A stretch of DNA of 64,000 nucleotides from positions 28,544 to 92,543 of the forward strand of contig JBECUL010000002.1 of the NCBI GenBank assembly GCA_040225955.1. Direction: 5' to 3'. Below are positions 1 through 64,000 of this stretch, in pieces; positions within the stretch are counted from its first letter, which is position 1, and each line of letters opens with the position of its first letter. Both the position numbers and the translations under genes were made by a program. Origin of the DNA: Candidatus Asgardarchaeum abyssi. Lineage in GTDB: Archaea > Asgardarchaeota > Asgardarchaeia > Asgardarchaeales > Asgardarchaeaceae. A model generated the notes under the pieces. The model made no database searches and was not told the origin of the DNA. It worked only from the letters and a program-made list of their open reading frames with translations.

Positions 1-1
1 C

Positions 2-334
2 ATTACAACATACGGAGCGAAGCTCATAATAGATAATTTACACAGCGGTATAGAAGTTGGACGGAAAATAGCAGAAGACACAGGCATAGTACAAGTAGTA
101 CTAATAAACTTCCCGGGATCTGTTGTTGGGATCAGTAATGTAACCGAGATGATGTTATATAATGCTGAAATACTTGCTGATGGGCTGAAATACTATGAGT
201 ACAAGGTTGAGCTAGAGTCGTATAAATCTGCTGTGAGTTTCTGGCAGTATGCAACAATAGGAGTTGTCTTATTAGCGGTAATAGAGGCAGTTATAATAGT
301 TTTGCTGGTTGTGAGGGCGAAAAAACATGAGTGA
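2..334 (+). CDS. C-terminal fragment of a metal ABC transporter substrate-binding protein (TroA/ZnuA-like) with a C-terminal membrane anchor; the 5' end lies outside the window
   Basis: The frame of ORF 149..334 stays open back to base 2 (ITTYGAKLIIDNLHSGIEVGRKIAEDTGIVQVVLINFPGS...MMLYNAEILADGLK). It ends in a hydrophobic tail IGVVLLAVIEAVIIVLLVV followed by RAKKHE. It is first in an operon with an ABC ATPase and an ABC-3 permease. Confidence 0.45.
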   Translation: MTTYGAKLIIDNLHSGIEVGRKIAEDTGIVQVVLINFPGSVVGISNVTEMMLYNAEILADGLKYYEYKVELESYKSAVSFWQYATIGVVLLAVIEAVIIVLLVVRAKKHE

Positions 335-767
335 TGATAAACTTGAGGCGTTAAGAAATAGGGAATATTTAACACTTGAGGATGCAGCAAAGCTTCATGG
401 TCACAAAGGTCCTTTTTTGGTGATAGGCTATAGAATTGGTGAGTACATTGTAGAGAAGGTTAAGCCAAAAGACGAGTTCGGCTTAAGTGTCAAGGTGTAT
501 ATCCCCTTTAAAACACCTTTTTCTTGCATATTAGATGGGTTGCAGTGCTCAACTAAGTGTACTCTAGGAAAGAAAAATATAGAATGTATTGATAGCAATG
601 ATATGAGGATAGTATTTGAGTGCAAGGACGGCAAGAAGAAGATATACATCTGGCTGAAGAAAGAGATTATTGAAGAGGCTTTAACATGCGAAGATCCGAA
701 ATTATTCGTGGAGAAGTTAGAAAAGATGCCAGCAGAAGAGTATATGGAGATGATGAATATAGAGTAG
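327..767 (+). CDS. FmdE-domain protein (metal-binding accessory protein)
   Basis: The HGHKGPFLVIGYRIG motif is typical of FmdE-domain proteins, and there is a Cys cluster CILDGLQCSTKC. It overlaps the upstream stop by 8 nt and is embedded in the metal ABC operon. Confidence 0.65.
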   Translation: MSDDKLEALRNREYLTLEDAAKLHGHKGPFLVIGYRIGEYIVEKVKPKDEFGLSVKVYIPFKTPFSCILDGLQCSTKCTLGKKNIECIDSNDMRIVFECKDGKKKIYIWLKKEIIEEALTCEDPKLFVEKLEKMPAEEYMEMMNIE

Positions 768-1462
768 CTGTTTTACTCAAAAATGTCACTACAGCGTATC
801 CCCGAAGTAAGGATCCAGCATTAAAAAATGTGTCAATAAGCATAAAGAAAGGGTCATTATCGCTGGTAACGGGGCCTAATGGTGCTGGTAAAACCACATT
901 ATTGGAATTAATATTAGGTTTTCTACGGCCTTTAAGTGGAACTGTAAGAGTTCTAGGCCTGGAAATGCCTAAACATGCAAGAAAAGTTAGGCTTATGTCC
1001 AGTTATCTGATGCAGGATTTTATGAAACCACCAACCGAAACATATACAGTTAAACAGGTCGTTTCAATGGGTCTTGCAGCATTCAAAGGGCCAGTAAGAC
1101 CATTGTCTGAGCGTGAAAAGGAATTAATAAAGCGAGCCATTAAAATGGTTGGGCTTGAAGGGCTCGAAGAGAAACCTATAGGAATCCTTAGTGGCGGACA
1201 GCAGCAGAGAGCTTTTCTCGCTAGAGTGATTGTAAGGCAACCAAAGTTAATATTGCTGGATGAGCCTTTTTCAAGCTTAGATCGTGAAGGTAGAATGGAA
1301 ATATCCATGCTAATTAATGATATAAGGAAACATCTTAATTCGACCGTTATCGTTGTTAGTCATGATATATCACCGATAATAGACTATGTGGATAAAGTTA
1401 TCGAAATGAAGGATGGATGCGTGGTGAGCGAGAATGATCTTCATGACTCTTCTATTTATTGA
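686..1462 (+). CDS. Metal (Zn/Mn-type) ABC transporter ATP-binding protein
   Basis: Walker A GPNGAGKTT, signature LSGGQQQR, Walker B LILLDEPFSSLD. The only in-frame start is ATG 686, which overlaps the FmdE-like gene by 82 nt, so the N-terminus is uncertain. Confidence 0.85.
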   Translation: MRRSEIIRGEVRKDASRRVYGDDEYRVAVLLKNVTTAYPRSKDPALKNVSISIKKGSLSLVTGPNGAGKTTLLELILGFLRPLSGTVRVLGLEMPKHARKVRLMSSYLMQDFMKPPTETYTVKQVVSMGLAAFKGPVRPLSEREKELIKRAIKMVGLEGLEEKPIGILSGGQQQRAFLARVIVRQPKLILLDEPFSSLDREGRMEISMLINDIRKHLNSTVIVVSHDISPIIDYVDKVIEMKDGCVVSENDLHDSSIY

Positions 1463-2288
1463 GGCTTTGATAGCGGCTCTTTTGGCTGGCAGCCTTTGTG
1501 GAGTTCTTGGTACATATCTTCGAAAACTTGGATTATTAACGTTATGTTTCACAGTTGCTCATGCAGCCCTTGCTGGAGCAGCCTTCTCAATTCTTTTTTC
1601 TACACCACCTGAACTAACGGCCTTTTCTTTTAGTGTTATCGCGGCGTTTATTGTAGAGATTCTATACTATAAGGTTGGTATTGAAAGGGAAATTATTTCG
1701 ATGTGCACTTTTTCTCTGTCTTCTGCTCTTGCAATGTTTGCCATATATATGGTTCCATCTGTGACTTTAACATCTGAAACAGCATCACTAATCCTTTGGG
1801 GAAGCATCTTAGCAGCGACTCCCGCAAAAATAATTCTTCTTACATTTCTTTCAATATCCCTAATCATATACATTTTATCATTTAAGCTTGAAATAGACAC
1901 TTTGCTTTTCGATATTAAGCTTGCCGAGGCCGAGGGTGTCAATATACAGTTCCACTCAACAGTACTATTGGTATTGACGGCCATCGCCATCTCAATTATT
2001 TTAAAACTTACCGGAGGATTCTTGGTTTTTGCACTCCTTTTTAATCCAATAGCAGCGGTTGAAAGACTTTCATATAAAAGGCAACCGCTATTAGGAGGTA
2101 TCGTTGGAGGCATTTCTGGGATCATAGGTGTCGTGATAAGCTATGTTTTTGATACTCCAATAGGGGCAACAATAGCTGTTACTGCAAGCCTTATGTTAAT
2201 AACAGGAGTAAGTGTATCAAGCATATTAGAATACCTTAGAAAGAAGAACCTAAAAACTGCATTAAATAATTCCAATCCGTATAACTGA
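1434..2288 (+). CDS. Metal ABC transporter permease (ABC-3 / ZnuB-TroC-like)
   Basis: 284 aa, multi-pass and hydrophobic throughout. It overlaps the ATPase gene by 29 nt, an operon position typical of ZnuB/MntB-type permeases. Confidence 0.8.
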   Translation: MIFMTLLFIEALIAALLAGSLCGVLGTYLRKLGLLTLCFTVAHAALAGAAFSILFSTPPELTAFSFSVIAAFIVEILYYKVGIEREIISMCTFSLSSALAMFAIYMVPSVTLTSETASLILWGSILAATPAKIILLTFLSISLIIYILSFKLEIDTLLFDIKLAEAEGVNIQFHSTVLLVLTAIAISIILKLTGGFLVFALLFNPIAAVERLSYKRQPLLGGIVGGISGIIGVVISYVFDTPIGATIAVTASLMLITGVSVSSILEYLRKKNLKTALNNSNPYN

Positions 2289-2394
2289 GGAGTAACGTTA
2301 TTTCTAGATAAGCTATCCTATTTTGTAATGGAAATTATCACAATAGTTGCTAGGCGAGACAGAAATAATAGTTTTTATTTTACTTTAAATTAAT

Positions 2395-2700
2395 TCTTTT
2401 ACTTCAGAAATAAATATCTCTATACGTGAATCTCTTAATTCAAGAATTTTACCATTAGCATGTTTATGATTTGAATAGGTTGCGATCTTAAGATGGTGGG
2501 TGCGTTATCATAACGAAGAACAGATCTATTATATTTCACAAGCGTATATGAGTATCTAATTATTTTTCCAGCAGGGAGGAACACATATACATCTAAAATG
2601 TATGTTCTTTAATGATAGCTCTTAACTTAAAACTGCCTGTATTTGGATTATTTTAGCTATTCTAATATTTAATAAGTTTGATACGTTTTACGTTTAGTCC
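2395..2700 (-). pseudogene. Decayed DUF6516/TumE-like toxin gene
   Basis: The minus-strand translation gives DVYVFLPAGKIIRYSYTLVKYNRSVLRYDNAP, then after a 1-nt shift at a C3 run (plus-strand G run 2508-2510) HHLKIATYSNHKHANGKILELRDSRIEIFISEVKELI* with the stop at 2395-2397. Further stops and shifts lie upstream. The family call rests on my memory of the RYDNAPHH...HHKH motif. Confidence 0.4.
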
Positions 2701-2722
2701 TTTTAATATATTAGTAACTTCT

Positions 2723-2995
2723 TCAACTCTCTTTAATACGCTTCTCAATTTCTTTCAGCTCTTCCTCAATTTTTTCAAGAGCCTCAACTAGCGCATCCCA
2801 CTCTAAAAATTCTTCAAGTAATTCATGATTATCTGGCTCTGGAATCTCACCTTTTTGCCACTTAATAGCAAATTCCTTACTATCTAGACCAAATTTTTCT
2901 TCATATTTCTCTAACTCATTCAATATCCAATCTCGTAGCTCAATTTTCTTTCTTAATGTGTCAATCACTTTCATCAATGACAAGAAAATCACCAT
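2723..2995 (-). CDS. Small acidic helical protein, possible partner (antitoxin) of the downstream decayed toxin
   Basis: 90-aa ORF (likely start MKVIDTLRKK) containing FGLDSKEFAIKWQKGEIPEPDNHELLEEFLEWDAL. It lies immediately upstream of the TumE-like remnant on the same strand. Confidence 0.4.
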   Translation of the reverse strand: MVIFLSLMKVIDTLRKKIELRDWILNELEKYEEKFGLDSKEFAIKWQKGEIPEPDNHELLEEFLEWDALVEALEKIEEELKEIEKRIKES

Positions 2996-3243
2996 CTCTT
3001 TTTCTTATTTATCTCTTGATAATAATTGCATTCTATTACTTATATATTTACGCAAGCATGCTGAAATAATAACCAATATATATCCAAATCATAAAATTTT
3101 CAGACTCTCGCACTAAATTGATGGTATGTACTGTTTAATGAAGGCTTTCTTTATCTGAACTATGTGACTAAACTTCTGAGCTTAGAAAACTTAAAAAGGT
3201 TGATTATTAAAATTAACTTAAAAAGCTTAGAGGCTTACTATAT

Positions 3244-3759
3244 ATGTCTATACCACATAAAAAGAAGGAAAAAGAAAAACAGTTTGAGGACGAGGAGTAT
3301 ATTCGAAGAAGAATATCTGAAATTTTAAAAAATTGGGATGAGATTAAACGAAACTACATTTTGCTTTGGTTAGGTCTTAATATAGCAGCCTTCATCATGG
3401 GGTTTTCATCATTTATTCACATATTAGGTAGTGCCTCTTCAGCAACTATTGTATATATAAGCATATTTATCTGGGTGATTCTAGCAGCCTTCCTGTGCGT
3501 AATATGCAGTCTCTATAAGAAAAAATTTACTAAATATATTACTTATAGAGCAACTCGCGATGAAACTTTAGCTCCACTAATTACGTACATGGTTGGACTT
3601 TTATTTACGCCGCTATACTTTGGTGTGATGTCGTCTAGAGAACTAATGATATCAGTAGCGCTTTTAGCAGTAGTACTCATTATATTCTATCTGATGATTA
3701 ATCCATGGCGTGGATTAAATGACATAAAGATGAAACTAGAAGAAAACCTATTATTATAA
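3244..3759 (+). CDS. Hypothetical membrane protein (4 predicted TM segments)
   Basis: 171-aa ORF with a charged N-terminus (KKKEKEKQFEDEE) followed by four hydrophobic helices. Its 3' end is repeated at 11181-11243. Confidence 0.5.
   Translation: MSIPHKKKEKEKQFEDEEYIRRRISEILKNWDEIKRNYILLWLGLNIAAFIMGFSSFIHILGSASSATIVYISIFIWVILAAFLCVICSLYKKKFTKYITYRATRDETLAPLITYMVGLLFTPLYFGVMSSRELMISVALLAVVLIIFYLMINPWRGLNDIKMKLEENLLL
3679..3741 (+). repeat. Copy 1 of a 63-nt direct repeat (3' end of the 3244..3759 gene)
   Basis: My hand alignment to 11181..11243 gives blocks of 28, 22 and 8 identical nt separated by 3 and 2 mismatches (58 of 63). Confidence 0.8.
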
Positions 3760-3880
3760 AGTACTTTCTAATTAGTGCAAAATTAAGGTTTATGGGTTAT
3801 TATTTTCTTGAAGACAAATAATGAAAAGAGAAAGCACAGATTTCCGAATAGGTCATTCATTAGTATTTTTAATATTAGGT

Positions 3881-4688
3881 TTATTTCCTTCTCCTTCTCG
3901 CTTTAAAACCCAATAAGATATATTTAGTTTTCTTAAAACCTATTTTTTCGTACACTCTTATTGCCGGCAGATTATCCTTTGCAACCCAAAGTATTACCTC
4001 CTTACTAAGGCTCAATAGCTCTTTTGATATAGCTGAGCATACAGATGTTGCAAGTCCTTTATTTCTAAAGGAGGGATGTGTATATACTTCCCTGATAAGG
4101 GCTACGCTATCTAAAAATTCAGTGGATGTTGCAAGAGATGCTAATAACTCTTTTTCATAATAAGCACCATATACTATGCCTCTGCGAATTGCCTTTTTAA
4201 TAGCTTTTGATCTCTCTTCTCCAAATTGTTTAAGGACATCATCTAAATCTTCAACTCCCAGCTTTTTAACACGGTGCTTGATTATTGGGTTAAAGGTTTT
4301 AGAATTCACTTTCATGACGAAAAATATGGTTATTTTTCCATGACTTGCAACGTCCATAGACTCAATAGATTTGAAAACATCTTCAACGACTGCTAAATGG
4401 CCAGGCTCTATAACAAACAACATCTCATCCAAATCAATACATTTTAAGAGTTCGGCCGTACTTTCTACACTTCCATGTGTGAACTATTCTTTTATCAAAT
4501 TCAAAAATATAACCATGAATATTTTTATCCTTAAAGACTATCCAAACTTCAGTTCTGTCTCGTATAAACTTCAGATTATAGATCGTGAAAATATGCAAAA
4601 TTGGATCCTTATTCAGAAAGTCAAAAAATTTCTCTTGGTCTGCCTCTTCAATAGGAAGTATCTTAAAGTGGTTTCGCATCATAACCAC
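3881..4688 (-). pseudogene. GNAT-family N-acetyltransferase split by a frameshift (ORFs 4434..4688 and 3881..4432)
   Basis: The C-terminal ORF carries the acetyl-CoA motif VYTHPSFRNKGLATSVCSAISKELL. The N-terminal ORF ends ...GYIFEFDKRIVHTWKCRKYGRTLKMY*. The downstream frame is already open from FTHGSVESTAELLKCIDLDEMLFVIEPGHL, so a 1-nt (or 2-nt) indel near the CACACA tract at 4474-4486 would fuse them into one protein of about 265 aa. Confidence 0.7.
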
Positions 4689-4874
4689 CGCAAGCTATAC
4701 AAATCTAATAGTTTTTAACATTTAATTTTCTCTAAATGTTATTCTAATGCTTATGATTCTGCAAGCGTCTTTGTGGTGGTTACTGCCAACTAAAATATCT
4801 ATAAACTTTATATACTGAGATTGGCTAACTATGATCTAACAGAAAACTTTATTAAATTCTTCTATCATTTTTTA

Positions 4875-4930
4875 TTAGGTAACCCTAAATAAATAATTAG
4901 GAAAACCTAATTTTGTGATATTGCACAAAA
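4875..4930. promoter_or_regulatory. Candidate operator cluster upstream of feoA: two TTAGG-N4-CCTAA palindromes plus a TTTTGTG-N6-CACAAAA inverted repeat
   Basis: TTAGGTAACCCTAA (4875-4888) and TTAGGAAAACCTAA (4897-4910) have centres 22 nt apart. TTTTGTGATATTGCACAAAA (4911-4930) ends 20 nt before the feoA ATG. A GGTGA Shine-Dalgarno-like (SD) element lies at 4942-4946. Confidence 0.4.
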
Positions 4931-4950
4931 TTGTATAGATCGGTGAAAAA

Positions 4951-5190
4951 ATGATGTTGAAAAAACTTAGTGAGCTAAAAGTAGGTGAAACAGGAAAAGT
5001 TGTGAAAATCCAAGGTGATGTAAGCCTCAAACGAAAACTCTTAGATATGGGTATTACATCTAGAACCAAAATTAAAGCAGTAAGAACTGCCCCTTTAAAA
5101 GATCCTATAGATTTTGAGGTTAAAGGCTATCAACTATCTCTCCGAAGAATAGAAGCAGAAAATGTTATAGTTGAACTAGAGGATGAGTGA
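4951..5190 (+). CDS. feoA: FeoA-family protein
   Basis: 79 aa, LSELKVGETGKVVKIQGDVSLKRKLLDMGITSRTKIKAV (SH3-like FeoA pattern). It is first gene of the feo operon. Confidence 0.85.
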   Translation: MMLKKLSELKVGETGKVVKIQGDVSLKRKLLDMGITSRTKIKAVRTAPLKDPIDFEVKGYQLSLRRIEAENVIVELEDE

Positions 5191-5193
5191 AGG

Positions 5194-5442
5194 ATGCATA
5201 GCACAGTACAAATGCCATTAGCGTTAGTCCCAGAAGGTGCATTAGTTGAGGTTGTAGCATACTCTCCAAATGTGGGGAAGGGTTTTATGCATAAAGTTAC
5301 TGCCCTAGGGTTAATTCCTGGCGCAATTATCAAGGTTATACGTAATCACTTTCCTGGACCAATAATGCTTGATATTAAAGGTTTTAGAATTTTTATCGGT
5401 CACGGGATTGCAAATAAAATTCTTGTAAGGGTGATAGGATGA
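5194..5442 (+). CDS. feoA: FeoA-family protein (second copy)
   Basis: 82 aa, LVPEGALVEVVAYSPNVGKGFMHKVTALGLIPGAIIKVI. It starts 3 nt after the first feoA and overlaps feoB by 4 nt. Confidence 0.8.
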   Translation: MHSTVQMPLALVPEGALVEVVAYSPNVGKGFMHKVTALGLIPGAIIKVIRNHFPGPIMLDIKGFRIFIGHGIANKILVRVIG

Positions 5443-7457
5443 TGTTAAGAACGGTTTCTCCCTTAAAAGTTAAGGTAGCGCTTGCTGGAAACCCAAATGT
5501 TGGGAAAAGTGTAGTCTTTAACAATCTAACTGGTGCAAGACAGCATGTTGGGAACTGGCCTGGGGTTACTGTAGAGAAGAAAGAGGGTCTGTGCACATTT
5601 GAGGATGCGAAAATTGAAGTTGTAGATTTACCTGGAATATATAGCTTAACAGCGAACAGTATTGATGAGATAATAGCACGCAACTATATAGTTGAAGAAG
5701 CTCCAGATATTGTTGTCGATATTGTGGATGCTTCAAACCTTGAGAGGAACTTATACTTAACACTTCAACTTCTTGAGCTTGGAGCAAATGTGATAATACT
5801 CCTTAACATGATGGACCTTGCTGAAGAGAAGGGATTTAAAATTGATACTAAGAAATTGGAGAAATTAATTGGAGTTCCAGTAGTCCCGTCAGTGGCACCT
5901 AAAAGAATTGGAATGAATGAACTTTGCCAAAAGATAGTTGAAACTAAAAAGAAATCCTTGACGTATAAAAAGATATTTAAGTATAGTAAGGATCTTGAGG
6001 AAGGCATTGAAAGGGTCAGACATGTTTTAGAGCAATACAAAGAATTATCAAAATATAACCTTCGTTGGTTAGCAATCAAGCTTCTTGAAGATGACGATGA
6101 GGTTAAGAAATTAATAGTTAAAAGCATTTCCAATTATAATGCTATATTTTCTGAGGTTGAGAAAATAAAATCAGAGCTGGAGAAAAAATATGACGATCTA
6201 ATAGTAGCCTTCGCTGACGAAAGATACAGAATAATCAGTCAAATCGTGTCCCAAGTAGTAACAAAAGTGCAAGTAGAAGAACCAACATTGACTAGTATGC
6301 TGGATGAGGTATTCACCCATAAATACCTGGGCATTCCGATCTTCTTAACACTTATGTGGGCTGTATTTCAGTTCACATTTACTGTTGCAGCACCAATATC
6401 GGACTTATTTGATATGATATTTTCTAGTTTGGCAGAGATCGCATCAACGAATATTAAACCTACGTGGTTAGGATCTTTGATAGGCGAAGGGATAATAGGT
6501 GGTCTTGGATTCGTTTTTGTGTTCGCACCAAATATATTCTTTATGTTTCTAGCATTGTCTATACTAGAGGATAGTGGATATCTGGCAAGGGCTGCATTTA
6601 ATATGGATAAGATAATGTATAAATTAGGGCTTCATGGCAAATCCTTTATACCATTATTGTTGGGTTTTGGATGCAATGTTCCGGCGATAATGTCAACGAG
6701 GACTATTGACAATGAAAATGATAGGCTGATTACTATTTTGGTGAACCCATTAATGTCGTGCAGCGCTCGTCTACCAGTTTATGTACTCTTTGCGGGAATT
6801 TTCTTCTCAGCATATGCTGGTAATGTGATATTTTCAATGTATCTTCTTGGTATTGTGCTGGCGGTACTAATAGCGTTAATATTAAGAAAAACATTATTTC
6901 CAGGCAAACCATCTTATTTCGTAATGGAAATGCCACCTTATATGGTACCTACATTAAGAAGTATAGTCGTACATACATGGGAAAGAGGATCTATGTTTAT
7001 TAAAAAGGCAGGTACGATCATAATAGCAGGGTTGGTAGCTATCTGGGCATTATCGAACATACCATATGGTGCTCCTATAGAGGAATCGCTTGTAGGCCAA
7101 TTTGGTAAGTTGTTAGAACCTATATTTGCACCTTTCGGTTGGGATTGGCGAATTGCTGTTGCATTGTTTTTCGGGTTTATTGCAAAGGAGATTGTAATTG
7201 GCTCGTTGGCAATACTTTATGGAACGGGTGAAGAAACTTTATATGGCCCTATTTCGAATGCCTTAACTCCTCTCTCAGCATACGCGTTAATGGCATTTGT
7301 ATTAATATATGTCCCATGTATTGCAACAGTGGGAATCATAAAACAAGAAACTGGATCTTGGAAATGGACACTTTTTGCAATAGCTTATGAGTTAATATTG
7401 GCATATCTAGTTGCGGGATTTATTATTTTAATAGGCCATCTAATAGGTCTTGCTTGA
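5439..7457 (+). CDS. feoB: Ferrous iron transporter FeoB
   Basis: N-terminal G domain (GNPNVGKS, DLPGIYSL, NMMD) followed by a multi-pass membrane domain of about 400 aa. 672 aa in total. Confidence 0.95.
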   Translation: MMLRTVSPLKVKVALAGNPNVGKSVVFNNLTGARQHVGNWPGVTVEKKEGLCTFEDAKIEVVDLPGIYSLTANSIDEIIARNYIVEEAPDIVVDIVDASNLERNLYLTLQLLELGANVIILLNMMDLAEEKGFKIDTKKLEKLIGVPVVPSVAPKRIGMNELCQKIVETKKKSLTYKKIFKYSKDLEEGIERVRHVLEQYKELSKYNLRWLAIKLLEDDDEVKKLIVKSISNYNAIFSEVEKIKSELEKKYDDLIVAFADERYRIISQIVSQVVTKVQVEEPTLTSMLDEVFTHKYLGIPIFLTLMWAVFQFTFTVAAPISDLFDMIFSSLAEIASTNIKPTWLGSLIGEGIIGGLGFVFVFAPNIFFMFLALSILEDSGYLARAAFNMDKIMYKLGLHGKSFIPLLLGFGCNVPAIMSTRTIDNENDRLITILVNPLMSCSARLPVYVLFAGIFFSAYAGNVIFSMYLLGIVLAVLIALILRKTLFPGKPSYFVMEMPPYMVPTLRSIVVHTWERGSMFIKKAGTIIIAGLVAIWALSNIPYGAPIEESLVGQFGKLLEPIFAPFGWDWRIAVALFFGFIAKEIVIGSLAILYGTGEETLYGPISNALTPLSAYALMAFVLIYVPCIATVGIIKQETGSWKWTLFAIAYELILAYLVAGFIILIGHLIGLA

Positions 7458-7917
7458 GGTGTTTAAAATGGTTAATGTACCAGAAAAAAGAAATAAAGCT
7501 GTGGCCATCTTTTCCCTAATACTCAGTATATTATACTTTTTCTTTGGAAGCTTAGAGATAACTTTCTGGCTTGGATTTGATGTAACATATTTGTCGCCAG
7601 TAACAATATATAGTGACGCTTTTGCAGGCTTTACACTAATCGTTACATCTCTTATATTTGCAGCAGGCTTTATTAATCTCTGGAGGAATGAAGTAAGGGG
7701 ATATTCCTATGTGCTTGTTGGTTTGTTTGTTGCATCAGTCTTAGGGATATTACAGTTTTTGATACTTGTTGCAAACTGGACTGAACGATATGTGCTACTC
7801 AATGAGGATTTCGCAGATTGGACTTGGATTGATGATTTCAGGGCTGTTATTCCTTTGTGGATTATGTCATTACCCCTAATAGTACCGCTTAGATCATTAA
7901 AGATGAGGAGGGTGTAA
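7450..7917 (+). CDS. Hypothetical membrane protein between the two feo loci
   Basis: 155 aa with four hydrophobic segments. It overlaps the feoB stop by 8 nt, which suggests co-translation with feoB. Confidence 0.5.
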   Translation: MLEVFKMVNVPEKRNKAVAIFSLILSILYFFFGSLEITFWLGFDVTYLSPVTIYSDAFAGFTLIVTSLIFAAGFINLWRNEVRGYSYVLVGLFVASVLGILQFLILVANWTERYVLLNEDFADWTWIDDFRAVIPLWIMSLPLIVPLRSLKMRRV

Positions 7918-7966
7918 ACTGTATCACGAAACCTAAAGTTAAGTTAGTCCAATATTGGTGATCAGT

Positions 7967-8194
7967 ATGAGTTCCCGACCTTTAACTGATATAAGGAGCT
8001 GTGGGGTGATAACTCAAGTGAAAGGAGGAATAGAGGAGCTTAGACGTCTTGCTTCACTTGGTCTTGCACCAGGAAGGACAGTGAAAGTTCATGTAAATTG
8101 CAGTATTATGGTTATTGAGGTTAATAATTCGGTACTTGTGCTTGATCGACAAATAGCGTCAAAGATTATGGTAAGTGACCGATATGAGGATTAA
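7967..8194 (+). CDS. feoA: FeoA-family protein (third copy)
   Basis: GVITQVKGGIEELRRLASLGLAPGRTVKVHV. ATG 7967 is preferred over the TTG at 7955 given in the ORF track. Confidence 0.7.
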   Translation: MSSRPLTDIRSCGVITQVKGGIEELRRLASLGLAPGRTVKVHVNCSIMVIEVNNSVLVLDRQIASKIMVSDRYED

Positions 8195-10100
8195 AGTGGC
8201 GTTAGTTGGCCATCCTAATGTAGGTAAGTCTGTGATATTCAATGATCTAACTGGACTGAACGCCATAGTATCTAACTATCCAGGTACGACTGTTGAGGTC
8301 TATAGAGGAAGCATAAAGTGGAAGGGGTTCACTATCGAAATAGTGGATACGCCCGGCACTTACTCTATGACACCTTCAACACAGGCCGAAGAAGTAACCC
8401 GAAGAGTCATTCTCGAAGAGATACCTGATGTAATAGTTCATGTTATTGACGCTGTCAGTATAAAACGTCACCTTTACTTGACGCTTGAACTCTTAGAAAT
8501 AGGGATCCCATTAATACTTGTAGTGAATCAGATTGATAGAGCTGAAGCTCTAAAAATTAATGTTTCAAAGGAAGAACTGGAGAGCCTTCTCGGTATCCCG
8601 GTTATTATGTGTGTGGCTGTAAAGAGAGTAGGCATAGAAGCTCTCTTGGATAGCATTATAGAGTCTCATAAATGCAAGCCACCAGCTCATCCTAGATATT
8701 CTAAAACTCTTGAAAAATATCTGAAGCTTGTTGAAGAAGCACTTAGGGAGAAGCTTCCTCACAAACTTAAGCGCTTCAGTAGATTTATAGCAACGCAGGT
8801 AATTCTAGGAGATGAAGAATTCAAAGATTTACTCAGTCTCATACCTGAACATCTGAGAGCAGAAATACCTAATTACGGTAGACAGTTTATCTTAGAGCGA
8901 GTAAAAAAAGCAGATGATGTTTATGAGAAATCTGTTAACACAGAGAATGCAGAATGCATCAGGTTAACTAGGGTTGATTATATCTCGGTGAAACCGGTCT
9001 TTGGAATAATTGTTATGGCTGCACTCACACTAGCTGTGACATGGGCGACACTCGGACTGATACATATGGTAGGACATAGAATCCCAAGTATGTTTTACGA
9101 AAATTTTTACGATCCTTTCATTAGAAATCTCATTGAAGAATTGGTTCCTGAGGGACCAGTTCGTTATATACTCATTGGAGAGAAACCTGGTATTTACAGC
9201 TCACTAGGTCTACTGACAACAGGTGTGTTTTTCGTATTCTTTATGATACTTCCAGCGCTTATAGTTCTCTACTTTGTTCTGGGAGTGCTTGAAGATGCTG
9301 GAATCCTGCCGAGATTATCAGTTAGCTTTCATAAGCCTCTATGCAGGATAGGGTTGTCGGGAGATGCCGTAATGCCCTTAGTGACAGGTACTGGTTGCAG
9401 TATTGTTGGAGTACTGTCGACACGTATACTCAGAAATGATAAGAATAGGATGATAGCATCCTTTTTACAAGTCTTAGGAATTCCATGTATGGCGCAACAA
9501 GTAATGATATGGCGGGTTCTTGGCGATTACGGCTTAATATACATTCTTGTGCTTTATCTCCTCCTACTTTCTATCATTTTGATTACGGGACTTATCTTAA
9601 ATATGATTGTACCAGGTGAGGACACCATTCTTCTATTGGAAATACCTCCATGGAGAAAACCACAGTTAAGGAACTTGTTAAGGAAGACTTATACAAGGAT
9701 TTTGTCTTTCCTAAGGAGCGGTGTCCCTCTTGTCTTCTTAGGGGTACTCCTTGCAAATCTCATTTATTATACAGGAATAGTAACTATGATCGCAGAACTA
9801 CTTAGCCCAGTAATGTCAGGCTTATTCAAACTCCCTAGCGAAACTTGTGTTGCATTAATAATTAGTGTTTTAAGGAAAGACGTTGCAGTCGGTATACTAG
9901 GGGGATACAGTTTATCTCCGCTTCAAATGCTAACAGCAGTAACCGTGGTATCGCTTACTTTTCCATGTATAGGATCATTTGCAATTCTACTCTCTGAGTT
10001 TGGGATAAAGCGAACATTAAAAATGATGTTCTTAATGTCTATAATTTCCTTAGTAGTAGGCTCTCTTCTAGGAATCCTATCATCCATAGTAAACATTTAG
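8184..10100 (+). CDS. feoB: Ferrous iron transporter FeoB (second paralog)
   Basis: MRIKVALVGHPNVGKS, DTPGTYSM and NQID G-domain motifs plus a polytopic C-terminal domain. ATG 8184 overlaps the feoA stop. Confidence 0.9.
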   Translation: MRIKVALVGHPNVGKSVIFNDLTGLNAIVSNYPGTTVEVYRGSIKWKGFTIEIVDTPGTYSMTPSTQAEEVTRRVILEEIPDVIVHVIDAVSIKRHLYLTLELLEIGIPLILVVNQIDRAEALKINVSKEELESLLGIPVIMCVAVKRVGIEALLDSIIESHKCKPPAHPRYSKTLEKYLKLVEEALREKLPHKLKRFSRFIATQVILGDEEFKDLLSLIPEHLRAEIPNYGRQFILERVKKADDVYEKSVNTENAECIRLTRVDYISVKPVFGIIVMAALTLAVTWATLGLIHMVGHRIPSMFYENFYDPFIRNLIEELVPEGPVRYILIGEKPGIYSSLGLLTTGVFFVFFMILPALIVLYFVLGVLEDAGILPRLSVSFHKPLCRIGLSGDAVMPLVTGTGCSIVGVLSTRILRNDKNRMIASFLQVLGIPCMAQQVMIWRVLGDYGLIYILVLYLLLLSIILITGLILNMIVPGEDTILLLEIPPWRKPQLRNLLRKTYTRILSFLRSGVPLVFLGVLLANLIYYTGIVTMIAELLSPVMSGLFKLPSETCVALIISVLRKDVAVGILGGYSLSPLQMLTAVTVVSLTFPCIGSFAILLSEFGIKRTLKMMFLMSIISLVVGSLLGILSSIVNI

Positions 10101-10489
10101 TATATTTAAAGGCAATCATAAATAGAAAGTCTAACAATACCAGAATCAGTATTATTGCTATTATATGTTACTTAAAGTCAGAACACTAATCCTCTTTTAT
10201 AACGTGATTTTCATTCAAATAAGGCAATCTTTCTATCTAATATAGCTTACGTAAATGGTAAGCATGTGAAGATACTTATGAAAACAATGAGAGTTTCTAT
10301 AGCGATTTAGACATTAACGTCAGGGCTTCTTTTATCCAATTTAACTGAAAATTCAAGAGTGAACTGTGAGTTATTGTAGTAATTAAGAAAAAATTGTCCA
10401 CTTTTTTATCGTCGTAAAAATGCGTGTCAGGTGGAGTATAGTCGTGATGTATCGTCATTGGATGCGAGAATAACATTTTCAATTTAGTA

Positions 10490-11002
10490 ATGGGGTGCCT
10501 TATTTCGAAAGATGAGCTGTATGACCTTTTGGTCATTATAATCTCGGTGCTCTGCACAGTACTATTACACAGTTCTATCCCACCAAGAATTAAAAAGGCA
10601 AATCTCACCCATGGACATTATCTTTCTGAATTACTACGGAGCTTTATTTTTCAAAAGGGGCTGAAACTTGGTTTTTTAAGGCATATTTTTTACAAGTGCT
10701 CGGATAAATCAGAAAAACATAAGGAAATAGAACTAGAGGTAACAGGGCCTAATTCTTTCTCTTCAAAAGACAATAAGATAGCAATATATGGCTATCACAA
10801 AGGAATATATTTACTCGACATAGACAAAGAAACAATAGATTCCCTATTTACAACCAAGGGAGATCCAAAAACGATTAAGTGGTCCCTCACTAGCAAATAT
10901 CTATTAGCTGTAGATACTAAGAAAAATGTATATGTAATTAATGCTGATGGACGCTTGTTAATAGGTCTAAAAGGCTTAGATGCATGCTGGTATCAAGCGT
11001 AA
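10490..11002 (+). CDS. Hypothetical protein, possibly a gene remnant with a beta-propeller-like C-terminus
   Basis: 170-aa ORF. Only the C-terminal half looks protein-like (IAIYGYHKGIYLLDIDKETIDS...YLLAVDTKKNVYVINADGRLL). It overlaps an antisense ORF and lies in a gene-poor stretch. Confidence 0.25.
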   Translation: MGCLISKDELYDLLVIIISVLCTVLLHSSIPPRIKKANLTHGHYLSELLRSFIFQKGLKLGFLRHIFYKCSDKSEKHKEIELEVTGPNSFSSKDNKIAIYGYHKGIYLLDIDKETIDSLFTTKGDPKTIKWSLTSKYLLAVDTKKNVYVINADGRLLIGLKGLDACWYQA

Positions 11003-11180
11003 TACTAAAATATCTATCGTCGTAAGGTAGCTGGTGAGGAAATTTCAGTTCATTAGCTATGTATATATAGTTAGATTTTTATCTGCACTATTATATTTGA
11101 TGAGATGTCAATTTGGTAAAGTATATCATTTATAGGAAAAATGATTTTAATACCACTTTTCGCAGCCCTACTAATGCCTT

Positions 11181-11243
11181 ATTATATTCTATCTGATGAT
11201 TAATCCATAATGTGGATTAAATGACATAAAGATAGAACTAGAA
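11181..11243 (+). repeat. Copy 2 of the 63-nt direct repeat: displaced, inactivated 3' fragment of a paralog of gene 3244..3759
   Basis: Same reading frame as copy 1, but TGG is replaced by TAA (ATT AAT CCA TAA). Weaker similarity extends about 30 nt upstream. There is no ORF around it. Confidence 0.75.
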
Positions 11244-11483
11244 AATGAGTTAGGGCAAGTAAATATTCTTGTAATCGTATTTTGTTGTAGAGTAATTTTA
11301 TTCACCAACAATATATCCGAAGTTGCCATAAATATCGTAGGACACTATAAATATATAGTAAAATTTTTATTATAGTAAAAAAATTTACTATCAAGAGTAA
11401 ATATTATGGCGATTTGCACGAATAAAAATGTTCAAATAAGTAAAAATAGTGATTGTCTTTCAGAATGATACGGGGTTACTAAA

Positions 11484-13271
11484 TTGGGTACTTTCAGAAC
11501 TTTATTTTCATACGTAATGAGGCACAAAACCGAATTTGTGATTAGCCTAGTCGCTATGCTTTTTACCGTGTTTTTATCTCTAATACCTCCTCAACTTTTT
11601 AGGTTAGTTGTTGATGATGCTATTCTTATAGGTGATTCTAGAAAGCTCATAATATACTCCTCTGCAATAATAGCTCTCTTTCTTTTTATGGGAATCTTTA
11701 GTTATATTAGAAGATATTACGCTCAAAAGCTTAGCCAGAAGGTTCTGTATGATCTTCGAAATGATTTATACAGTCATTTAATGAATATGTCTTTCAGTTT
11801 CTTTGATAAGCGTCGCACCGGTCAGCTCTTGTCAAGAGTTACGTCAGATGTAGAAAACATACGATTTATGTTGTCAATGGGATTCATTATGATGATCTAT
11901 TCGGTTCTATCGATAAGTTTAACTTTTACAATACTGTGTTCTATGAACCTTTTTCTTGCAGTAATAGTTTCGATCCCATTCCCATTTTTGCTATATGGTG
12001 CCTATAGATATAATAAGATAGTTCGTCCAAAATTTTATGAAATTCGTACTCAATTTGGAAAACTGACTTCGATAATCCAACAAAATATTACTGGATCTGC
12101 AGTGGTTAAGGCATTTAATGCTGAAGAATTGGAAATTAAAAGATTCGCGGAGAAAAATGAAGAGTATCTCAGAATGAACATCAATGTTGCGAAAGTTCGA
12201 GCAAAATACATGTCAGCGTTGATTTTTATAGTTGGTGTGAGTGCTCTCTTAGTATTTTGGGCAGGTGGAATTTTAACGATTCAAGGAGTCATAACATTAG
12301 GAACGCTAATTGCGTTTTATGGATATATTATGCAACTTGTTATGCCAGCTAGATTTCTAGGGTTTTTAGTTTCATTCTATAGTCAAGCTATGGCTGCTGG
12401 TGAAAGGATACTTGAGATTCTCAATGAGAAGCCTACAGTCGTTGAGAAGCCAGACGCGATTGAACTTCCTCCAATTAAAGGAAACATTAAGTTTGAGAAT
12501 GTATCATTTAAATATGGCGATAAATGGATTTTAAAGAATGTGTCATTTGAAATTCCAGCTGGGAAAACTGTGGTAATTCTTGGAACGACCGGGGCTGGTA
12601 AGAGTACAATCCTAAAATTAATTCCTCGCTTTTATGATGTAACTGAGGGGCGTATACTGATTGATGGGTATGACATTAGAGATGTGAAATTGGAGTCTCT
12701 GAGAAAGCAGATAGGTATAGTTCCTCAAGACATCTTCCTCTTCTCTGGTACAATTCGTGAGAACATTGCATATGGGAAACCCGATGCTACAGAAGAGGAA
12801 ATTATTCGGGCTGCAAAATTGGCAAATATTCACGATTTTATAGTTTCCCTACCTAACAAGTATGATACAATTATTGGAGAGCGAGGGGTGACTCTTTCTG
12901 GAGGTCAGAGACAAAGAGTAGCTATTGCAAGAGCTATTTTAACAGACCCCCGGATCTTGATACTTGATGATGCCACCTCTAGTGTTGATGTTAAAACAGA
13001 ATACGAAATTCAAAAAGCACTAGAACAGGTTTTGAAGGGAAGAACATCCATCATAGTTACGCAACGAATGTCTGTTGTTAAAAAAGCAGATATGATAATC
13101 GTACTTGATAGAGGACGAGTTGTTGGTATAGGGACTCATGACGAATTATATCAGAAGAATCCGGTATATACAAAAATCTTTGATGCTCAGTTGATTGGGG
13201 CAAGGGCTCCTAAGCTAGCAATTGCTAATGATCACTTTAGAAGAGCACTAAGAGAATCTCATGGTGAATAA
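11484..13271 (+). CDS. ABC exporter, fused permease-ATPase half-transporter (MdlB/MsbA-type)
   Basis: Six N-terminal TM helices, Walker A GTTGAGKST, signature LSGGQRQR, Walker B ILILDDATSSVD. TTG start. Confidence 0.9.
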   Translation: MGTFRTLFSYVMRHKTEFVISLVAMLFTVFLSLIPPQLFRLVVDDAILIGDSRKLIIYSSAIIALFLFMGIFSYIRRYYAQKLSQKVLYDLRNDLYSHLMNMSFSFFDKRRTGQLLSRVTSDVENIRFMLSMGFIMMIYSVLSISLTFTILCSMNLFLAVIVSIPFPFLLYGAYRYNKIVRPKFYEIRTQFGKLTSIIQQNITGSAVVKAFNAEELEIKRFAEKNEEYLRMNINVAKVRAKYMSALIFIVGVSALLVFWAGGILTIQGVITLGTLIAFYGYIMQLVMPARFLGFLVSFYSQAMAAGERILEILNEKPTVVEKPDAIELPPIKGNIKFENVSFKYGDKWILKNVSFEIPAGKTVVILGTTGAGKSTILKLIPRFYDVTEGRILIDGYDIRDVKLESLRKQIGIVPQDIFLFSGTIRENIAYGKPDATEEEIIRAAKLANIHDFIVSLPNKYDTIIGERGVTLSGGQRQRVAIARAILTDPRILILDDATSSVDVKTEYEIQKALEQVLKGRTSIIVTQRMSVVKKADMIIVLDRGRVVGIGTHDELYQKNPVYTKIFDAQLIGARAPKLAIANDHFRRALRESHGE

Positions 13272-13273
13272 AC

Positions 13274-15064
13274 ATGGGTTGGTATTTTAGGCAATTAAAG
13301 GACATTGAAGGTGTCGAAAGGAAATATTCAGATATTGAGATATTTAAAAAATTAATTAGGTATATAAAAAAGTACAAGTGGCGTCTTTTCCTAATTGTTC
13401 TTTCGATTATTGTCTCTTCGCTTGCCGGTCTTGCGGGACCTTATCTAATTATGATAGCCATAGATGAATATATTGCAAAAGGCGATTATCAAGGCCTTAT
13501 GGTTGTTGCTCTTCTGTATTTAACAATTTACATAATTTTCTTCATATCAAATTACGCCACTATCTATAATATTAACTATGTTGGACAGAAGGTAATTTTT
13601 GATCTACGGCAGGAGGCTTTTCAATATGTGCAAAATTTATCTATGGATTACTTTTCTAAGGTGCCAGCCGGAGATATAATTTCCAGGCTTACTAATGATA
13701 TAAACACTTTAAATCAAGTCTTGATATCTGGGCTTGTTAGTACAATCGCTGATATATTATCCCTAGCCGCAATAATTATCATTATGCTGTCTATTAATGT
13801 TCAACTCTCCTTAATTTCCTTTACCATAATCCCCCTATTAGTTCTTGCAACAATATTGTTTTCCAAAGTGATGAGAAAGATATATCGAGAAACACGGAGA
13901 ACAATATCAAAATTGACTTCTACTGTTGAACAAACAATAAGTGGTGTTCAGGCAGTAAAGATGTTTTCACGTGAAGAATCCACAATAGAGACCTTCTCCA
14001 GAGTGAATTTGGAAAACTATAGGGCGAATATAAGGGCTAGTAGAATTCTTGCAGCGTTCTACCCAGTTATAGACTTTATTAGTGCGATTGGAATTGCCCT
14101 TGTGTTATGGTTCGGTGGTTTACAAATTATAGGTGGGTCTCTCTCCATAGGTGTATTAGTCGCGTTTTTAAGCTATCTTAATCGATTCTTCCAGCCAATT
14201 GCTAACATTAGCCTCTTCTATAATAATATACAGAGTGCTTTTGCTGCAGCAGAGCGAGTTTTTGATCTTATAGAATCTCGGCCCAGCGTTAAGGAGAAGG
14301 AAGATGCAGTTCCTCTTCCTCCATTTTCTAATGAAATTAAATTTGAAAATGTATTTTTTGAATATGTGCCTGGCATTCCTGTAATAAAGAATTTTAATCT
14401 CACAATTAAGAAGGGGGAGAAAATAGCCCTTGTGGGCCATACAGGTGCTGGAAAAACAACAATTGCTAAATTACTGCTCAGATTTTATGACGTCACAAGA
14501 GGACGCATACTGATTGATGGCTATGATATTCGTGATGTAACACTTGCATCACTTCGAAGCCAAATAGCCATTGTTCTGCAAGAACCATTTCTCTTCAATA
14601 CGACTGTAAAAGAAAATATACGGTATGGTAACCCGAATGCCACAGATGAAGATATTATTAGAGTAGCAAAGGAGCTGAAAATACATGATCTTATAATGCG
14701 CCTACCACAAGGATATGATACCCAAGTTGGTGAGGGTGGCAAACTCCTCTCAACTGGAGAGAGACAATTAATTTCTTTTGCAAGAGCGCTTTTAGCGGAT
14801 CCTAGAATACTAATACTTGATGAAGCTACAGCGAGTGTGGATTCATATACAGAGCAACTAATCCAAGAGGGAATTAAGAGGCTGATGGAAGGAAGAACGG
14901 CCATTATAATAGCTCATAGGTTGTCCACAATAAGGAACGTTGATAAAATAGTACTTATGCATAAAGGGGAAATAGTTGATGTAGGCACTCATGAAGAAAT
15001 GCTGAGCAGAAATAATCTCTATCGGCAACTATATCAGATGCAGTTTCTTATTTCACAGAAATAG
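13274..15064 (+). CDS. ABC exporter half-transporter, partner subunit (probable heterodimer)
   Basis: Same architecture as the previous gene: Walker A GHTGAGKTT, degenerate signature LSTGERQL, Walker B ILILDEATASVD. It starts 2 nt after the previous stop. Confidence 0.9.
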   Translation: MGWYFRQLKDIEGVERKYSDIEIFKKLIRYIKKYKWRLFLIVLSIIVSSLAGLAGPYLIMIAIDEYIAKGDYQGLMVVALLYLTIYIIFFISNYATIYNINYVGQKVIFDLRQEAFQYVQNLSMDYFSKVPAGDIISRLTNDINTLNQVLISGLVSTIADILSLAAIIIIMLSINVQLSLISFTIIPLLVLATILFSKVMRKIYRETRRTISKLTSTVEQTISGVQAVKMFSREESTIETFSRVNLENYRANIRASRILAAFYPVIDFISAIGIALVLWFGGLQIIGGSLSIGVLVAFLSYLNRFFQPIANISLFYNNIQSAFAAAERVFDLIESRPSVKEKEDAVPLPPFSNEIKFENVFFEYVPGIPVIKNFNLTIKKGEKIALVGHTGAGKTTIAKLLLRFYDVTRGRILIDGYDIRDVTLASLRSQIAIVLQEPFLFNTTVKENIRYGNPNATDEDIIRVAKELKIHDLIMRLPQGYDTQVGEGGKLLSTGERQLISFARALLADPRILILDEATASVDSYTEQLIQEGIKRLMEGRTAIIIAHRLSTIRNVDKIVLMHKGEIVDVGTHEEMLSRNNLYRQLYQMQFLISQK

Positions 15065-15144
15065 TTTAGAAGCATGCTTGCAAATTACTACATGGCTAAT
15101 CACATGGGCAAAGAAAGTAAAGAGACGAAATAGTAGCTATCTTT

Positions 15145-16598
15145 TTATGATATTTTCCTTATCGAGCTTTTTCTTAGTCTGATAAAGTGAACTGTAACTG
15201 CTACTAAAACTATGCCTAAAGCAAAAAATCCCCATGGTACTAGAGGATTTAAGGGGTCTATATCAGAGCTGTCTAAGAATCCATCACCATCGGAATCGCT
15301 CTTATTGGGATCTGTACCCAGCTTGCTCTCCATCCATTTTCCGAGGCCATCATTATCTACATCTAATGAGACACATAGTACTACTATATTCCATTCCTCT
15401 GGTTTATTCTCCGGATATGCATTTCCAACTATGAAAATATCATCCTGATCGTCTATTACTGCACTTTTACCTTCAACGTACTCCCAATCGTTATTCCATG
15501 TTTTTTGCCAAAGCAAATTTCCGTTTGCGTCAAATTTCAACAAAAGTAAGTTTGTTACATATTCTTTCTTTACTGAGTTATACTCCTCACTAAATCCTAT
15601 AACGTAGACATTACCATTCCTATCCAGAACAGCATCGTATGCTTTATCGAAGTAGCCTCCATCCCACACCTTATACCACAATATATTTCCATCATTATCC
15701 AATTTTAGGACCAGTATATCATTAGCAAAAGTAGAATTAAGGCCTATATTGCCAATGACATATATGTTACCTGATTCATCGACAGTGACGCTAACTGCCT
15801 GACTGGAAGTTTCTTCAATATCAAAGCTCTTATTCCACAGGAGGTCTCCACCGGCATTATATTTTGACACTAGTATGTTAATTCTATCAACATTTTCCAG
15901 CTCTGTTTGACCAACAACATAAATGTCTCCGTTTTCGTCAATAGCTATATCTTGGTATCTATCGACGTATTTTCCTGAATATGTCCTCTCCCAAATGATT
16001 TCGCCCTCAGTACTTACTTTCATTAAAAGGCCATCGTGAATTCTATCTTCTGTTTCCTCATAACCAACAACATAAAGATTGCCATCATTTCCTAATATCA
16101 TACCACAGCCAAATTTAGATGGCCCTGCTAAAGATTTATTCCAAATAAGATTTCCATCTCTATCATACTTTAGCATAGTAATGCTAGGGGAATCCAAGTA
16201 CCAAGAGCGCGCAAGGACGTATATGAATCCATTAGAATCTGTTACTGCTGCAAGTCCCTTGTCTATATGTTTTCCACCCACGTTCTATTCCAAATAAGAT
16301 TTCCATTAGAATCGTATTTCAGGACCAGAATATCCGTGTTGTCGCTATCATTACTAAAAGAGGTTGTACTGCCTACTATGTAAATGTTATTATTATCATC
16401 TAACATAATGTCTAAACCTTTATTAACACCAGCTCCATACCAAGTAGTATAGTCGATAACATAGTTAATATTAGCATTGCTATTTGAAACAGCAGCCACA
16501 GAGATTGGCTGAGAAAATATCAAGATCAACAAAATAGACATTATGAGCAGATTTCTTAACCTCTGAAGACCGAACTCCAGTCCCCACATCTCTCTCAC
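15145..16598 (-). pseudogene. Surface-anchored SBBP-like beta-propeller repeat protein split by a frameshift (ORFs 16263..16598 and 15145..16281)
   Basis: The N-terminal ORF has a signal or anchor segment (LLIMSILLILIFSQPISVAAV) and a first repeat ending NGNLIWNRTW. The second ORF starts GGKHIDKGLAAVTDSNGFIYV and carries about 7 further repeats (DGN/GD.LW.K..), an Asp-rich Ca-binding-like segment DVDNDGL...DSDGDGFLD and a C-terminal TM. One extra G in the run at 16277-16279 would restore RTWGGKHID. Confidence 0.7.
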
Positions 16599-16765
16599 AA
16601 TGTTCTTTCTTTCTAATATCTATACCATTATTTTCATAATTGTTAAATAAAATTTTTGCAGAGTGAAGCAACTTCTTATAAATATGAAGTAAAAGGTTTT
16701 CATATATTTTCACATAAAAGTTTTTTACTTACCTTTAGAATTTATAAATAGATAAGGGGATTGTC

Positions 16766-17188
16766 ATGAAGTTAGAAAATGAAAAAATGGAACGAATTAG
16801 CGTAACTCTCCCAACGGATTTGATAAGCCGCTTGGATAATTTCATTCAAAAAACTGGATACCCGAGCAGATCCAAATTAGTTCAAGATGCGGTGAGGGAG
16901 TTTCTTGTTAAACACGAGGTTGCAGTATCTAAAGAGAAAAAGGCGATAGGCGCATTATTGGTGATTTTTAAGCATCATCCTCACAATGTTGAAACAAAGC
17001 TAACGCACATCCAACATCATTATGGTGATTTGATTCGCTCTACACTTCACATACATTTAGACGAGGCTAGATGCTTTGAAGTAATATCTTTAAATGGAGC
17101 TATAAGTGAAATGAAAGACTTAATGACTCAAATTCAAAGAGTGAAGGGTGTGCTACGGGTAGAGCTTTTCATAATGGAAGAATTGTAA
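16766..17188 (+). CDS. nikR: Nickel-responsive regulator NikR
   Basis: N-terminal ribbon-helix-helix (MERISVTLPTDLISRLDNFI...SRSKLVQDAVREFL). C-terminal metal-binding domain with His/Cys ligand pattern HHPH...HIQHHYG...HIHLDEARC. Confidence 0.85.
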   Translation: MKLENEKMERISVTLPTDLISRLDNFIQKTGYPSRSKLVQDAVREFLVKHEVAVSKEKKAIGALLVIFKHHPHNVETKLTHIQHHYGDLIRSTLHIHLDEARCFEVISLNGAISEMKDLMTQIQRVKGVLRVELFIMEEL

Positions 17189-17313
17189 CTGTAAGAGGCT
17201 TGGAGAAGAGTATCTTGGCAGCATATTATCTTTAAAGTACGAATTTTTACTAGTAGTAGATGCAACGTGATCTTTTCTTACAAGCCAGAATCTTAATATC
17301 CTGGATGATATAA

Positions 17314-17790
17314 TTATAGTGGTAACTCACTAATAGACTTTATTTCAAAGCGTGCCTTATTAACAATGGAAAGAAAATTTCGCTCTTTTATTATTTGGCC
17401 TAATTGTTTAATTTTTGTATCTTCTGTTAATAATATATCTGCGTTTTCAAGCGCAGCTGCTAAAATGGAGCAGTCTATATAGTCGTTATGAAATTCGTAA
17501 AGTTTTGTTGCAATATGATCTATTCTAAAATCATAAAAATGAACTATTTTGAACTTACCTGAAAGAGTTACAAATTGTAGAACGTTATGATACCTCTCTA
17601 ACAGCAACTTATTCTTCTTTGAAAAATGAAGAATTTTCCATTTAATTTCAAGAAGACTTAATGAATTTATTGAAGGGTTGAAATTCTCAATTATGGTTAG
17701 GAGTTTCTTTTCATCATCTTTCGTTAATTCGATATCTACTCCAAAGAGAGGAAGAAGGTATGTTGTATCTAAGAATATTTTATATTTCAT
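17314..17790 (-). CDS. vapC: PIN-domain toxin (VapC-like)
   Basis: IFLDTTYLLPLFG at the N-terminus and DCSILAAALENADILLTEDTKI near the C-terminus. It overlaps the upstream antitoxin gene by 11 nt. Confidence 0.75.
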   Translation of the reverse strand: MKYKIFLDTTYLLPLFGVDIELTKDDEKKLLTIIENFNPSINSLSLLEIKWKILHFSKKNKLLLERYHNVLQFVTLSGKFKIVHFYDFRIDHIATKLYEFHNDYIDCSILAAALENADILLTEDTKIKQLGQIIKERNFLSIVNKARFEIKSISELPL

Positions 17791-18034
17791 TTAAAGTGTC
17801 CTCCTTCATTTCCTTATGGATTTTTCTTCTGAGTTTCTCAAGTTCCTCTTTAGATATTTTAATTAGCTTTGGCATCTCTAGAAATTCTTTTGCAGATCCA
17901 ATTTTACGGATAGTAATTTCGCCTTTCTTACTGGATAATATTATGTAGTCACCAGGCTTAATTCCTGCCTTTTCTCTTATAGCCTTCCGTAGGACGATTT
18001 CTCCTTTTTTCCCAACCCTAGAAATTACAAGCAT
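17780..18034 (-). CDS. vapB: AbrB/SpoVT-family antitoxin (VapB-like)
   Basis: VGKKGEIVLRKAIREKAGIKPGDYIIL swapped-hairpin motif. 84 aa, directly upstream of the PIN gene. Confidence 0.75.
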   Translation of the reverse strand: MLVISRVGKKGEIVLRKAIREKAGIKPGDYIILSSKKGEITIRKIGSAKEFLEMPKLIKISKEELEKLRRKIHKEMKEDTLNEI

Positions 18035-18258
18035 AGATGCTCACCGATTTCTAATTCGAATTTTTATTTATATTCGTAATATTTTAATTTTTCCTAAATT
18101 TCTCATTTTTCCGATTTTTTTAAAATGTCTTTTTGCTTCATCAATATAATCACGGAATTTTTAATTATAATTAAATATTCTTTGATGTTGTATATAATTT
18201 TCTTAGAGAATTTATATTATATCATTTAAGTATTTTAAATAAAAAATAAGAGAAGGAG

Positions 18259-21200
18259 TTAGCGGCCTTGCATGGCTCTAATTCTACTTATCACATCATA
18301 CATAGTTGGCCTCTCAGTTGGATTCTTCTTGAGCATGTCTTTAATTAGTTGCCAAAGTGAATCACTAATCCCCTCTGGTCTTTTTGGTTCCTCACGCAGT
18401 ACTCTATTTACAACAACATTCAGCTCCTTTCCGAACGGGGGCTCTCCTGCAACTATCTCATAAAGAACAGCTCCAAGTTGCCATACATCAGTCCACTGCG
18501 AAACGTTACCGAAGCTTGGGTCAAATTGTTCTGGTGCAAAGTATGCAACTGTTCCCTTAAGCTCACCAGTAACTATTAATGTTTGCAGTCCTCCGAGTCC
18601 CCAATCACTTAACTTATAGACATCTCCTTTGTATAATATGTTCTCAGGCTTAATATCACGATGTACCAGGTAGAAGTCCTTATGTGCATATTGTAACCCA
18701 AGTGCTATGTCTAATATTATTTTTAAGGCCTCTTTTTCATCTAGCTTTCCTTTCTCATTGAGAATATTTCTTAATGTTCCATCCATCAACTCCATAGAAA
18801 TGTGCGGTAATGGCTCAAGACCGTAGCTAATCAATCTTACTATGTTTGGATGATCTAAAGTCTTCCAGATAGCAACTTCTCTTATAAATGATTTTAGTGC
18901 TTCCTGATCCTTTACATTTAAGATTTTAAGTGCTACTGGTCTTCCTTGAGGATCTATAGCTCTAAATACTGTTGCAAAGCCACCGACTCCAATCACGCCT
19001 TGGACTTTATAACCCGGTACCGCAACAGTAGGCATTTCCCTTGCTTCGACCTTTGCGGGTACCCTTACTGCTGGAACAGCTTCGACAAATACCAGCATTC
19101 CATCGCTAATTTTTGCTCTAATCTTGCCATCTGCAATAAGTCTAGTGAGAATGTCCTCTACCTCTTTTGCGTCAATATTTAATTTGTCTGCGATATCAGA
19201 TATGCGATATTTCTCATATGCCTTTGCTATCTCATTTACGTAATCAGTTAAATAATCCACAAGGTAATCTATTGAATAAAATGTTGTCATATCCCTTGAG
19301 GTAATAATGCCATAGTCTTTGAGATAAAAGATCTCTGATGGTAGGCTTTCTGGCATATACTCTAATTGAAGTGATGCCATTAAGTCTGAATAACTGATTT
19401 TTCCAGCATTCTTTATTATAGATGCTATACTCATTTTTAGATTCTCAATACCCTCTTTTGTGACAATTGTCATGTCTCTATTGATAGGCACTCTGTATAC
19501 GCTCATTAACATACTAATTATGAAGTCAATATCCTCGTTACGGATATCTGTTGCGGCAAGCCATTTTCTAACATCAATTATAGTTCTACTTGCTTCACTC
19601 AATAGATTATCTCTTACGCTGAGCATAAAACTCTCTGGATAAAGAACTCCCGAAGGCCCCATATACACGTGATATTTCTTAATAAGTTCATCACTGTGCT
19701 TGCTGACTAATTTATATTGATCTTGCAGTGATAGTTTTGATATCTTCGTTTCTCTAACATCTATGGGGGTATTTGCTTTTTGCACATAAGTAGCTATTTC
19801 CTCAAGTATACGCTTTCTTCCCTTTCCTCTCATCACCCTAACTGTAACTACGATAGCTCCTATGCCTACTACACCAAATATTGGTAGAAATATGTGTAGA
19901 TTGAAGTGAATAAATTCAATTGGACCAACTGCAGGATCCAATGGATCATATCCATTCCTTGCTTCCCAACCATCAATTATACCATCATCATCAGTATCTG
20001 GATTTAATGGATCTGTATGATATTTCTCAACTTCTTCGCCATCCATCAAATCGTCGTCGTCACTATCACTATCATATGGATTTGTGTAGCTTTGATACTC
20101 CTCTATATTTGTTAAATCATCACGATCAGGGTCATCATACGCATCGCCTGCATCTCTTGCATTAAAACCATAGAATATTTCCCATCCATCTGGCATCCCG
20201 TCACCATCAGTATCCCATTTATACGGATCTGTCTCAAATATAATCTCTGAAAATGTGGACGCAAAGTCATTATCAGGATCGAAGACTCTAGTATTTCTAT
20301 TATGCATCGGATCGCCTCCGAAGCATGACCAGTACGTTCTAATGCCAAAGGATACCTCACTTGAGGACTTCAATGCATATATTCTATTATCATCACTGCC
20401 CACAACTATTTCTACTACCCCATCGTTGTCTAAATCCCATATCGCCGGTGTTGATTCTATGCAGTCTCTTGTTTTATATATCCATAACACTGAGCCGTCT
20501 TCGCCCTGAAAAGCGTACAATCCTCCATCTCCACTACCTATAACTACCTCTAATCTATCATCTCCATCTACATCTCCTAGTGCTGGTGATGCGGGTATAT
20601 AACCACCAGTAGAATAAGACCAGAGCAATGTTCCATCTTCACCATTTACTACATATACGTCAGATTCTACATCTCCAATAACTACTTCTAGTTTTCCATC
20701 TCCATCTACATCTCCTATTGCTGGTGATGACATTATAGCACCTTTAGTTGCGTAGAACCAAAGTTCTTCTCCAGATTTCCCATCTATTGCGTATAATCTC
20801 CAATCATAAGAACCAATAACCACATCTAAATCTCCATCATTATCCACATCTCCCAGCGATGGTGAGGACCATATGATATCCCCAGTTCGAAAGGTCCATA
20901 ACAATGTTCCATCTTCGCCATTTAATGCATATATAAAGTTGTCATAGCTTCCAACAATGACTTCCAAGTTTCCATCATCATCTATATCTCCTAATGCTGG
21001 CGATGACCATACGTTATCTCCAGTTTCATATTCCCATAGCACCAAGCCAGTTTCACCATCAAGAGCATATATTTTGTTACCTCCACCAATAACTACTTCT
21101 AACCATCCATCACCATTTATATCCCCTAATGCTGGTGACGAAAGAACTTCAATATAGATTTCAAAACTCCATATCAATGATCCGTTCTGGCCATTAAATG

Positions 21201-21645
21201 CATTTATAAAGCCACCTTTGTCCCCAACGACGATCTCCAGATTGCCATCGTTATTTATATCTCCTATTGCTGCCGATGAAAATATGGGATGTCCAGTATA
21301 ATTATACCATAATATCGAACCATCTTCACCGTTTATTACGTACATTTTTCCATCGTCACCGCCGATGACAACTTCTGGCATTCCATCATTGTCAACATCT
21401 CCTATTGTTGGTGAAGCAAGTACATGTCCTTCAGTGTTATAAATCCAAAAGGTAGCAGGCTCTTGGTATGATGAGATTTGTTTGCTCTCCACCACGGTTG
21501 TGCTAACTAAAGGATTTAAAGCGTATGCTATCGATAATGTAGAGAATATAAGCAATAGGGTAGCTATGGTTGCCAAAAGCAGTATACCCTTTTTATGATG
21601 TTTCATTTTTCTTAAACTTTTAATACTTTTTAGGTAGACCAACAT
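18259..21645 (-). CDS. Receptor-like Hanks-type Ser/Thr protein kinase with an extracellular FG-GAP-like beta-propeller
   Basis: N-terminal anchor; 8 repeats of the type GDVDNDG.LEVVIGS.D..LYA..GEDG..LW; Asp-rich TSP3-like stretch (DTDGDGMPDGWE, DSDSDDDDLMDGEE, DTDDDGIIDGWE); TM IFLPIFGVVGIGAIVVTV. A cytoplasmic linker of about 270 aa follows. Kinase motifs are GVGGFATVF...VALKIL, HRDIKPENIL, SDWGLG and YFAPEQ. Confidence 0.85.
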   Translation of the reverse strand: MLVYLKSIKSLRKMKHHKKGILLLATIATLLLIFSTLSIAYALNPLVSTTVVESKQISSYQEPATFWIYNTEGHVLASPTIGDVDNDGMPEVVIGGDDGKMYVINGEDGSILWYNYTGHPIFSSAAIGDINNDGNLEIVVGDKGGFINAFNGQNGSLIWSFEIYIEVLSSPALGDINGDGWLEVVIGGGNKIYALDGETGLVLWEYETGDNVWSSPALGDIDDDGNLEVIVGSYDNFIYALNGEDGTLLWTFRTGDIIWSSPSLGDVDNDGDLDVVIGSYDWRLYAIDGKSGEELWFYATKGAIMSSPAIGDVDGDGKLEVVIGDVESDVYVVNGEDGTLLWSYSTGGYIPASPALGDVDGDDRLEVVIGSGDGGLYAFQGEDGSVLWIYKTRDCIESTPAIWDLDNDGVVEIVVGSDDNRIYALKSSSEVSFGIRTYWSCFGGDPMHNRNTRVFDPDNDFASTFSEIIFETDPYKWDTDGDGMPDGWEIFYGFNARDAGDAYDDPDRDDLTNIEEYQSYTNPYDSDSDDDDLMDGEEVEKYHTDPLNPDTDDDGIIDGWEARNGYDPLDPAVGPIEFIHFNLHIFLPIFGVVGIGAIVVTVRVMRGKGRKRILEEIATYVQKANTPIDVRETKISKLSLQDQYKLVSKHSDELIKKYHVYMGPSGVLYPESFMLSVRDNLLSEASRTIIDVRKWLAATDIRNEDIDFIISMLMSVYRVPINRDMTIVTKEGIENLKMSIASIIKNAGKISYSDLMASLQLEYMPESLPSEIFYLKDYGIITSRDMTTFYSIDYLVDYLTDYVNEIAKAYEKYRISDIADKLNIDAKEVEDILTRLIADGKIRAKISDGMLVFVEAVPAVRVPAKVEAREMPTVAVPGYKVQGVIGVGGFATVFRAIDPQGRPVALKILNVKDQEALKSFIREVAIWKTLDHPNIVRLISYGLEPLPHISMELMDGTLRNILNEKGKLDEKEALKIILDIALGLQYAHKDFYLVHRDIKPENILYKGDVYKLSDWGLGGLQTLIVTGELKGTVAYFAPEQFDPSFGNVSQWTDVWQLGAVLYEIVAGEPPFGKELNVVVNRVLREEPKRPEGISDSLWQLIKDMLKKNPTERPTMYDVISRIRAMQGR

Positions 21646-22142
21646 AATAATCCCTCAAAAAGAATATTTCATCTTATTTTCCTCTGAGAATCTATAATTA
21701 GCAATCCCATAGCGTCCAAGCGTGGTTGGTTTATTTCTGACTTTATGTTTCACGATCTCTAAAATAAAAAATGAAGCCAATGTTCCCATCATACCCATTG
21801 GACATGTCCATGGCTATCTACTTAATTTCCTTTTTACTACTTAAATTATTATATTATTATAATGCTTTTTCTTTATCTACTTTATATATATCTTTATGGA
21901 TAAAAACTTTACTGGGCATGTATAAAAGTGTCTGCATAAAGAACTGCGAGTAACGGCTATACTCACCTACATTTGGAAGAAAATCTAAAAACTAAAAATA
22001 GACGTAAATATTTAAGGTGGCCATTCTATTCTTCTTATGAAAACATCTTTGCCTTCAGTGTATTTTTCGAGGTATCCTTGGTTGGTAATACGATCTAATG
22101 AATTTAATTATGATTTATATGTAATTTTTCAATAGCTATGTA

Positions 22143-25025
22143 TTAAGTTGTAATCTTTAATTCCTCTAGAAACTTTTCTGGAATCCATTCAATTCTCAGT
22201 GCTTCTGACAAATTAATTTTCATTGAGCTGATACTCACAATAAGACCAAATATGCTGCTGAGTATAAGGAAGAAGACGGAGTAAAGGATACCATTAAAGA
22301 ATGTTTCATTGCTAGCGAGTACAGAAGATATAAATGTCAGATCAATGCCTAATATTGGAGAAACTATAAATGTTAAAACATAGCTGAAGATAAATCCAAA
22401 CAATACAGCGTAAAGTAAGGTTAAGAAAATCTCAACAAAGACAAGTTCAACTATTTTTCTTCTCTTTTCACCTATTGCTAAAAGTATGGCTATTTCTCTA
22501 TTTCTTCTCTTCCCAATCACTATTAAAAGCTCCCAGAGGGCTACTGTTACTAGAACTATTGATGCCATATATGATGCATTAAGCTCAATAACAGTACCCC
22601 TTATTACATCTTCTTCTGTTTCATGTTTTATTTCATCAATTGTAAATCTACTAAACGACAGATCGATTTCAGAGTACTTATACTTTAATAGTGCAAGTCT
22701 ATTTTTGATCTCTAAGCTTGCTCTTGTTTTATTTGAACTTTCTTTTAATCTTATGAGTAGGGTAACACCAACATAATCTTGCAGTTTTAGTACTGTTAAT
22801 ATATCCGTTATTATATAGTCCAAGACTGGATAATAAAAGAAATACTCCCAATCTGAGACATCAACATGAATATTTATTCTTAAAATTGGTAGTACATGAG
22901 CCACAAATATAAACCAGGGAGAAAGGGGCTCATCTATAGTTCCAATAATTTTAATAGGTACAACCTCTTTTGTTTCATTACTTAATAATTTCAGTACATC
23001 GCCCTCTTCGAAATTATAAATCTCTTTCAAATATTCTGATGCTATTCCGTTACCAGTTCCATTTCTAATATTGCTAAATAGCTTAGCGTACTCTTTCTCT
23101 TTCATTAATTGTCCATCCTTAGAATATACAGTCTCCAGAAAACTTTCTGGGATTATGCCTAGAATGGGATAAGACCATATAGTTTTACCATCAAACTCTA
23201 AATCGTATAGCGAGGTAATAATAGTATATGCCTCTATATCTGATATGTTTTCAATAATATCCTGTACGATTTCATTTATTCTTGTTAGATTATTTGATGA
23301 TGGAAATGAAATGTTGATATCACTGCCAGTTAGCCAATATTCCTTTGCGTAATAAGAGGAAATATAGCTATTAAATAACGTATTTGAGGAGATACTTACC
23401 ATGACTATTATTGTAAACACACCTGCTATTACTTTTGTCATAGTAGATTTATGAAAAACGTTTCTAAGACCTATGGTTAAAGACCTTAGTGAGTTATATT
23501 TTCTGAATCTTCTTGTTAAGTGCAATAGAAGCGGCTCTAGGTATCTATAAACAATTCTAGTAGTGCCAACAACAAGAGTAAAAGGAGAAATCAAAAACAT
23601 CATACCAAATACTGTTAGTATTATTAATGTGGACAATAATCCAAATCGGTGAATGTTATCCACGTCAAGGATCATCTGAACAATTAAGGGGAATCGAAAA
23701 TAAATAGCTATTATTGCGAGCGTGTAAAGAATCAGAAGAGCATCCAAATACGTTCCTTGTAGAACAGTAAAGACCCTTTTTGTGATGCCCTTTTTCTTCT
23801 CTATTGTCTTTGATATGAGAGTATTGAATGTTTTTATAAGCAAATAGATAAACACGCTAATGGTTATTGTCAATAGATAAATTCCAAGCAAATAGACATA
23901 ACTCATAAACGACCTAAGAACTACAGGATATTTATAAAATCCTTGTGGGTCATAAGCCATTAGAAATAATCGACTAGCACCAATCCCGGCAAGAATCCCA
24001 AATAGTATTCCTAAAGCGATTTGCACCGATAAATAGTTCAGAAATATGTATTTTTTAGCTCTTTTCGAAAACCCTCGAGCGGTGATGACGTTTAATTCTC
24101 GTTCCCATTTGAGATAAAATGTCTCGATGAAGAAATACTGAATAGTGTAAAAGGCAATGAAGAGAGGTATACAGGCAAGAATAAGTCTTTGCTTGAAAAG
24201 GTTCTTCCACGCCAAAAGTTCTTCTACATGATAAAGTAGCGGAAAGTCAATAAAAACACGAACATGATATTTAGGATACGAAAGCTCATCGGGTAGGTTT
24301 GAAAGATGATTTGCTAGTGAGGATAGCTCATCTTTTGTTAGCTCAGGATTCTCTTTGTTAACAATTAGAGAATTATCTATGTCAGCTACAAAATTGTAAG
24401 AGTAACCAGAAGTTGCGGCAATCATATGAGCTAAGTTTACTATTGTATCAAGAGGCGCAATCGCTACAATGTTGCTTAAACTACTTGTAAAATTGATCAA
24501 GAAAAATCCTGAAATTGTTATATTTTTTATAGATCCATAATACGTCTTAACGATTGCAAATTTATCTCCAATTTTTAGGTTATGGAGCTTTGCCAGATCG
24601 GACCGTATACATATCTTATTTTCTTGAAGTGTACCGTTAGTAAGCTTAATTTTAAGAGATTCTAATGTACTTTCATTCTCGATACCAACGATTTCCCCAT
24701 CAAATGTCATATGTATGTTATTTTCACTTGCAGGTAATTTATAGTGTATGCCTAAGCTTTTAAATTCGAAAAAGTGAGAAATGTAAAACTTTGCTGATAT
24801 AGTATCTCGAACTGCAATAACTAATTTACGTTCTTGTTGAGCAATTCGGTAGTCTGAAAAAGTTACTTTAATGAATAAGTCGTTTTCTTCTTCTGGTATT
24901 GTACTTTCAGCTTTTATATAGCCAATTGAATCAACTGCCAATAAGGACCCGAAAATAACCATAGTTATTATAATGTATGAAAATAATTGAGGACTAAATC
25001 TCAATGGGTTAAGAAGGCCCCTCAA
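22143..25025 (-). CDS. Large FtsX-family ABC permease-like membrane protein (two FtsX modules), no adjacent ATPase
   Basis: 960 aa. N-terminal TM followed by large extracytoplasmic segments and two TM bundles, each preceded by FtsX-like motifs (ERELNVITARGFSKR and NREIAILLAIGEKRRKIVELVFVEIF). Confidence 0.7.
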   Translation of the reverse strand: MRGLLNPLRFSPQLFSYIIITMVIFGSLLAVDSIGYIKAESTIPEEENDLFIKVTFSDYRIAQQERKLVIAVRDTISAKFYISHFFEFKSLGIHYKLPASENNIHMTFDGEIVGIENESTLESLKIKLTNGTLQENKICIRSDLAKLHNLKIGDKFAIVKTYYGSIKNITISGFFLINFTSSLSNIVAIAPLDTIVNLAHMIAATSGYSYNFVADIDNSLIVNKENPELTKDELSSLANHLSNLPDELSYPKYHVRVFIDFPLLYHVEELLAWKNLFKQRLILACIPLFIAFYTIQYFFIETFYLKWERELNVITARGFSKRAKKYIFLNYLSVQIALGILFGILAGIGASRLFLMAYDPQGFYKYPVVLRSFMSYVYLLGIYLLTITISVFIYLLIKTFNTLISKTIEKKKGITKRVFTVLQGTYLDALLILYTLAIIAIYFRFPLIVQMILDVDNIHRFGLLSTLIILTVFGMMFLISPFTLVVGTTRIVYRYLEPLLLHLTRRFRKYNSLRSLTIGLRNVFHKSTMTKVIAGVFTIIVMVSISSNTLFNSYISSYYAKEYWLTGSDINISFPSSNNLTRINEIVQDIIENISDIEAYTIITSLYDLEFDGKTIWSYPILGIIPESFLETVYSKDGQLMKEKEYAKLFSNIRNGTGNGIASEYLKEIYNFEEGDVLKLLSNETKEVVPIKIIGTIDEPLSPWFIFVAHVLPILRINIHVDVSDWEYFFYYPVLDYIITDILTVLKLQDYVGVTLLIRLKESSNKTRASLEIKNRLALLKYKYSEIDLSFSRFTIDEIKHETEEDVIRGTVIELNASYMASIVLVTVALWELLIVIGKRRNREIAILLAIGEKRRKIVELVFVEIFLTLLYAVLFGFIFSYVLTFIVSPILGIDLTFISSVLASNETFFNGILYSVFFLILSSIFGLIVSISSMKINLSEALRIEWIPEKFLEELKITT

Positions 25026-25244
25026 GTTTCTCCCTCAATACTTTTCTGAAAAAATAATATCCAACTTTAAGCATATTCAACACTAGATATATTATTTATG
25101 ATAAATAAAAACATTATTAGATTAAATAATAATGCAATGATTGGTGATTGCTCGTTTTCTATTTACTCCTAACTGAATATTTATTAGTTGATTCCTTGAA
25201 ATTCTATGTTATAGATAGGCAAGACTGGCTTTTGGTGATACCTA

Positions 25245-26117
25245 ATGTTGGTAGGCTTTATCGGACTTGGTATGATGGGTTTAAGGATGGCCAAGAGGCT
25301 ATTAAATAAAGGTATACAGTTAGTTGTTTGGAATAGAAGTAAGGAGAAAATAGAACAATTAAGAAAATTTAATATTGAGGTAGCCAGTGCACCTAAAGAG
25401 CTTGCCAGAAAAACGAAAGTTATTCTGTTAATGCTATCTGATGAGAATGCTTGTGATGAGGTTATATTTGGAGAGAATGGAATTCTTGATGGTCTATCGG
25501 AAGGCAAAGATCTTACAATAGTGAACTTCTCGACAATATCTCCAGCTTACAGTATAAACTTAGAGAGATCACTAAAGAGTGCAGGTGTAAAATATGTGGA
25601 GGTTCCAGTATTAGGTAGTTTAAAAGAGGCAGAAGAAGGTCGTTTATTAGCTCTGATTGGTGGTGATAAAGAAACTGTAGATGAACTGAGCTCTATTCTT
25701 GATATTCTTGCTGGAAAGCGTATCTATGTAGGTAGTGTTGGTAAGGCATCCGCACTAAAGCTGACTGTTAACTCGTTGTCGTTGACAATTGTTTCTTTGT
25801 TCTGTGAGGTTCTAACTCTTGCAAGAAGTTGGGGCGTGGACGTAAACACAGTGTATGATGTTCTCAAAGAGACATGGCTTAAAGCGGTTGTGGAAAAATA
25901 TGGTAGCCGGGTTCTCTCAGATGATATACCTCCAAGGTTTAAAGTTGAGTTGGCTAAGAAAGATCTTTTTTATGCTCTTAAAAGTGGCTACGAGAAGAAT
26001 GTCCCTCTCTTGATAATATCATCCGCAGTACAAGTATATACAAACGCAACCAAATGCAAAGACCCTTCGAAGGACTACACAAGAAACGTGTTTAAATATT
26101 ACAGCCGTTTCCTATAA
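25245..26117 (+). CDS. NAD(P)-dependent oxidoreductase, 3-hydroxyisobutyrate / 6-phosphogluconate dehydrogenase-like
   Basis: N-terminal Rossmann motif VGFIGLGMMGLRMAKRLL...VWNRS. The length (290 aa) and the C-terminal helical domain fit the HIBADH family. Confidence 0.8.
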   Translation: MLVGFIGLGMMGLRMAKRLLNKGIQLVVWNRSKEKIEQLRKFNIEVASAPKELARKTKVILLMLSDENACDEVIFGENGILDGLSEGKDLTIVNFSTISPAYSINLERSLKSAGVKYVEVPVLGSLKEAEEGRLLALIGGDKETVDELSSILDILAGKRIYVGSVGKASALKLTVNSLSLTIVSLFCEVLTLARSWGVDVNTVYDVLKETWLKAVVEKYGSRVLSDDIPPRFKVELAKKDLFYALKSGYEKNVPLLIISSAVQVYTNATKCKDPSKDYTRNVFKYYSRFL

Positions 26118-26316
26118 CCTTTTCAGTTCAAAAATATCATTTTTGTCTATAACAATACTATACATTTAAACTCTTTCGATTTTTTATACCTAAAAAGTAA
26201 ATTTTATATTGCTGATAAGTTAACTTTTTTGACATTGAAGTTTCCTTATCACTCACAGAGTCCGTTCAAGATTAAAAATTAATAAGTATGAAGATAGATT
26301 AAATACTATTACGCTC

Positions 26317-26904
26317 TTGGTAATAGACGGGAATATAGGAGGATCTGTATTGAGCATCCTTCTAACCGAAAATAAGTTAAAGCTACTATACTTGATATAT
26401 CTCTATACGATGAACAAGGATCCCGAAAAAGGTGAAACTTGGATCAAAGAGAATGCTTTACTTTCACTAGCACACTATTTAATCGAGAAAAACGTTTTGG
26501 ACTATGACTATGCACCCCAGCTTGTGTTATGGGGAGATAAAACGAGAATTGCCAATATGTCTACACAGCTAATTCAAGAACTTAATGAATTAAGACTAAC
26601 ACATGTAGCCCAGATGAGAGTTGCAACAACAGATTATAGATACCTAAAGGCATATCGAATAACAAATTCCGGTGTTGAGGCTTTGAGCAAAATTCCAGAT
26701 GAAGTGAAGAATGCAGTTAGGCAAGCACTTAGCTGCCCTAACTGCAATTCCTTACTCGAGATAAAGTTTAATGAGGAAAATTTAGAGCCCTTTCTATTTT
26801 GTAAAAATTGTAATTTGAAAATAAAAATAGGTTTGCTGGATATAGGTGATTACTCCTATGAGGTAAAATCATTCAAGTTGAGGGATTTCCTAGATGACAT
26901 CTAA
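26317..26904 (+). CDS. Hypothetical protein with a wHTH-like N-terminus and a C-terminal CxxC...CxxC zinc ribbon
   Basis: CPNCNSLLEIKF...FCKNCNLKIKI zinc ribbon. The N-terminus (ENKLKLLYLIYLY...ALLSLAHYLIEKNVL) looks like a winged helix. The more likely start is TTG 26350, 6 nt after GGAGGA (26338-26343). It overlaps the next ORF by 11 nt. Confidence 0.5.
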   Translation: MVIDGNIGGSVLSILLTENKLKLLYLIYLYTMNKDPEKGETWIKENALLSLAHYLIEKNVLDYDYAPQLVLWGDKTRIANMSTQLIQELNELRLTHVAQMRVATTDYRYLKAYRITNSGVEALSKIPDEVKNAVRQALSCPNCNSLLEIKFNEENLEPFLFCKNCNLKIKIGLLDIGDYSYEVKSFKLRDFLDDI

Positions 26905-28333
26905 CGGAGAGGATAATAGTATAAAAATTGAGCAAGAGCCTAAGGAATTTCTGTTCTTCAAGGAACCAAAAATAATAATTTCAGAATGGTATCCTTTTGG
27001 CCCTATACAATTTGAAAGCTTCGCTAATCTTGTAATGCGTCAAGATATTCAGAGAAAGGTATTCCTATCTCTAAGAGTAAAAGATCACCCGCAAGAAGCT
27101 TATTTCAAGACAACCAAAAAACTAGCTCAATTATTAGTTGGTCCACCTTCAAGTAAAAGCTGGAATGTTATCGAATTTGAAACTATTATGGAAATCGGTT
27201 CTAAAACACAAGTTGAGAGGATTAATGCATTAGTGATGGATTACGGATCAGTACTATACAGTATTGAGCTAGTGAAGATTGGTGAGGAACATACTTTCTT
27301 TGGCTCTGATAGGGTTGCCAGAGTAATTGCTAATTTATTTGACGATATATCCTCTTTAATGACCTCATTACTGAGCAGCTACCAATTAAGAGCAATAAAA
27401 ATAATATATCCGCAATATGAGAAAGAGGGCTTTGAGAAATCTAAAATTTTCTTGATTGCAACCAAAGAAACTAAAGCAAAGGTCAAGGACACACAAAAAT
27501 TTGAAGAAGTAAACATAGAATATATGCAACTTCTTGGTAGTAGACTAAAAATAATAGAGCTCAACGATTTAAAGATAGTAGAGGGAGAATTAGGCATAGT
27601 AGCTGAAGGAGAATACGAGAAATACCTTTCAGGACTTATATACTATTTGCAAGTTTTAGCAATAAAGCGATTTTTGAATGATTTATATTCCCGAATATGG
27701 ATAATGTGGGATAACGTCATTTATATTCGAGAGGGGATATTTAAGGAAGAGGAAGAAATACTGACCCTTCTAGAAGAGCTATCAAAATTGCATAGTGACT
27801 TAAACATCTTAAGGAATATCGGTCTGCTGTTTACGCATGCTGTTTGTAGGCTTAAAGAAAAATACGATATTATCATAAGAAAAAGGAATGTATACACTGA
27901 AAGTATCATTAATAAACTTAGAGTGATAGACCTAATAGAAAGCTTGGAGAACCAAGTTAAAGAACTATCGAATTTCATTGCATCGCTTATCGACGAAATA
28001 AGGAGCCTACAAATTGTTGCATCATCGTTCTTAGAAGAAGAGCATTATCAGCTGAGAAAGATCATGACTGAAAATATCAAAAAGCAAGCAAGCATGCAAG
28101 CAGCTCTAGAAGTTATAGAAATAGTCATTATAGGCGTATATGGTTTAGAGGTAGGTCATCTCTTGGCAAATTACCTTATTTATGGGCCAGAAGCCATTCA
28201 ATCAGAACATTTTCTTATGGTAATCGGTACTGGAATAATCTTCTTACTCCTAGGTATACTCATTATTCACACTATTAGAGAACGGTATCTTGAAAAAGCA
28301 GAGATTATCAAGGAAAAAAATAAGAAGACATAG
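26894..28333 (+). CDS. Hypothetical membrane protein with CorA-like topology (large soluble N-domain, coiled coil, two C-terminal TM helices)
   Basis: 479 aa. Heptad-rich region (LIESLENQVKELSNFIASLIDEIRSLQ), then AALEVIEIVIIGVYGLEVG (TM1), a short loop, FLMVIGTGIIFLLLGILII (TM2) and a basic tail HTIRERYLEK. Confidence 0.5.
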   Translation: MTSNGEDNSIKIEQEPKEFLFFKEPKIIISEWYPFGPIQFESFANLVMRQDIQRKVFLSLRVKDHPQEAYFKTTKKLAQLLVGPPSSKSWNVIEFETIMEIGSKTQVERINALVMDYGSVLYSIELVKIGEEHTFFGSDRVARVIANLFDDISSLMTSLLSSYQLRAIKIIYPQYEKEGFEKSKIFLIATKETKAKVKDTQKFEEVNIEYMQLLGSRLKIIELNDLKIVEGELGIVAEGEYEKYLSGLIYYLQVLAIKRFLNDLYSRIWIMWDNVIYIREGIFKEEEEILTLLEELSKLHSDLNILRNIGLLFTHAVCRLKEKYDIIIRKRNVYTESIINKLRVIDLIESLENQVKELSNFIASLIDEIRSLQIVASSFLEEEHYQLRKIMTENIKKQASMQAALEVIEIVIIGVYGLEVGHLLANYLIYGPEAIQSEHFLMVIGTGIIFLLLGILIIHTIRERYLEKAEIIKEKNKKT

Positions 28334-28429
28334 TGACTGCTAGTGATTGCATAAAAGGAAACCTAATAATAAATTTTTTATGAGGTATTAGAATAAACTA
28401 TTATAATATACGGCTATAGGGGATCTGGC

Positions 28430-30943
28430 TTGATAATTCGTCAAGCAAAGGAAGAGGAACTCGAGGAAATATTAAATCTCTACTATGAATCGTCAAAAGA
28501 AATACTCGGAATTGATGACATACAAGAGATGATAGAGTATGATCGTAGAATGTATGGAGAACAATATAAATTCCTATCGCTTGAGAATTTAAAAAAATGG
28601 TTCCAAGGAAATTCTCATAAACTGCTTGTTGCGGAAGTAGATGGGCAGATTGCAGGTTTCATAATTTTTCATCATATTGAAAAAAGAAATATAGGTTATA
28701 TTGAGGAAATTCATGTCAAGAAGGAACATAGAGGAAAAGGAGTAGGTAGCACACTTCTGCTTGAAGCAGAAAAAAGATTATATGATGCGAACATAAAATT
28801 CATCTTCTTAGAGGCTCAAGAGAAAAGTGTTCCCTTTTTCTTGTCTAAAGAATATATTCCGCTATATCATGAGCGAACTCTCTATATGGGCATTCTTGAT
28901 TATGTGGATATGGTTAAATTTCCAGATGTTAACTTATCATCGCTAATAGGCGCAGCCCTTGAGTACTTTAAATATTCTGAAGAAGCTTCAAGTGTATTAA
29001 AGAAAGTAATCCAGAAAATTGAAGAGAATAATCTTCAATCAATTTATGCCAGTATCGCGTATCTAATTACTTTTGCGGAGGAAGAAGACAATAGAACACA
29101 GTCTTACATTCCATTATACAAAAAAATAAAGAAAGAGACATGTAGAATACTTGGAAAAGAGTCCAAATATAAGAATCTCCTTGAAGCTATAGGACTTCGT
29201 ATCTTGGCATATGGTGATATAGATTTAGGTAATTACAGGCGTGCAATTGATAAGCTTGAAAGAGCTAAGGTAAAACTAGAAGAAGTTTATAATATGATGA
29301 AAAAGGATATTGTTTGGAATACATATCCTTATTCGATTATTAGAGATTTTGTTCGATGTTACCTCTACTACGTAGAGAGAATGAAGAGATTTTGTGAAGC
29401 CTATGTTCAATATGCAGAGACTGGAAATATCATTGAGGATGTAAATAGGGCCTCAGATAAGATTTTATGTGAAGAGTTTTCAAATCAAGATACGGAGATA
29501 GATTTCTTTGAGAAAAGTATTGAATGGATTCTTAATTTTCTTAGAGTCAAGGCTCCTAGGATTCCGCCTAATAAAGTAAAATTGGATGGTACAGTATGGT
29601 TTCTTAATTTCTTCACAATTGAAAATTATGAGGAAAAATTCCCTGCGGCTCCTAAAATTAATGATTTAAGGAAAATCTTTACTGAGATTCTGGGAAAGAG
29701 GGTTGTTTTTACGGAAAATTTGATAATCTCTGAGGACATTATTCCAGAGCTTCAGAAAAAACATTTAACAACACATGTTAGTTTGATGATTCCTAACCCA
29801 ATACTCTATTGCAGAGTTATGGATAAGAGATTTTATGAAATTGCCGCATCATCTGCAATTGAAATTGTAATTTTCGGTAACGGCACTGGTATAGTTCGTT
29901 TTTCACTTAATTTTGAAGATTTAACACCTCTCGAACTCTATCATTTGACTTTTATCACAAATTCCTCAATTTTGGAATATGACGTAAAACTTGGAGACTT
30001 TTATGTCTCATTGAAGGATTTTGAAGAAGCAGAAAATTGGAACTCATTATGGTACGCCATAAAATCGATCCTTGACAAGTTTTCAGAGAAGATAGGAACT
30101 GGTAAGGTTCTTATGGAAAGTGAACCAATCAGCTATGTAGTTGTTAACATTCAAGACTCAAACGTGCATGATATTAGTGTGTTAAAAGACTTTCCTGAAT
30201 TATTTTCAATTGTTGATAGGGTTCAGACCGTTATGTCTGGACCATCAATTTATTTCAGAAGATACTTAACAAATAAAGATGCATTTTCTAAGAATCTTGC
30301 CCCCCTCATAGGATTCGACGATGCAGAGATATATGCATCCAAAACGGGTTTACTACTACAAACTACTACTATGCCACAGTGGATTGTCGATGAAATAATG
30401 GAGATTTCAACTCTTTTGACCTACCAGAGATTTTATCTTTACATAATTAGACTCATGTTAGATAAGTTTTTAACCTTCAGCCGTGAAGGCACTTCAATAC
30501 GGCTTTCTGCAGAAAATGTAAATAAACTCCGAACGGAGGTTATTACTAAGCTATGGATTTTATCCAGCCCATTACCACTAAGATACAGCGAATACTTAAA
30601 GTTCATAGAAACACTAAAAGAAAGCATGGGCATTAATAATTTCGAGGCTATGATAAAGGAGCAACTTAGTGCATTGTCCAGAGTCATTGAAATCGAGCAG
30701 ATTAGTGCGTTACATGACCTTCAATATCGATCTGAAGAAGAAAGAAAGATTCTTGATTATATCGCAACCATAGTTGGTATACTCGGTGTTGGGGAAATAT
30801 TATGGAGAATAATAAGCGTTATCTTTCCAGAATTCCCTGAATATACAATTGTAATAATTTATGCGATCCTGAGTATAATAGGATTAGTTATACTTAGAAG
30901 GAGCTCGGAAGTTTCAAAAGAAAGTGAAAGTACATCATTATAA
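28430..30943 (+). CDS. GNAT acetyltransferase domain fused to a large uncharacterised domain with a CorA-like two-TM C-terminus
   Basis: N-terminal GNAT (IAGFIIFHH...IHVKKEHRGKGVGSTLLLEAEKRL) and about 600 aa of unknown region. The C-terminus has YIATIVGILGVGEILW (TM1) and TIVIIYAILSIIGLVIL (TM2) followed by RRSSE. TTG start. Confidence 0.55.
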   Translation: MIIRQAKEEELEEILNLYYESSKEILGIDDIQEMIEYDRRMYGEQYKFLSLENLKKWFQGNSHKLLVAEVDGQIAGFIIFHHIEKRNIGYIEEIHVKKEHRGKGVGSTLLLEAEKRLYDANIKFIFLEAQEKSVPFFLSKEYIPLYHERTLYMGILDYVDMVKFPDVNLSSLIGAALEYFKYSEEASSVLKKVIQKIEENNLQSIYASIAYLITFAEEEDNRTQSYIPLYKKIKKETCRILGKESKYKNLLEAIGLRILAYGDIDLGNYRRAIDKLERAKVKLEEVYNMMKKDIVWNTYPYSIIRDFVRCYLYYVERMKRFCEAYVQYAETGNIIEDVNRASDKILCEEFSNQDTEIDFFEKSIEWILNFLRVKAPRIPPNKVKLDGTVWFLNFFTIENYEEKFPAAPKINDLRKIFTEILGKRVVFTENLIISEDIIPELQKKHLTTHVSLMIPNPILYCRVMDKRFYEIAASSAIEIVIFGNGTGIVRFSLNFEDLTPLELYHLTFITNSSILEYDVKLGDFYVSLKDFEEAENWNSLWYAIKSILDKFSEKIGTGKVLMESEPISYVVVNIQDSNVHDISVLKDFPELFSIVDRVQTVMSGPSIYFRRYLTNKDAFSKNLAPLIGFDDAEIYASKTGLLLQTTTMPQWIVDEIMEISTLLTYQRFYLYIIRLMLDKFLTFSREGTSIRLSAENVNKLRTEVITKLWILSSPLPLRYSEYLKFIETLKESMGINNFEAMIKEQLSALSRVIEIEQISALHDLQYRSEEERKILDYIATIVGILGVGEILWRIISVIFPEFPEYTIVIIYAILSIIGLVILRRSSEVSKESESTSL

Positions 30944-30993
30944 CTATAGAAAAAACTAAGTAGAGAGGCTCTAAATATGGCTAGGGAGTTAAA

Positions 30994-31683
30994 ATGAATA
31001 GAAGAATTCCTGTTTGTTGCTTCATTTTTGACCTTGATGGCACGCTTGTATATTATAAGGATGGTGTTCTTGAGTTTCTTGATAAAATAGTCATACATAC
31101 TTTGCAAGACCTTAATTTGCCATTGCCTGACAAGAAAGAGCGTCTGAAATTATGGGATGGAAAAATATCCTCTAATGACGTACTTCGGTCATGGAAAATA
31201 TCAAACTTATATGAGTTTTGGAGAACCTTTGACAGCTATCAGCTTCCTGCAGTTGAAGACGGAATTAAGAATGGTGAGATTTTGCTCTACGATGATGTAC
31301 TTCCCACACTCCGAAAACTAAAAGAAGAAGGATTTGTAATTGCTGTTGTTACAAATACACCCTCAGATATTACAGAGATAAAACTAAAAGGTCTAGGTAT
31401 TCGCGATTTTTTCTCATGCGTTATTGCACTCGGAACAGAATTGCAAGAGCTGGCAAAGCCGAATCCATATGGAATCCTTAAGTGTATTAAAAAACTGGGA
31501 TTTTCTCCAAAGGAGGTTGCTTATGTAGGCGATTCTCAGTTTGACATATTAGCAGCCAAAAATGCTGGTTGTTATTCCGTACTAATTAACAGAGAAAGAA
31601 GAGTGCTTGAGGAAGAACCAGATTTTGAAATTGTGGATCTTAATGATCTGCTCAGCACTTTTAAGAAATGTGAAAGATATTAA
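30994..31683 (+). CDS. HAD-superfamily hydrolase (phosphatase, PGP-like)
   Basis: Motif I FIFDLDGTLV, motif II VVTNT, motif III K...GDSQFDILAAKNAG. Confidence 0.85.
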   Translation: MNRRIPVCCFIFDLDGTLVYYKDGVLEFLDKIVIHTLQDLNLPLPDKKERLKLWDGKISSNDVLRSWKISNLYEFWRTFDSYQLPAVEDGIKNGEILLYDDVLPTLRKLKEEGFVIAVVTNTPSDITEIKLKGLGIRDFFSCVIALGTELQELAKPNPYGILKCIKKLGFSPKEVAYVGDSQFDILAAKNAGCYSVLINRERRVLEEEPDFEIVDLNDLLSTFKKCERY

Positions 31684-31841
31684 TGTTGTTTTATTTAATT
31701 ATGCCTGCTATGACTTCTGTAATGGCTTTATATATTAAATGCTCCAGCTTATGCTGAGATATACACCTTAAAGTTATTTTTTGATACTTTGAAAATTAAC
31801 TATAAACCAATGCTCTGTTTATTTGAACTTAATACAATGAT

Positions 31842-34688
31842 TTATAATGCTCGAAATACTTCAGCTATCGAAGTTCTATAGAGCTTTTTTACAGATGTTA
31901 CCACGGTTATAAGAACAATTAACCCGAACAAAGAAATAACCAAGAAAATATAATCCAACGGTATTTCATTTAAAAATAGATAGAAATCAAGCGCTGACGG
32001 CATTCTGCCATAATTGTTTTCAATGTATATTATAAACATAAAGAGTATGAGTCCAAAACTTCCCATAGTACCGACTATCATAGCGAGAAGGAATACAAAG
32101 AGGTTTTCGTAAAGTAAAGATAGTAAAATATCTTTTAAAGATGCCCCTAAGGTTTTCAAAATTGCTATTTCTCTTTTCTTCTCGTCTATTGAGAAGTAAA
32201 AAATAAAGACAAAAACGGAGGCAATGAGCATATATGGTACCAGAAGGATTTCTTTTAGAAATATTTGATATTCCCTCTCACTTTTTATTCTTTTCAAAAC
32301 TTCATCTATGTCTCCCACACTAATGGATAGATATTTATAATTCTCCTTTATGTATCTCACAACGCTTATTAAATTCCCTTTCGAAGCCTTTATATAAAAG
32401 GTATGTGATACAAACGTTATATCTAGTGTTACATTTGCTAAATGTTTAATAATATAATCTTTAGGAAGTATTATAAAATAATCATTCGTAAAAACTCGTT
32501 CTAAAAATGGAACGTAATTCTCAGCTATAGCTACTACTATAAAATTATCGTAGATTGTAAATTTTTTTGGGCCTCCAGTCGTAATCTCCAGTGAAATCAA
32601 ACTTCCTACTTTAGCATTCACTTTGCTGGCTAGTTTTGAGGATATTATGGCCATAGCAATTCCCTTGCTGCTCCTATTAAACATACTGATAACTTTCTCA
32701 AAACTCATATTTACTTGTGCTATCCGGAACCAGGTGGCTAAATCTGTATTATTCAGCTCTATATTTGTTTTTATATACATCTCTGATACTTCAATATCGT
32801 CAGTGGATGTTATTATTGTATCATTACATTTACAGTTTTTAACATAGAACTCTCTAAAACCAACAACATACTCAACACCTGGTATTTCTGCAAATTCATC
32901 AACCAGATCTAATGATGATACTGTTGTTGTTTCACTTACAACAATTGGTATTTTTCCTTCATTCAGCTCATGCAATTCCTTTCTGTAGCCTATTACCCAA
33001 AAATTAGAAAAAGCCATTGGAATCAGAGTGTAGTGGAAAACGAAAACTAATAATATAAATAATATAAGCGTACGTGCGTAATATGCTTTAAGATGTTTTG
33101 TCGAAATATATGCAGATCTTGAGAATTTAGTTACAACTTTATTTATATAGCTAGGAATCTTGGAGAAAAGTGTAATTCCAAACAAGATAGGCCATGTAAA
33201 CCAAAGAATAACATCTATCTGTAAAATATCAATATTCAGAGGTTCAAACAAAATTGCATATGCGGATAACGTGATGCATAATATAAAAACTAAAAGACTT
33301 ATCACATGATACCATCTACTAATAGAAATTCTTTTAATCTTCGACGCTTTAAACTGATAGAGCCCAGTAGCTATACTTTCTCTCATTGTAAATATGAATG
33401 GAGTGAGTGTCGCAATTTGGGAAGAAATAAGTAGAATTGCGTAACTTGAAAGTAGCATTTCTAAATTCCACGGCATCTCAGAAGATGTTGCTAGTAACTT
33501 ATTTCCTGTTATCTCCTTTAATATTTTTGTGATGACTTGTGAGATTATCGGTGAGAGCATCACGCCTATTATGAATGAGATTGTTAGAATAAATGTTGTA
33601 GTAAGCACTAAAGCTAATGAAATTGAAAATGGTGATAATCCTAATGCTCTAATAATTGCTATTTCCCTTCTTCTTTCATTTAATGACGATAAAAATGCGA
33701 CGAACGTTATACAAAATGCTATTGTTATAGAAAAATATGAAATCGCATCTATGATGAGTCGAACGTTTTTAATAATGTCCTCATTAACTGAATTTATTAA
33801 TTTAATTTTTGGCATGCTTGAAATAAGAATAAGCTTTGCATCAGGAACATAGGGATATACTGTTGCACCGTCTTTTTCTATGCCAAGAATTATTTTTTTC
33901 TCTGCTAATCTATCTTGAAGGAAAGTAAGGAAGCTCATAAGTTCTTCTTCATACTGATTAACATCTTTAATTAAAGGGTCTCTATATCTAATCGCTATTA
34001 TTCTCTCAATTATTTTAGAAGTTGTGTAATTAAGCATGATGTTAAATGTATTGATAGAGGTAAAAATTGGTAACTCAAAAAGAACATTAGCTAGTATGTC
34101 ACTAAAGAGAGTCGTGACATTATATATCGCGGCAACGGTAAATGTATATCCTTCATAAGAAATAATTTTATCACCAATTGTCAAATTAAGAAAATCTGCT
34201 AAATATTTAGGAATAATTATCGTAAAATTATTATAATGATTATCAAAAGTGAAGTTACTAAGGCATGCAATTATATTATTTTTTAAGAACTCTACAACCC
34301 AGTCACTACTCATATTAATCCCTACAATATAGTTAAATGCTTCGCGTGGGCTTACTATGGCGAATCCTTCTTTTAGCCGGAAGGCAATATCTATTTTAAC
34401 ATTGGGTCTATATTCTAAGTACTCATCTGTGATAATACTACTAATCATATTCACAATACTCAATGTAAAATTTTCATTAGAACTTCTAATTCTAACATCT
34501 GGAATTAAATTAAGTGATTCCAAAAAAATCACATTTCTTAAATTATAAATTGAGTACTCACTGGCATATATGGATGCTGATGCAGTAATTAAAATAAGAA
34601 TCATAGGAATTATCTTTTTCCGATCTCTTAATAATATCTTTAAAAAATGAAGCAACAATTTTATATTCATGAGCATTGAGCCTCCCAA
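31842..34688 (-). CDS. Large FtsX-family ABC permease-like membrane protein (two FtsX modules), no adjacent ATPase
   Basis: 948 aa. FtsX-like motifs RREIAIIRALGLSPFSISLAL and KREIAILKTLGASLKDILLSLLYENLF each precede a TM bundle. Overall architecture matches 22143..25025. Confidence 0.7.
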   Translation of the reverse strand: MGGSMLMNIKLLLHFLKILLRDRKKIIPMILILITASASIYASEYSIYNLRNVIFLESLNLIPDVRIRSSNENFTLSIVNMISSIITDEYLEYRPNVKIDIAFRLKEGFAIVSPREAFNYIVGINMSSDWVVEFLKNNIIACLSNFTFDNHYNNFTIIIPKYLADFLNLTIGDKIISYEGYTFTVAAIYNVTTLFSDILANVLFELPIFTSINTFNIMLNYTTSKIIERIIAIRYRDPLIKDVNQYEEELMSFLTFLQDRLAEKKIILGIEKDGATVYPYVPDAKLILISSMPKIKLINSVNEDIIKNVRLIIDAISYFSITIAFCITFVAFLSSLNERRREIAIIRALGLSPFSISLALVLTTTFILTISFIIGVMLSPIISQVITKILKEITGNKLLATSSEMPWNLEMLLSSYAILLISSQIATLTPFIFTMRESIATGLYQFKASKIKRISISRWYHVISLLVFILCITLSAYAILFEPLNIDILQIDVILWFTWPILFGITLFSKIPSYINKVVTKFSRSAYISTKHLKAYYARTLILFILLVFVFHYTLIPMAFSNFWVIGYRKELHELNEGKIPIVVSETTTVSSLDLVDEFAEIPGVEYVVGFREFYVKNCKCNDTIITSTDDIEVSEMYIKTNIELNNTDLATWFRIAQVNMSFEKVISMFNRSSKGIAMAIISSKLASKVNAKVGSLISLEITTGGPKKFTIYDNFIVVAIAENYVPFLERVFTNDYFIILPKDYIIKHLANVTLDITFVSHTFYIKASKGNLISVVRYIKENYKYLSISVGDIDEVLKRIKSEREYQIFLKEILLVPYMLIASVFVFIFYFSIDEKKREIAILKTLGASLKDILLSLLYENLFVFLLAMIVGTMGSFGLILFMFIIYIENNYGRMPSALDFYLFLNEIPLDYIFLVISLFGLIVLITVVTSVKKLYRTSIAEVFRAL

Positions 34689-34797
34689 TATTATCTAAGG
34701 TTATATTTCTTTATTAAAATATTTTGAAAAAATAAAAATAGTAATATTGAGATTATTGTTCTTTATTTTTAAGAGAGTATTACAGTTAATTCTCTTT

Positions 34798-35433
34798 TTA
34801 ATAGTATGGTGGTGTTGTGCATGTTCCCTCTACTTCTATTATTGGTGAGCCGGTCCATCCCGAAAACGTACCTTTTGCCCACATATATAATTCGTTTCCT
34901 CCATCTTCGCTTACGTCTATTTCAAAGTTTACGATTTCATAGCTTTTTGGATAATTATGATAGTAATTACCTACAAGTTGATCATCAACATAAACCTTAA
35001 ACCATCTTTTTACAGTAACGCCAAAGAATGGTTTCCACTCGGCTTCAGCTTTAGTCCATCGATACGTACCATAAACATAGACATGATAAGCTCTAATCCA
35101 TATAGAATGGCCGTTTTCAGTTTTATGATTCTCATAGAAAACATAATGATATTCCTGATAGCTTTCAGGCACAACTATTGAATCAGGGTCAGGTATGTTA
35201 ATAACGATACAGTCTGATGGAGAATTTGTGTCTCCCTTTATAGCAGCTACGTTAAGCGGCATTACCAGTATAGATAAAAATAATATCATTATAGAGACTT
35301 GCCATAAGCCCCTACTCAATACCTTTCCCTCCAGAACATTATTTTTGACAAAAAACCATTTATAACTTTGTTTTTCGTATATATATATTTCGGAGCATCT
35401 GGATCGTCTCAACCGTTTTCTGGTTAGAGGCAA
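34798..35433 (-). CDS. Hypothetical secreted protein
   Basis: Signal-like MILFLSILVMPLNVAAIKG (an ATG at 35289 is a more plausible start than the TTG at 35433). The mature part is aromatic-rich with no recognisable motif. Confidence 0.45.
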   Translation of the reverse strand: MPLTRKRLRRSRCSEIYIYEKQSYKWFFVKNNVLEGKVLSRGLWQVSIMILFLSILVMPLNVAAIKGDTNSPSDCIVINIPDPDSIVVPESYQEYHYVFYENHKTENGHSIWIRAYHVYVYGTYRWTKAEAEWKPFFGVTVKRWFKVYVDDQLVGNYYHNYPKSYEIVNFEIDVSEDGGNELYMWAKGTFSGWTGSPIIEVEGTCTTPPYY

Positions 35434-35790
35434 ATGTCAGTCAAATCAACAGTGAAGTCCTTAACCTACTTAAACTTGATGACATTCTCAAGATTTAATA
35501 TAGAGATAGCATGTCTCATAATTCTCATTCTGTTTTCATTTTGATCCTGACAGAAATTTTCTTAAGAATTGAATACAGAATAATAATATAAGTGATTTGT
35601 TTTTATAACATCGTCATCTGCTATGGTAACACTCTAAGTGAGTGGAATAAGGTAAAGGGTTTGTCATCTGGATAAGAAGAGTTTTAAATGATGTACTACT
35701 TACTTAGAGTTTATAAACAAGCATTAGATGCTGCAAGCGTAAGATATAAATTTTCAACATAGTTTAATATGATATTGGAGATGGTGCTGA

Positions 35791-37110
35791 ATGACTTTCA
35801 AGGGGACCGTAAGAATTAAAGTATTGCTACTACTAACAATTTTGGTTTTTAGTATGTTTGGATTCGTTTTTATTTCACCAGCGCCTTATGAGTTAGAAAT
35901 AATAACAAAATCACGTTTTGTGCCTAATCCAGGAGATTATGATGAGCATGTGGATTATTTTTTCATAGATGATGTAGCTGAATGTGAGGGTTATCTTTAT
36001 ATTTGTGGATATAGATCAAATCCGATGTGGCCCTTTTTGGCGAAATTTAATGATAATGGCAGTATTGAGTGGTACCGAATACTTAAGATCTACGGGAATG
36101 TGCTTTTCCGCTATATGGGATTGATTACTGTTGATAAGGCTGGTTATGCTTACTTTCTTACAACAAGGACTGTAAATCAGCCAAATTCATCCTCACTATC
36201 AAATGTCTCTCCAGTTCTATTAAAAATAGCACCCAACTCAACAATAGTATGGGAGAAAATAATTGGAGTTGCAGTAAACATTACATGGTTCTATTCTATA
36301 AATTACATGCACGACGATACTATTCTGATATTAGGTAAATCGCCCTCAAATGAAATAGTACTCACAAAGCTAACTCTAAACGGTGAAATCATTTGGTCAG
36401 TACATGATGACGTAAATCTGAATATTACCAACGCTAGGGTTGCATTATCAAATTATTCGATTTACGTATTCGTTGAAGGTATTGAAAAATACGTGTATAA
36501 AGATCTAATAATGATAAAATATTCTAATACTGGACACAAAGTTTCTTCTATTATACTCAGAAAAGGCTATGTGCTATCCACAGAACTTATCGATATTGAG
36601 TACTCGAATGTAGACAATGAGACAGTTCTCCTATTTGATGATAACATGCTCTATAAAGTTTCACCTGACGGACTTATTAAATTCGAGAGAAATCTCTCTG
36701 CTGATGAATATACATACTATGGTGAAATAGCGATTGACAATAAGGGAAATATATACGCAGTAAAGCCTAGTTCGGCGGGCGTTTCTATACTTAAGCTTGA
36801 TAGATCTTTAAATATTATTCACACATATTTTATAGAGGTTGCTGAGTCGGAGAATGAAGAAACAACTTTAGCTCATCGAAATGCAATTTTCATAAAAAAT
36901 GATAATCTCTATCTTTTCCTTTCAGTAGGAAAAATAAATTATCATATCTGGGCGGTTTATCTAAAATTGAGAGAGCAAATCAGCCCACTATTCATTACAT
37001 TATCTATATCACTTGTTGCTTCAACAGCTATTTGTGTTGCATTCTTAATGAAGATGATAAACATCCATAAACTCCGAGAAACCCAGCACAATCCTAAAAA
37101 TAACCTTTAA
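35791..37110 (+). CDS. Hypothetical surface protein, beta-propeller-like, with an N-terminal signal/anchor and a C-terminal TM
   Basis: Repeated NGSIEWYRI / NSTIVWEKI / NGEIIWSV / DGLIKFERN strands resemble degenerate SBBP-like blades. N-terminal VLLLLTILVFSMFGFVFI and C-terminal LFITLSISLVASTAICVAFLM. Confidence 0.5.
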   Translation: MTFKGTVRIKVLLLLTILVFSMFGFVFISPAPYELEIITKSRFVPNPGDYDEHVDYFFIDDVAECEGYLYICGYRSNPMWPFLAKFNDNGSIEWYRILKIYGNVLFRYMGLITVDKAGYAYFLTTRTVNQPNSSSLSNVSPVLLKIAPNSTIVWEKIIGVAVNITWFYSINYMHDDTILILGKSPSNEIVLTKLTLNGEIIWSVHDDVNLNITNARVALSNYSIYVFVEGIEKYVYKDLIMIKYSNTGHKVSSIILRKGYVLSTELIDIEYSNVDNETVLLFDDNMLYKVSPDGLIKFERNLSADEYTYYGEIAIDNKGNIYAVKPSSAGVSILKLDRSLNIIHTYFIEVAESENEETTLAHRNAIFIKNDNLYLFLSVGKINYHIWAVYLKLREQISPLFITLSISLVASTAICVAFLMKMINIHKLRETQHNPKNNL

Positions 37111-37291
37111 ACCGCTATGAACACATTTATATTCTTATCTCTTTTTCAAGCCAGTCTATATGTTCCTTCTTATGTTTCCAAAATAGGTATTAGAGATGAA
37201 ATAACAAATCTTGCAAAAATTTTTATAGCATTTTTGCGATGACTTATAAATTCCTCTGAATGTTATAAATCGATGATTCAGAGAAATCAAG

Positions 37292-38155
37292 GTGTGCAGA
37301 TTGATTGCAACTTGGAAAGTAATCACAAAAATTAAGATCCGGAATTCTTCAAACAAGCGAATCCTTAATATGATAATAAGAATTCCTACCTTTACTGAGG
37401 ATTATCATCAAAAAGTTTTGTCTCTAAAATGTGATAATAGATGTAGAGTTCGAAAGAAAAGTGAAATGAATAACATGGCTTATATCTTAATCAGAGAAGT
37501 AAAACCAAGTAGTATTAAAACCGTAAATATGGAGAGTCTGATTGAAGTTAAAGCCCTTACATTTAATCTTAAAAAGGTATACAATCCAACCTTTTTCACA
37601 TCTCTCCCGCAAAAATATATAGTATATACAAGGCCTCAACAATACTGGGAGACTGAGGATGAGATAATAAAGAGTGCCGTAGAAAAACTAATTAAAGAAA
37701 CGAAAGAAGATACGCTAAAATACATAAGAGCCGCATTTAAATTCGTCAATGAAAATATCAAACTAAAGAGTCCCATGAATGTTAGGTTAGGAGCTATAAA
37801 GGCTCTTAAATCTTATGAAGGTGATTGTGACGAACTCTCTGATGTTTTCATCACATTACTTCGAGGCAGAAACATCCCGGCAAGAAGAGTTGTGGGATAC
37901 TTTGTAAAATCTAAAAATAATGGGACATACGAATTAGAACCTCATGCATGGTCGGAAGTACTTCTCTCAGATGGTATTTGGGTGCCGTTTGATCCAGCAC
38001 TTGGATTTTTCGCAATGATTACAGAGAGGCATATAGTTCGATACAAGATCGGATTAACATCGAGCATTTCAATGATCTCAGCAAGGTGGAAAAATGTACC
38101 ATCAGATAAAGTTAGTATAGAGATGGAGGAAGAAGTAGAACAGTATCAACAATAA
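37292..38155 (+). CDS. Transglutaminase-like cysteine protease-fold protein
   Basis: Cys-His-Asp core: YEGDCDELSDVFITLLRGRNIPARRVVGY ... EPHAWSEVLL ... WVPFDPA. The true start is probably an internal Met (MIIRIPTF or MNNMAYIL). Confidence 0.75.
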   Translation: MCRLIATWKVITKIKIRNSSNKRILNMIIRIPTFTEDYHQKVLSLKCDNRCRVRKKSEMNNMAYILIREVKPSSIKTVNMESLIEVKALTFNLKKVYNPTFFTSLPQKYIVYTRPQQYWETEDEIIKSAVEKLIKETKEDTLKYIRAAFKFVNENIKLKSPMNVRLGAIKALKSYEGDCDELSDVFITLLRGRNIPARRVVGYFVKSKNNGTYELEPHAWSEVLLSDGIWVPFDPALGFFAMITERHIVRYKIGLTSSISMISARWKNVPSDKVSIEMEEEVEQYQQ

Positions 38156-38318
38156 TAAGTATACATTTTGCTTCGGAAATAATTCTTTAAAATGCTGTAG
38201 AATCTTATATGAAAGCTAAATTCCTAGTAGATAGTGATAAAGGAATTAAATCATTATCTTAAGGTAAGAATATGTTAACTGAGAGGAAAGTAATGTCCAA
38301 ATGAATCTCTGAAGGTAA

Positions 38319-39845
38319 TTATAGGGTAATTGTGAGGTTATATATTCGTAATTCACTGTATTTATTTAACAAAGTGTCTAATGGTTCAAGAAAGATAATG
38401 ATTTTCATGTTTCCACTCGATGTGCTACAGTAATAAATTCTCATCTGCATCGGCTTCTCTGTAATCATCTTCTTTAGTATCAACTCACCATTACTACCAA
38501 TTATAAGAAGAAACAAACCTTGTTTATTTTTTGCAAACATGTTAGCTCCAACTATAATTTCTTTCTTTGAATCGTTGTTTAAATCGATAACTATTGGTTT
38601 AGTCCATGTGGTGTATGTATGAATTGTTTCTCTCATATCATGAATTTCTCCTAGGTCCTCTTTATTCTGAGAGGTTAAGTTTAAGAAGCAATTAAGATCA
38701 ACAGTGAAATTATGCAAAATTGTTCCATCAAGCAATCTTATGAAATAAAAGGTGTTATTGTATCCGCTGACAAGTTCTAGCAAGTCGTCACTATCGATAT
38801 CATCTACAGTTTCATAGTATAATGGTATTTCCTTGCTCCATATCAATTCTCCACTTTGAGCATTGATAACGCTAATTTTTCCACAACTACGCACATAAAC
38901 ATAGGTTTCTGTGTCCCTATAGACGGATACTTTCATGGGTGCTACTGAGAGTGAAAGGCTCCATAAAAATCCCCACGACATACCCCTGATATTATTTTTA
39001 GAAAAACTAATTGCATAAATACCCTTGCCTTCTCTTGCATAGATCACATCTTCAGCACCATCATTGTTAATATCATATATTGTAGCCGAAAAATAATCAT
39101 ACTTCTCATCAAGAGTTCCAAACTTCAGCTTTGATAATATCTTTCCATTATCACTAGAAAGTACATAGATAAGATTTTCTGAGCATCTTACTACTTCAAT
39201 TCTTTTGTCTCCATTAACATCGCCTACTAAAACAATATTAGAGATATCATCGTAGTCTATGTTTCTTTCCCAAAGCAATTGTCTAGCCTTCAAGTCTATG
39301 ACAAATACAGAAAATGGCGTGGCAGCAATTACATCCTCTACAGAATCATTGTTGATATCAGCAAAGGTATAGCTTACAGAGTATTGAAAGGCCTTCTCAA
39401 AGTGCCATAAAAGGCTATCACTAGATTGAATTGAGTAGCATAAAATTTGCAGAGCCTCATGAGTTTCATTAACGAAGGATGCTCCTACTACTACCAACAT
39501 ACTTGTGCCTTGAACGTCAATAATCTTTGCATTAAGATTATGTGCTTTCGTAATGTATTTTGAGATGTTATATGACAGGATAGGGCTGTCCAATGATGAT
39601 ATTGTATACACTTCTATTATTTTTTTATTATTTAGTACTGCAACTTCTTGAATTCCATCACCATTTACATCATTTATAAATAAAATTTGGCTGTGTATTG
39701 GAACTTGCTTGCTTTCTAGTAGCTCGACTTGTAAGTGTAAAGGTGCCCATGTGTAAGTTTCATTAAGAAAGACTAGCACTACCGCAGTGATTAAAAGTAC
39801 ACTAACTATGCATACACCAAAAACTTTTCCCCTATTTATAATAAT
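38319..39845 (-). CDS. FG-GAP-like beta-propeller membrane protein (N-terminal signal anchor); start codon unresolved
   Basis: Repeats DVNGDGIQEVAV, ADINNDSVEDVIA, GDVNGDKRIEVV, IYDINNDGAEDVIY, VDDIDSDDLLELVSG, IDLNNDSKKEIIVG. The first canonical start (GTG 39779) lies inside the hydrophobic helix GKVFGVCIVSVLLITAVVLVFL. The frame is open to 39956, and ATT/ATA codons at 39845-39837 follow a G6 run. Confidence 0.6.
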   Translation of the reverse strand: MIINRGKVFGVCIVSVLLITAVVLVFLNETYTWAPLHLQVELLESKQVPIHSQILFINDVNGDGIQEVAVLNNKKIIEVYTISSLDSPILSYNISKYITKAHNLNAKIIDVQGTSMLVVVGASFVNETHEALQILCYSIQSSDSLLWHFEKAFQYSVSYTFADINNDSVEDVIAATPFSVFVIDLKARQLLWERNIDYDDISNIVLVGDVNGDKRIEVVRCSENLIYVLSSDNGKILSKLKFGTLDEKYDYFSATIYDINNDGAEDVIYAREGKGIYAISFSKNNIRGMSWGFLWSLSLSVAPMKVSVYRDTETYVYVRSCGKISVINAQSGELIWSKEIPLYYETVDDIDSDDLLELVSGYNNTFYFIRLLDGTILHNFTVDLNCFLNLTSQNKEDLGEIHDMRETIHTYTTWTKPIVIDLNNDSKKEIIVGANMFAKNKQGLFLLIIGSNGELILKKMITEKPMQMRIYYCSTSSGNMKIIIFLEPLDTLLNKYSELRIYNLTITL

Positions 39846-39959
39846 ACCCCCCTTAATGTTAGTCCCTCTTGGATCAAAGGTATAACCACTGTCATCAAAT
39901 TTAATAATTCCAAGATCATTTATATATTTAGGGGATGATGCTATTTTTCTTAAGCATTA

Positions 39960-40748
39960 TTATACATCTACTTTTTCCAAACCCATGAGCTCTATCGATT
40001 CTTTCTTAATCCGATCACTTATTGTTACAGCCCATGTAAGTGTTATTTCTTTCCCATCGATAATTTCTGCAAGTTTGCCTAACCAGTCGCAAACGTCTTG
40101 TAGTGTCGTTTTTTCTGTTAATCTAAAAACAGCTATAATCTCCTTAATCTTTTCAATCTTATTTTGAATAATGCTTAATGCCCTGGAAATGTTTTCATCA
40201 TCAACTATGATTCTGCCGTAGTAGTTCCAGTACTCGTTACGACTGAAAGAACCATAAGTATGAAGGTCGATGCTGATATTCAAATGTTCTGTGTGATAAA
40301 AATCAATAATGAATCGCAAACACCTAAAAATTCCCTCATAATTATCTCCTATCTGCCCATCTTCTAAGGTAATCAAGAAAATGTAATCTTTGTGTCCAAG
40401 TTTTTCAAAAAGGTCCTTAATATTCTTCAACCTGCTTTTAGGTACTATTGCAATAAAGTGAACCCCTGTTTCTCTCAAAAGGCTGTCTAATTCATCCGTA
40501 AACCTATTAAAGTTACTAGGTACTTGCTCAACTATCATAATTACATATTTTTCGGTGCTTTCTTTGCTCCTCTTAACAAACATTATAATCTTTTCCAAAA
40601 GAGAATCTTTGTATGTAGTTGTGTCTCCTTGATTTAGCGTGATAAAATTGAGAGTCACTCTGGCTGATAGCTTTTTAGTTTCTCTTTTGAGAAACTTTAA
40701 AAATTCCTCAGTTCCGATACCAATTACATTAAAAATCTGTTTCTTTAT
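39960..40748 (-). CDS. Degenerate FtsZ/tubulin-like protein lacking the GGGTGTG signature; start codon unresolved
   Basis: The order of FtsZ-like elements, read by eye, is IFNVIGIGTEEF, RVTLNFITLNQGD, KYVIMIVEQVPSNFNRF, GVHFIAIVPKSRL, YIFLITLEDGQ, HLNISIDLHTY, IIAVFRLTEKTTLQDV and EITLTWAVTISDRIKKESIELMGL. The frame is open to 40781, with GGAGGAGG at 40756-40763 and ATA at 40748. The first canonical start (GTG 40658) would delete the first strand. Confidence 0.45.
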   Translation of the reverse strand: MKKQIFNVIGIGTEEFLKFLKRETKKLSARVTLNFITLNQGDTTTYKDSLLEKIIMFVKRSKESTEKYVIMIVEQVPSNFNRFTDELDSLLRETGVHFIAIVPKSRLKNIKDLFEKLGHKDYIFLITLEDGQIGDNYEGIFRCLRFIIDFYHTEHLNISIDLHTYGSFSRNEYWNYYGRIIVDDENISRALSIIQNKIEKIKEIIAVFRLTEKTTLQDVCDWLGKLAEIIDGKEITLTWAVTISDRIKKESIELMGLEKVDV

Positions 40749-40976
40749 TTTCTTCCTCCTCCTTTCTCTAAAATTATCTACTTAGGCTATGAAATTAAAC
40801 AGTATATGTTCATATACATGATTAAGTAAATCAATCAAAAGGTAAATAAATTTTAGAGAAAGTAAGTTGTTTCTCAGCTAAGTGTAAAGCGTACCATTGC
40901 CAAAACATTATCGATAAAAAATTAAACTGATTAGAGAGTATCGTGATCATCTCTTAGCAATTTTTGAGCGGTTCCT

Positions 40977-41834
40977 TTAAGTGTAACTGGCAAAAGTATT
41001 AATAAATTCAAATACCTCTTTGACTGTTCTCTTTTTCTGTATTTTTTCCATTTTATCTTCAAGCTCAATTAATATTCCGATAGGTGCATGATCCGAACCG
41101 TAAACATCCTTCAGTATAAATGCATCTTTAAGATTTGGAAGCAAATCTTCAGTAATCACTATATAATCGACACGCCAACCTATGTTCCTTTCTCTTGCAC
41201 TAAATCTATACGTCCACCAAGTGTAATGTCCAGGTTCGTCTGGATGAAAATGTCTGAATGTATCAATATACCCTTTGCTCAATAGCTTGTCCATAAATTT
41301 CCTTTCTTCTGGAGTGAAGCCTGCATTTCTAACATTATCTTTTGGTCTGGCCAAGTCTATCTCTTTGTGTGCTACGTTAAAATCACCACAAACTATTAGT
41401 GGCTTTTCTTTTCTTAACGTTTCTAGGTATTCTAAAAATTTCTCATTAAACTCGAGTTTATATGCAAGCCTTGTCAATCCCCTTTGTGCATTTGGGAAAT
41501 AAACGTTAATCAGGTAGAACTTATCATAGCTTAGTGTGATAACTCTTCCTTCACTATCAGCAATTTTTTCACCAAATCCGTATTTTACTGATTTTGGCTC
41601 TACTCGCGTAAGGACTGCAGTTCCAGCATATCCTTTTCTCTCTGCTGGATACCAATAAATCAAGTAATCTTCAAGACCGGGCCCTAAAGACATAGGTGCC
41701 ATATGTTGCTTAATCTCTTGCAAGCAGATTACGTGAGGTCTCTCTTTCTTCATAAATTCGATGAACCCTTTTTTCATCACAGCTCTAAACCCATTTACGT
41801 TCCAAGAAAGGATCTTCCAAATCATCGCGTTCAT
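40977..41834 (-). CDS. xth: Exodeoxyribonuclease III (AP endonuclease)
   Basis: MIWKILSWNVNGFRA, ICLQEIK, GDFNVAH and SDHAPI motifs. The ORF-track start at 41885 adds about 17-20 unlikely residues. Confidence 0.9.
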   Translation of the reverse strand: MNAMIWKILSWNVNGFRAVMKKGFIEFMKKERPHVICLQEIKQHMAPMSLGPGLEDYLIYWYPAERKGYAGTAVLTRVEPKSVKYGFGEKIADSEGRVITLSYDKFYLINVYFPNAQRGLTRLAYKLEFNEKFLEYLETLRKEKPLIVCGDFNVAHKEIDLARPKDNVRNAGFTPEERKFMDKLLSKGYIDTFRHFHPDEPGHYTWWTYRFSARERNIGWRVDYIVITEDLLPNLKDAFILKDVYGSDHAPIGILIELEDKMEKIQKKRTVKEVFEFINTFASYT

Positions 41835-42036
41835 CTCTTTTAGAATCATGTAAAAATCAAAGTTGATTGTTTTATATAGATTCACTAGCTAATAAACTTT
41901 AAATGAAAAGAAGAGATGAGAGTGAGCATTAAAAGTACTATTTTAGTATTCAACCAATACCACTTAAAGAAGAAAATATTATTTATACTGAGGTTATGAT
42001 AATAGTAATGGAAAATCTTCGTAAGAGTGCTCAAGC

Positions 42037-43245
42037 ATGAAGAATAAATTGCGGAAATACAAAACTTTAGCAGTTGTATTCTTCATAATCGGAATTACCT
42101 TTACGACTATAAAATACAATGAATTGTCAAGTGATGTAATTTGGCTATATGACATTGGATCCACGCTAAAACTTGAGGTTAAAGAAATCTATAATGGGAC
42201 TAAGCATACGATAGTAGATGAAATTGCTAGAGAGTACAAGCTGGATTTGTCCAGAGAGATTTATATTAAGCTTGATAGTAAGATAGCCACACTGGAACCG
42301 AGGGTCATAGCTCTTGGAATTGTGAACTTTAAGATGCCTTATAATCTCTCCGTATCGGTTGATAATAAGAATTTTAATAGAATTAAAAGGTATATTCTGC
42401 CTATATTTTTCCCTAAGAATTTCGATAGTGTTGAAAAAGAGTTACAAGCATTAGAAAACGTCAGTTTTAGGTATAAACACTATCTCATTTCGGATATAAT
42501 AGATTGGTATTTAGAATTCTCACTTGCTGATGCTAGGGTATATCTATATATCTGCATAAAGAAAGATGGCTGGCTTGATGGATATAATATAACCGTAACC
42601 AAAGACGGTAATAAAGAATCTTTATTCTTGGTTTGGGGTGGTAAAAAGAACTTTATTTTTGTTCAAGAAGTATCAAGTAAAACCACTTTAAGAATAATTG
42701 GGACTATTCCATTTTTAGCAGCCGCTGTATTCTTTGGTCTTTATATTAAGAATAGGAGACTTCAAAGTATTGACTTGTATGAAGCTTTAGAGAAAGCTTT
42801 AACTAGGATTGAGAAATATTCAGATACATATTATAGGTTATGGTTAAGTTTATCACTAATAGGACTTGCCTTAGGAATCTTTGTAGCACATGGGCTCATT
42901 ACTTTGGATAGTGAAATTACGGTTCTTACTCTTATGGTGTTCTTTTTAGTATCAACAGCAATATTACTTGTGTTCCTAATGTGGATGTGCGTATTACCAA
43001 AACTGGATGAAATTGGGTCTTTAAATTTTTTAAGCCCAATAACACCGACTGTTATTTCATCAGTGAGCTTTATTCTTGGAGTCTTAATAGCGACAACTTT
43101 TAATGATGACCCTTTATTTTGGAGTTTGCCTCTGTTTATACTACTTGGCTTAACACTCATATTAATAAGGATATCAGAGCCAAGAAAAGAATTAAGGATA
43201 TTTAAAAAGGAGGTTACGAAGGGGTTCAGCGGATGTCCGCATTAG
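42037..43245 (+). CDS. Hypothetical membrane protein
   Basis: 402 aa. N-terminal TM, an extracytoplasmic region of about 200 aa, then 4-5 TM helices. The last ~8 codons run into the GC-rich island, so the C-terminus may be artificially extended. Confidence 0.5.
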   Translation: MKNKLRKYKTLAVVFFIIGITFTTIKYNELSSDVIWLYDIGSTLKLEVKEIYNGTKHTIVDEIAREYKLDLSREIYIKLDSKIATLEPRVIALGIVNFKMPYNLSVSVDNKNFNRIKRYILPIFFPKNFDSVEKELQALENVSFRYKHYLISDIIDWYLEFSLADARVYLYICIKKDGWLDGYNITVTKDGNKESLFLVWGGKKNFIFVQEVSSKTTLRIIGTIPFLAAAVFFGLYIKNRRLQSIDLYEALEKALTRIEKYSDTYYRLWLSLSLIGLALGIFVAHGLITLDSEITVLTLMVFFLVSTAILLVFLMWMCVLPKLDEIGSLNFLSPITPTVISSVSFILGVLIATTFNDDPLFWSLPLFILLGLTLILIRISEPRKELRIFKKEVTKGFSGCPH

Positions 43246-43475
43246 TGAGCGAACATCCACCTTGGGCCTCATCAGCCTCAGCTCCCTCTGGGTTCATGGG
43301 GAGCAAGTCATCGGTCTCGACCCCGTTCAGGGTAACCCCGCAAGCCCCACATCGCAGCGTCCTTTCACACCGCAATGTCCTTTCGGTGCTTTACTCCCAC
43401 CACATTCGGACATTGCTTCAATACTCACAAGTGCTCACAAAATATTTAACTGTTTCGGAAGGCACTGGAAGAGAA
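43215..43475 (-). ncRNA. Candidate structured non-coding RNA (GC-rich island), class not assigned
   Basis: G+C is about 60% over 43261-43380 (my count) against about one third elsewhere. Nested hairpins: 43372-43380/43408-43416 (9 bp), 43231-43236/43253-43258 (6 bp), 43281-43286/43299-43304 (6 bp). On the minus strand a TTAAATAT box (about 43445-43452) precedes it, a T5 run (43206-43210) follows it, and UGAUGA/CUGA K-turn-like elements are present. Strand and ends are tentative. Confidence 0.45.
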
Positions 43476-43510
43476 ACAGCAAATTAATACTACCTAAAGA
43501 AGCTATCATG

Positions 43511-43870
43511 CTATTCTACACGGATTTCCTTTTCCATTTCCCACTGTCCGTGAATATTGCATCTTGCTATTACTTTTAGCTTTGCATTCTTTCCGACTCT
43601 TATTTTTAACGTTACTTCTGGCTCCATAATAATCGGCACAAACATAACTCTAGACAGAAAATGATCATCCAAAATTAGGTCTATCCAAACGATATAATGC
43701 TCAAACGTATTGGGATGAGGTATCTCACCAACTTTTATTTTCACCTCAAATGGCTCACAGCTTTTTACCTTATCAGGAATTTTAATGATGGGCTTGTGCA
43801 TTTTCCCATATTCTGTTAATTCTGCCTTTTTGCTCAGAACAACGATGGGCTCAACACACTTTTCAGCCAC
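43511..43870 (-). CDS. Superoxide reductase (neelaredoxin / class II SOR-like)
   Basis: EYGKMHKPII, HPNTFEHYIVWIDL and CNIHGQWE match the Fe-ligand pattern (His x4 plus Cys) of SOR. 119 aa. Confidence 0.8.
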   Translation of the reverse strand: MAEKCVEPIVVLSKKAELTEYGKMHKPIIKIPDKVKSCEPFEVKIKVGEIPHPNTFEHYIVWIDLILDDHFLSRVMFVPIIMEPEVTLKIRVGKNAKLKVIARCNIHGQWEMEKEIRVE

Positions 43871-43953
43871 ATCAATACCTCCTATCTTTTTGGCAATCTT
43901 TTTAAACCAACTTTAAATAAAAATTTTGTTAATAAGTATGAAATCAGTTATTG

Positions 43954-44259
43954 TTACTCTATTTCCTCTACAAGCAAGTCCTTATGCTCGGGATGCTTTT
44001 TGAAATAATAGACTGCGTAACTACAATTTGGTTTTATTTTATATCTGTTCTCTCTTGCAAATTTTATAGCCTCTTCCATTAGTCTTCCAGCAAGTCCTCG
44101 CCCTCTAAACTCTTCAGGTGTATACGTGGCATCTATGTTCATAACATTTCCCTGCACGTTATATTTCAAGTATGATGCCTTTCCTGGTCCAAGCTTTATG
44201 AGAAACCTCTGTGATTTCTTATGATGGATTATTTCTAATTTTTCTCCTCTTTCATTCAT
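43954..44259 (-). CDS. Small GNAT-fold acetyltransferase (YjdJ-type)
   Basis: 101 aa, TPEEFRGRGLAGRLMEEAIKFARENRYKIKPNCSY. Confidence 0.7.
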   Translation of the reverse strand: MNERGEKLEIIHHKKSQRFLIKLGPGKASYLKYNVQGNVMNIDATYTPEEFRGRGLAGRLMEEAIKFARENRYKIKPNCSYAVYYFKKHPEHKDLLVEEIE

Positions 44260-44396
44260 AGTTTCACAGCCTTTTGCTCTATACGGTACTCATTGCATAA
44301 CCACTTTTTTATTTTTTACGGGATTTTTAAGTGAACTATAAATTCTGAAATTAAAAGTATCTTTGCAACATCATAAGATCTTAATAATTTAAATTA

Positions 44397-45062
44397 TCAT
44401 TTATTGATTTTCTTCGTTATTTTAATTGCTGCAAAAAAGAGACAAATAGCTGTAAAAATATATACAGCAAGCCTTACTGTTAAATACGCTAGGTGTGTGG
44501 GAAGGGAGAAAAACTCGAATATCAATGGAAACGTTACAGCAAAGCCGCTTATTATAAGAAATAGTGAGTGAAATGAGTAATACAGTAAACTTTTCTTCTT
44601 TAGTAAATGTAATGCAATAGTTGTTTGAGTTAGGAAGATCGCATACCACCTAATCCAGAGAAACACACATATGATAATATAGAAGGGAATCCACATTAGA
44701 GAGGGAAGAGTGAACAAAAAGAATGCACTGTTGTAGTAAGAGGCAGCAAAAGTGGCAATCAATATAAAAATGATTATTGAAGGCAGTACTTTCGAAGTAT
44801 AACTATTTTTTTCTATAGAACTCTTATCATCATTGCTAATACGCTTACCTAAAAAGGGAGCACAGCTCAAAAGTCCTATTACAGTTGAAAAGAATAGAAC
44901 ATACATATAGTAGTTTTTGGGTACAATAAGCTCCGGACCAAAAAAATACTCAAAAGCAAGATATTCAAAAACATGGGCATAGCCATATGATAAGAATCCA
45001 GAACTAACTGCCGATAAGACTGTATTCAGAGAGTTATGTGCTTTTCCAAATTTCATCATCAT
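44397..45062 (-). CDS. Hypothetical polytopic membrane protein
   Basis: 221 aa with about 6 hydrophobic helices and no motif recognised. Confidence 0.5.
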   Translation of the reverse strand: MMMKFGKAHNSLNTVLSAVSSGFLSYGYAHVFEYLAFEYFFGPELIVPKNYYMYVLFFSTVIGLLSCAPFLGKRISNDDKSSIEKNSYTSKVLPSIIIFILIATFAASYYNSAFFLFTLPSLMWIPFYIIICVFLWIRWYAIFLTQTTIALHLLKKKSLLYYSFHSLFLIISGFAVTFPLIFEFFSLPTHLAYLTVRLAVYIFTAICLFFAAIKITKKINK

Positions 45063-45314
45063 TCCCTACCAGTATGTACTTAATTTTTTTATTATATGTT
45101 ATTTATTTATATTTTATATTATGTTATTTTAATACTGTGCTAAAATCGATCAACTCCAATAATAATACAGTTTTTCAATAAGGCACATCTCAAATATGAC
45201 AGTTCGAGATAGGGTAAAAAATATCATCTCTATTTCAGTAAAAATACTCCATGAAATAATAATTCTATCCAAAATATTTTAAAATTTGGAAAATAAGACT
45301 TTTTTGGTGATTAT

Positions 45315-45551
45315 ATGGCCATTGTAAAAATTAGCAAGAGACGAATATATATTCCATCGAAGATTGATTTTAAAGGGGATAGAGCAATAATAATCCCATT
45401 CGGAAAAGGATTACTAGTATATCCAATTCCAGCAAAATTTAGAGAGATAGATATTCCCCATTCTATAAAGGAACTCAAAGAAATTGCTGAGCAGAAAGCT
45501 AAGGAAGAGGCTCTTAATAAATTGAAAAAGAGGGAAGCAAGAAGATGCTAA
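45315..45551 (+). CDS. vapB: Antitoxin-like small protein (AbrB/SpoVT-like N-terminus)
   Basis: MAIVKISKRRIYIPSKIDFKGDRAIIIPFG plus a charged helical tail. It overlaps the downstream PIN gene by 7 nt. Confidence 0.55.
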   Translation: MAIVKISKRRIYIPSKIDFKGDRAIIIPFGKGLLVYPIPAKFREIDIPHSIKELKEIAEQKAKEEALNKLKKREARRC

Positions 45552-45976
45552 TTGAAAGCGATATAATTATCGCACTTATTAAAAGAAGAGACTGGTTAAA
45601 ACCAGTTGCTGAAAACATTTTAATGTTGATCAAGAAGGGAGATCTGCGTCCAATAGAGATTTCAACTGAAATACTTCATGAACTTTATTATGTAGCATCA
45701 GAGTTTGCAGATCTTGATATTGTTTTGGAAAATTTTGTAAAAATTGCTGGTTTAGAAAATATTAAATTCTTAAGACCAAAACCAGAAACTTACATAACCG
45801 CGGTTTTTATTATGAAAAATTATAATATAACATCTATTTTCGATGCTATATATGCTGCACATATACTTAATAAAGATAGTTCAGATAATATAATCATAAG
45901 TACTGATCACATTTATGATAAGATTCCTGGGATTAAAAGAGTAGATCCGAGAAAGCTTAATAGTTTAATTGAATAA
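45545..45976 (+). CDS. vapC: PIN-domain toxin (VapC-like)
   Basis: Acidic residues spaced like a PIN domain (MLIESDIIIALI..., LHELYY, IFDAIYAAH, ISTDHIYD). 143 aa, coupled to an upstream antitoxin-like gene. Confidence 0.65.
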   Translation: MLIESDIIIALIKRRDWLKPVAENILMLIKKGDLRPIEISTEILHELYYVASEFADLDIVLENFVKIAGLENIKFLRPKPETYITAVFIMKNYNITSIFDAIYAAHILNKDSSDNIIISTDHIYDKIPGIKRVDPRKLNSLIE

Positions 45977-46159
45977 AGAATGTAGTAAAATCAAACACAA
46001 TATGATATAATGAAAAAGCTGTGCTTGTGTTTGAAAAAGATAACATTCACTTTAATGTCTGCACTCCGCTCCCAATATGTAGATGCACTAATGTAAATTC
46101 ATATGATTGGTCTAGTAATGTACTCTGGAAAAATGTTAGTTAGTTTTTAAAAAAGAATC

Positions 46160-46483
46160 TCAAAAATCAAATATGATACCCTCTTCTAATGCTATTTTCA
46201 CTATGCTTGGTCTTTTTTTAAGCTTCTCAAACTCCTCAATTGTATAACAGATGAAATCCACTGGGTAATCAAGATCCCATTCAAGATAAAGAGGAACTGG
46301 TCTCTCTAAAGGACTTTTGTCTTTAAAAAAATCACTAACAATTATGAGGTCGACATCACTATCCTCTCCGAATTCTCCTCTCGCAGCAGAGCCAAAAATT
46401 ATAGCTCTTCTTATTTTGTACTTTTTGCTAATCCTCCTTAGGAACTCTTTAATCTCTTCTATGTTAGCTGTCTTTTTACCCAT
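46160..46483 (-). CDS. Minimal nucleotidyltransferase (MNT) of a HEPN-MNT module
   Basis: IFGSAARGEFGEDSDVDLIIV (GSxxRG...DxD). 107 aa. Confidence 0.85.
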   Translation of the reverse strand: MGKKTANIEEIKEFLRRISKKYKIRRAIIFGSAARGEFGEDSDVDLIIVSDFFKDKSPLERPVPLYLEWDLDYPVDFICYTIEEFEKLKKRPSIVKIALEEGIIFDF

Positions 46484-46819
46484 TTTATCACCTTTTCTGC
46501 ATACTCTATTATTTTTTCAACTTCTTCTTTGTTAAATTCTGATAAAACATCTGGATACCTTGTTGCTGTATAGGCAGGAGTGATGCTTGCATAGTCTTAG
46601 AATACTTTCTGGTGCGTTTAGCATCCTATCAAGTCGTGTTAGGTCGTGTATTTTTGGAAAACTTCCAGTATTTCTAATAAGTAATGCTTTTAAAGCTTTT
46701 TCAACCGATTGTTGGGCCAAAAATGCAGCTACATGATATTCTTCAATCTCATAATTCTTTTTTGCGGCTTTTAAATCTCTTATTGCAAAATCCCACCACA
46801 TTTTTATAGAATCTTTCAT
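46459..46819 (-). pseudogene. HEPN-domain protein split by a frameshift
   Basis: ORF 46532..46819 reads ...KIHDLTRLDRMLNAPESILR, then nonsense (LCKHHSCLYSNKVSRCFIRI*). The alternative frame reads DYASITPAYTATRYPDVLSEFNKEEVEKIIEYAEKVIKWVKRQLT*, the canonical HEPN C-terminus, ending at 46459 and overlapping the MNT start. The shift lies near 46590-46605. Confidence 0.75.
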
Positions 46820-47031
46820 AAAGAATACACCACTAATGATACTATATAAATTTATAAACCTAATAATGGATAAAAATTTTCAGCAAAATAAGTAATCTAA
46901 GGAAGAAGGTTATTATTATTGCGACATCGTATACTTCAAAAATGTTAGAGAAAGATCTGCAAAAATCCGAATTTGTTTATTCATAATATGGTTTTAACTT
47001 TTCTCTAATGCTTTTTATGTTAATTAAGCTT

Positions 47032-47532
47032 CTAATTTAGCTTATTTGAGTCATCTATCGTTGTCTTATACCCATATTCACGAAGCGTTTCGAGGAAGTC
47101 ATCAAAGTTTTTTACGGAGATTATCGTAACTCTGTCATCAAACTTCAATAATCCGCCACCATAACCCGATTTTTGCTTTCGATCCATATAAACAAAGCCC
47201 TTTATAGCACTACGTGGAATGAAAACAAGTGCTTTTGCCTTTTTTATGTATAAGCCCTCTTTTGTTACTATATAGCCCTTAGTAAGATTCAGAACGAATG
47301 GAAAGAGCATTACGGAAATAGGAGCCGCAAAAATTAATATTAGCAGTAATATCTCAAAGAGCTGAATCCCCATGACATTATAATTAGCAGCTGGAATCAT
47401 AAATATATGAATCCAAATTATTAAAAGAATGGCTCCTATCATGAGAGTAAACAGAAAAACAACAAGTACTAATATTAAGTTTGGTTGTGGAAAGAACTTG
47501 CCCTCTATCAACCTATTAGACACTTTCATCAA
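47032..47532 (-). CDS. Membrane protein with a C-terminal bacterial-PH-like (bPH/DUF304-like) domain
   Basis: Two to three TM helices followed by KGYIVTKEGLYIKKAKALVFIPRSAIKGFVY. The call is tentative. Confidence 0.4.
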   Translation of the reverse strand: MMKVSNRLIEGKFFPQPNLILVLVVFLFTLMIGAILLIIWIHIFMIPAANYNVMGIQLFEILLLILIFAAPISVMLFPFVLNLTKGYIVTKEGLYIKKAKALVFIPRSAIKGFVYMDRKQKSGYGGGLLKFDDRVTIISVKNFDDFLETLREYGYKTTIDDSNKLN

Positions 47533-48041
47533 AATTCCACCTCACGTCTATTTAAATCAATTAGCATTCTTAAGTCCTGGACAAATTTTTCGGGATTCTC
47601 AGGAACAAGAAATATCAAAGTTGCTACGCTGGAATCAATTAAACTAACACTCGGAGGCCCATAACGTTTAATGAGAACTTTAAGCTCTTCTCGTCCCTTC
47701 CGATCCCAAGAAACAAATAAGAAAACATGCTCTATATCGGAATACGCTATTTTCTTATTACGATACAAGAGTGACCATGGAGATCTAATTATGAGCTCCT
47801 TATCGGTTAATACATATTCTAAGGATATAACGGGCAAAACGATTCCTATAAAAATTAAAATGACCGTCGCAAAAATACAAACAATGCCAATTAAATATGG
47901 AATATCAATTTTAAACGCTAAGAGATTCAATAAATGACTGCGAGTTTTATAAATGAAAAGGCCACTAAGCTCTATGAGAATGACCGTTATTAATATTGCT
48001 AAAGTCTTTTCCGTCTTTGATTTGTAAATAATATACACCAT
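47529..48041 (-). CDS. Membrane protein with a bacterial-PH-like domain (paralog-like neighbour)
   Basis: Two TM helices followed by YVLTDKELIIRSPWSLLYRNKKIAYSDIEHVFL. It overlaps the next gene by 4 nt. Confidence 0.4.
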   Translation of the reverse strand: MVYIIYKSKTEKTLAILITVILIELSGLFIYKTRSHLLNLLAFKIDIPYLIGIVCIFATVILIFIGIVLPVISLEYVLTDKELIIRSPWSLLYRNKKIAYSDIEHVFLFVSWDRKGREELKVLIKRYGPPSVSLIDSSVATLIFLVPENPEKFVQDLRMLIDLNRREVEF

Positions 48042-48059
48042 AGCTCATCTGGAAAATTA

Positions 48060-48384
48060 TCAGCTTTTTCTTATTAGTTTATTTAAATAAAAACTCTAAT
48101 ATGATTCCATTTCTATATTAGGAATTATCTCAAATCTATAAATAACAATCTCAACAGCCTTTAATCTAGCTGATGGCATTTCTGGCTCCTGGATTTATAT
48201 CGATAATAAACTCCAAAGAGAGGTTCATATACTGTGATTATAGAAACTGCTTTTATTGCGATTACCTTATCTATTTATTTTATTTTTCTAATTGCGTCTT
48301 TATTTGGTACCTTCTTTATTACGTCTATTAATACTCATGTATCAAGAGGCTGATCTCTTTCGAAACTCTAGCTTACTTCCATAA
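48060..48384 (-). pseudogene. Decayed VapC (PIN) toxin gene
   Basis: Starting at the ATG that overlaps the antitoxin stop, one frame reads MEVS*SFERDQPLDT*VLIDVIKKVPNKDAIRKIK*IDKVIAIKAVSIITVYEPLFGV... It carries in-frame TAG, TGA and TAA, then further shifts. LDT.VLID and S.IT..E are PIN hallmarks. Confidence 0.55.
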
Positions 48385-48603
48385 GTAACTTTTTTTCTTT
48401 AAATCCAAATCTTCTTTTTCTTTCCTTAATCTTTCTAAAACCTTTACATCTTCGTCATCAAAGATCCCTATACCTATTATGTCTGATATGCTTGTACTTC
48501 GTGTAATAGCTCTTTTTATGGCATCACTGAAACTTTCTCCACGTCTCTTAAATCTTTTTAGCATCTCGTATACCTCTTCAGAAACCATTATTGTGCGTGC
48601 CAT
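48373..48603 (-). CDS. vapB: VapB-type antitoxin (small archaeal CopG-like antitoxin)
   Basis: MARTIMVSEEVYEMLKRFKRRGESFSDAIKRAI, a pattern typical of archaeal PIN-associated antitoxins. 76 aa. Confidence 0.6.
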   Translation of the reverse strand: MARTIMVSEEVYEMLKRFKRRGESFSDAIKRAITRSTSISDIIGIGIFDDEDVKVLERLRKEKEDLDLKKKSYLWK

Positions 48604-48738
48604 CTTTTCACTTGATTAAATATTATATACATGTACATTTATTTTTTGCGGATTTCTCATCAGAAAATCGTTCCTCAAGCAAAATATAATAGGATACATA
48701 ACATTTAATAATTACTGAATAAACCATGATGAACAAAG

Positions 48739-48934
48739 GATGAGCGAATTGAACATAGACTTAATAAGAGAAAGAATTACAGAGATTCGCGAGGGTATTA
48801 AGCAACTTAATAATTTTCTGAAAACAATACAAAGACCTGAAGCTAACTGAGAAATTGACAATTAGATATTGATGCTAAAAAAGATTAAAGGATTTCATTG
48901 AGTTTGTAAAATTTGTGGAGGATTTTGTGGACAA
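48739..48934 (+). pseudogene. Possible internally deleted HEPN/DUF86 (HepT-like) remnant
   Basis: MSELNIDLIRERITEIREGIKQLNNFLKTIQRPEAN*, then in other frames ...LKGFHEFVKFVEDFV. It is too short for a full domain and lies directly upstream of a nucleotidyltransferase gene. Confidence 0.3.
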
Positions 48935-49333
48935 ATGGAAAAGATAAAATACTACACACTTAGTCAAGAAGAAAGAATAAAAATCGAGAAGAAAATAAAG
49001 GATATTCTAAGCCATGATGAAAACATAATCTTTGCTTTTATCCATGGCAGTTTTATATCGGGTAATCCATTTAGAGATATAGACATAGCTGTTTTTCTAA
49101 AAGATGAGAAGGATGCTTTTTCGTATGTAACTCGTTATTCCGCAAAGATTGAAATTGAAATTAAATATCCAATTGACCTCCACGTATTAAATGAAGCCCC
49201 CTTAACATTTCAGTATCATGCCATTACCAAGGGAAAGCTGCTTCTCTCTAGAGATGAACTAACTTTGGATCTATTTATTGAAAGAACTTTAAAGAAATAT
49301 TGGGATTTTAAAATTTTGCTGGAATATATTTAA
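48935..49333 (+). CDS. Nucleotidyltransferase-domain protein (MntA-like antitoxin)
   Basis: FIHGSFISGNPFRDIDIAVFL (GS...DxD). 132 aa. Confidence 0.8.
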   Translation: MEKIKYYTLSQEERIKIEKKIKDILSHDENIIFAFIHGSFISGNPFRDIDIAVFLKDEKDAFSYVTRYSAKIEIEIKYPIDLHVLNEAPLTFQYHAITKGKLLLSRDELTLDLFIERTLKKYWDFKILLEYI

Positions 49334-49433
49334 TATCCAACGTTATTATTCTGCCTAACTACTAGAATAATGGAAAAGAAAATTTTTGTATATATAATAA
49401 TACCACATTTGTCTACAAAGGAAGGTATGATCT

Positions 49434-49736
49434 ATGAAAGCTACAATTTCGGTTCGTGTGCCCAAAGAGCTCATTGAGGAGATCAAAAAAATTGCAGAAG
49501 AGGAGGATAGAGATAAGGCTGATGTTCTTAGGGAAATACTTGCAAAAGGTGTGCAAGAGAAGAAAATAGAAATTGCAATTAAAAAATACAAGGAAGGAAA
49601 ATTCACCCTATGGAAAGCAGCAAGATACGCGGGTATATCCCTATGGGCAATGATTGAACTATTAAAAGAGAAGAAAATCGAACTACAATATGGCGAAGCT
49701 GAATTAGAAAGCGATCTTAAAGCGTTGGAGGAGTAA
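49434..49736 (+). CDS. UPF0175-family antitoxin-like protein
   Basis: KEGKFTLWKAARYAGISLWAMIELLKEKKIELQYG helix-turn-helix tail typical of UPF0175. An RHH-like N-terminus is also present. Confidence 0.7.
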   Translation: MKATISVRVPKELIEEIKKIAEEEDRDKADVLREILAKGVQEKKIEIAIKKYKEGKFTLWKAARYAGISLWAMIELLKEKKIELQYGEAELESDLKALEE

Positions 49737-49737
49737 T

Positions 49738-50237
49738 TTTGATTATTATTTCAAATGCATCAACGCTCATCTATCTTGCAAAAGTAAACCGATTACATCT
49801 ATTAAAAGATCTTTTAAAAAGTTATAATCCCTATGGAAGTTTATGAAGAGGTTATAATTAGAGGCATAAAAGATGGTTTTCTGATGCAAGAATTGTTGAG
49901 AACGCTGTTAAAGACGGATGGATTGAAGTTGTTAAGTCACCTAAGGATATTGAAGTGAGATGAAGTTCAAAGAACTTGATTATGGAGAAATACTGTCTTG
50001 AAACTTGCTGAAGCATATCCAAATAGTCTAATATTAATGGATGATGCATCAGCAAGAAAGATTGCTGAAAACCTTGGATACAATGTGAAAGGAACTTTTA
50101 TATGTCATTTTATTAGCAGTCAGAAGAAAAATAATTTCCAAAAAATTGCTCGTGAGATCATTAATAGGTTGGTTTCTTCTGGATTCAGAATGTCAATTGA
50201 GTTGTATATTAAGGTAATTGAAGGTTTAAAAGAATGA
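49738..50237 (+). pseudogene. PIN-like (COG2405/DUF3368-type) toxin gene with multiple frameshifts
   Basis: Pieces in three frames: LIIISNASTLIYLAKVNRLHLLKDLLK / VIIPMEVYEEVIIRGIKDGF / SDARIVENAVKDGWIEVVKSPKDIEV / FKELDYGEILS / LKLAEAYPNSLILMDDASARKIAENLGYNVKGTF...SSGFRMSIELYIKVIEGLKE*. Two of the shifts sit at A5 and T4 runs. Confidence 0.7.
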
Positions 50238-50416
50238 AATCATAAAAGTTTCTTGTTAAACCATTGTCAGTTAAGGGTCTAATATTCAAACTGTAGCACG
50301 GTTTTTAAGGATTTTGAGATCCTCCCATCACTCCTAATTTGATTCTAAAAAGTAAGATAGCTATTAGGTGGTTGTAGTTATTCGCCGTGTTTATTCTTTC
50401 GGACCACTGCTCTAGG

Positions 50417-51148
50417 CTAACGATATACTTTGAGGATATACGTAAAAATCGCAATTGTAAATATGTATAGGTTTGCCAAAGCATAATCGCGAAATATTAC
50501 ATTAAAGAATACCCTGTTTGCCATATCCATACTTCTGTTTACATAAATCCTGAACAATACGTAAAACTCAACACCCTTCTCGTAACTTATTTCCGATACA
50601 GAATTACTAAGATATGCGTTATACACCTCTATGTGCCATACTTGGTAGTCTAATTTCTTCGAGTAGTAGTATGGGAACTCTGTGTTGTTCTCGTTGAACT
50701 TCCAGATGGGCGCAGTATAGTTTATCACAAGCGTTTCGTTCTTGCCGTCAAAAACCCAGAGCCTGAAGTTTATATACGTCATGTTCAAGTATGGGAAGTC
50801 CTTGTAAAGATAACGGTCTAAATCACTTTCATTTTTTATGGGGGTCCCTCCTTTGACGATTGACCACTTATACGGTCTAATAAATATTCCCTCATGAAAG
50901 ATGTCCATATAGACTTGATAGCTATCCGTCTCATCACAAAGCATGTTCCACCATTCGTTCGTAGGAGCTGTTACATTCTCGCGGGTTCCCCCTCCAATAA
51001 AAGTCAACGTTCCGATATGAACAGGAGGACCAGCTAGGAACGAGGAGTAAAACCAATAAATAAATGTAAGGTTTCCCAGTAACATGATCAATAAAAATAT
51101 TAGAAGCCAACCCTTCGGAGAGACATTTTTCATGGCTATTACCTCCAT
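50417..51148 (-). CDS. Hypothetical protein with N- and C-terminal hydrophobic anchors
   Basis: 243 aa. GWLLIFLLIMLLGNLTFIYWF at the N-terminus, LANLYIFTIAIFTYIL at the C-terminus, and an aromatic/Asn-rich middle. No motif recognised. Confidence 0.4.
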   Translation of the reverse strand: MEVIAMKNVSPKGWLLIFLLIMLLGNLTFIYWFYSSFLAGPPVHIGTLTFIGGGTRENVTAPTNEWWNMLCDETDSYQVYMDIFHEGIFIRPYKWSIVKGGTPIKNESDLDRYLYKDFPYLNMTYINFRLWVFDGKNETLVINYTAPIWKFNENNTEFPYYYSKKLDYQVWHIEVYNAYLSNSVSEISYEKGVEFYVLFRIYVNRSMDMANRVFFNVIFRDYALANLYIFTIAIFTYILKVYR

Positions 51149-51199
51149 GTTTAGTAAATAATAATAAATAAATTAAAAAAGATAAAATAAAATCAATAA

Positions 51200-51655
51200 T
51201 TATCCTGCCATGTAGTAGTATGTCCAATAACCGAATGTGTATTGTCCTAGTGGAACTTCGTAATATCCTTGATTTTGATATATTCTTGCTATGATATTTA
51301 AAGATATAGCGTAAATCACTTTAATCACATAATTTTCGGTTTCAACATCTGGATCTAAGTTCACTGAATAAAGATCATAAAAGAAAATTACTCCATCCGA
51401 CTCACTTGTAATGCAAGGTATATCTTTGTATGTGATTGTTATTGTATTTAAATCTTGATTAAGATTTGCCGATGGGCTTACTTTAGATTGTGAAAGTGCT
51501 GACACTCCAACACCGATTATTGATGTAAGAATGCCAACAGTGCCCCATCCACATAATTTACCTATAGCATTAACACTAGCAATAAGAAGTCTAATAGCTG
51601 TATGAGCATGTTGCTCTTCTTGAGATTCGCCAACATCCGCTAAATATTCACGCAT
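51200..51655 (-). CDS. Hypothetical protein
   Basis: 151-aa ORF downstream of cobN on the same strand, with one hydrophobic segment (GWGTVGILTSIIGVGVSAL). Confidence 0.4.
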   Translation of the reverse strand: MREYLADVGESQEEQHAHTAIRLLIASVNAIGKLCGWGTVGILTSIIGVGVSALSQSKVSPSANLNQDLNTITITYKDIPCITSESDGVIFFYDLYSVNLDPDVETENYVIKVIYAISLNIIARIYQNQGYYEVPLGQYTFGYWTYYYMAG

Positions 51656-51722
51656 AGTGGCGGTTGGAGATTCAACAATTGCTTTTAGTAAGAAAAATCA
51701 TTACATCCGAACTTTAAGCTAT

Positions 51723-54700
51723 TTATATCTCCTCCTCTAAGATGCTCTCAAGTTCAATGTATTTTTCTTTAAGCCGTTTTAATGTTTCTTCGTCTGTTTG
51801 CCAATATCCTCTGCTGTTAGCTTCAAGCAACTTTTTAATTACTTTTTGAGCTGCCCATTTGTTAGCTTTTACAAGCTTATTGTATCTTTCTTCATCAAAA
51901 ACTATTTTATCGGCAATCTCATTCCACATCCAGTTTTCAACTTCATTCAATGTAGAAGCCAAGCCTAATAGGTTTTCTACGCGTGTTGCAATTTTTTCGG
52001 CTCCTGAAAAATCATGCTTTAGCATCGAGTCAAGCCATTTAGGATTTGCTAATCGAGTTATGACCCCTCGTTTTATTGCCTCTGTGGATTTCTCAACAAC
52101 TATAAATTCCTTTGTAGTATCTGCCACCAACACTTGAGGCTTCTCACCTTTCAGTTCTTTTACCGTTCTTGCAACTCCACCTAGAAACTCGTAATAATGA
52201 TCTAAGTCGGTGATTTCGTATTCTACAGTGTCTCTAACCTGTGTAACCAGATCTACGCTCTTTAGAATTTCTTTAAAGATCTCTTCTGCTTTAACATTGC
52301 GGTATGTTCGTCCGTATGCGTATCTCATGCTATTCAAATATTCTCTAACGATATCCTGTTCTGTTGTCCAATTTGATGATTCTATTAATGCTGTGAGTGA
52401 TGTAGCATATTCCCCTTCTGGTGGTCCAAATATTCTATAGATCTTCTCCTCTCCAATTTTTTCTTTGAGTTGTTTATTATTTGCTCTCACATAGTTCATA
52501 TCATCTGGTTCATCCAATTCACTTACCTTTCTGATGGCTTGATCTAAAAGTTCAACTAAATTATAGAAGGTATCTCTAAAGATACCACAAATCGTGACCA
52601 CGACGTCAATTCTTGGTCTTTTAAGCTCTTCGAGGGGTATAACTTCTATATCTCTAACATAGGGTCCCTTCCAGACTGGTTTAACACCTAATAGATGGAA
52701 AATCGTTGCAATTGTTTCTCCACCAGTTTTCATGGTTTCAAAAGCCCATAAAACGAGGTTTACTGTTCGCGGATATCGCCCATTTTGTTTAAAGAAGGTG
52801 TTTATGTAGTCCTCCGCGATCTTCCTTCCTCTTTCCAAAGCTATATCGTTTGGAACTGTTGTTGGGTCAAGCTGATATGTATTTCTTCCAGTTGGGAAAA
52901 CATTAGGGTTCCTAATAATGTCTCCACCGGGACCCGGAAGAATATACTCTCCATTTAGAGCTCTACCTAAGTTTTCTAACTCCTTTGACTCTTTAATATT
53001 CTTCTTCACATGAATAAGGAAATCACGCACAGCTAGAAGGTCTTGTTCTCTCTCATCGGGCACGTTTTCTTTTATAACAAAGGTATAAATCCAGTCCCTA
53101 GCTTCATTTTCTATTTCTTCGATAATCTTACCATATCTTACACCCTGACTACTCATTTTTGATGGATTCTTTAGTAAATCAAAATATTCTAAGCCTCTTT
53201 TTTCAGCAAATATTCTAAAAAGACTCTTAATATTCCCTCGATCGTATCTGGAGATGTGAAGAAGTATATCAACAATTTTCTGGTCATCTATTTTTTCACC
53301 GAAAGTATGAAGCCCTTCAGGAACCAAGGTTCTCTTATACTCTACAAGTTTATCATGAATCTCATCCGCTGAATTTCCTAGGTTAAACACCTTTGCTTTT
53401 TCGACTATTTTCTTTTCCAGTTCACTCGCTTTTTGCTTATCATATTGCAGAATCTCAAAGTATTGGTCTAGCAGCCTTTCAATTTCGATTAACTCTTCAC
53501 TAAGTCCACTAACCATCGTTGGGGGACTTGCATGATTTATTATGAGTGCGTAGCTTCTTCTCTTAGCTATGGAGGACTCAGAAGCATTGACAACATGATA
53601 TAAGTAAATATTTGGTAGATTGCCTATTAGAATATCTGGGTAGCACTCGCTAGACAACCCTACTTCCTTACCTGGCAGAAATTCTAAAGTTCCATGAGTT
53701 CCAAGGTGGATAACTGCATCAACATTAGCTTTCTTTTCTAACCACTTATAAAAGGCAACATATTGGTGGTGGGGAGGTAAGTCTCTTGAATGATAAACTT
53801 TTGATGGATCCTCGTGCACACCCCTTGATGGTTGAATTCCAATGAAAACGTTACCAAGCTTAATTATCGGAAGGATAATCATATCACTGATTGCCATTAT
53901 GCTGCCTGGAGGTTCGCCCCAAGCGCTAATAATATTTTCCTGAGCTGGCTTAGGTAGTTCCTTAAACCAATTACGATATTCCTCTAATGAAACTTTAGGA
54001 AGTTTTGCTATAGCATCTTGAGTTAATATCCAATCACCAGAGTTAACAAGCCCAGATGAAAGTATCAGCTTCTTTAATTCTTGAGGAGAGTACTCTTGTG
54101 GAATTGCGTAACCTAACTCTTTAAGATAGCTCAGTATATTTGAGAGACTTTTAAATGAGTCCAGGTAAGCTGCTTTTCCTATGTTTGCCTCACCAGGAGG
54201 ATAATTGTAGAGGATAATCGCAATCTTCTTCTCTGAGTTCTTCTTTCTCCTAAGGTTAATCCATTTCTCCACCCTATTAGCAATTTTTTCTATTCTATCT
54301 TCCACAGCAATAAACTCTTGAATATCACCTGAAACGGTCTTTTCTGCTAAAACAGGACCAACAGAAACTATTGGCTCAAAACGGCCATCAAGCTCAGGAA
54401 GTATAACAGTCGTTATTGTGACTATTGGGGATATTCCACCGCGATCTTTTTTCCATCGGTCTATAGTTTTTTCGGAGAGCAAGATTCCATGTAAGACTGG
54501 TACATTTAACCTTTTTAAAACATCAAATGTCTTCTCATGATCTCCTCCAAGAGGCCCACCTGCAAATCTGAACCAAAGTAAATCCACCATGATATCAATA
54601 ATCGGTTTCTCACCATTTAGGAAGAAACGTTCAATTGCTAAATAATACCTAAGATCCGCTGAAAAGACAGGAATCACACCTATTCCCTTTTCCTCTAATT

Positions 54701-55469
54701 TTTTTACGAGTGCTTCAACTGCTGGATATGTATGGTCATAGTGATAGCCACCATAACATAATATACCAACAAGTGGAGCTTCTCGAAGGTCATAATCCTT
54801 TAAATAATCGTCAGTGCTTTGATATATCTTACCTGTCTTTACATTGATAATTCCCATTGATGGCATTACAATAGGTGGTTGTGACACTTTTAGTATCTTC
54901 ATGCCAGCGTATTCTTTCAGAAGCAGTATAAACATGTTGTAATAATTCTCTTCACAAGGATTATCATAATACTTAGACAAGTACACATAATTCTTAGCAT
55001 GTTTCAGAATCCCGATTGGAAGCCTCCGACCTATTTTTTCAAACCGCTCTCTCATTTGGAGAATTTTTCCATAATCGATCTTGCGTTCTTTTCTGAATAA
55101 CTTTCCGATAATAGGTATCTTCTTCATCTTCTCAAAACTGGAAAAGGAAAAACTTCCCATTCGAGTTAATCTGAAAAGTTGATCTGATCCCCCAATTAAG
55201 CATATTACTGTATTTTTTGTGTCCTTCAAGTTTTCAGTAAGTAGCTTAGTTACTATGTCACCGCCTCTGACATCGATTAAAACTATATCCGCGGTTCTTA
55301 TCTCATTGACAAATTTTTCGATGTTTATAACTTCTCTATCTATATCGTATGGGCTGTAAAATTTGAAGGAAAAAATCTCACCGTATTCTTCTTTTATTTT
55401 CCTAATCGCACTGGCCATAGCCGGTTTAAACTGGTAGCCTATTAGTACTATAAGCGGTTGTCTATCCAT
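51723..55469 (-). CDS. cobN: CobN/Mg-chelatase-family large subunit (cobaltochelatase CobN-like)
   Basis: 1248 aa. The conserved block IHLGTHGTLEFLPGKEVGLS and the overall length are typical of the CobN/BchH family. Confidence 0.9.
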   Translation of the reverse strand: MDRQPLIVLIGYQFKPAMASAIRKIKEEYGEIFSFKFYSPYDIDREVINIEKFVNEIRTADIVLIDVRGGDIVTKLLTENLKDTKNTVICLIGGSDQLFRLTRMGSFSFSSFEKMKKIPIIGKLFRKERKIDYGKILQMRERFEKIGRRLPIGILKHAKNYVYLSKYYDNPCEENYYNMFILLLKEYAGMKILKVSQPPIVMPSMGIINVKTGKIYQSTDDYLKDYDLREAPLVGILCYGGYHYDHTYPAVEALVKKLEEKGIGVIPVFSADLRYYLAIERFFLNGEKPIIDIMVDLLWFRFAGGPLGGDHEKTFDVLKRLNVPVLHGILLSEKTIDRWKKDRGGISPIVTITTVILPELDGRFEPIVSVGPVLAEKTVSGDIQEFIAVEDRIEKIANRVEKWINLRRKKNSEKKIAIILYNYPPGEANIGKAAYLDSFKSLSNILSYLKELGYAIPQEYSPQELKKLILSSGLVNSGDWILTQDAIAKLPKVSLEEYRNWFKELPKPAQENIISAWGEPPGSIMAISDMIILPIIKLGNVFIGIQPSRGVHEDPSKVYHSRDLPPHHQYVAFYKWLEKKANVDAVIHLGTHGTLEFLPGKEVGLSSECYPDILIGNLPNIYLYHVVNASESSIAKRRSYALIINHASPPTMVSGLSEELIEIERLLDQYFEILQYDKQKASELEKKIVEKAKVFNLGNSADEIHDKLVEYKRTLVPEGLHTFGEKIDDQKIVDILLHISRYDRGNIKSLFRIFAEKRGLEYFDLLKNPSKMSSQGVRYGKIIEEIENEARDWIYTFVIKENVPDEREQDLLAVRDFLIHVKKNIKESKELENLGRALNGEYILPGPGGDIIRNPNVFPTGRNTYQLDPTTVPNDIALERGRKIAEDYINTFFKQNGRYPRTVNLVLWAFETMKTGGETIATIFHLLGVKPVWKGPYVRDIEVIPLEELKRPRIDVVVTICGIFRDTFYNLVELLDQAIRKVSELDEPDDMNYVRANNKQLKEKIGEEKIYRIFGPPEGEYATSLTALIESSNWTTEQDIVREYLNSMRYAYGRTYRNVKAEEIFKEILKSVDLVTQVRDTVEYEITDLDHYYEFLGGVARTVKELKGEKPQVLVADTTKEFIVVEKSTEAIKRGVITRLANPKWLDSMLKHDFSGAEKIATRVENLLGLASTLNEVENWMWNEIADKIVFDEERYNKLVKANKWAAQKVIKKLLEANSRGYWQTDEETLKRLKEKYIELESILEEEI

Positions 55470-55683
55470 GTTATTACACCTAATTGCTTATTATAGATAG
55501 TATGAAAAATTTAAACTAAAGTAATACTGTCGTTCAAAGATTATTTGATCATACTATTTAAGGATTGATGTTAAAAAATAAGGCTGATTCTTAATTGGAT
55601 ATAAATAGAATATACTCTATTCTATAAGGCTAGTTTAGTGATGAAAAGGAATTTTAAAATGGAAAAATTAATTATGTTATGTC

Positions 55684-56368
55684 TTAAATCTTAGAATCAC
55701 TTATAATTTTTCCATCTCTTATTTTAATTATCCTATCAGCAATGGTGATAATTTCGGGATCGTGAGTACTAATTATAAATGTGACATGGTACAGGTCTCT
55801 TAGTTTTTTCATAAGTTTTATTATACCTCTTCCAGTATTGGTATCTAAGTGTGCCGTTGGTTCATCAGCAAGAACTATTTTTGGATTGTTTATTAGTGCT
55901 CTTGCTATTGCTACGCGCTGTTGTTCACCCACACTAAGTTGCGATGGTTTATGCCTCAGTCTTTCCATAAGTCCCACGGTTTCGATAAGTTCTAGTGCCT
56001 TATTCTTAACAGTCTCGAAATCATCTGCATATGGATACATTGGCAACGTTACATTTTCTAAAACATTAAGAAATTCGATTAAATTTATCTTCTGGAAGAT
56101 AAAGCCGATGTTATTGTGCCTCCACTCAGCAGCTTCATCTTCAGAAAATTTAGTGATATCTACTTTATCATAAAGAATCTTTCCCTTTGTAGGTTTTATT
56201 ATAGCACCCAATAACAGTAGTAAGGTTGTCTTTCCACTACCAGAAGGGACCGAAAAGAACTATAAATTCGCCTTGTTCTATTTTTAAACTTACATCACGA
56301 ACAGCATGGATATATCTTTTTTCGATACGATATACTTTAGATACGTTTGAAAGTTTAATTTGTGTCAT
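55684..56368 (-). pseudogene. MacB/LolD-type ABC transporter ATP-binding protein with a 1-nt frameshift inside the Walker A motif
   Basis: From ATG 56368: MTQIKLSNVSKVYRIEKRYIHAVRDVSLKIEQGEFIVLFGPFW*. Shifting one base gives GPSGSGKTTLLLLLGAIIKPTKG, which continues into ORF 55684..56211 (LSVGEQQRVAIARAL, IVLADEPTAHLD). There is an extra T in GGTCCCTTCTGG (plus strand 56241-56251). Confidence 0.85.
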
Positions 56369-57381
56369 CTAGTAAGCACCTCTACAAACCTCTTTGCTAC
56401 ATAAACTTTTGCATAAAAATAAAGTAAGAACAGATCAATTAATACAACAAGAAGCGGATAATACACGAAAAACACGGCATTCAAAAATAAGATGTATTTC
56501 AGAGAGAGAATTGTAATATATGCAAGAAATAACAAATTAAGAAAGTATCCAAGTAGGAAAAACAGTGAATACTCAATAAGAACTGTAAAAAGAATATACT
56601 TAAATTTCCATCCAACCGAAAACAAAATCGCACAATCGTCTCTTAAATTCAGTAAAAATAAAAAAGCAATAATACATGTTGCGAACAACGATGTTATGGA
56701 GATAATCTTTAAATCTTCTACCTCATATTGAGATACTTTAACCAAACCGATTATTACTTTATATTCTAATAATTCCTCTATGTTCTTTCTTACTCGTGTT
56801 ACATTGGCAAAAAGATATAGCCATATCACAAGAAGTCTTATCCGTTCTATCTTTTTCGAAAACTTTAGAAGTATATCATACTGCAAAAAATCCGAGCCTA
56901 TAATATCCTCTAAGCCTTCAGAATCCAATATACCAACAATCTTATATTTTGTTCCATTAAAAACTATGAAATCCCCTATTTCTTTATTCAAAACATTACT
57001 TACCACAATCTCATCTTCCGTATACGGAAATCTGCCTTTAGAGAGAGACCTTCTAACGAGACATTTCATTTCTTCACTTGCTTCAATAAGTACGGTATCG
57101 TTAAGTATTTTGTAAGAGACCTCTGCCACGGTGATAACATCTTTTAGGTCTCTTACCTTATTGACCTGAGAAGTACTGATAAAATAATCTGGCGACTTCG
57201 AAGAGACAAAAAAGTACATTTTGTTTTGAAGCACTTCAAAGTTGTATAAGGGATAAAGAAATGTGAAGCATATAATAAAACTTATAATTAACCTTTCATG
57301 CCATTTTCTTTTTCCTCTTTTTAATAAGTATCTTGCCATGAGACTTATATTCACGATACAAACCATAAAGGAAAACCCCAC
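56365..57381 (-). CDS. FtsX-like ABC permease (atypical)
   Basis: 338 aa. N-terminal TM, extracytoplasmic domain, then RDDCAILFSVGWKFKYILFTVLIEYSLF and 3 TM helices. Its TGA overlaps the ATG of the ATPase gene (ATGA). Confidence 0.6.
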   Translation of the reverse strand: MGFSFMVCIVNISLMARYLLKRGKRKWHERLIISFIICFTFLYPLYNFEVLQNKMYFFVSSKSPDYFISTSQVNKVRDLKDVITVAEVSYKILNDTVLIEASEEMKCLVRRSLSKGRFPYTEDEIVVSNVLNKEIGDFIVFNGTKYKIVGILDSEGLEDIIGSDFLQYDILLKFSKKIERIRLLVIWLYLFANVTRVRKNIEELLEYKVIIGLVKVSQYEVEDLKIISITSLFATCIIAFLFLLNLRDDCAILFSVGWKFKYILFTVLIEYSLFFLLGYFLNLLFLAYITILSLKYILFLNAVFFVYYPLLVVLIDLFLLYFYAKVYVAKRFVEVLTR

Positions 57382-57404
57382 ATCATAATTACTGAAGTGA
57401 AAAA

Positions 57405-58604
57405 CTATACTCGGAGCACTTTCTCTGCACTCACATTATAAGCTTTTATTATTGCAGGCAATGAAGATATAACTGTAAGAGATGTAGCTATGCATATTTG
57501 TATCGGAAGCATAACAACAAAGAAGAGATATATCATATAAAGATTAGGAATAGAGAACATAATTAATGAGCTAAGTAAAAGAGATATCGACAATCCTAAA
57601 ATACTGGAAATTATCCCAAATATCGTATATCTCATAATGAAAAATTTCAGTATATCATTTCGTCTCCATCCAAGTACTTTAAGAAGCGAAATTTCATTTG
57701 TTTTTCGTCTTATCTCCCAGATCATAATGAAAACCGAGAGGATGTATCCTATGAGTGTAGGATATAAGGTGCTTTCAACCAATAGTTCATGGTAACTCTT
57801 TTCATACTCAGTTACCGTCTCAACAACCACACCATGTGGATATTTTGATTTTATCCTATTAGCCACCATGTCGATATCATAGCCTTCCTTGACTTTTACA
57901 TTAATTGCATACTCAAAATCCACTTTCAACTCCGCACGTTCAGTAAAATTAAGCTGAGAAATTGCTTTATATAACTTTAAATATGTTCCTAAGGGTGCAT
58001 ATACAGCAATTATATCAGTAAGGTCCAAATAAGCCTCTTCACGTCCATTCATTAATTGATTTGTAATTACACCAACTATTGGCAGGCTGGCAACACCTAA
58101 ATCCAACATGGTTTTATTTTCACCAATGCCTTTATACTCGCCTATATCTTTAAGAAGCTGCTCACCAATACTCTCAATTATAACCGAATTCTCATAATTT
58201 GATTCGAAAAATCTACCCCTTACTATGAATTTGGGATGAGGAAATGTGATATCCTCAACATTACACCAACTCAACTCTAAATAATAACTTCTATTCTGAT
58301 ACCTAAATTTTCCCGAAAAATAGATTTTTGCGGGATATACGGTCCATTTCACTCCTTCAATTTCTCTAATAGCCTCTTCGATCACGGGAAAGTCTTCAAC
58401 ATCACCTAGAGGATGTACGATGATTTCAGTAGGCCACATCTGCAAATCCCAATATTCATCAGCTTCAGTGTATATTATAAGATTCCTAATTACAATGGAA
58501 ACGAAAAATGATGAAACTATAAGCAGAATAAATACAGCGATACTGCTTTTTCTGCGCAAGTCTTTGGACAATAGATGTAGTAATATAAATATTTTCTTGG
58601 GCAA
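57405..58604 (-). CDS. FtsX-family ABC permease (MacB-type)
   Basis: 399 aa. N-terminal TM, an extracytoplasmic domain of about 230 aa, the motif TNEISLLKVLGWRRNDILKFFIMRYTIFG and 3 C-terminal TM helices. The TTG start is preceded by a GAGGTGA SD. Confidence 0.75.
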   Translation of the reverse strand: MPKKIFILLHLLSKDLRRKSSIAVFILLIVSSFFVSIVIRNLIIYTEADEYWDLQMWPTEIIVHPLGDVEDFPVIEEAIREIEGVKWTVYPAKIYFSGKFRYQNRSYYLELSWCNVEDITFPHPKFIVRGRFFESNYENSVIIESIGEQLLKDIGEYKGIGENKTMLDLGVASLPIVGVITNQLMNGREEAYLDLTDIIAVYAPLGTYLKLYKAISQLNFTERAELKVDFEYAINVKVKEGYDIDMVANRIKSKYPHGVVVETVTEYEKSYHELLVESTLYPTLIGYILSVFIMIWEIRRKTNEISLLKVLGWRRNDILKFFIMRYTIFGIISSILGLSISLLLSSLIMFSIPNLYMIYLFFVVMLPIQICIATSLTVISSLPAIIKAYNVSAEKVLRV

Positions 58605-58607
58605 TAT

Positions 58608-58769
58608 TTAACTCACCTCATTATTTATATTATCACCAACACTTTCCCAGTTGCCATCGACTTGCACTTGAGCTGATTCACCCCAGAAGCCTTGGTCAAC
58701 TACGTATTCTGACTTAGCAGAACCACTTGCTCCAATTATTTGAATAACATCAATAGAAAATGATACCAT
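58608..58769 (-). CDS. Unannotated 53-aa acidic ORF leading the ABC operon
   Basis: My translation is MVSFSIDVIQIIGASGSAKSEYVVDQGFWGESAQVQVDGNWESVGDNINNEVS*. The stop lies 3 nt before the permease start, and the permease SD is inside its last codons. It falls below the 60-aa cutoff of the ORF track. Confidence 0.35.
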   Translation of the reverse strand: MVSFSIDVIQIIGASGSAKSEYVVDQGFWGESAQVQVDGNWESVGDNINNEVS

Positions 58770-59328
58770 TACTAAAAAGAATTAGGACAACATGATTAAC
58801 TTATGCTTTAATCGCATCTTTATGCTCTACTCATCAACAAAGATCATTTATAATCTATATTTCTATTCTTTATTGTAGTTATATATTTTTTCGATGTAAA
58901 TTTTCACCGCTTTGATGTTTGTTTTAATTAAATCTATTTAATGAAGTAGGCTTCAATCTCATGGAGAAGTAAATCTTCATTATTATTTCAATTTTTATTA
59001 TTTTTCAAAAAATGACAATTTTCTTTTTATTTTAAAATTGCTTTTTTATATGAAGAAAGAATTCGATATGAAAAATCTTTAACTTTTAATGATTCTTTCC
59101 GAAAGGCTTAGAAGGTGATTAAGTTAGCACTTTTTAAGAAAATCATTATATTCAAGCTTTAAATTAATTATCAATTAAGCAAATTATGATAAAGGTAATT
59201 TCATTCTCTTTTTCTTACACGTGGATTTTTCCAATAGTGAATAAAATATTAATAGGTGTTTTAGTTTAAGTTATAATATAGTTTACAGACGTTAATAATG
59301 ACTCCATATCATCACTTATATTGATTAG

Positions 59329-59916
59329 GTGAGCATTTTGAGAGTCAAGTTGGAGGTTTTAGAAGATTTTATGAATAGGAGCATTTATAAATGGAGAGAA
59401 ATTTACCTTAAGGAGATTAAAGAAGGCCCTTCAAGAAGACAAGTTATAACTAGGCCCAGTTTCAATCATTTTGTTCACACACAAAGACCTTTCTTTAGCG
59501 ATATTAATTTTGAAGATTCACATTACATTGCTAATTTTAGAACTATTGAATATACAACTTTAAAGTATAATTTGTCTTCGAAAATAGTTATTTTGAGGCT
59601 TTCGGGATATAATCTCGGTAGAAGTATGGTTAAAAAGGGAATAATTCATAGTATGGACGACGTACCGATAGCTCTTGTTCTATATAAGGTGGGCTTGGTG
59701 GACTTGATTAAAGAATCCTTCAACACCATGAAAATTAACATATATGAATGTATAAGTTGTTATGATCTACCAAATGTTGGAAAGGCTATGTGCGACTTTG
59801 AGGCAGGCATTTTGCAAGGGATTCTAACGGAGCTTTATGGTAGTAACGTGGTTAAGGAGAAATACTGTTGGGGACTTGGAAATTCATTCTGCGGATTCGA
59901 AATATACTTCGAGTAA
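59329..59916 (+). CDS. V4R (4-vinyl reductase-like) domain protein, CorQ-like
   Basis: The C-terminal Cys pattern IYECISCYDLPNVGKAMCDFEAGILQGILTELYG...EKYCWGLGNSFCGFEIYF fits the V4R domain. The start is uncertain (GTG 59329 or ATG 59371). Confidence 0.65.
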   Translation: MSILRVKLEVLEDFMNRSIYKWREIYLKEIKEGPSRRQVITRPSFNHFVHTQRPFFSDINFEDSHYIANFRTIEYTTLKYNLSSKIVILRLSGYNLGRSMVKKGIIHSMDDVPIALVLYKVGLVDLIKESFNTMKINIYECISCYDLPNVGKAMCDFEAGILQGILTELYGSNVVKEKYCWGLGNSFCGFEIYFE

Positions 59917-59929
59917 ATTGGTGAGCAGC

Positions 59930-61057
59930 ATGTCCAAGAAGACACTCCTTGTTTCACCATCAAATAAATGTGAGGGAAATTGTCATCATTGTTCATTAGT
60001 AGCGTTGAATGAGAAGGAACGCTTCCTACCCCTTAGGGCAATAGAAAGACTTGGAAGGCTCTGGAAAAACTTTATGTTTGATGAGTCTATTATTCTATGT
60101 ACTAATCCTCTTAAGCATACTCAGCTTCCTTCTATAATTGAATTATTACAGAGTTTTTCAAGGAAAATACATCTCTTCATCAACATAAACTCTCTTTCTA
60201 ATGCATTAGATAAATCTATATTCGAGAGAATTAACGAGATAGTTCTCGTGATTCCTAGCATAGAGCTCGCAAGAAGATTTGAGAAACATATAAAGGTACT
60301 AATCTCTCAAGGTATAGAAAACATCTCTCTCTACTACGTTGTTATGGGAACTGCAAAGGACATAGGTAATATTTTTTCATTGATACCTTTCTGCAGAACT
60401 TATGGTTTATCACTTAGGGTGGGCGAGCCACCATATTCTAAATATGTGAATATAAACCCAATTACACTACTGGAAGGAAAGAGAAACGTAGAGATTTGTC
60501 TCCGATACGGCACACTTTATGGTTATTATGCTACGAATGCATTTATTAAAGGATATCCAGTAACTTTGTTGGCTAAACCATTTGAAACTACATGTAGAAT
60601 GTTATACGTGGATGCCTCTGGTAGAGTAGGAAAGTGTCCGATACTTGATGGAAGGGTGCATTATAGAAAAGTAGACGAGAAGATTGTAAGAAGATTTATA
60701 TTCTCAAAGTGCACAAGTAGCCATTTCAAATTGGAGTTCATACCCGTAGCTAATATCTCACTTATGATAGGCGATAAGAAGGAAATACCTCACGATGTGC
60801 TTATGCTACTGGAAGTTATTGAACAGCTTAAGTCCTTTAGGGCTGCATGCTCTGCTTTGGGTTTCTCTACATCTACCTATATGGAGAAAATTAAAAGCTT
60901 GGAGTACACTCTAGGCTTTAAACTTTTAACTTCGGAGAAAGGAGGTAAAATTAGAGGGAGAACAGTTTTAACAGATAAAGGGAGGTACATATTACAATTA
61001 TACAAGGAGATTAGTGAGAGTGTAAACAAATATCTTTATCAGAATATGCATGCATGA
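59930..61057 (+). CDS. Radical-SAM-like (CxxxCxxC) domain fused to a ModE/LysR-type HTH, CorR-like putative regulator
   Basis: N-terminal SPSNKCEGNCHHCSL. C-terminal LLEVIEQLKSFRAACSALGFSTSTYMEKIKSLEYTLGFKLLTSEKGGKIRGRTVLTDKGRYIL (ModE/LysR-type HTH). ATG 59930 is preferred over the ORF-track start at 59837, which overlaps the V4R gene. Confidence 0.6.
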   Translation: MSKKTLLVSPSNKCEGNCHHCSLVALNEKERFLPLRAIERLGRLWKNFMFDESIILCTNPLKHTQLPSIIELLQSFSRKIHLFININSLSNALDKSIFERINEIVLVIPSIELARRFEKHIKVLISQGIENISLYYVVMGTAKDIGNIFSLIPFCRTYGLSLRVGEPPYSKYVNINPITLLEGKRNVEICLRYGTLYGYYATNAFIKGYPVTLLAKPFETTCRMLYVDASGRVGKCPILDGRVHYRKVDEKIVRRFIFSKCTSSHFKLEFIPVANISLMIGDKKEIPHDVLMLLEVIEQLKSFRAACSALGFSTSTYMEKIKSLEYTLGFKLLTSEKGGKIRGRTVLTDKGRYILQLYKEISESVNKYLYQNMHA

Positions 61058-61174
61058 TCTGATTCGTTTTCGAAAAAATATGCATTTAGATACATTAGTC
61101 GCTTATTTTTCGAATAACGGAACGCTTATTTAAATGTAAGAAGCTCTTATAAAAATAGAAAAGGAGGGTAATCT

Positions 61175-61810
61175 ATGGCTTATAAGGGTACAGAGTTCAT
61201 TATTCTCATCGACCCCGAACGTTGTATGGGATGCAGATCCTGTGAGATAGCCTGCGCCGTTGAGCACTCAATTTCAAAGAATATATATGGAGCACTCGCA
61301 GAAAAGCCTAAACCAAGACCCAGAATCACAGTACTACCAGTTTCTAATTTTACCGTTCCTATGAGGTGTCAGCATTGTAAGGATGCACCTTGTATGGCCG
61401 TGTGTCCAACTCAAGCAATTCAACGTACTGATGAGGAATTTGTGATTTTGAATCCAGAAAAATGTATAGGCTGTTTAATGTGCGCACTTGCATGCCCATT
61501 TGGTCATCCCCGATACGAAAAAGAATACAAAACTGTAATCAAGTGTGATTTCTGCATAGATAGAATAAGAGAAGGGAGAGTACCTGCTTGTGTTGAAGCT
61601 TGTCCAACAGAGGCACTTAAATTTGGAACTTTAGAAGAACTCATGAGGGGAGTAGCAAAAGAGAAGGCTCAACAGCTCCTTACAGGACTTGCAGCAGCAC
61701 CAGGCAAAATTTTAGTTCTTCCAGGGCTTAAAGAAGTTGAGGTAAAACCAGCACCACCAATTAAGCCCTCTGATGTTATTTCTAAATATTCTCGTGTGAG
61801 GTGGGTTTAA
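61175..61810 (+). CDS. cooF: CooF-type 4Fe-4S ferredoxin-like electron transfer protein
   Basis: Four Cys clusters: CMGCRSCEIAC, CQHCKDAPCMAVCP, CIGCLMCALACP, CDFC...CVEACP. An AAGGAGGG SD lies 7 nt upstream. Confidence 0.85.
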   Translation: MAYKGTEFIILIDPERCMGCRSCEIACAVEHSISKNIYGALAEKPKPRPRITVLPVSNFTVPMRCQHCKDAPCMAVCPTQAIQRTDEEFVILNPEKCIGCLMCALACPFGHPRYEKEYKTVIKCDFCIDRIREGRVPACVEACPTEALKFGTLEELMRGVAKEKAQQLLTGLAAAPGKILVLPGLKEVEVKPAPPIKPSDVISKYSRVRWV

Positions 61811-63717
61811 TGTCATCCCTAGAGTATAGAAAATATAAACTTCCAGCTAAAGAAATTTCAATAACTCCGGGCGTTTCAAGTCTTATTGAAAAAGCAGAAG
61901 AAGAGGGCATTAAGGTAGCATGGCATAGATTCTTGGAACAGCAACCACAGTGTGGTTTTGGTTTACTTGGAATATGCTGTAGAAACTGTAACATGGGGCC
62001 ATGTCGTATTGATCCATTTGGTCATGGCCCAACTAGAGGAACTTGTGGAGCCACAGCTGATACTATTGTTGCTAGGAATATTCTAAGGATGATAGCTGCT
62101 GGGGCTGCCGCACATAGTGATCACGCTAGAGATATATGGCACGTATTTCACATGGTAGCACATGGAGAAACGAAGTACTATGTGATTAAAGACTCTGAAA
62201 AACTTAAAACAGTGGCGTCAGCTGTTGGCATAAAGGTTGAAGGAAAAGAAGACTTAGAGATAGCTAAAGAACTAGCTGAAATTCTCTCATGGGAATTTGG
62301 GAAACCGGGAGAAGAGCCATTAAAACTATTGATGGGATTAGCTCCAAAGAAGAGAATAAAAGTATGGGAGAAGTTAGGTGTTCTTCCCAGAGCCATCGAT
62401 AGAGAGGTAACTGAATGTATGCATAGGACGCACGTAGGTGTAGATGCCGACCCAGCAAGTTTGCTGCTACATGGAGTGAGAACAAGCCTATCTGATGGAT
62501 GGTCAGGTTCGATGATGGCAACGCTTCTTAGTGATATCCTATTTGGTACTCCTAAACCTATAAAATTCACTGCAAATTTAGGTGTTCTCAAAGAGGATAT
62601 GGTTAACATAATTGTTCATGGTCACAATCCTGTGCTATCTATGAAAATAGCTGAAGTTGCACAATCGGAAAAAATACAAAAGTTAGCAGAAAAATATGGC
62701 GCAAAAGGAGTTAATGTGGCAGGAATGTGCTGTACTGGCAACGAAGTATTGATGAGACTTGGTATCCCTGCTGCTGGTAACATGCTAATGCAAGAACTAG
62801 CGATAGTTACTGGAGCGGTAGAGGCTATGATTGTGGACTATCAGTGTGTTATGCCAGCTATCGTTGATGTGGCAGGATGTTATCATACAAAAATTATAAC
62901 CACAGAACCTAAAATGCATATTCCAGGAGCCTTACATATAGAATTTAAACCTGAAAAGGCCGATGAAATAGCTGAGAAAATAGTAACAACAGCAATTGAG
63001 AACTTTCAAAATAGAAGTAAAGAAAAAGTCAAGATTCCAGAATACAAGATGGAAGCCATGGCTGGATTTAGCGTTGAAGCTATATTAGAAGCACTTGGAG
63101 GCACACTTGAACCTTTGATTAATGCTATAAAAGATGGAACAATTAAAGGTATAGTAGGCGTAGTTGGATGCGTAAATCCAAAGGTTAAACATAATTATAG
63201 CCATATAACTCTGACTAAGAAACTTATAGCCAATGATATATTAGTAGTTGGGACTGGCTGCTGGGCTTTGGCAGCTGCAATGCACGGATTACTATCACCT
63301 GAAGCTGCTAAAGAAGCTGGCCCTGGAGTTAGAAAGATATGTGAAGCATTAGGAGTTCCACCATGCTTACACATGGGCAGCTGCGTTGATTGTTCAAGAA
63401 TACTCATAGCACTAGGCGCTATAGCCGATGCTTTAGGTGTTGATATCCCAGATCTACCAGCTGCTGGTTCTGCTCCAGAGTGGATGAGCGAAAAAGCTGT
63501 TAGCATAGGGACATATTTTGTGGCTAGCGGAGTATTCACGCACTTAGGTACAATACCTCCAGTATTAGGAAGTCCAACAGTAACTAAATTGTTAACTGAT
63601 GATGTTGAAGACCTCCTTGGTGGAAAGTTCTATGTAGAACCAGACCCAGAAAAGGCAGCAGATACAATAATTGAAGTAATCATGGAGAAAAGGAAAAAGC
63701 TCGGCCTGCCACTCTAA
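61810..63717 (+). CDS. cooS: Anaerobic Ni-Fe carbon monoxide dehydrogenase catalytic subunit CooS
   Basis: N-terminal D/B-cluster motif CGFGLLGICCRNCNMGPCRI, plus HGHNP, MCCTGNE, GCVNPK and CLHMGSCVDC blocks. The ATG overlaps the cooF stop (TAATG). Confidence 0.95.
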   Translation: MSSLEYRKYKLPAKEISITPGVSSLIEKAEEEGIKVAWHRFLEQQPQCGFGLLGICCRNCNMGPCRIDPFGHGPTRGTCGATADTIVARNILRMIAAGAAAHSDHARDIWHVFHMVAHGETKYYVIKDSEKLKTVASAVGIKVEGKEDLEIAKELAEILSWEFGKPGEEPLKLLMGLAPKKRIKVWEKLGVLPRAIDREVTECMHRTHVGVDADPASLLLHGVRTSLSDGWSGSMMATLLSDILFGTPKPIKFTANLGVLKEDMVNIIVHGHNPVLSMKIAEVAQSEKIQKLAEKYGAKGVNVAGMCCTGNEVLMRLGIPAAGNMLMQELAIVTGAVEAMIVDYQCVMPAIVDVAGCYHTKIITTEPKMHIPGALHIEFKPEKADEIAEKIVTTAIENFQNRSKEKVKIPEYKMEAMAGFSVEAILEALGGTLEPLINAIKDGTIKGIVGVVGCVNPKVKHNYSHITLTKKLIANDILVVGTGCWALAAAMHGLLSPEAAKEAGPGVRKICEALGVPPCLHMGSCVDCSRILIALGAIADALGVDIPDLPAAGSAPEWMSEKAVSIGTYFVASGVFTHLGTIPPVLGSPTVTKLLTDDVEDLLGGKFYVEPDPEKAADTIIEVIMEKRKKLGLPL

Positions 63718-63779
63718 ATTAAACCTTTTTATTTATTTTTATTTTATTTATAATTTTATTCATAAGGAGAGCTTAAGTA

Positions 63780-64000
63780 TGAAAATAATAGTTACTGGAA
63801 AAGGAGGTGTTGGGAAAACATCAATAACTGCTGTTCTGGCGCATATATTATCTTCTAGCGGTTATTCTGTACTAGCAATAGATACTGACTCTGTTCCAAA
63901 TCTTGCTCAAAGTTTAGGCATTCCTTACGACAAGGCATCAAAAATAGTTCCTTTATCAAAGAACGATAAACTTGTTGAAGAAAGAACTGGAGCTAAGCCT
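63780..64000 (+). CDS. cooC: CODH nickel-insertion accessory ATPase CooC (5' part; continues beyond the window)
   Basis: MKIIVTGKGGVGKTSITAVLAHIL...AIDTDS (deviant Walker A of the MinD/CooC family), directly downstream of cooS. Confidence 0.85.

Follow-up and report, generated by a model that had tools for sequence, protein, structure and literature searches.

A widely conserved MJ1567/MJ1566 gene pair with a divergent CorA-superfamily homologue, and an adjoining lineage-specific GNAT protein, in an Asgard archaeon

Three co-directional genes lie close together in a 64,000-nucleotide stretch of DNA from Candidatus Asgardarchaeum abyssi (the window), and they raise the question of whether they form one functional unit and, if so, of what kind. 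The original prediction described an uncharacterised three-gene module, consisting of a zinc-ribbon/winged-helix protein and two membrane proteins with CorA-like topology, one of them fused to a GNAT acetyltransferase. Its account of the layout, with an 11-nt overlap and a 96-nt gap, is reproduced from the coordinates:

26317-26904, plus strand: ORF1, 195 aa, TTG start
26894-28333, plus strand: ORF2, 479 aa, ATG start
26894..26904, plus strand: overlap of the ORF1 stop with the ORF2 start, 11 nt
28334..28429, plus strand: ORF2-ORF3 intergenic region, 96 nt, read directly
28430-30943, plus strand: ORF3, 837 aa, TTG start

These are real genes rather than chance ORFs, because the same three are called in public assemblies, ORF1 and ORF2 have homologues (reaching E 1e-37) and ORF3 is kept at full length, with 12 to 15 mostly conservative substitutions, in independent assemblies of divergent strains. 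A TTG at codon 12 may be an alternative start for ORF1; the ATG at codon 32 is ruled out as its start because conserved residues precede it. The locus is flanked by giant FtsX proteins of 960 and 948 aa, both matching Pfam FtsX as had been proposed, and the label "orphan" fits them, as no ABC ATPase gene was found adjoining either one.

ORF1 and ORF2 carry precomputed Pfam matches to PF27231 (MJ1567) and PF27230 (MJ1566_N), respectively, two families that take their names from neighbouring uncharacterised genes of Methanocaldococcus jannaschii, and with which they share motifs. "Uncharacterised" thus stands in one respect and falls in another: both proteins already belong to Pfam families, and these families have no described function. 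No literature on MJ1566 or MJ1567 was found, and the two genes are a conserved but unstudied pair. An exhaustive phmmer search returned 104 ORF2 relatives with full-length alignments, and identity to any relative outside ORF2's own cluster is 20-31%.

Judged by homology and gene order, ORF1 and ORF2 are an instance of a widely conserved MJ1567/MJ1566 dyad. Of 41 related archaeal and bacterial loci, 34 have the two genes side by side, overlapping or fused. The pair is adjacent at 11 of the 13 metagenomic loci that contain an ORF2 relative; the remaining two lie at contig edges, and in one of them the C-terminal motif of MJ1567 can be seen. Species-representative genomes have 28 loci with MJ1566-family matches; at 23 of these, MJ1567 lies next to the matching gene, overlaps it or is fused with it, and the lineages concerned are Methanocaldococcus, Thermoplasmata, Hermod- and Promethearchaeota, Acidobacteriota, Coatesbacteria, Planctomycetota and others. 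In three genomes with a readable flank, L034, L047 and L070 (Methanocaldococcus indicus), MJ1566 has no MJ1567 beside it. Moreover, in about 40 of the 104 relatives of ORF2 the N-terminus is matched by an MJ1567 HMM (E 1e-20 to 1e-41), and these single-polypeptide forms include one eukaryote-derived entry. Because the genes are adjacent or fused across so many lineages, comparative sequence evidence indicates a genuine functional partnership between ORF1 and ORF2. The two genes overlap or abut in relatives as well, a GAGG precedes the ORF2 ATG by about 10 nt, and ORF1 and ORF2 are presumably translationally coupled. In the sampled loci, the genes around the dyad are variable housekeeping genes.

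The next issue is what ORF2 is. Its parts are arranged as follows:

26942..27610, plus strand: cytoplasmic alpha/beta N-domain (aa 17-239), from alignment conservation and AlphaFold2 secondary structure
27614..28099, plus strand: long helices (aa 241-284 and 289-329) and stalk from aa 344, from AlphaFold2 (pLDDT >90) and Foldseek CorA matches
28100..28168, plus strand: TM1 (aa ~403-425), continuous with the stalk helix, from hydropathy and AlphaFold2
28142..28150, plus strand: G-L-E triplet (aa 417-419) where CorA has its GMN filter, from alignment with YGMNF of Pfam-CorA-positive relatives
28211..28276, plus strand: TM2 (aa ~440-461), followed by a basic cytoplasmic tail, from hydropathy and AlphaFold2

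ORF2 is a divergent homologue of the CorA superfamily, on the basis of transitive sequence homology and predicted fold. ORF2 itself has no direct Pfam CorA match at E<=1, and the link to PF01544 runs through its relatives, eight of which, full-length relatives, pass Pfam CorA at E 1e-17 to 1e-27 and contain YGMNF...MPEL. When the ORF2 family profile is compared with CorA chains in the PDB, the match is marginal (E ~0.08) and confined to the TM region. The AlphaFold2 model of ORF2 (pLDDT 86, pTM 0.78) has helices spanning aa 344-433 and 438-478, and in a Foldseek search of the PDB its top 36 matches are CorA, Mrs2 or ZntB without exception. The best of these reaches E 2.8e-7 with a probability of 1.00 over ~340 aligned columns, while TM-scores are low (0.21-0.43) despite the good E-values. 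At this level of similarity, the model displays a funnel-type fold, in which an alpha/beta N-domain and long helices are followed by a stalk running into TM1, and it has two C-terminal TM helices with both the N-domain and the C-tail cytoplasmic, as in CorA. The CorA/ZntB/Mrs2 layout originally proposed for ORF2 is thereby borne out, as is the presence of exactly two hydrophobic helices at the extreme C-terminus, plus a basic stretch, in the hydropathy profiles of both ORF2 and ORF3. The alternative that had been offered, an RMD1/DUF155 identity, was rejected, with no Pfam DUF155 match in ORF2 at E<=1 or in ORF3 sub-regions at E<=10.

Within the CorA superfamily, a GxN motif (GMN) at the end of TM1 is the signature and the selectivity filter (PMC6972854). 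In homology-based alignments, the IIGVYGLEVG of ORF2 falls on the I-x-G-x-YGMNF of relatives, which agrees with the earlier placement of GVYGLEVG (aa 414-421) at the GxYGMNF position. ORF2 thus has G-L-E where the signature requires GxN, and for this reason it is a homologue of the superfamily and not a strict 2-TM-GxN member. The substitution is not peculiar to this protein: Methanocaldococcus orthologues have the same G-x-Y-x-L-E type of TM1 motif, and the position of the GMN asparagine is occupied by Asp or Glu in ~50 of ~75 alignable members of the MJ1566 family.

Comparison with CorA, Mrs2 and ZntB (the 2-TM-GxN or MIT superfamily, PF01544; for example, Thermotoga maritima CorA 2IUB/3JCF, M. 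jannaschii CorA 4EV6 and human MRS2 8TS1) shows both likeness and departure. These proteins are the sole significant PDB fold matches of ORF2, which shares with them, in the model, the alpha/beta N-domain, the funnel helices, the stalk into TM1, TM2 and the basic C-tail. Unlike them, ORF2 has G-L-E at the GxN position and lies below Pfam CorA detection. Additionally, the N-domain of the ORF2 family has motifs of its own (EWIPFG, SLDxLSRxxxDxxxDSS and LLSxYQR), which CorA does not share. Of the MJ1566-family N-domain motifs, ORF2 has EW-x-PFG, Q-x-E, D139/R143/D151, Q164, E209/Q212 and G231/G234. The family's conserved polar and acidic residues that ORF2 has in this domain are E31, P34, Q106, E108, G118, D139, R143, D151, Q164, E209, Q212, G231 and G234, and the family consensus residues N38 and D147 are Ile and Asn in ORF2. 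A further difference from CorA is the dedicated MJ1567 partner, either as a separate protein or as a fused domain; we know of no such dedicated partner for classical CorA proteins.

The most plausible reading, and in our view a probable one, is that ORF1 and ORF2 are two subunits of one conserved membrane complex, a CorA-type cation channel and its partner, with ORF3 separate from it. By analogy with CorA, ORF2 would most likely form a pentamer with a central pore. In such a pentamer, the change from GMN to G-L-E would ring the outer mouth of the pore with carboxylates. ORF2 would therefore be expected to let cations through, probably those of divalent metals, and to differ in selectivity from Mg2+-specific CorA. 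ORF1 is a soluble protein and most likely a regulatory or sensor subunit sitting on the cytoplasmic funnel of ORF2.

The features of ORF1 bear on whether the dyad is a channel at all. ORF1 has the motifs that mark the MJ1567 family (LLYLI, WI(K/R), DYAP, AY(R/Q)(I/V)(T/S)xxG and a C-terminal (D/E)-V-x-Y-x-S), which appear in its own sequence, according to the family HMM and alignments, as LLYLI, WIKE, YDYAP, AYRITxxG and a C-terminal D-Y-S-Y-E. It also contains a putative zinc ribbon:

26734..26811, plus strand: C4 zinc ribbon of ORF1 (CPNC...CKNC, aa 140-165), with weak Zn-ribbon Pfam matches (E ~0.005)

The CPNC...CKNC motif is therefore present as originally described, while the winged-helix-like N-terminus is not upheld. 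A PDB profile search gave no winged-helix match for ORF1; there is just a sub-threshold hint of HTH_45, in 2 of 10 MJ1567-family members (best E 0.013), and the winged-helix-like sequence pattern of ORF1 is in the middle of the protein (aa ~85-125) and not at its N-terminus. One could nonetheless imagine the dyad as a membrane-tethered device for signalling or gene regulation instead of a channel, in which ORF2 retains or releases ORF1, itself a nucleic-acid-binding protein with a zinc ribbon and perhaps a winged helix. The faint HTH_45 matches, the weak resemblance of ORF1 to zinc ribbons of the TFIIB, Elf1 and aIF2-beta type and the loss of the GxN filter in most of the MJ1566 family are consistent with such a device. 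All four ribbon cysteines, however, occur in only 8-13 of 41 MJ1567-family sequences, about one quarter; by this sequence count the ribbon is an optional insert in the family and hence not its conserved function. Permanent fusion of MJ1567 in ~40 relatives is likewise easier to reconcile with a structural or regulatory domain than with a factor that can be released, and bacterial members that bear GMN, with the CorA filter intact, have the same MJ1567 partner. We consider this reading unlikely and retain that of a channel with a partner subunit.

A precedent for ligand gating in the CorA fold raises another alternative. The CorA of Bacteroides fragilis is a CRISPR type III-associated effector activated by SAM-AMP (PMC10600005), and divergent CorA-family proteins with unusual N-domains do serve as ligand-activated defence effectors (PMC10600005). 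Like that protein, whose resemblance to classical CorA is confined to the C-terminal part and whose large N-terminal domain is distinct (PMC10600005), ORF2 could belong to an anti-virus or abortive-infection membrane effector, and a PIN/MazE toxin-antitoxin pair does lie ~8.5 kb upstream. Context sets the two apart, as the partner of ORF2 is MJ1567 and not NrN or SAM-AMP lyase, and no type III cas, NrN or SAM-AMP lyase genes are found within +/-10 kb of the dyad. Furthermore, a PADLOC scan gave no significant match for ORF1, ORF2 or ORF3, the window and the sampled loci have neither cas nor other defence genes next to the dyad, and the pair is present in the small genomes of cultivated Methanocaldococcus species. 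A role in defence is accordingly very unlikely, and the channel reading of the dyad is kept.

Whether ORF3 belongs with the dyad is a separate matter. Two of its regions can be delimited:

28430..28924, plus strand: GNAT domain (aa ~1-165) with acetyl-CoA motif R-G-K-G-V-G, from PF00583, NCBIfam and PDB GNAT matches
30749..30895, plus strand: C-terminal TM hairpin (aa ~774-822), from hydropathy and the secondary structure of a low-confidence model

The complete N-terminal GNAT domain that had been recognised, including HVKKEHRGKGVGSTLL, is confirmed: PF00583 matches aa 32-137 with E 9.9e-17 and a score of 61.7 bits, the cut-off being 20.7, and RGKGVG, read from the sequence, agrees with the acetyl-CoA-binding motif R/Q-x-x-G-x-G/A. 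By NCBIfam the domain is RimI-like, at E 6.9e-10 and below cut-off (39 bits against 86 for the rimI equivalog). ORF3 thus shares its GNAT domain and R-x-x-G-x-G motif with RimI/Ard1-type GNATs (PF00583; TIGR01575; Sulfolobus solfataricus SSO0209, 2X7B/4LX9). Unlike these enzymes, it has ~670 further residues, for which no relatives were detected, ending in the TM hairpin, whose helices cover aa ~776-799 and 804-822 by hydropathy, the first containing GILGVGE. The GNAT domain would face the cytoplasm, with a helical and then an alpha/beta region behind it and the C-terminal helical hairpin as a membrane tether.

The original prediction placed all three genes in one module, in which ORF3 would be a second, extremely divergent CorA-like pore subunit whose fused GNAT domain links channel activity to acetyl-CoA or acetylation. 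ORF3 is co-directional with ORF2 and 96 nt downstream of it in every assembly of this species, a spacing from which co-transcription and a local functional link may follow. ORF2 and ORF3 also both end in a two-helix hairpin with a Gly-rich TM1 containing Glu. In ORF3 aa 380-837, the order of an alpha/beta region, a beta-hairpin, ~130 helical residues and the TM hairpin resembles that of ORF2 and CorA, as far as a model with pLDDT 37.9 can be read, and the only hhalign match, a non-significant one, aligns the beta-hairpins of the two proteins, each situated ahead of the first long helix. Against these points, the mutual alignment of ORF2 and ORF3 fails: BLASTP finds no similarity, hhalign is not significant (probability 0.5%), ORF3 scores -0.9 against the ORF2 family HMM, which is no match, and searches against Pfam CorA/DUF155 return nothing at E<=10. 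Of the CorA hallmarks, ORF3 has the two-TM topology and lacks the GxN motif. Its single-sequence AlphaFold2 model is unusable at that pLDDT, and hence no fold comparison is possible for it. Homology searches return only ORF3 itself, with no homologues outside its own species-level cluster, and no GNAT or ORF3-like neighbour stands beside the dyad in any of the 41 related loci. With no outside homologue and 0 of 41 loci, the triad is conserved in no relative, an outcome that the original prediction had itself named as refuting it, and the proposed module gives way. The intergenic region, moreover, contains a run of six Ts, an AT-rich ATTATAATATA box ~22 nt ahead of the ORF3 start codon (TTG) and, 5 nt upstream of that codon, GGGGAT; the T-run and AT-rich box suggest that ORF3 may have a promoter of its own. 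The three-gene module is thus unlikely, and ORF3 is best described as a lineage-specific membrane-anchored GNAT protein that adjoins the dyad and is not a conserved part of it; it would be a separate, species-specific gene whose position there is not conserved.

A fusion of GNAT with a CorA-like pore, for which ORF3 offers its C-terminal two-helix topology and order of secondary structure, is not established and, concerning a single-lineage orphan gene, matters less than the dyad. There is a small chance, slighter than that of the three-gene module itself, that all these elements combine and that MJ1567/MJ1566 is an unrecognised branch of the CorA fold, with an acidic ring for GxN, ligand gating through MJ1567 and ORF3 feeding in. 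Such a branch would extend through Archaea and Bacteria and perhaps into some eukaryotes. Its gating signal would be a ligand that MJ1567 senses, comparable to SAM-AMP in the CRISPR-associated CorA, rather than cytoplasmic Mg2+, and ORF3 would acetylate the complex or sense acetyl-CoA in this Asgard lineage.

CorA channels are the main route of Mg2+ entry in prokaryotes and mitochondria, and GxN is taken as their defining filter. The dyad family occurs in Archaea, including Asgard lineages, in Bacteria and in one eukaryote-derived database entry; its members are CorA homologues, yet most of them have replaced the filter asparagine with Asp or Glu, and they have a dedicated partner domain. The dyad is a natural experiment on the evolution of selectivity and gating in the CorA fold.

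The three neighbouring plus-strand ORFs at 26317-30943 were treated in the original prediction as a single module in which an acetyltransferase (GNAT) domain is fused to a CorA-topology pore. The G+C content of the window is 31-40%, and the same genes are also present on a JGI metagenome contig and in an NCBI MAG. Database proteins with 90% or more identity to window proteins (among them CobN, FeoB, the beta-propeller kinase and ORF3) carry the labels 'Candidatus Odinarchaeota archaeon' or 'Candidatus Asgardarchaeia archaeon', in keeping with an Asgard archaeon. The ORFs and their immediate surroundings are as follows.

22143-25025 and 31842-34688, opposite strand: two giant FtsX-only proteins (960 and 948 aa), Pfam FtsX
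25245-26117, + strand: HIBADH/tartronate-semialdehyde-reductase-like dehydrogenase, upstream of ORF1
26317-26904, + strand: ORF1, 195 aa
26894-28333, + strand: ORF2, 479 aa
28430-30943, + strand: ORF3, 837 aa
30994-31683, + strand: HAD phosphatase, 50 nt downstream of ORF3

This layout agrees with the original description. ORF1 and ORF2 overlap by 11 nt, a gap of 96 nt separates ORF2 from ORF3, and every motif that had been quoted was found in the ORF sequences. A hydropathy scan places exactly two hydrophobic helices at the very C-terminal end of both ORF2 (~403-425 and ~440-461) and ORF3 (~776-799 and ~804-822), in each case followed by a basic stretch, so the large N-terminal parts are predicted to be cytoplasmic. 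The proposed bracket of FtsX permeases is likewise present, as both flanking opposite-strand proteins match Pfam FtsX, and neither of these flanking genes has an ABC ATPase gene beside it in the window. The dehydrogenase and phosphatase genes lie in the same co-directional block as the three ORFs, and the HAD gene is nearer to ORF3 than ORF2 is.

Local Pfam and NCBIfam scans gave no significant match for ORF1 or ORF2. In the precomputed annotation of the source contig, ORF1 is assigned to PF27231 (MJ1567) and ORF2 to PF27230 (MJ1566_N), recent families named for adjacent uncharacterised genes of Methanocaldococcus jannaschii. Both Pfam entries are given with no function, no publication on MJ1566 or MJ1567 was found, and a literature search on CorA, GMN and Asgard found nothing. 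A word-index homology search with ORF2 returned the query itself only, and the family was reached only by exhaustive HMMER searching, with phmmer recovering 104 relatives of ORF2 at E<=1e-3, mostly as full-length alignments.

Contigs examined for 11 of these relatives yielded 13 loci, in 11 of which the MJ1566 gene has an MJ1567 gene directly next to it or overlapping it. The usual order is MJ1567 followed by MJ1566, inverted once (locus L006); the remaining two loci lie at contig edges, and one of these shows the MJ1567 C-terminal motif in an upstream fragment. Species-representative genomes were additionally searched with a degenerate DNA pattern for the N-domain motif EWIPFGxN and a family-HMM filter, and 28 loci were recovered. 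The archaeal sources are Methanocaldococcus spp., Methanocaldococcaceae, Methanobacteriota, Thermoplasmata, Hermodarchaeota and Promethearchaeota, and the bacterial sources are Acidobacteriota, Coatesbacteria, Planctomycetota, Muiribacteriota, Verrucomicrobiota, Dehalococcoidia and Myxococcales. In 23/28 of these loci, MJ1567 adjoins or overlaps MJ1566 or is fused to it, and a further 2/28 are at a locus edge. Only three (L034, L047 and L070, the last from Methanocaldococcus indicus) have MJ1566 without a neighbouring MJ1567 despite a readable flank. Unlike M. indicus, the Methanocaldococcus loci L050, L083 and L067 carry the pair. Furthermore, an HMM built from six stand-alone MJ1567 proteins matches the N-termini of about 40 long ORF2 relatives (E 1e-20 to 1e-41), including the Wallbacteria protein PKK90968.1 (P0049/P0136) and a Chromosphaera perkinsii entry from EukProt (P0044). 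Such neighbourhood in two domains of life, combined with recurrent gene fusion, argues strongly that ORF1 and ORF2 work as a single unit, here termed the dyad.

The ~40 fused relatives, of 600-1170 aa, combine MJ1567 and MJ1566 in a single protein, as do loci L025, L065 and L068. In many of them, another conserved domain (...YDxxNG[FY]LL...EL...GV...) follows TM2, and TM1 bears the motif G(S/T)LAF(D/E)I(L/M)DRLT. At least one was recovered from a eukaryote data set and is a candidate eukaryotic member only. Five fused homologues (P0028, P0067, P0108, P0112 and P0135) bear the JGI/IMG label 'WD repeat-containing protein 35', which looks like a spurious annotation transfer since Pfam finds no WD40 or IFT domain in them.

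The family alignment of MJ1567 defines a set of core motifs (LLYLI, WI(K/R), DYAP, N(I/V)SQEG, AY(R/Q)(I/V)(T/S)xxG and EDVSYxSxP), and ORF1 carries recognisable forms of all of them. A conserved N-terminal helix upstream of Met32 indicates that ORF1 starts at one of two upstream TTG codons. The C4 zinc ribbon described for ORF1 is real; however, only 8-13 of 41 family sequences have its four cysteines, which makes the ribbon an optional insert and not the essence of the family. The 'winged helix', in contrast, is a sub-threshold hint only and the sole exception among the observations otherwise confirmed. Against PDB sequences, the MJ1567 profile gave weak zinc-ribbon matches only. A reading of the dyad as a membrane-tethered nucleic-acid-binding regulator is less probable than a transport role, because the zinc ribbon is not conserved and the same partner accompanies family members with an intact GMN filter.

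For ORF2, several lines of evidence point to homology with CorA. Eight full-length relatives pass the Pfam CorA threshold (E 1e-17 to 1e-27) over model positions ~130-292, which correspond to the stalk helix and TM hairpin. These eight have a classical YGMNF...MPEL, and two of them appear in public annotation with an MJ1566_N + CorA architecture. A confident AlphaFold2 model of ORF2 from a 63-sequence alignment (pLDDT 86, pTM 0.78) comprises an alpha/beta N-domain, helices 241-284 and 289-329, a helix of 90 residues (344-433) running into TM1, and TM2. The CorA-like structure suggested for ORF2 is recovered in this model, whose best 36 Foldseek PDB matches are all CorA, Mrs2 or ZntB chains, with alignments spanning essentially the whole chain for full-length CorA entries. 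The top match is 8tmb_B (E 2.8e-7); 2iub, 3jcf, M. jannaschii CorA (4ev6) and human MRS2 are also found, and the next unrelated match has a probability of ~0.1. The remaining caveat is that the TM-scores are low (0.21-0.43), which is attributed to comparing a free monomer model with very long helices against subunits taken from pentamers. At the level of sequence profiles, CorA matches of the ORF2 family in the PDB are marginal (E ~0.08) and lie amid coiled-coil noise. Taken as a whole, the model and the relatives' sequences show that ORF2 has the CorA fold and is homologous to CorA.

The proposed equivalence of GVYGLEVG to the GMN gate also holds, as MAFFT and hmmalign alignments both place ORF2 IIGVYGLEVG on I-x-G-x-YGMNF. 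GMN itself is kept in eight family representatives only and, within the genome set, in bacteria only. In most other members, the Asn position of the filter is Asp or Glu (AFD, AFE, x[V/L]E), and with FGVYALEA the Methanocaldococcus orthologues belong to the ORF2 type. Since the 2-TM-GxN family is defined by GxN, which also serves as its selectivity filter (PMC6972854), ORF2 is classed as a CorA homologue and MJ1566 member but not as a strict 2-TM-GxN protein.

ORF3 is a different case. Its predicted GNAT domain is confirmed (aa 32-137, PF00583, E 9.9e-17, with PDB GNAT matches) and is closest to RimI/Ard1-type enzymes, scoring below their cut-offs. The other ~670 residues found no relatives in any search: word-index searches with whole ORF3 and with ORF3 minus GNAT returned the queries themselves only, scans of genome and metagenome contigs gave nothing, and no ORF3-like protein occurs among all ORFs of 39 loci from other organisms. 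BLASTP, the family HMM, hhalign and tblastn against the relatives' loci detected no likeness to ORF2 or CorA, and Pfam scans of sub-regions at E<=10 gave noise only, with no CorA or DUF155. A single-sequence AlphaFold2 model was unusable (pLDDT 37.9). The order of elements (GNAT, helical 169-373, alpha/beta 380-645, ~130 residues of helices, TM hairpin) would fit a CorA-like layout but does not in itself argue for one. That ORF3 is nonetheless a genuine gene under maintenance is seen from two independent 837-aa versions, both intact, which are separated by 12-15 substitutions, most of them conservative. A T-run in the ORF2-ORF3 gap and an AT-rich box ~22 nt upstream of the ORF3 start suggest that it may be transcribed separately. 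It is less probable that the three genes form one module, with ORF3 contributing a second pore subunit, than that the unit has two genes, given that ORF3 is not conserved and lacks detectable similarity to ORF2 or CorA.

In the mechanism favoured here, ORF2 would assemble as a pentamer and conduct cations, the Glu419 carboxylates forming a ring at the outer mouth of the channel, and ORF1, probably translationally coupled to ORF2, would dock on the cytoplasmic funnel as a regulatory subunit. ORF3 would be a cytoplasm-facing, membrane-anchored putative acetyltransferase unrelated to the dyad. A defence effector resembling CRISPR-CorA (PMC10600005) was also considered and rejected, as PADLOC gave no significant hit and the gene surroundings consist of variable housekeeping genes.

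A functional tie to the giant FtsX proteins is unproven because an FtsX gene lies near only one related locus, and the co-occurrence may be coincidence. That locus, L011 7841-12378 from a Heimdallarchaeaceae MAG, has the MJ1567/MJ1566 pair followed directly by ABC_tran, a 924-aa FtsX and a second ABC_tran. At another (L013 1-3472), an Asgard ESCRT cluster (Vps4 = MIT+AAA+Vps4_C, Snf7, EAP30) lies ~2-5 kb from the dyad. Elsewhere in the window are the following genes.

5439-7457 and 8175-10100, + strand: two tandem FeoB ferrous-iron transporter paralogues
16766-17790 region (L001 1-1141), just upstream of the kinase gene: PIN-domain/MazE-like toxin-antitoxin pair and NikR-like (RHH + NikR_C) regulator
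18259-21645, - strand: 1128-aa protein with N-terminal FG-GAP/PQQ-type beta-propeller repeats, a TM segment, PCI and a C-terminal Ser/Thr kinase
51723-55469, - strand: CobN/Mg-chelatase, 1248 aa

With the FeoB paralogues, CobN and the CorA-like ORF2, metal-handling genes are abundant in the window.

The three-gene module with an acetyltransferase on a CorA-like pore, the feature behind the original prediction, is unsupported by conservation or homology. The dyad fits best as a branch of the CorA superfamily that has its own dedicated partner domain and an acidic, non-GxN filter position, and as such is of moderate interest for transport biologists and easily tested.
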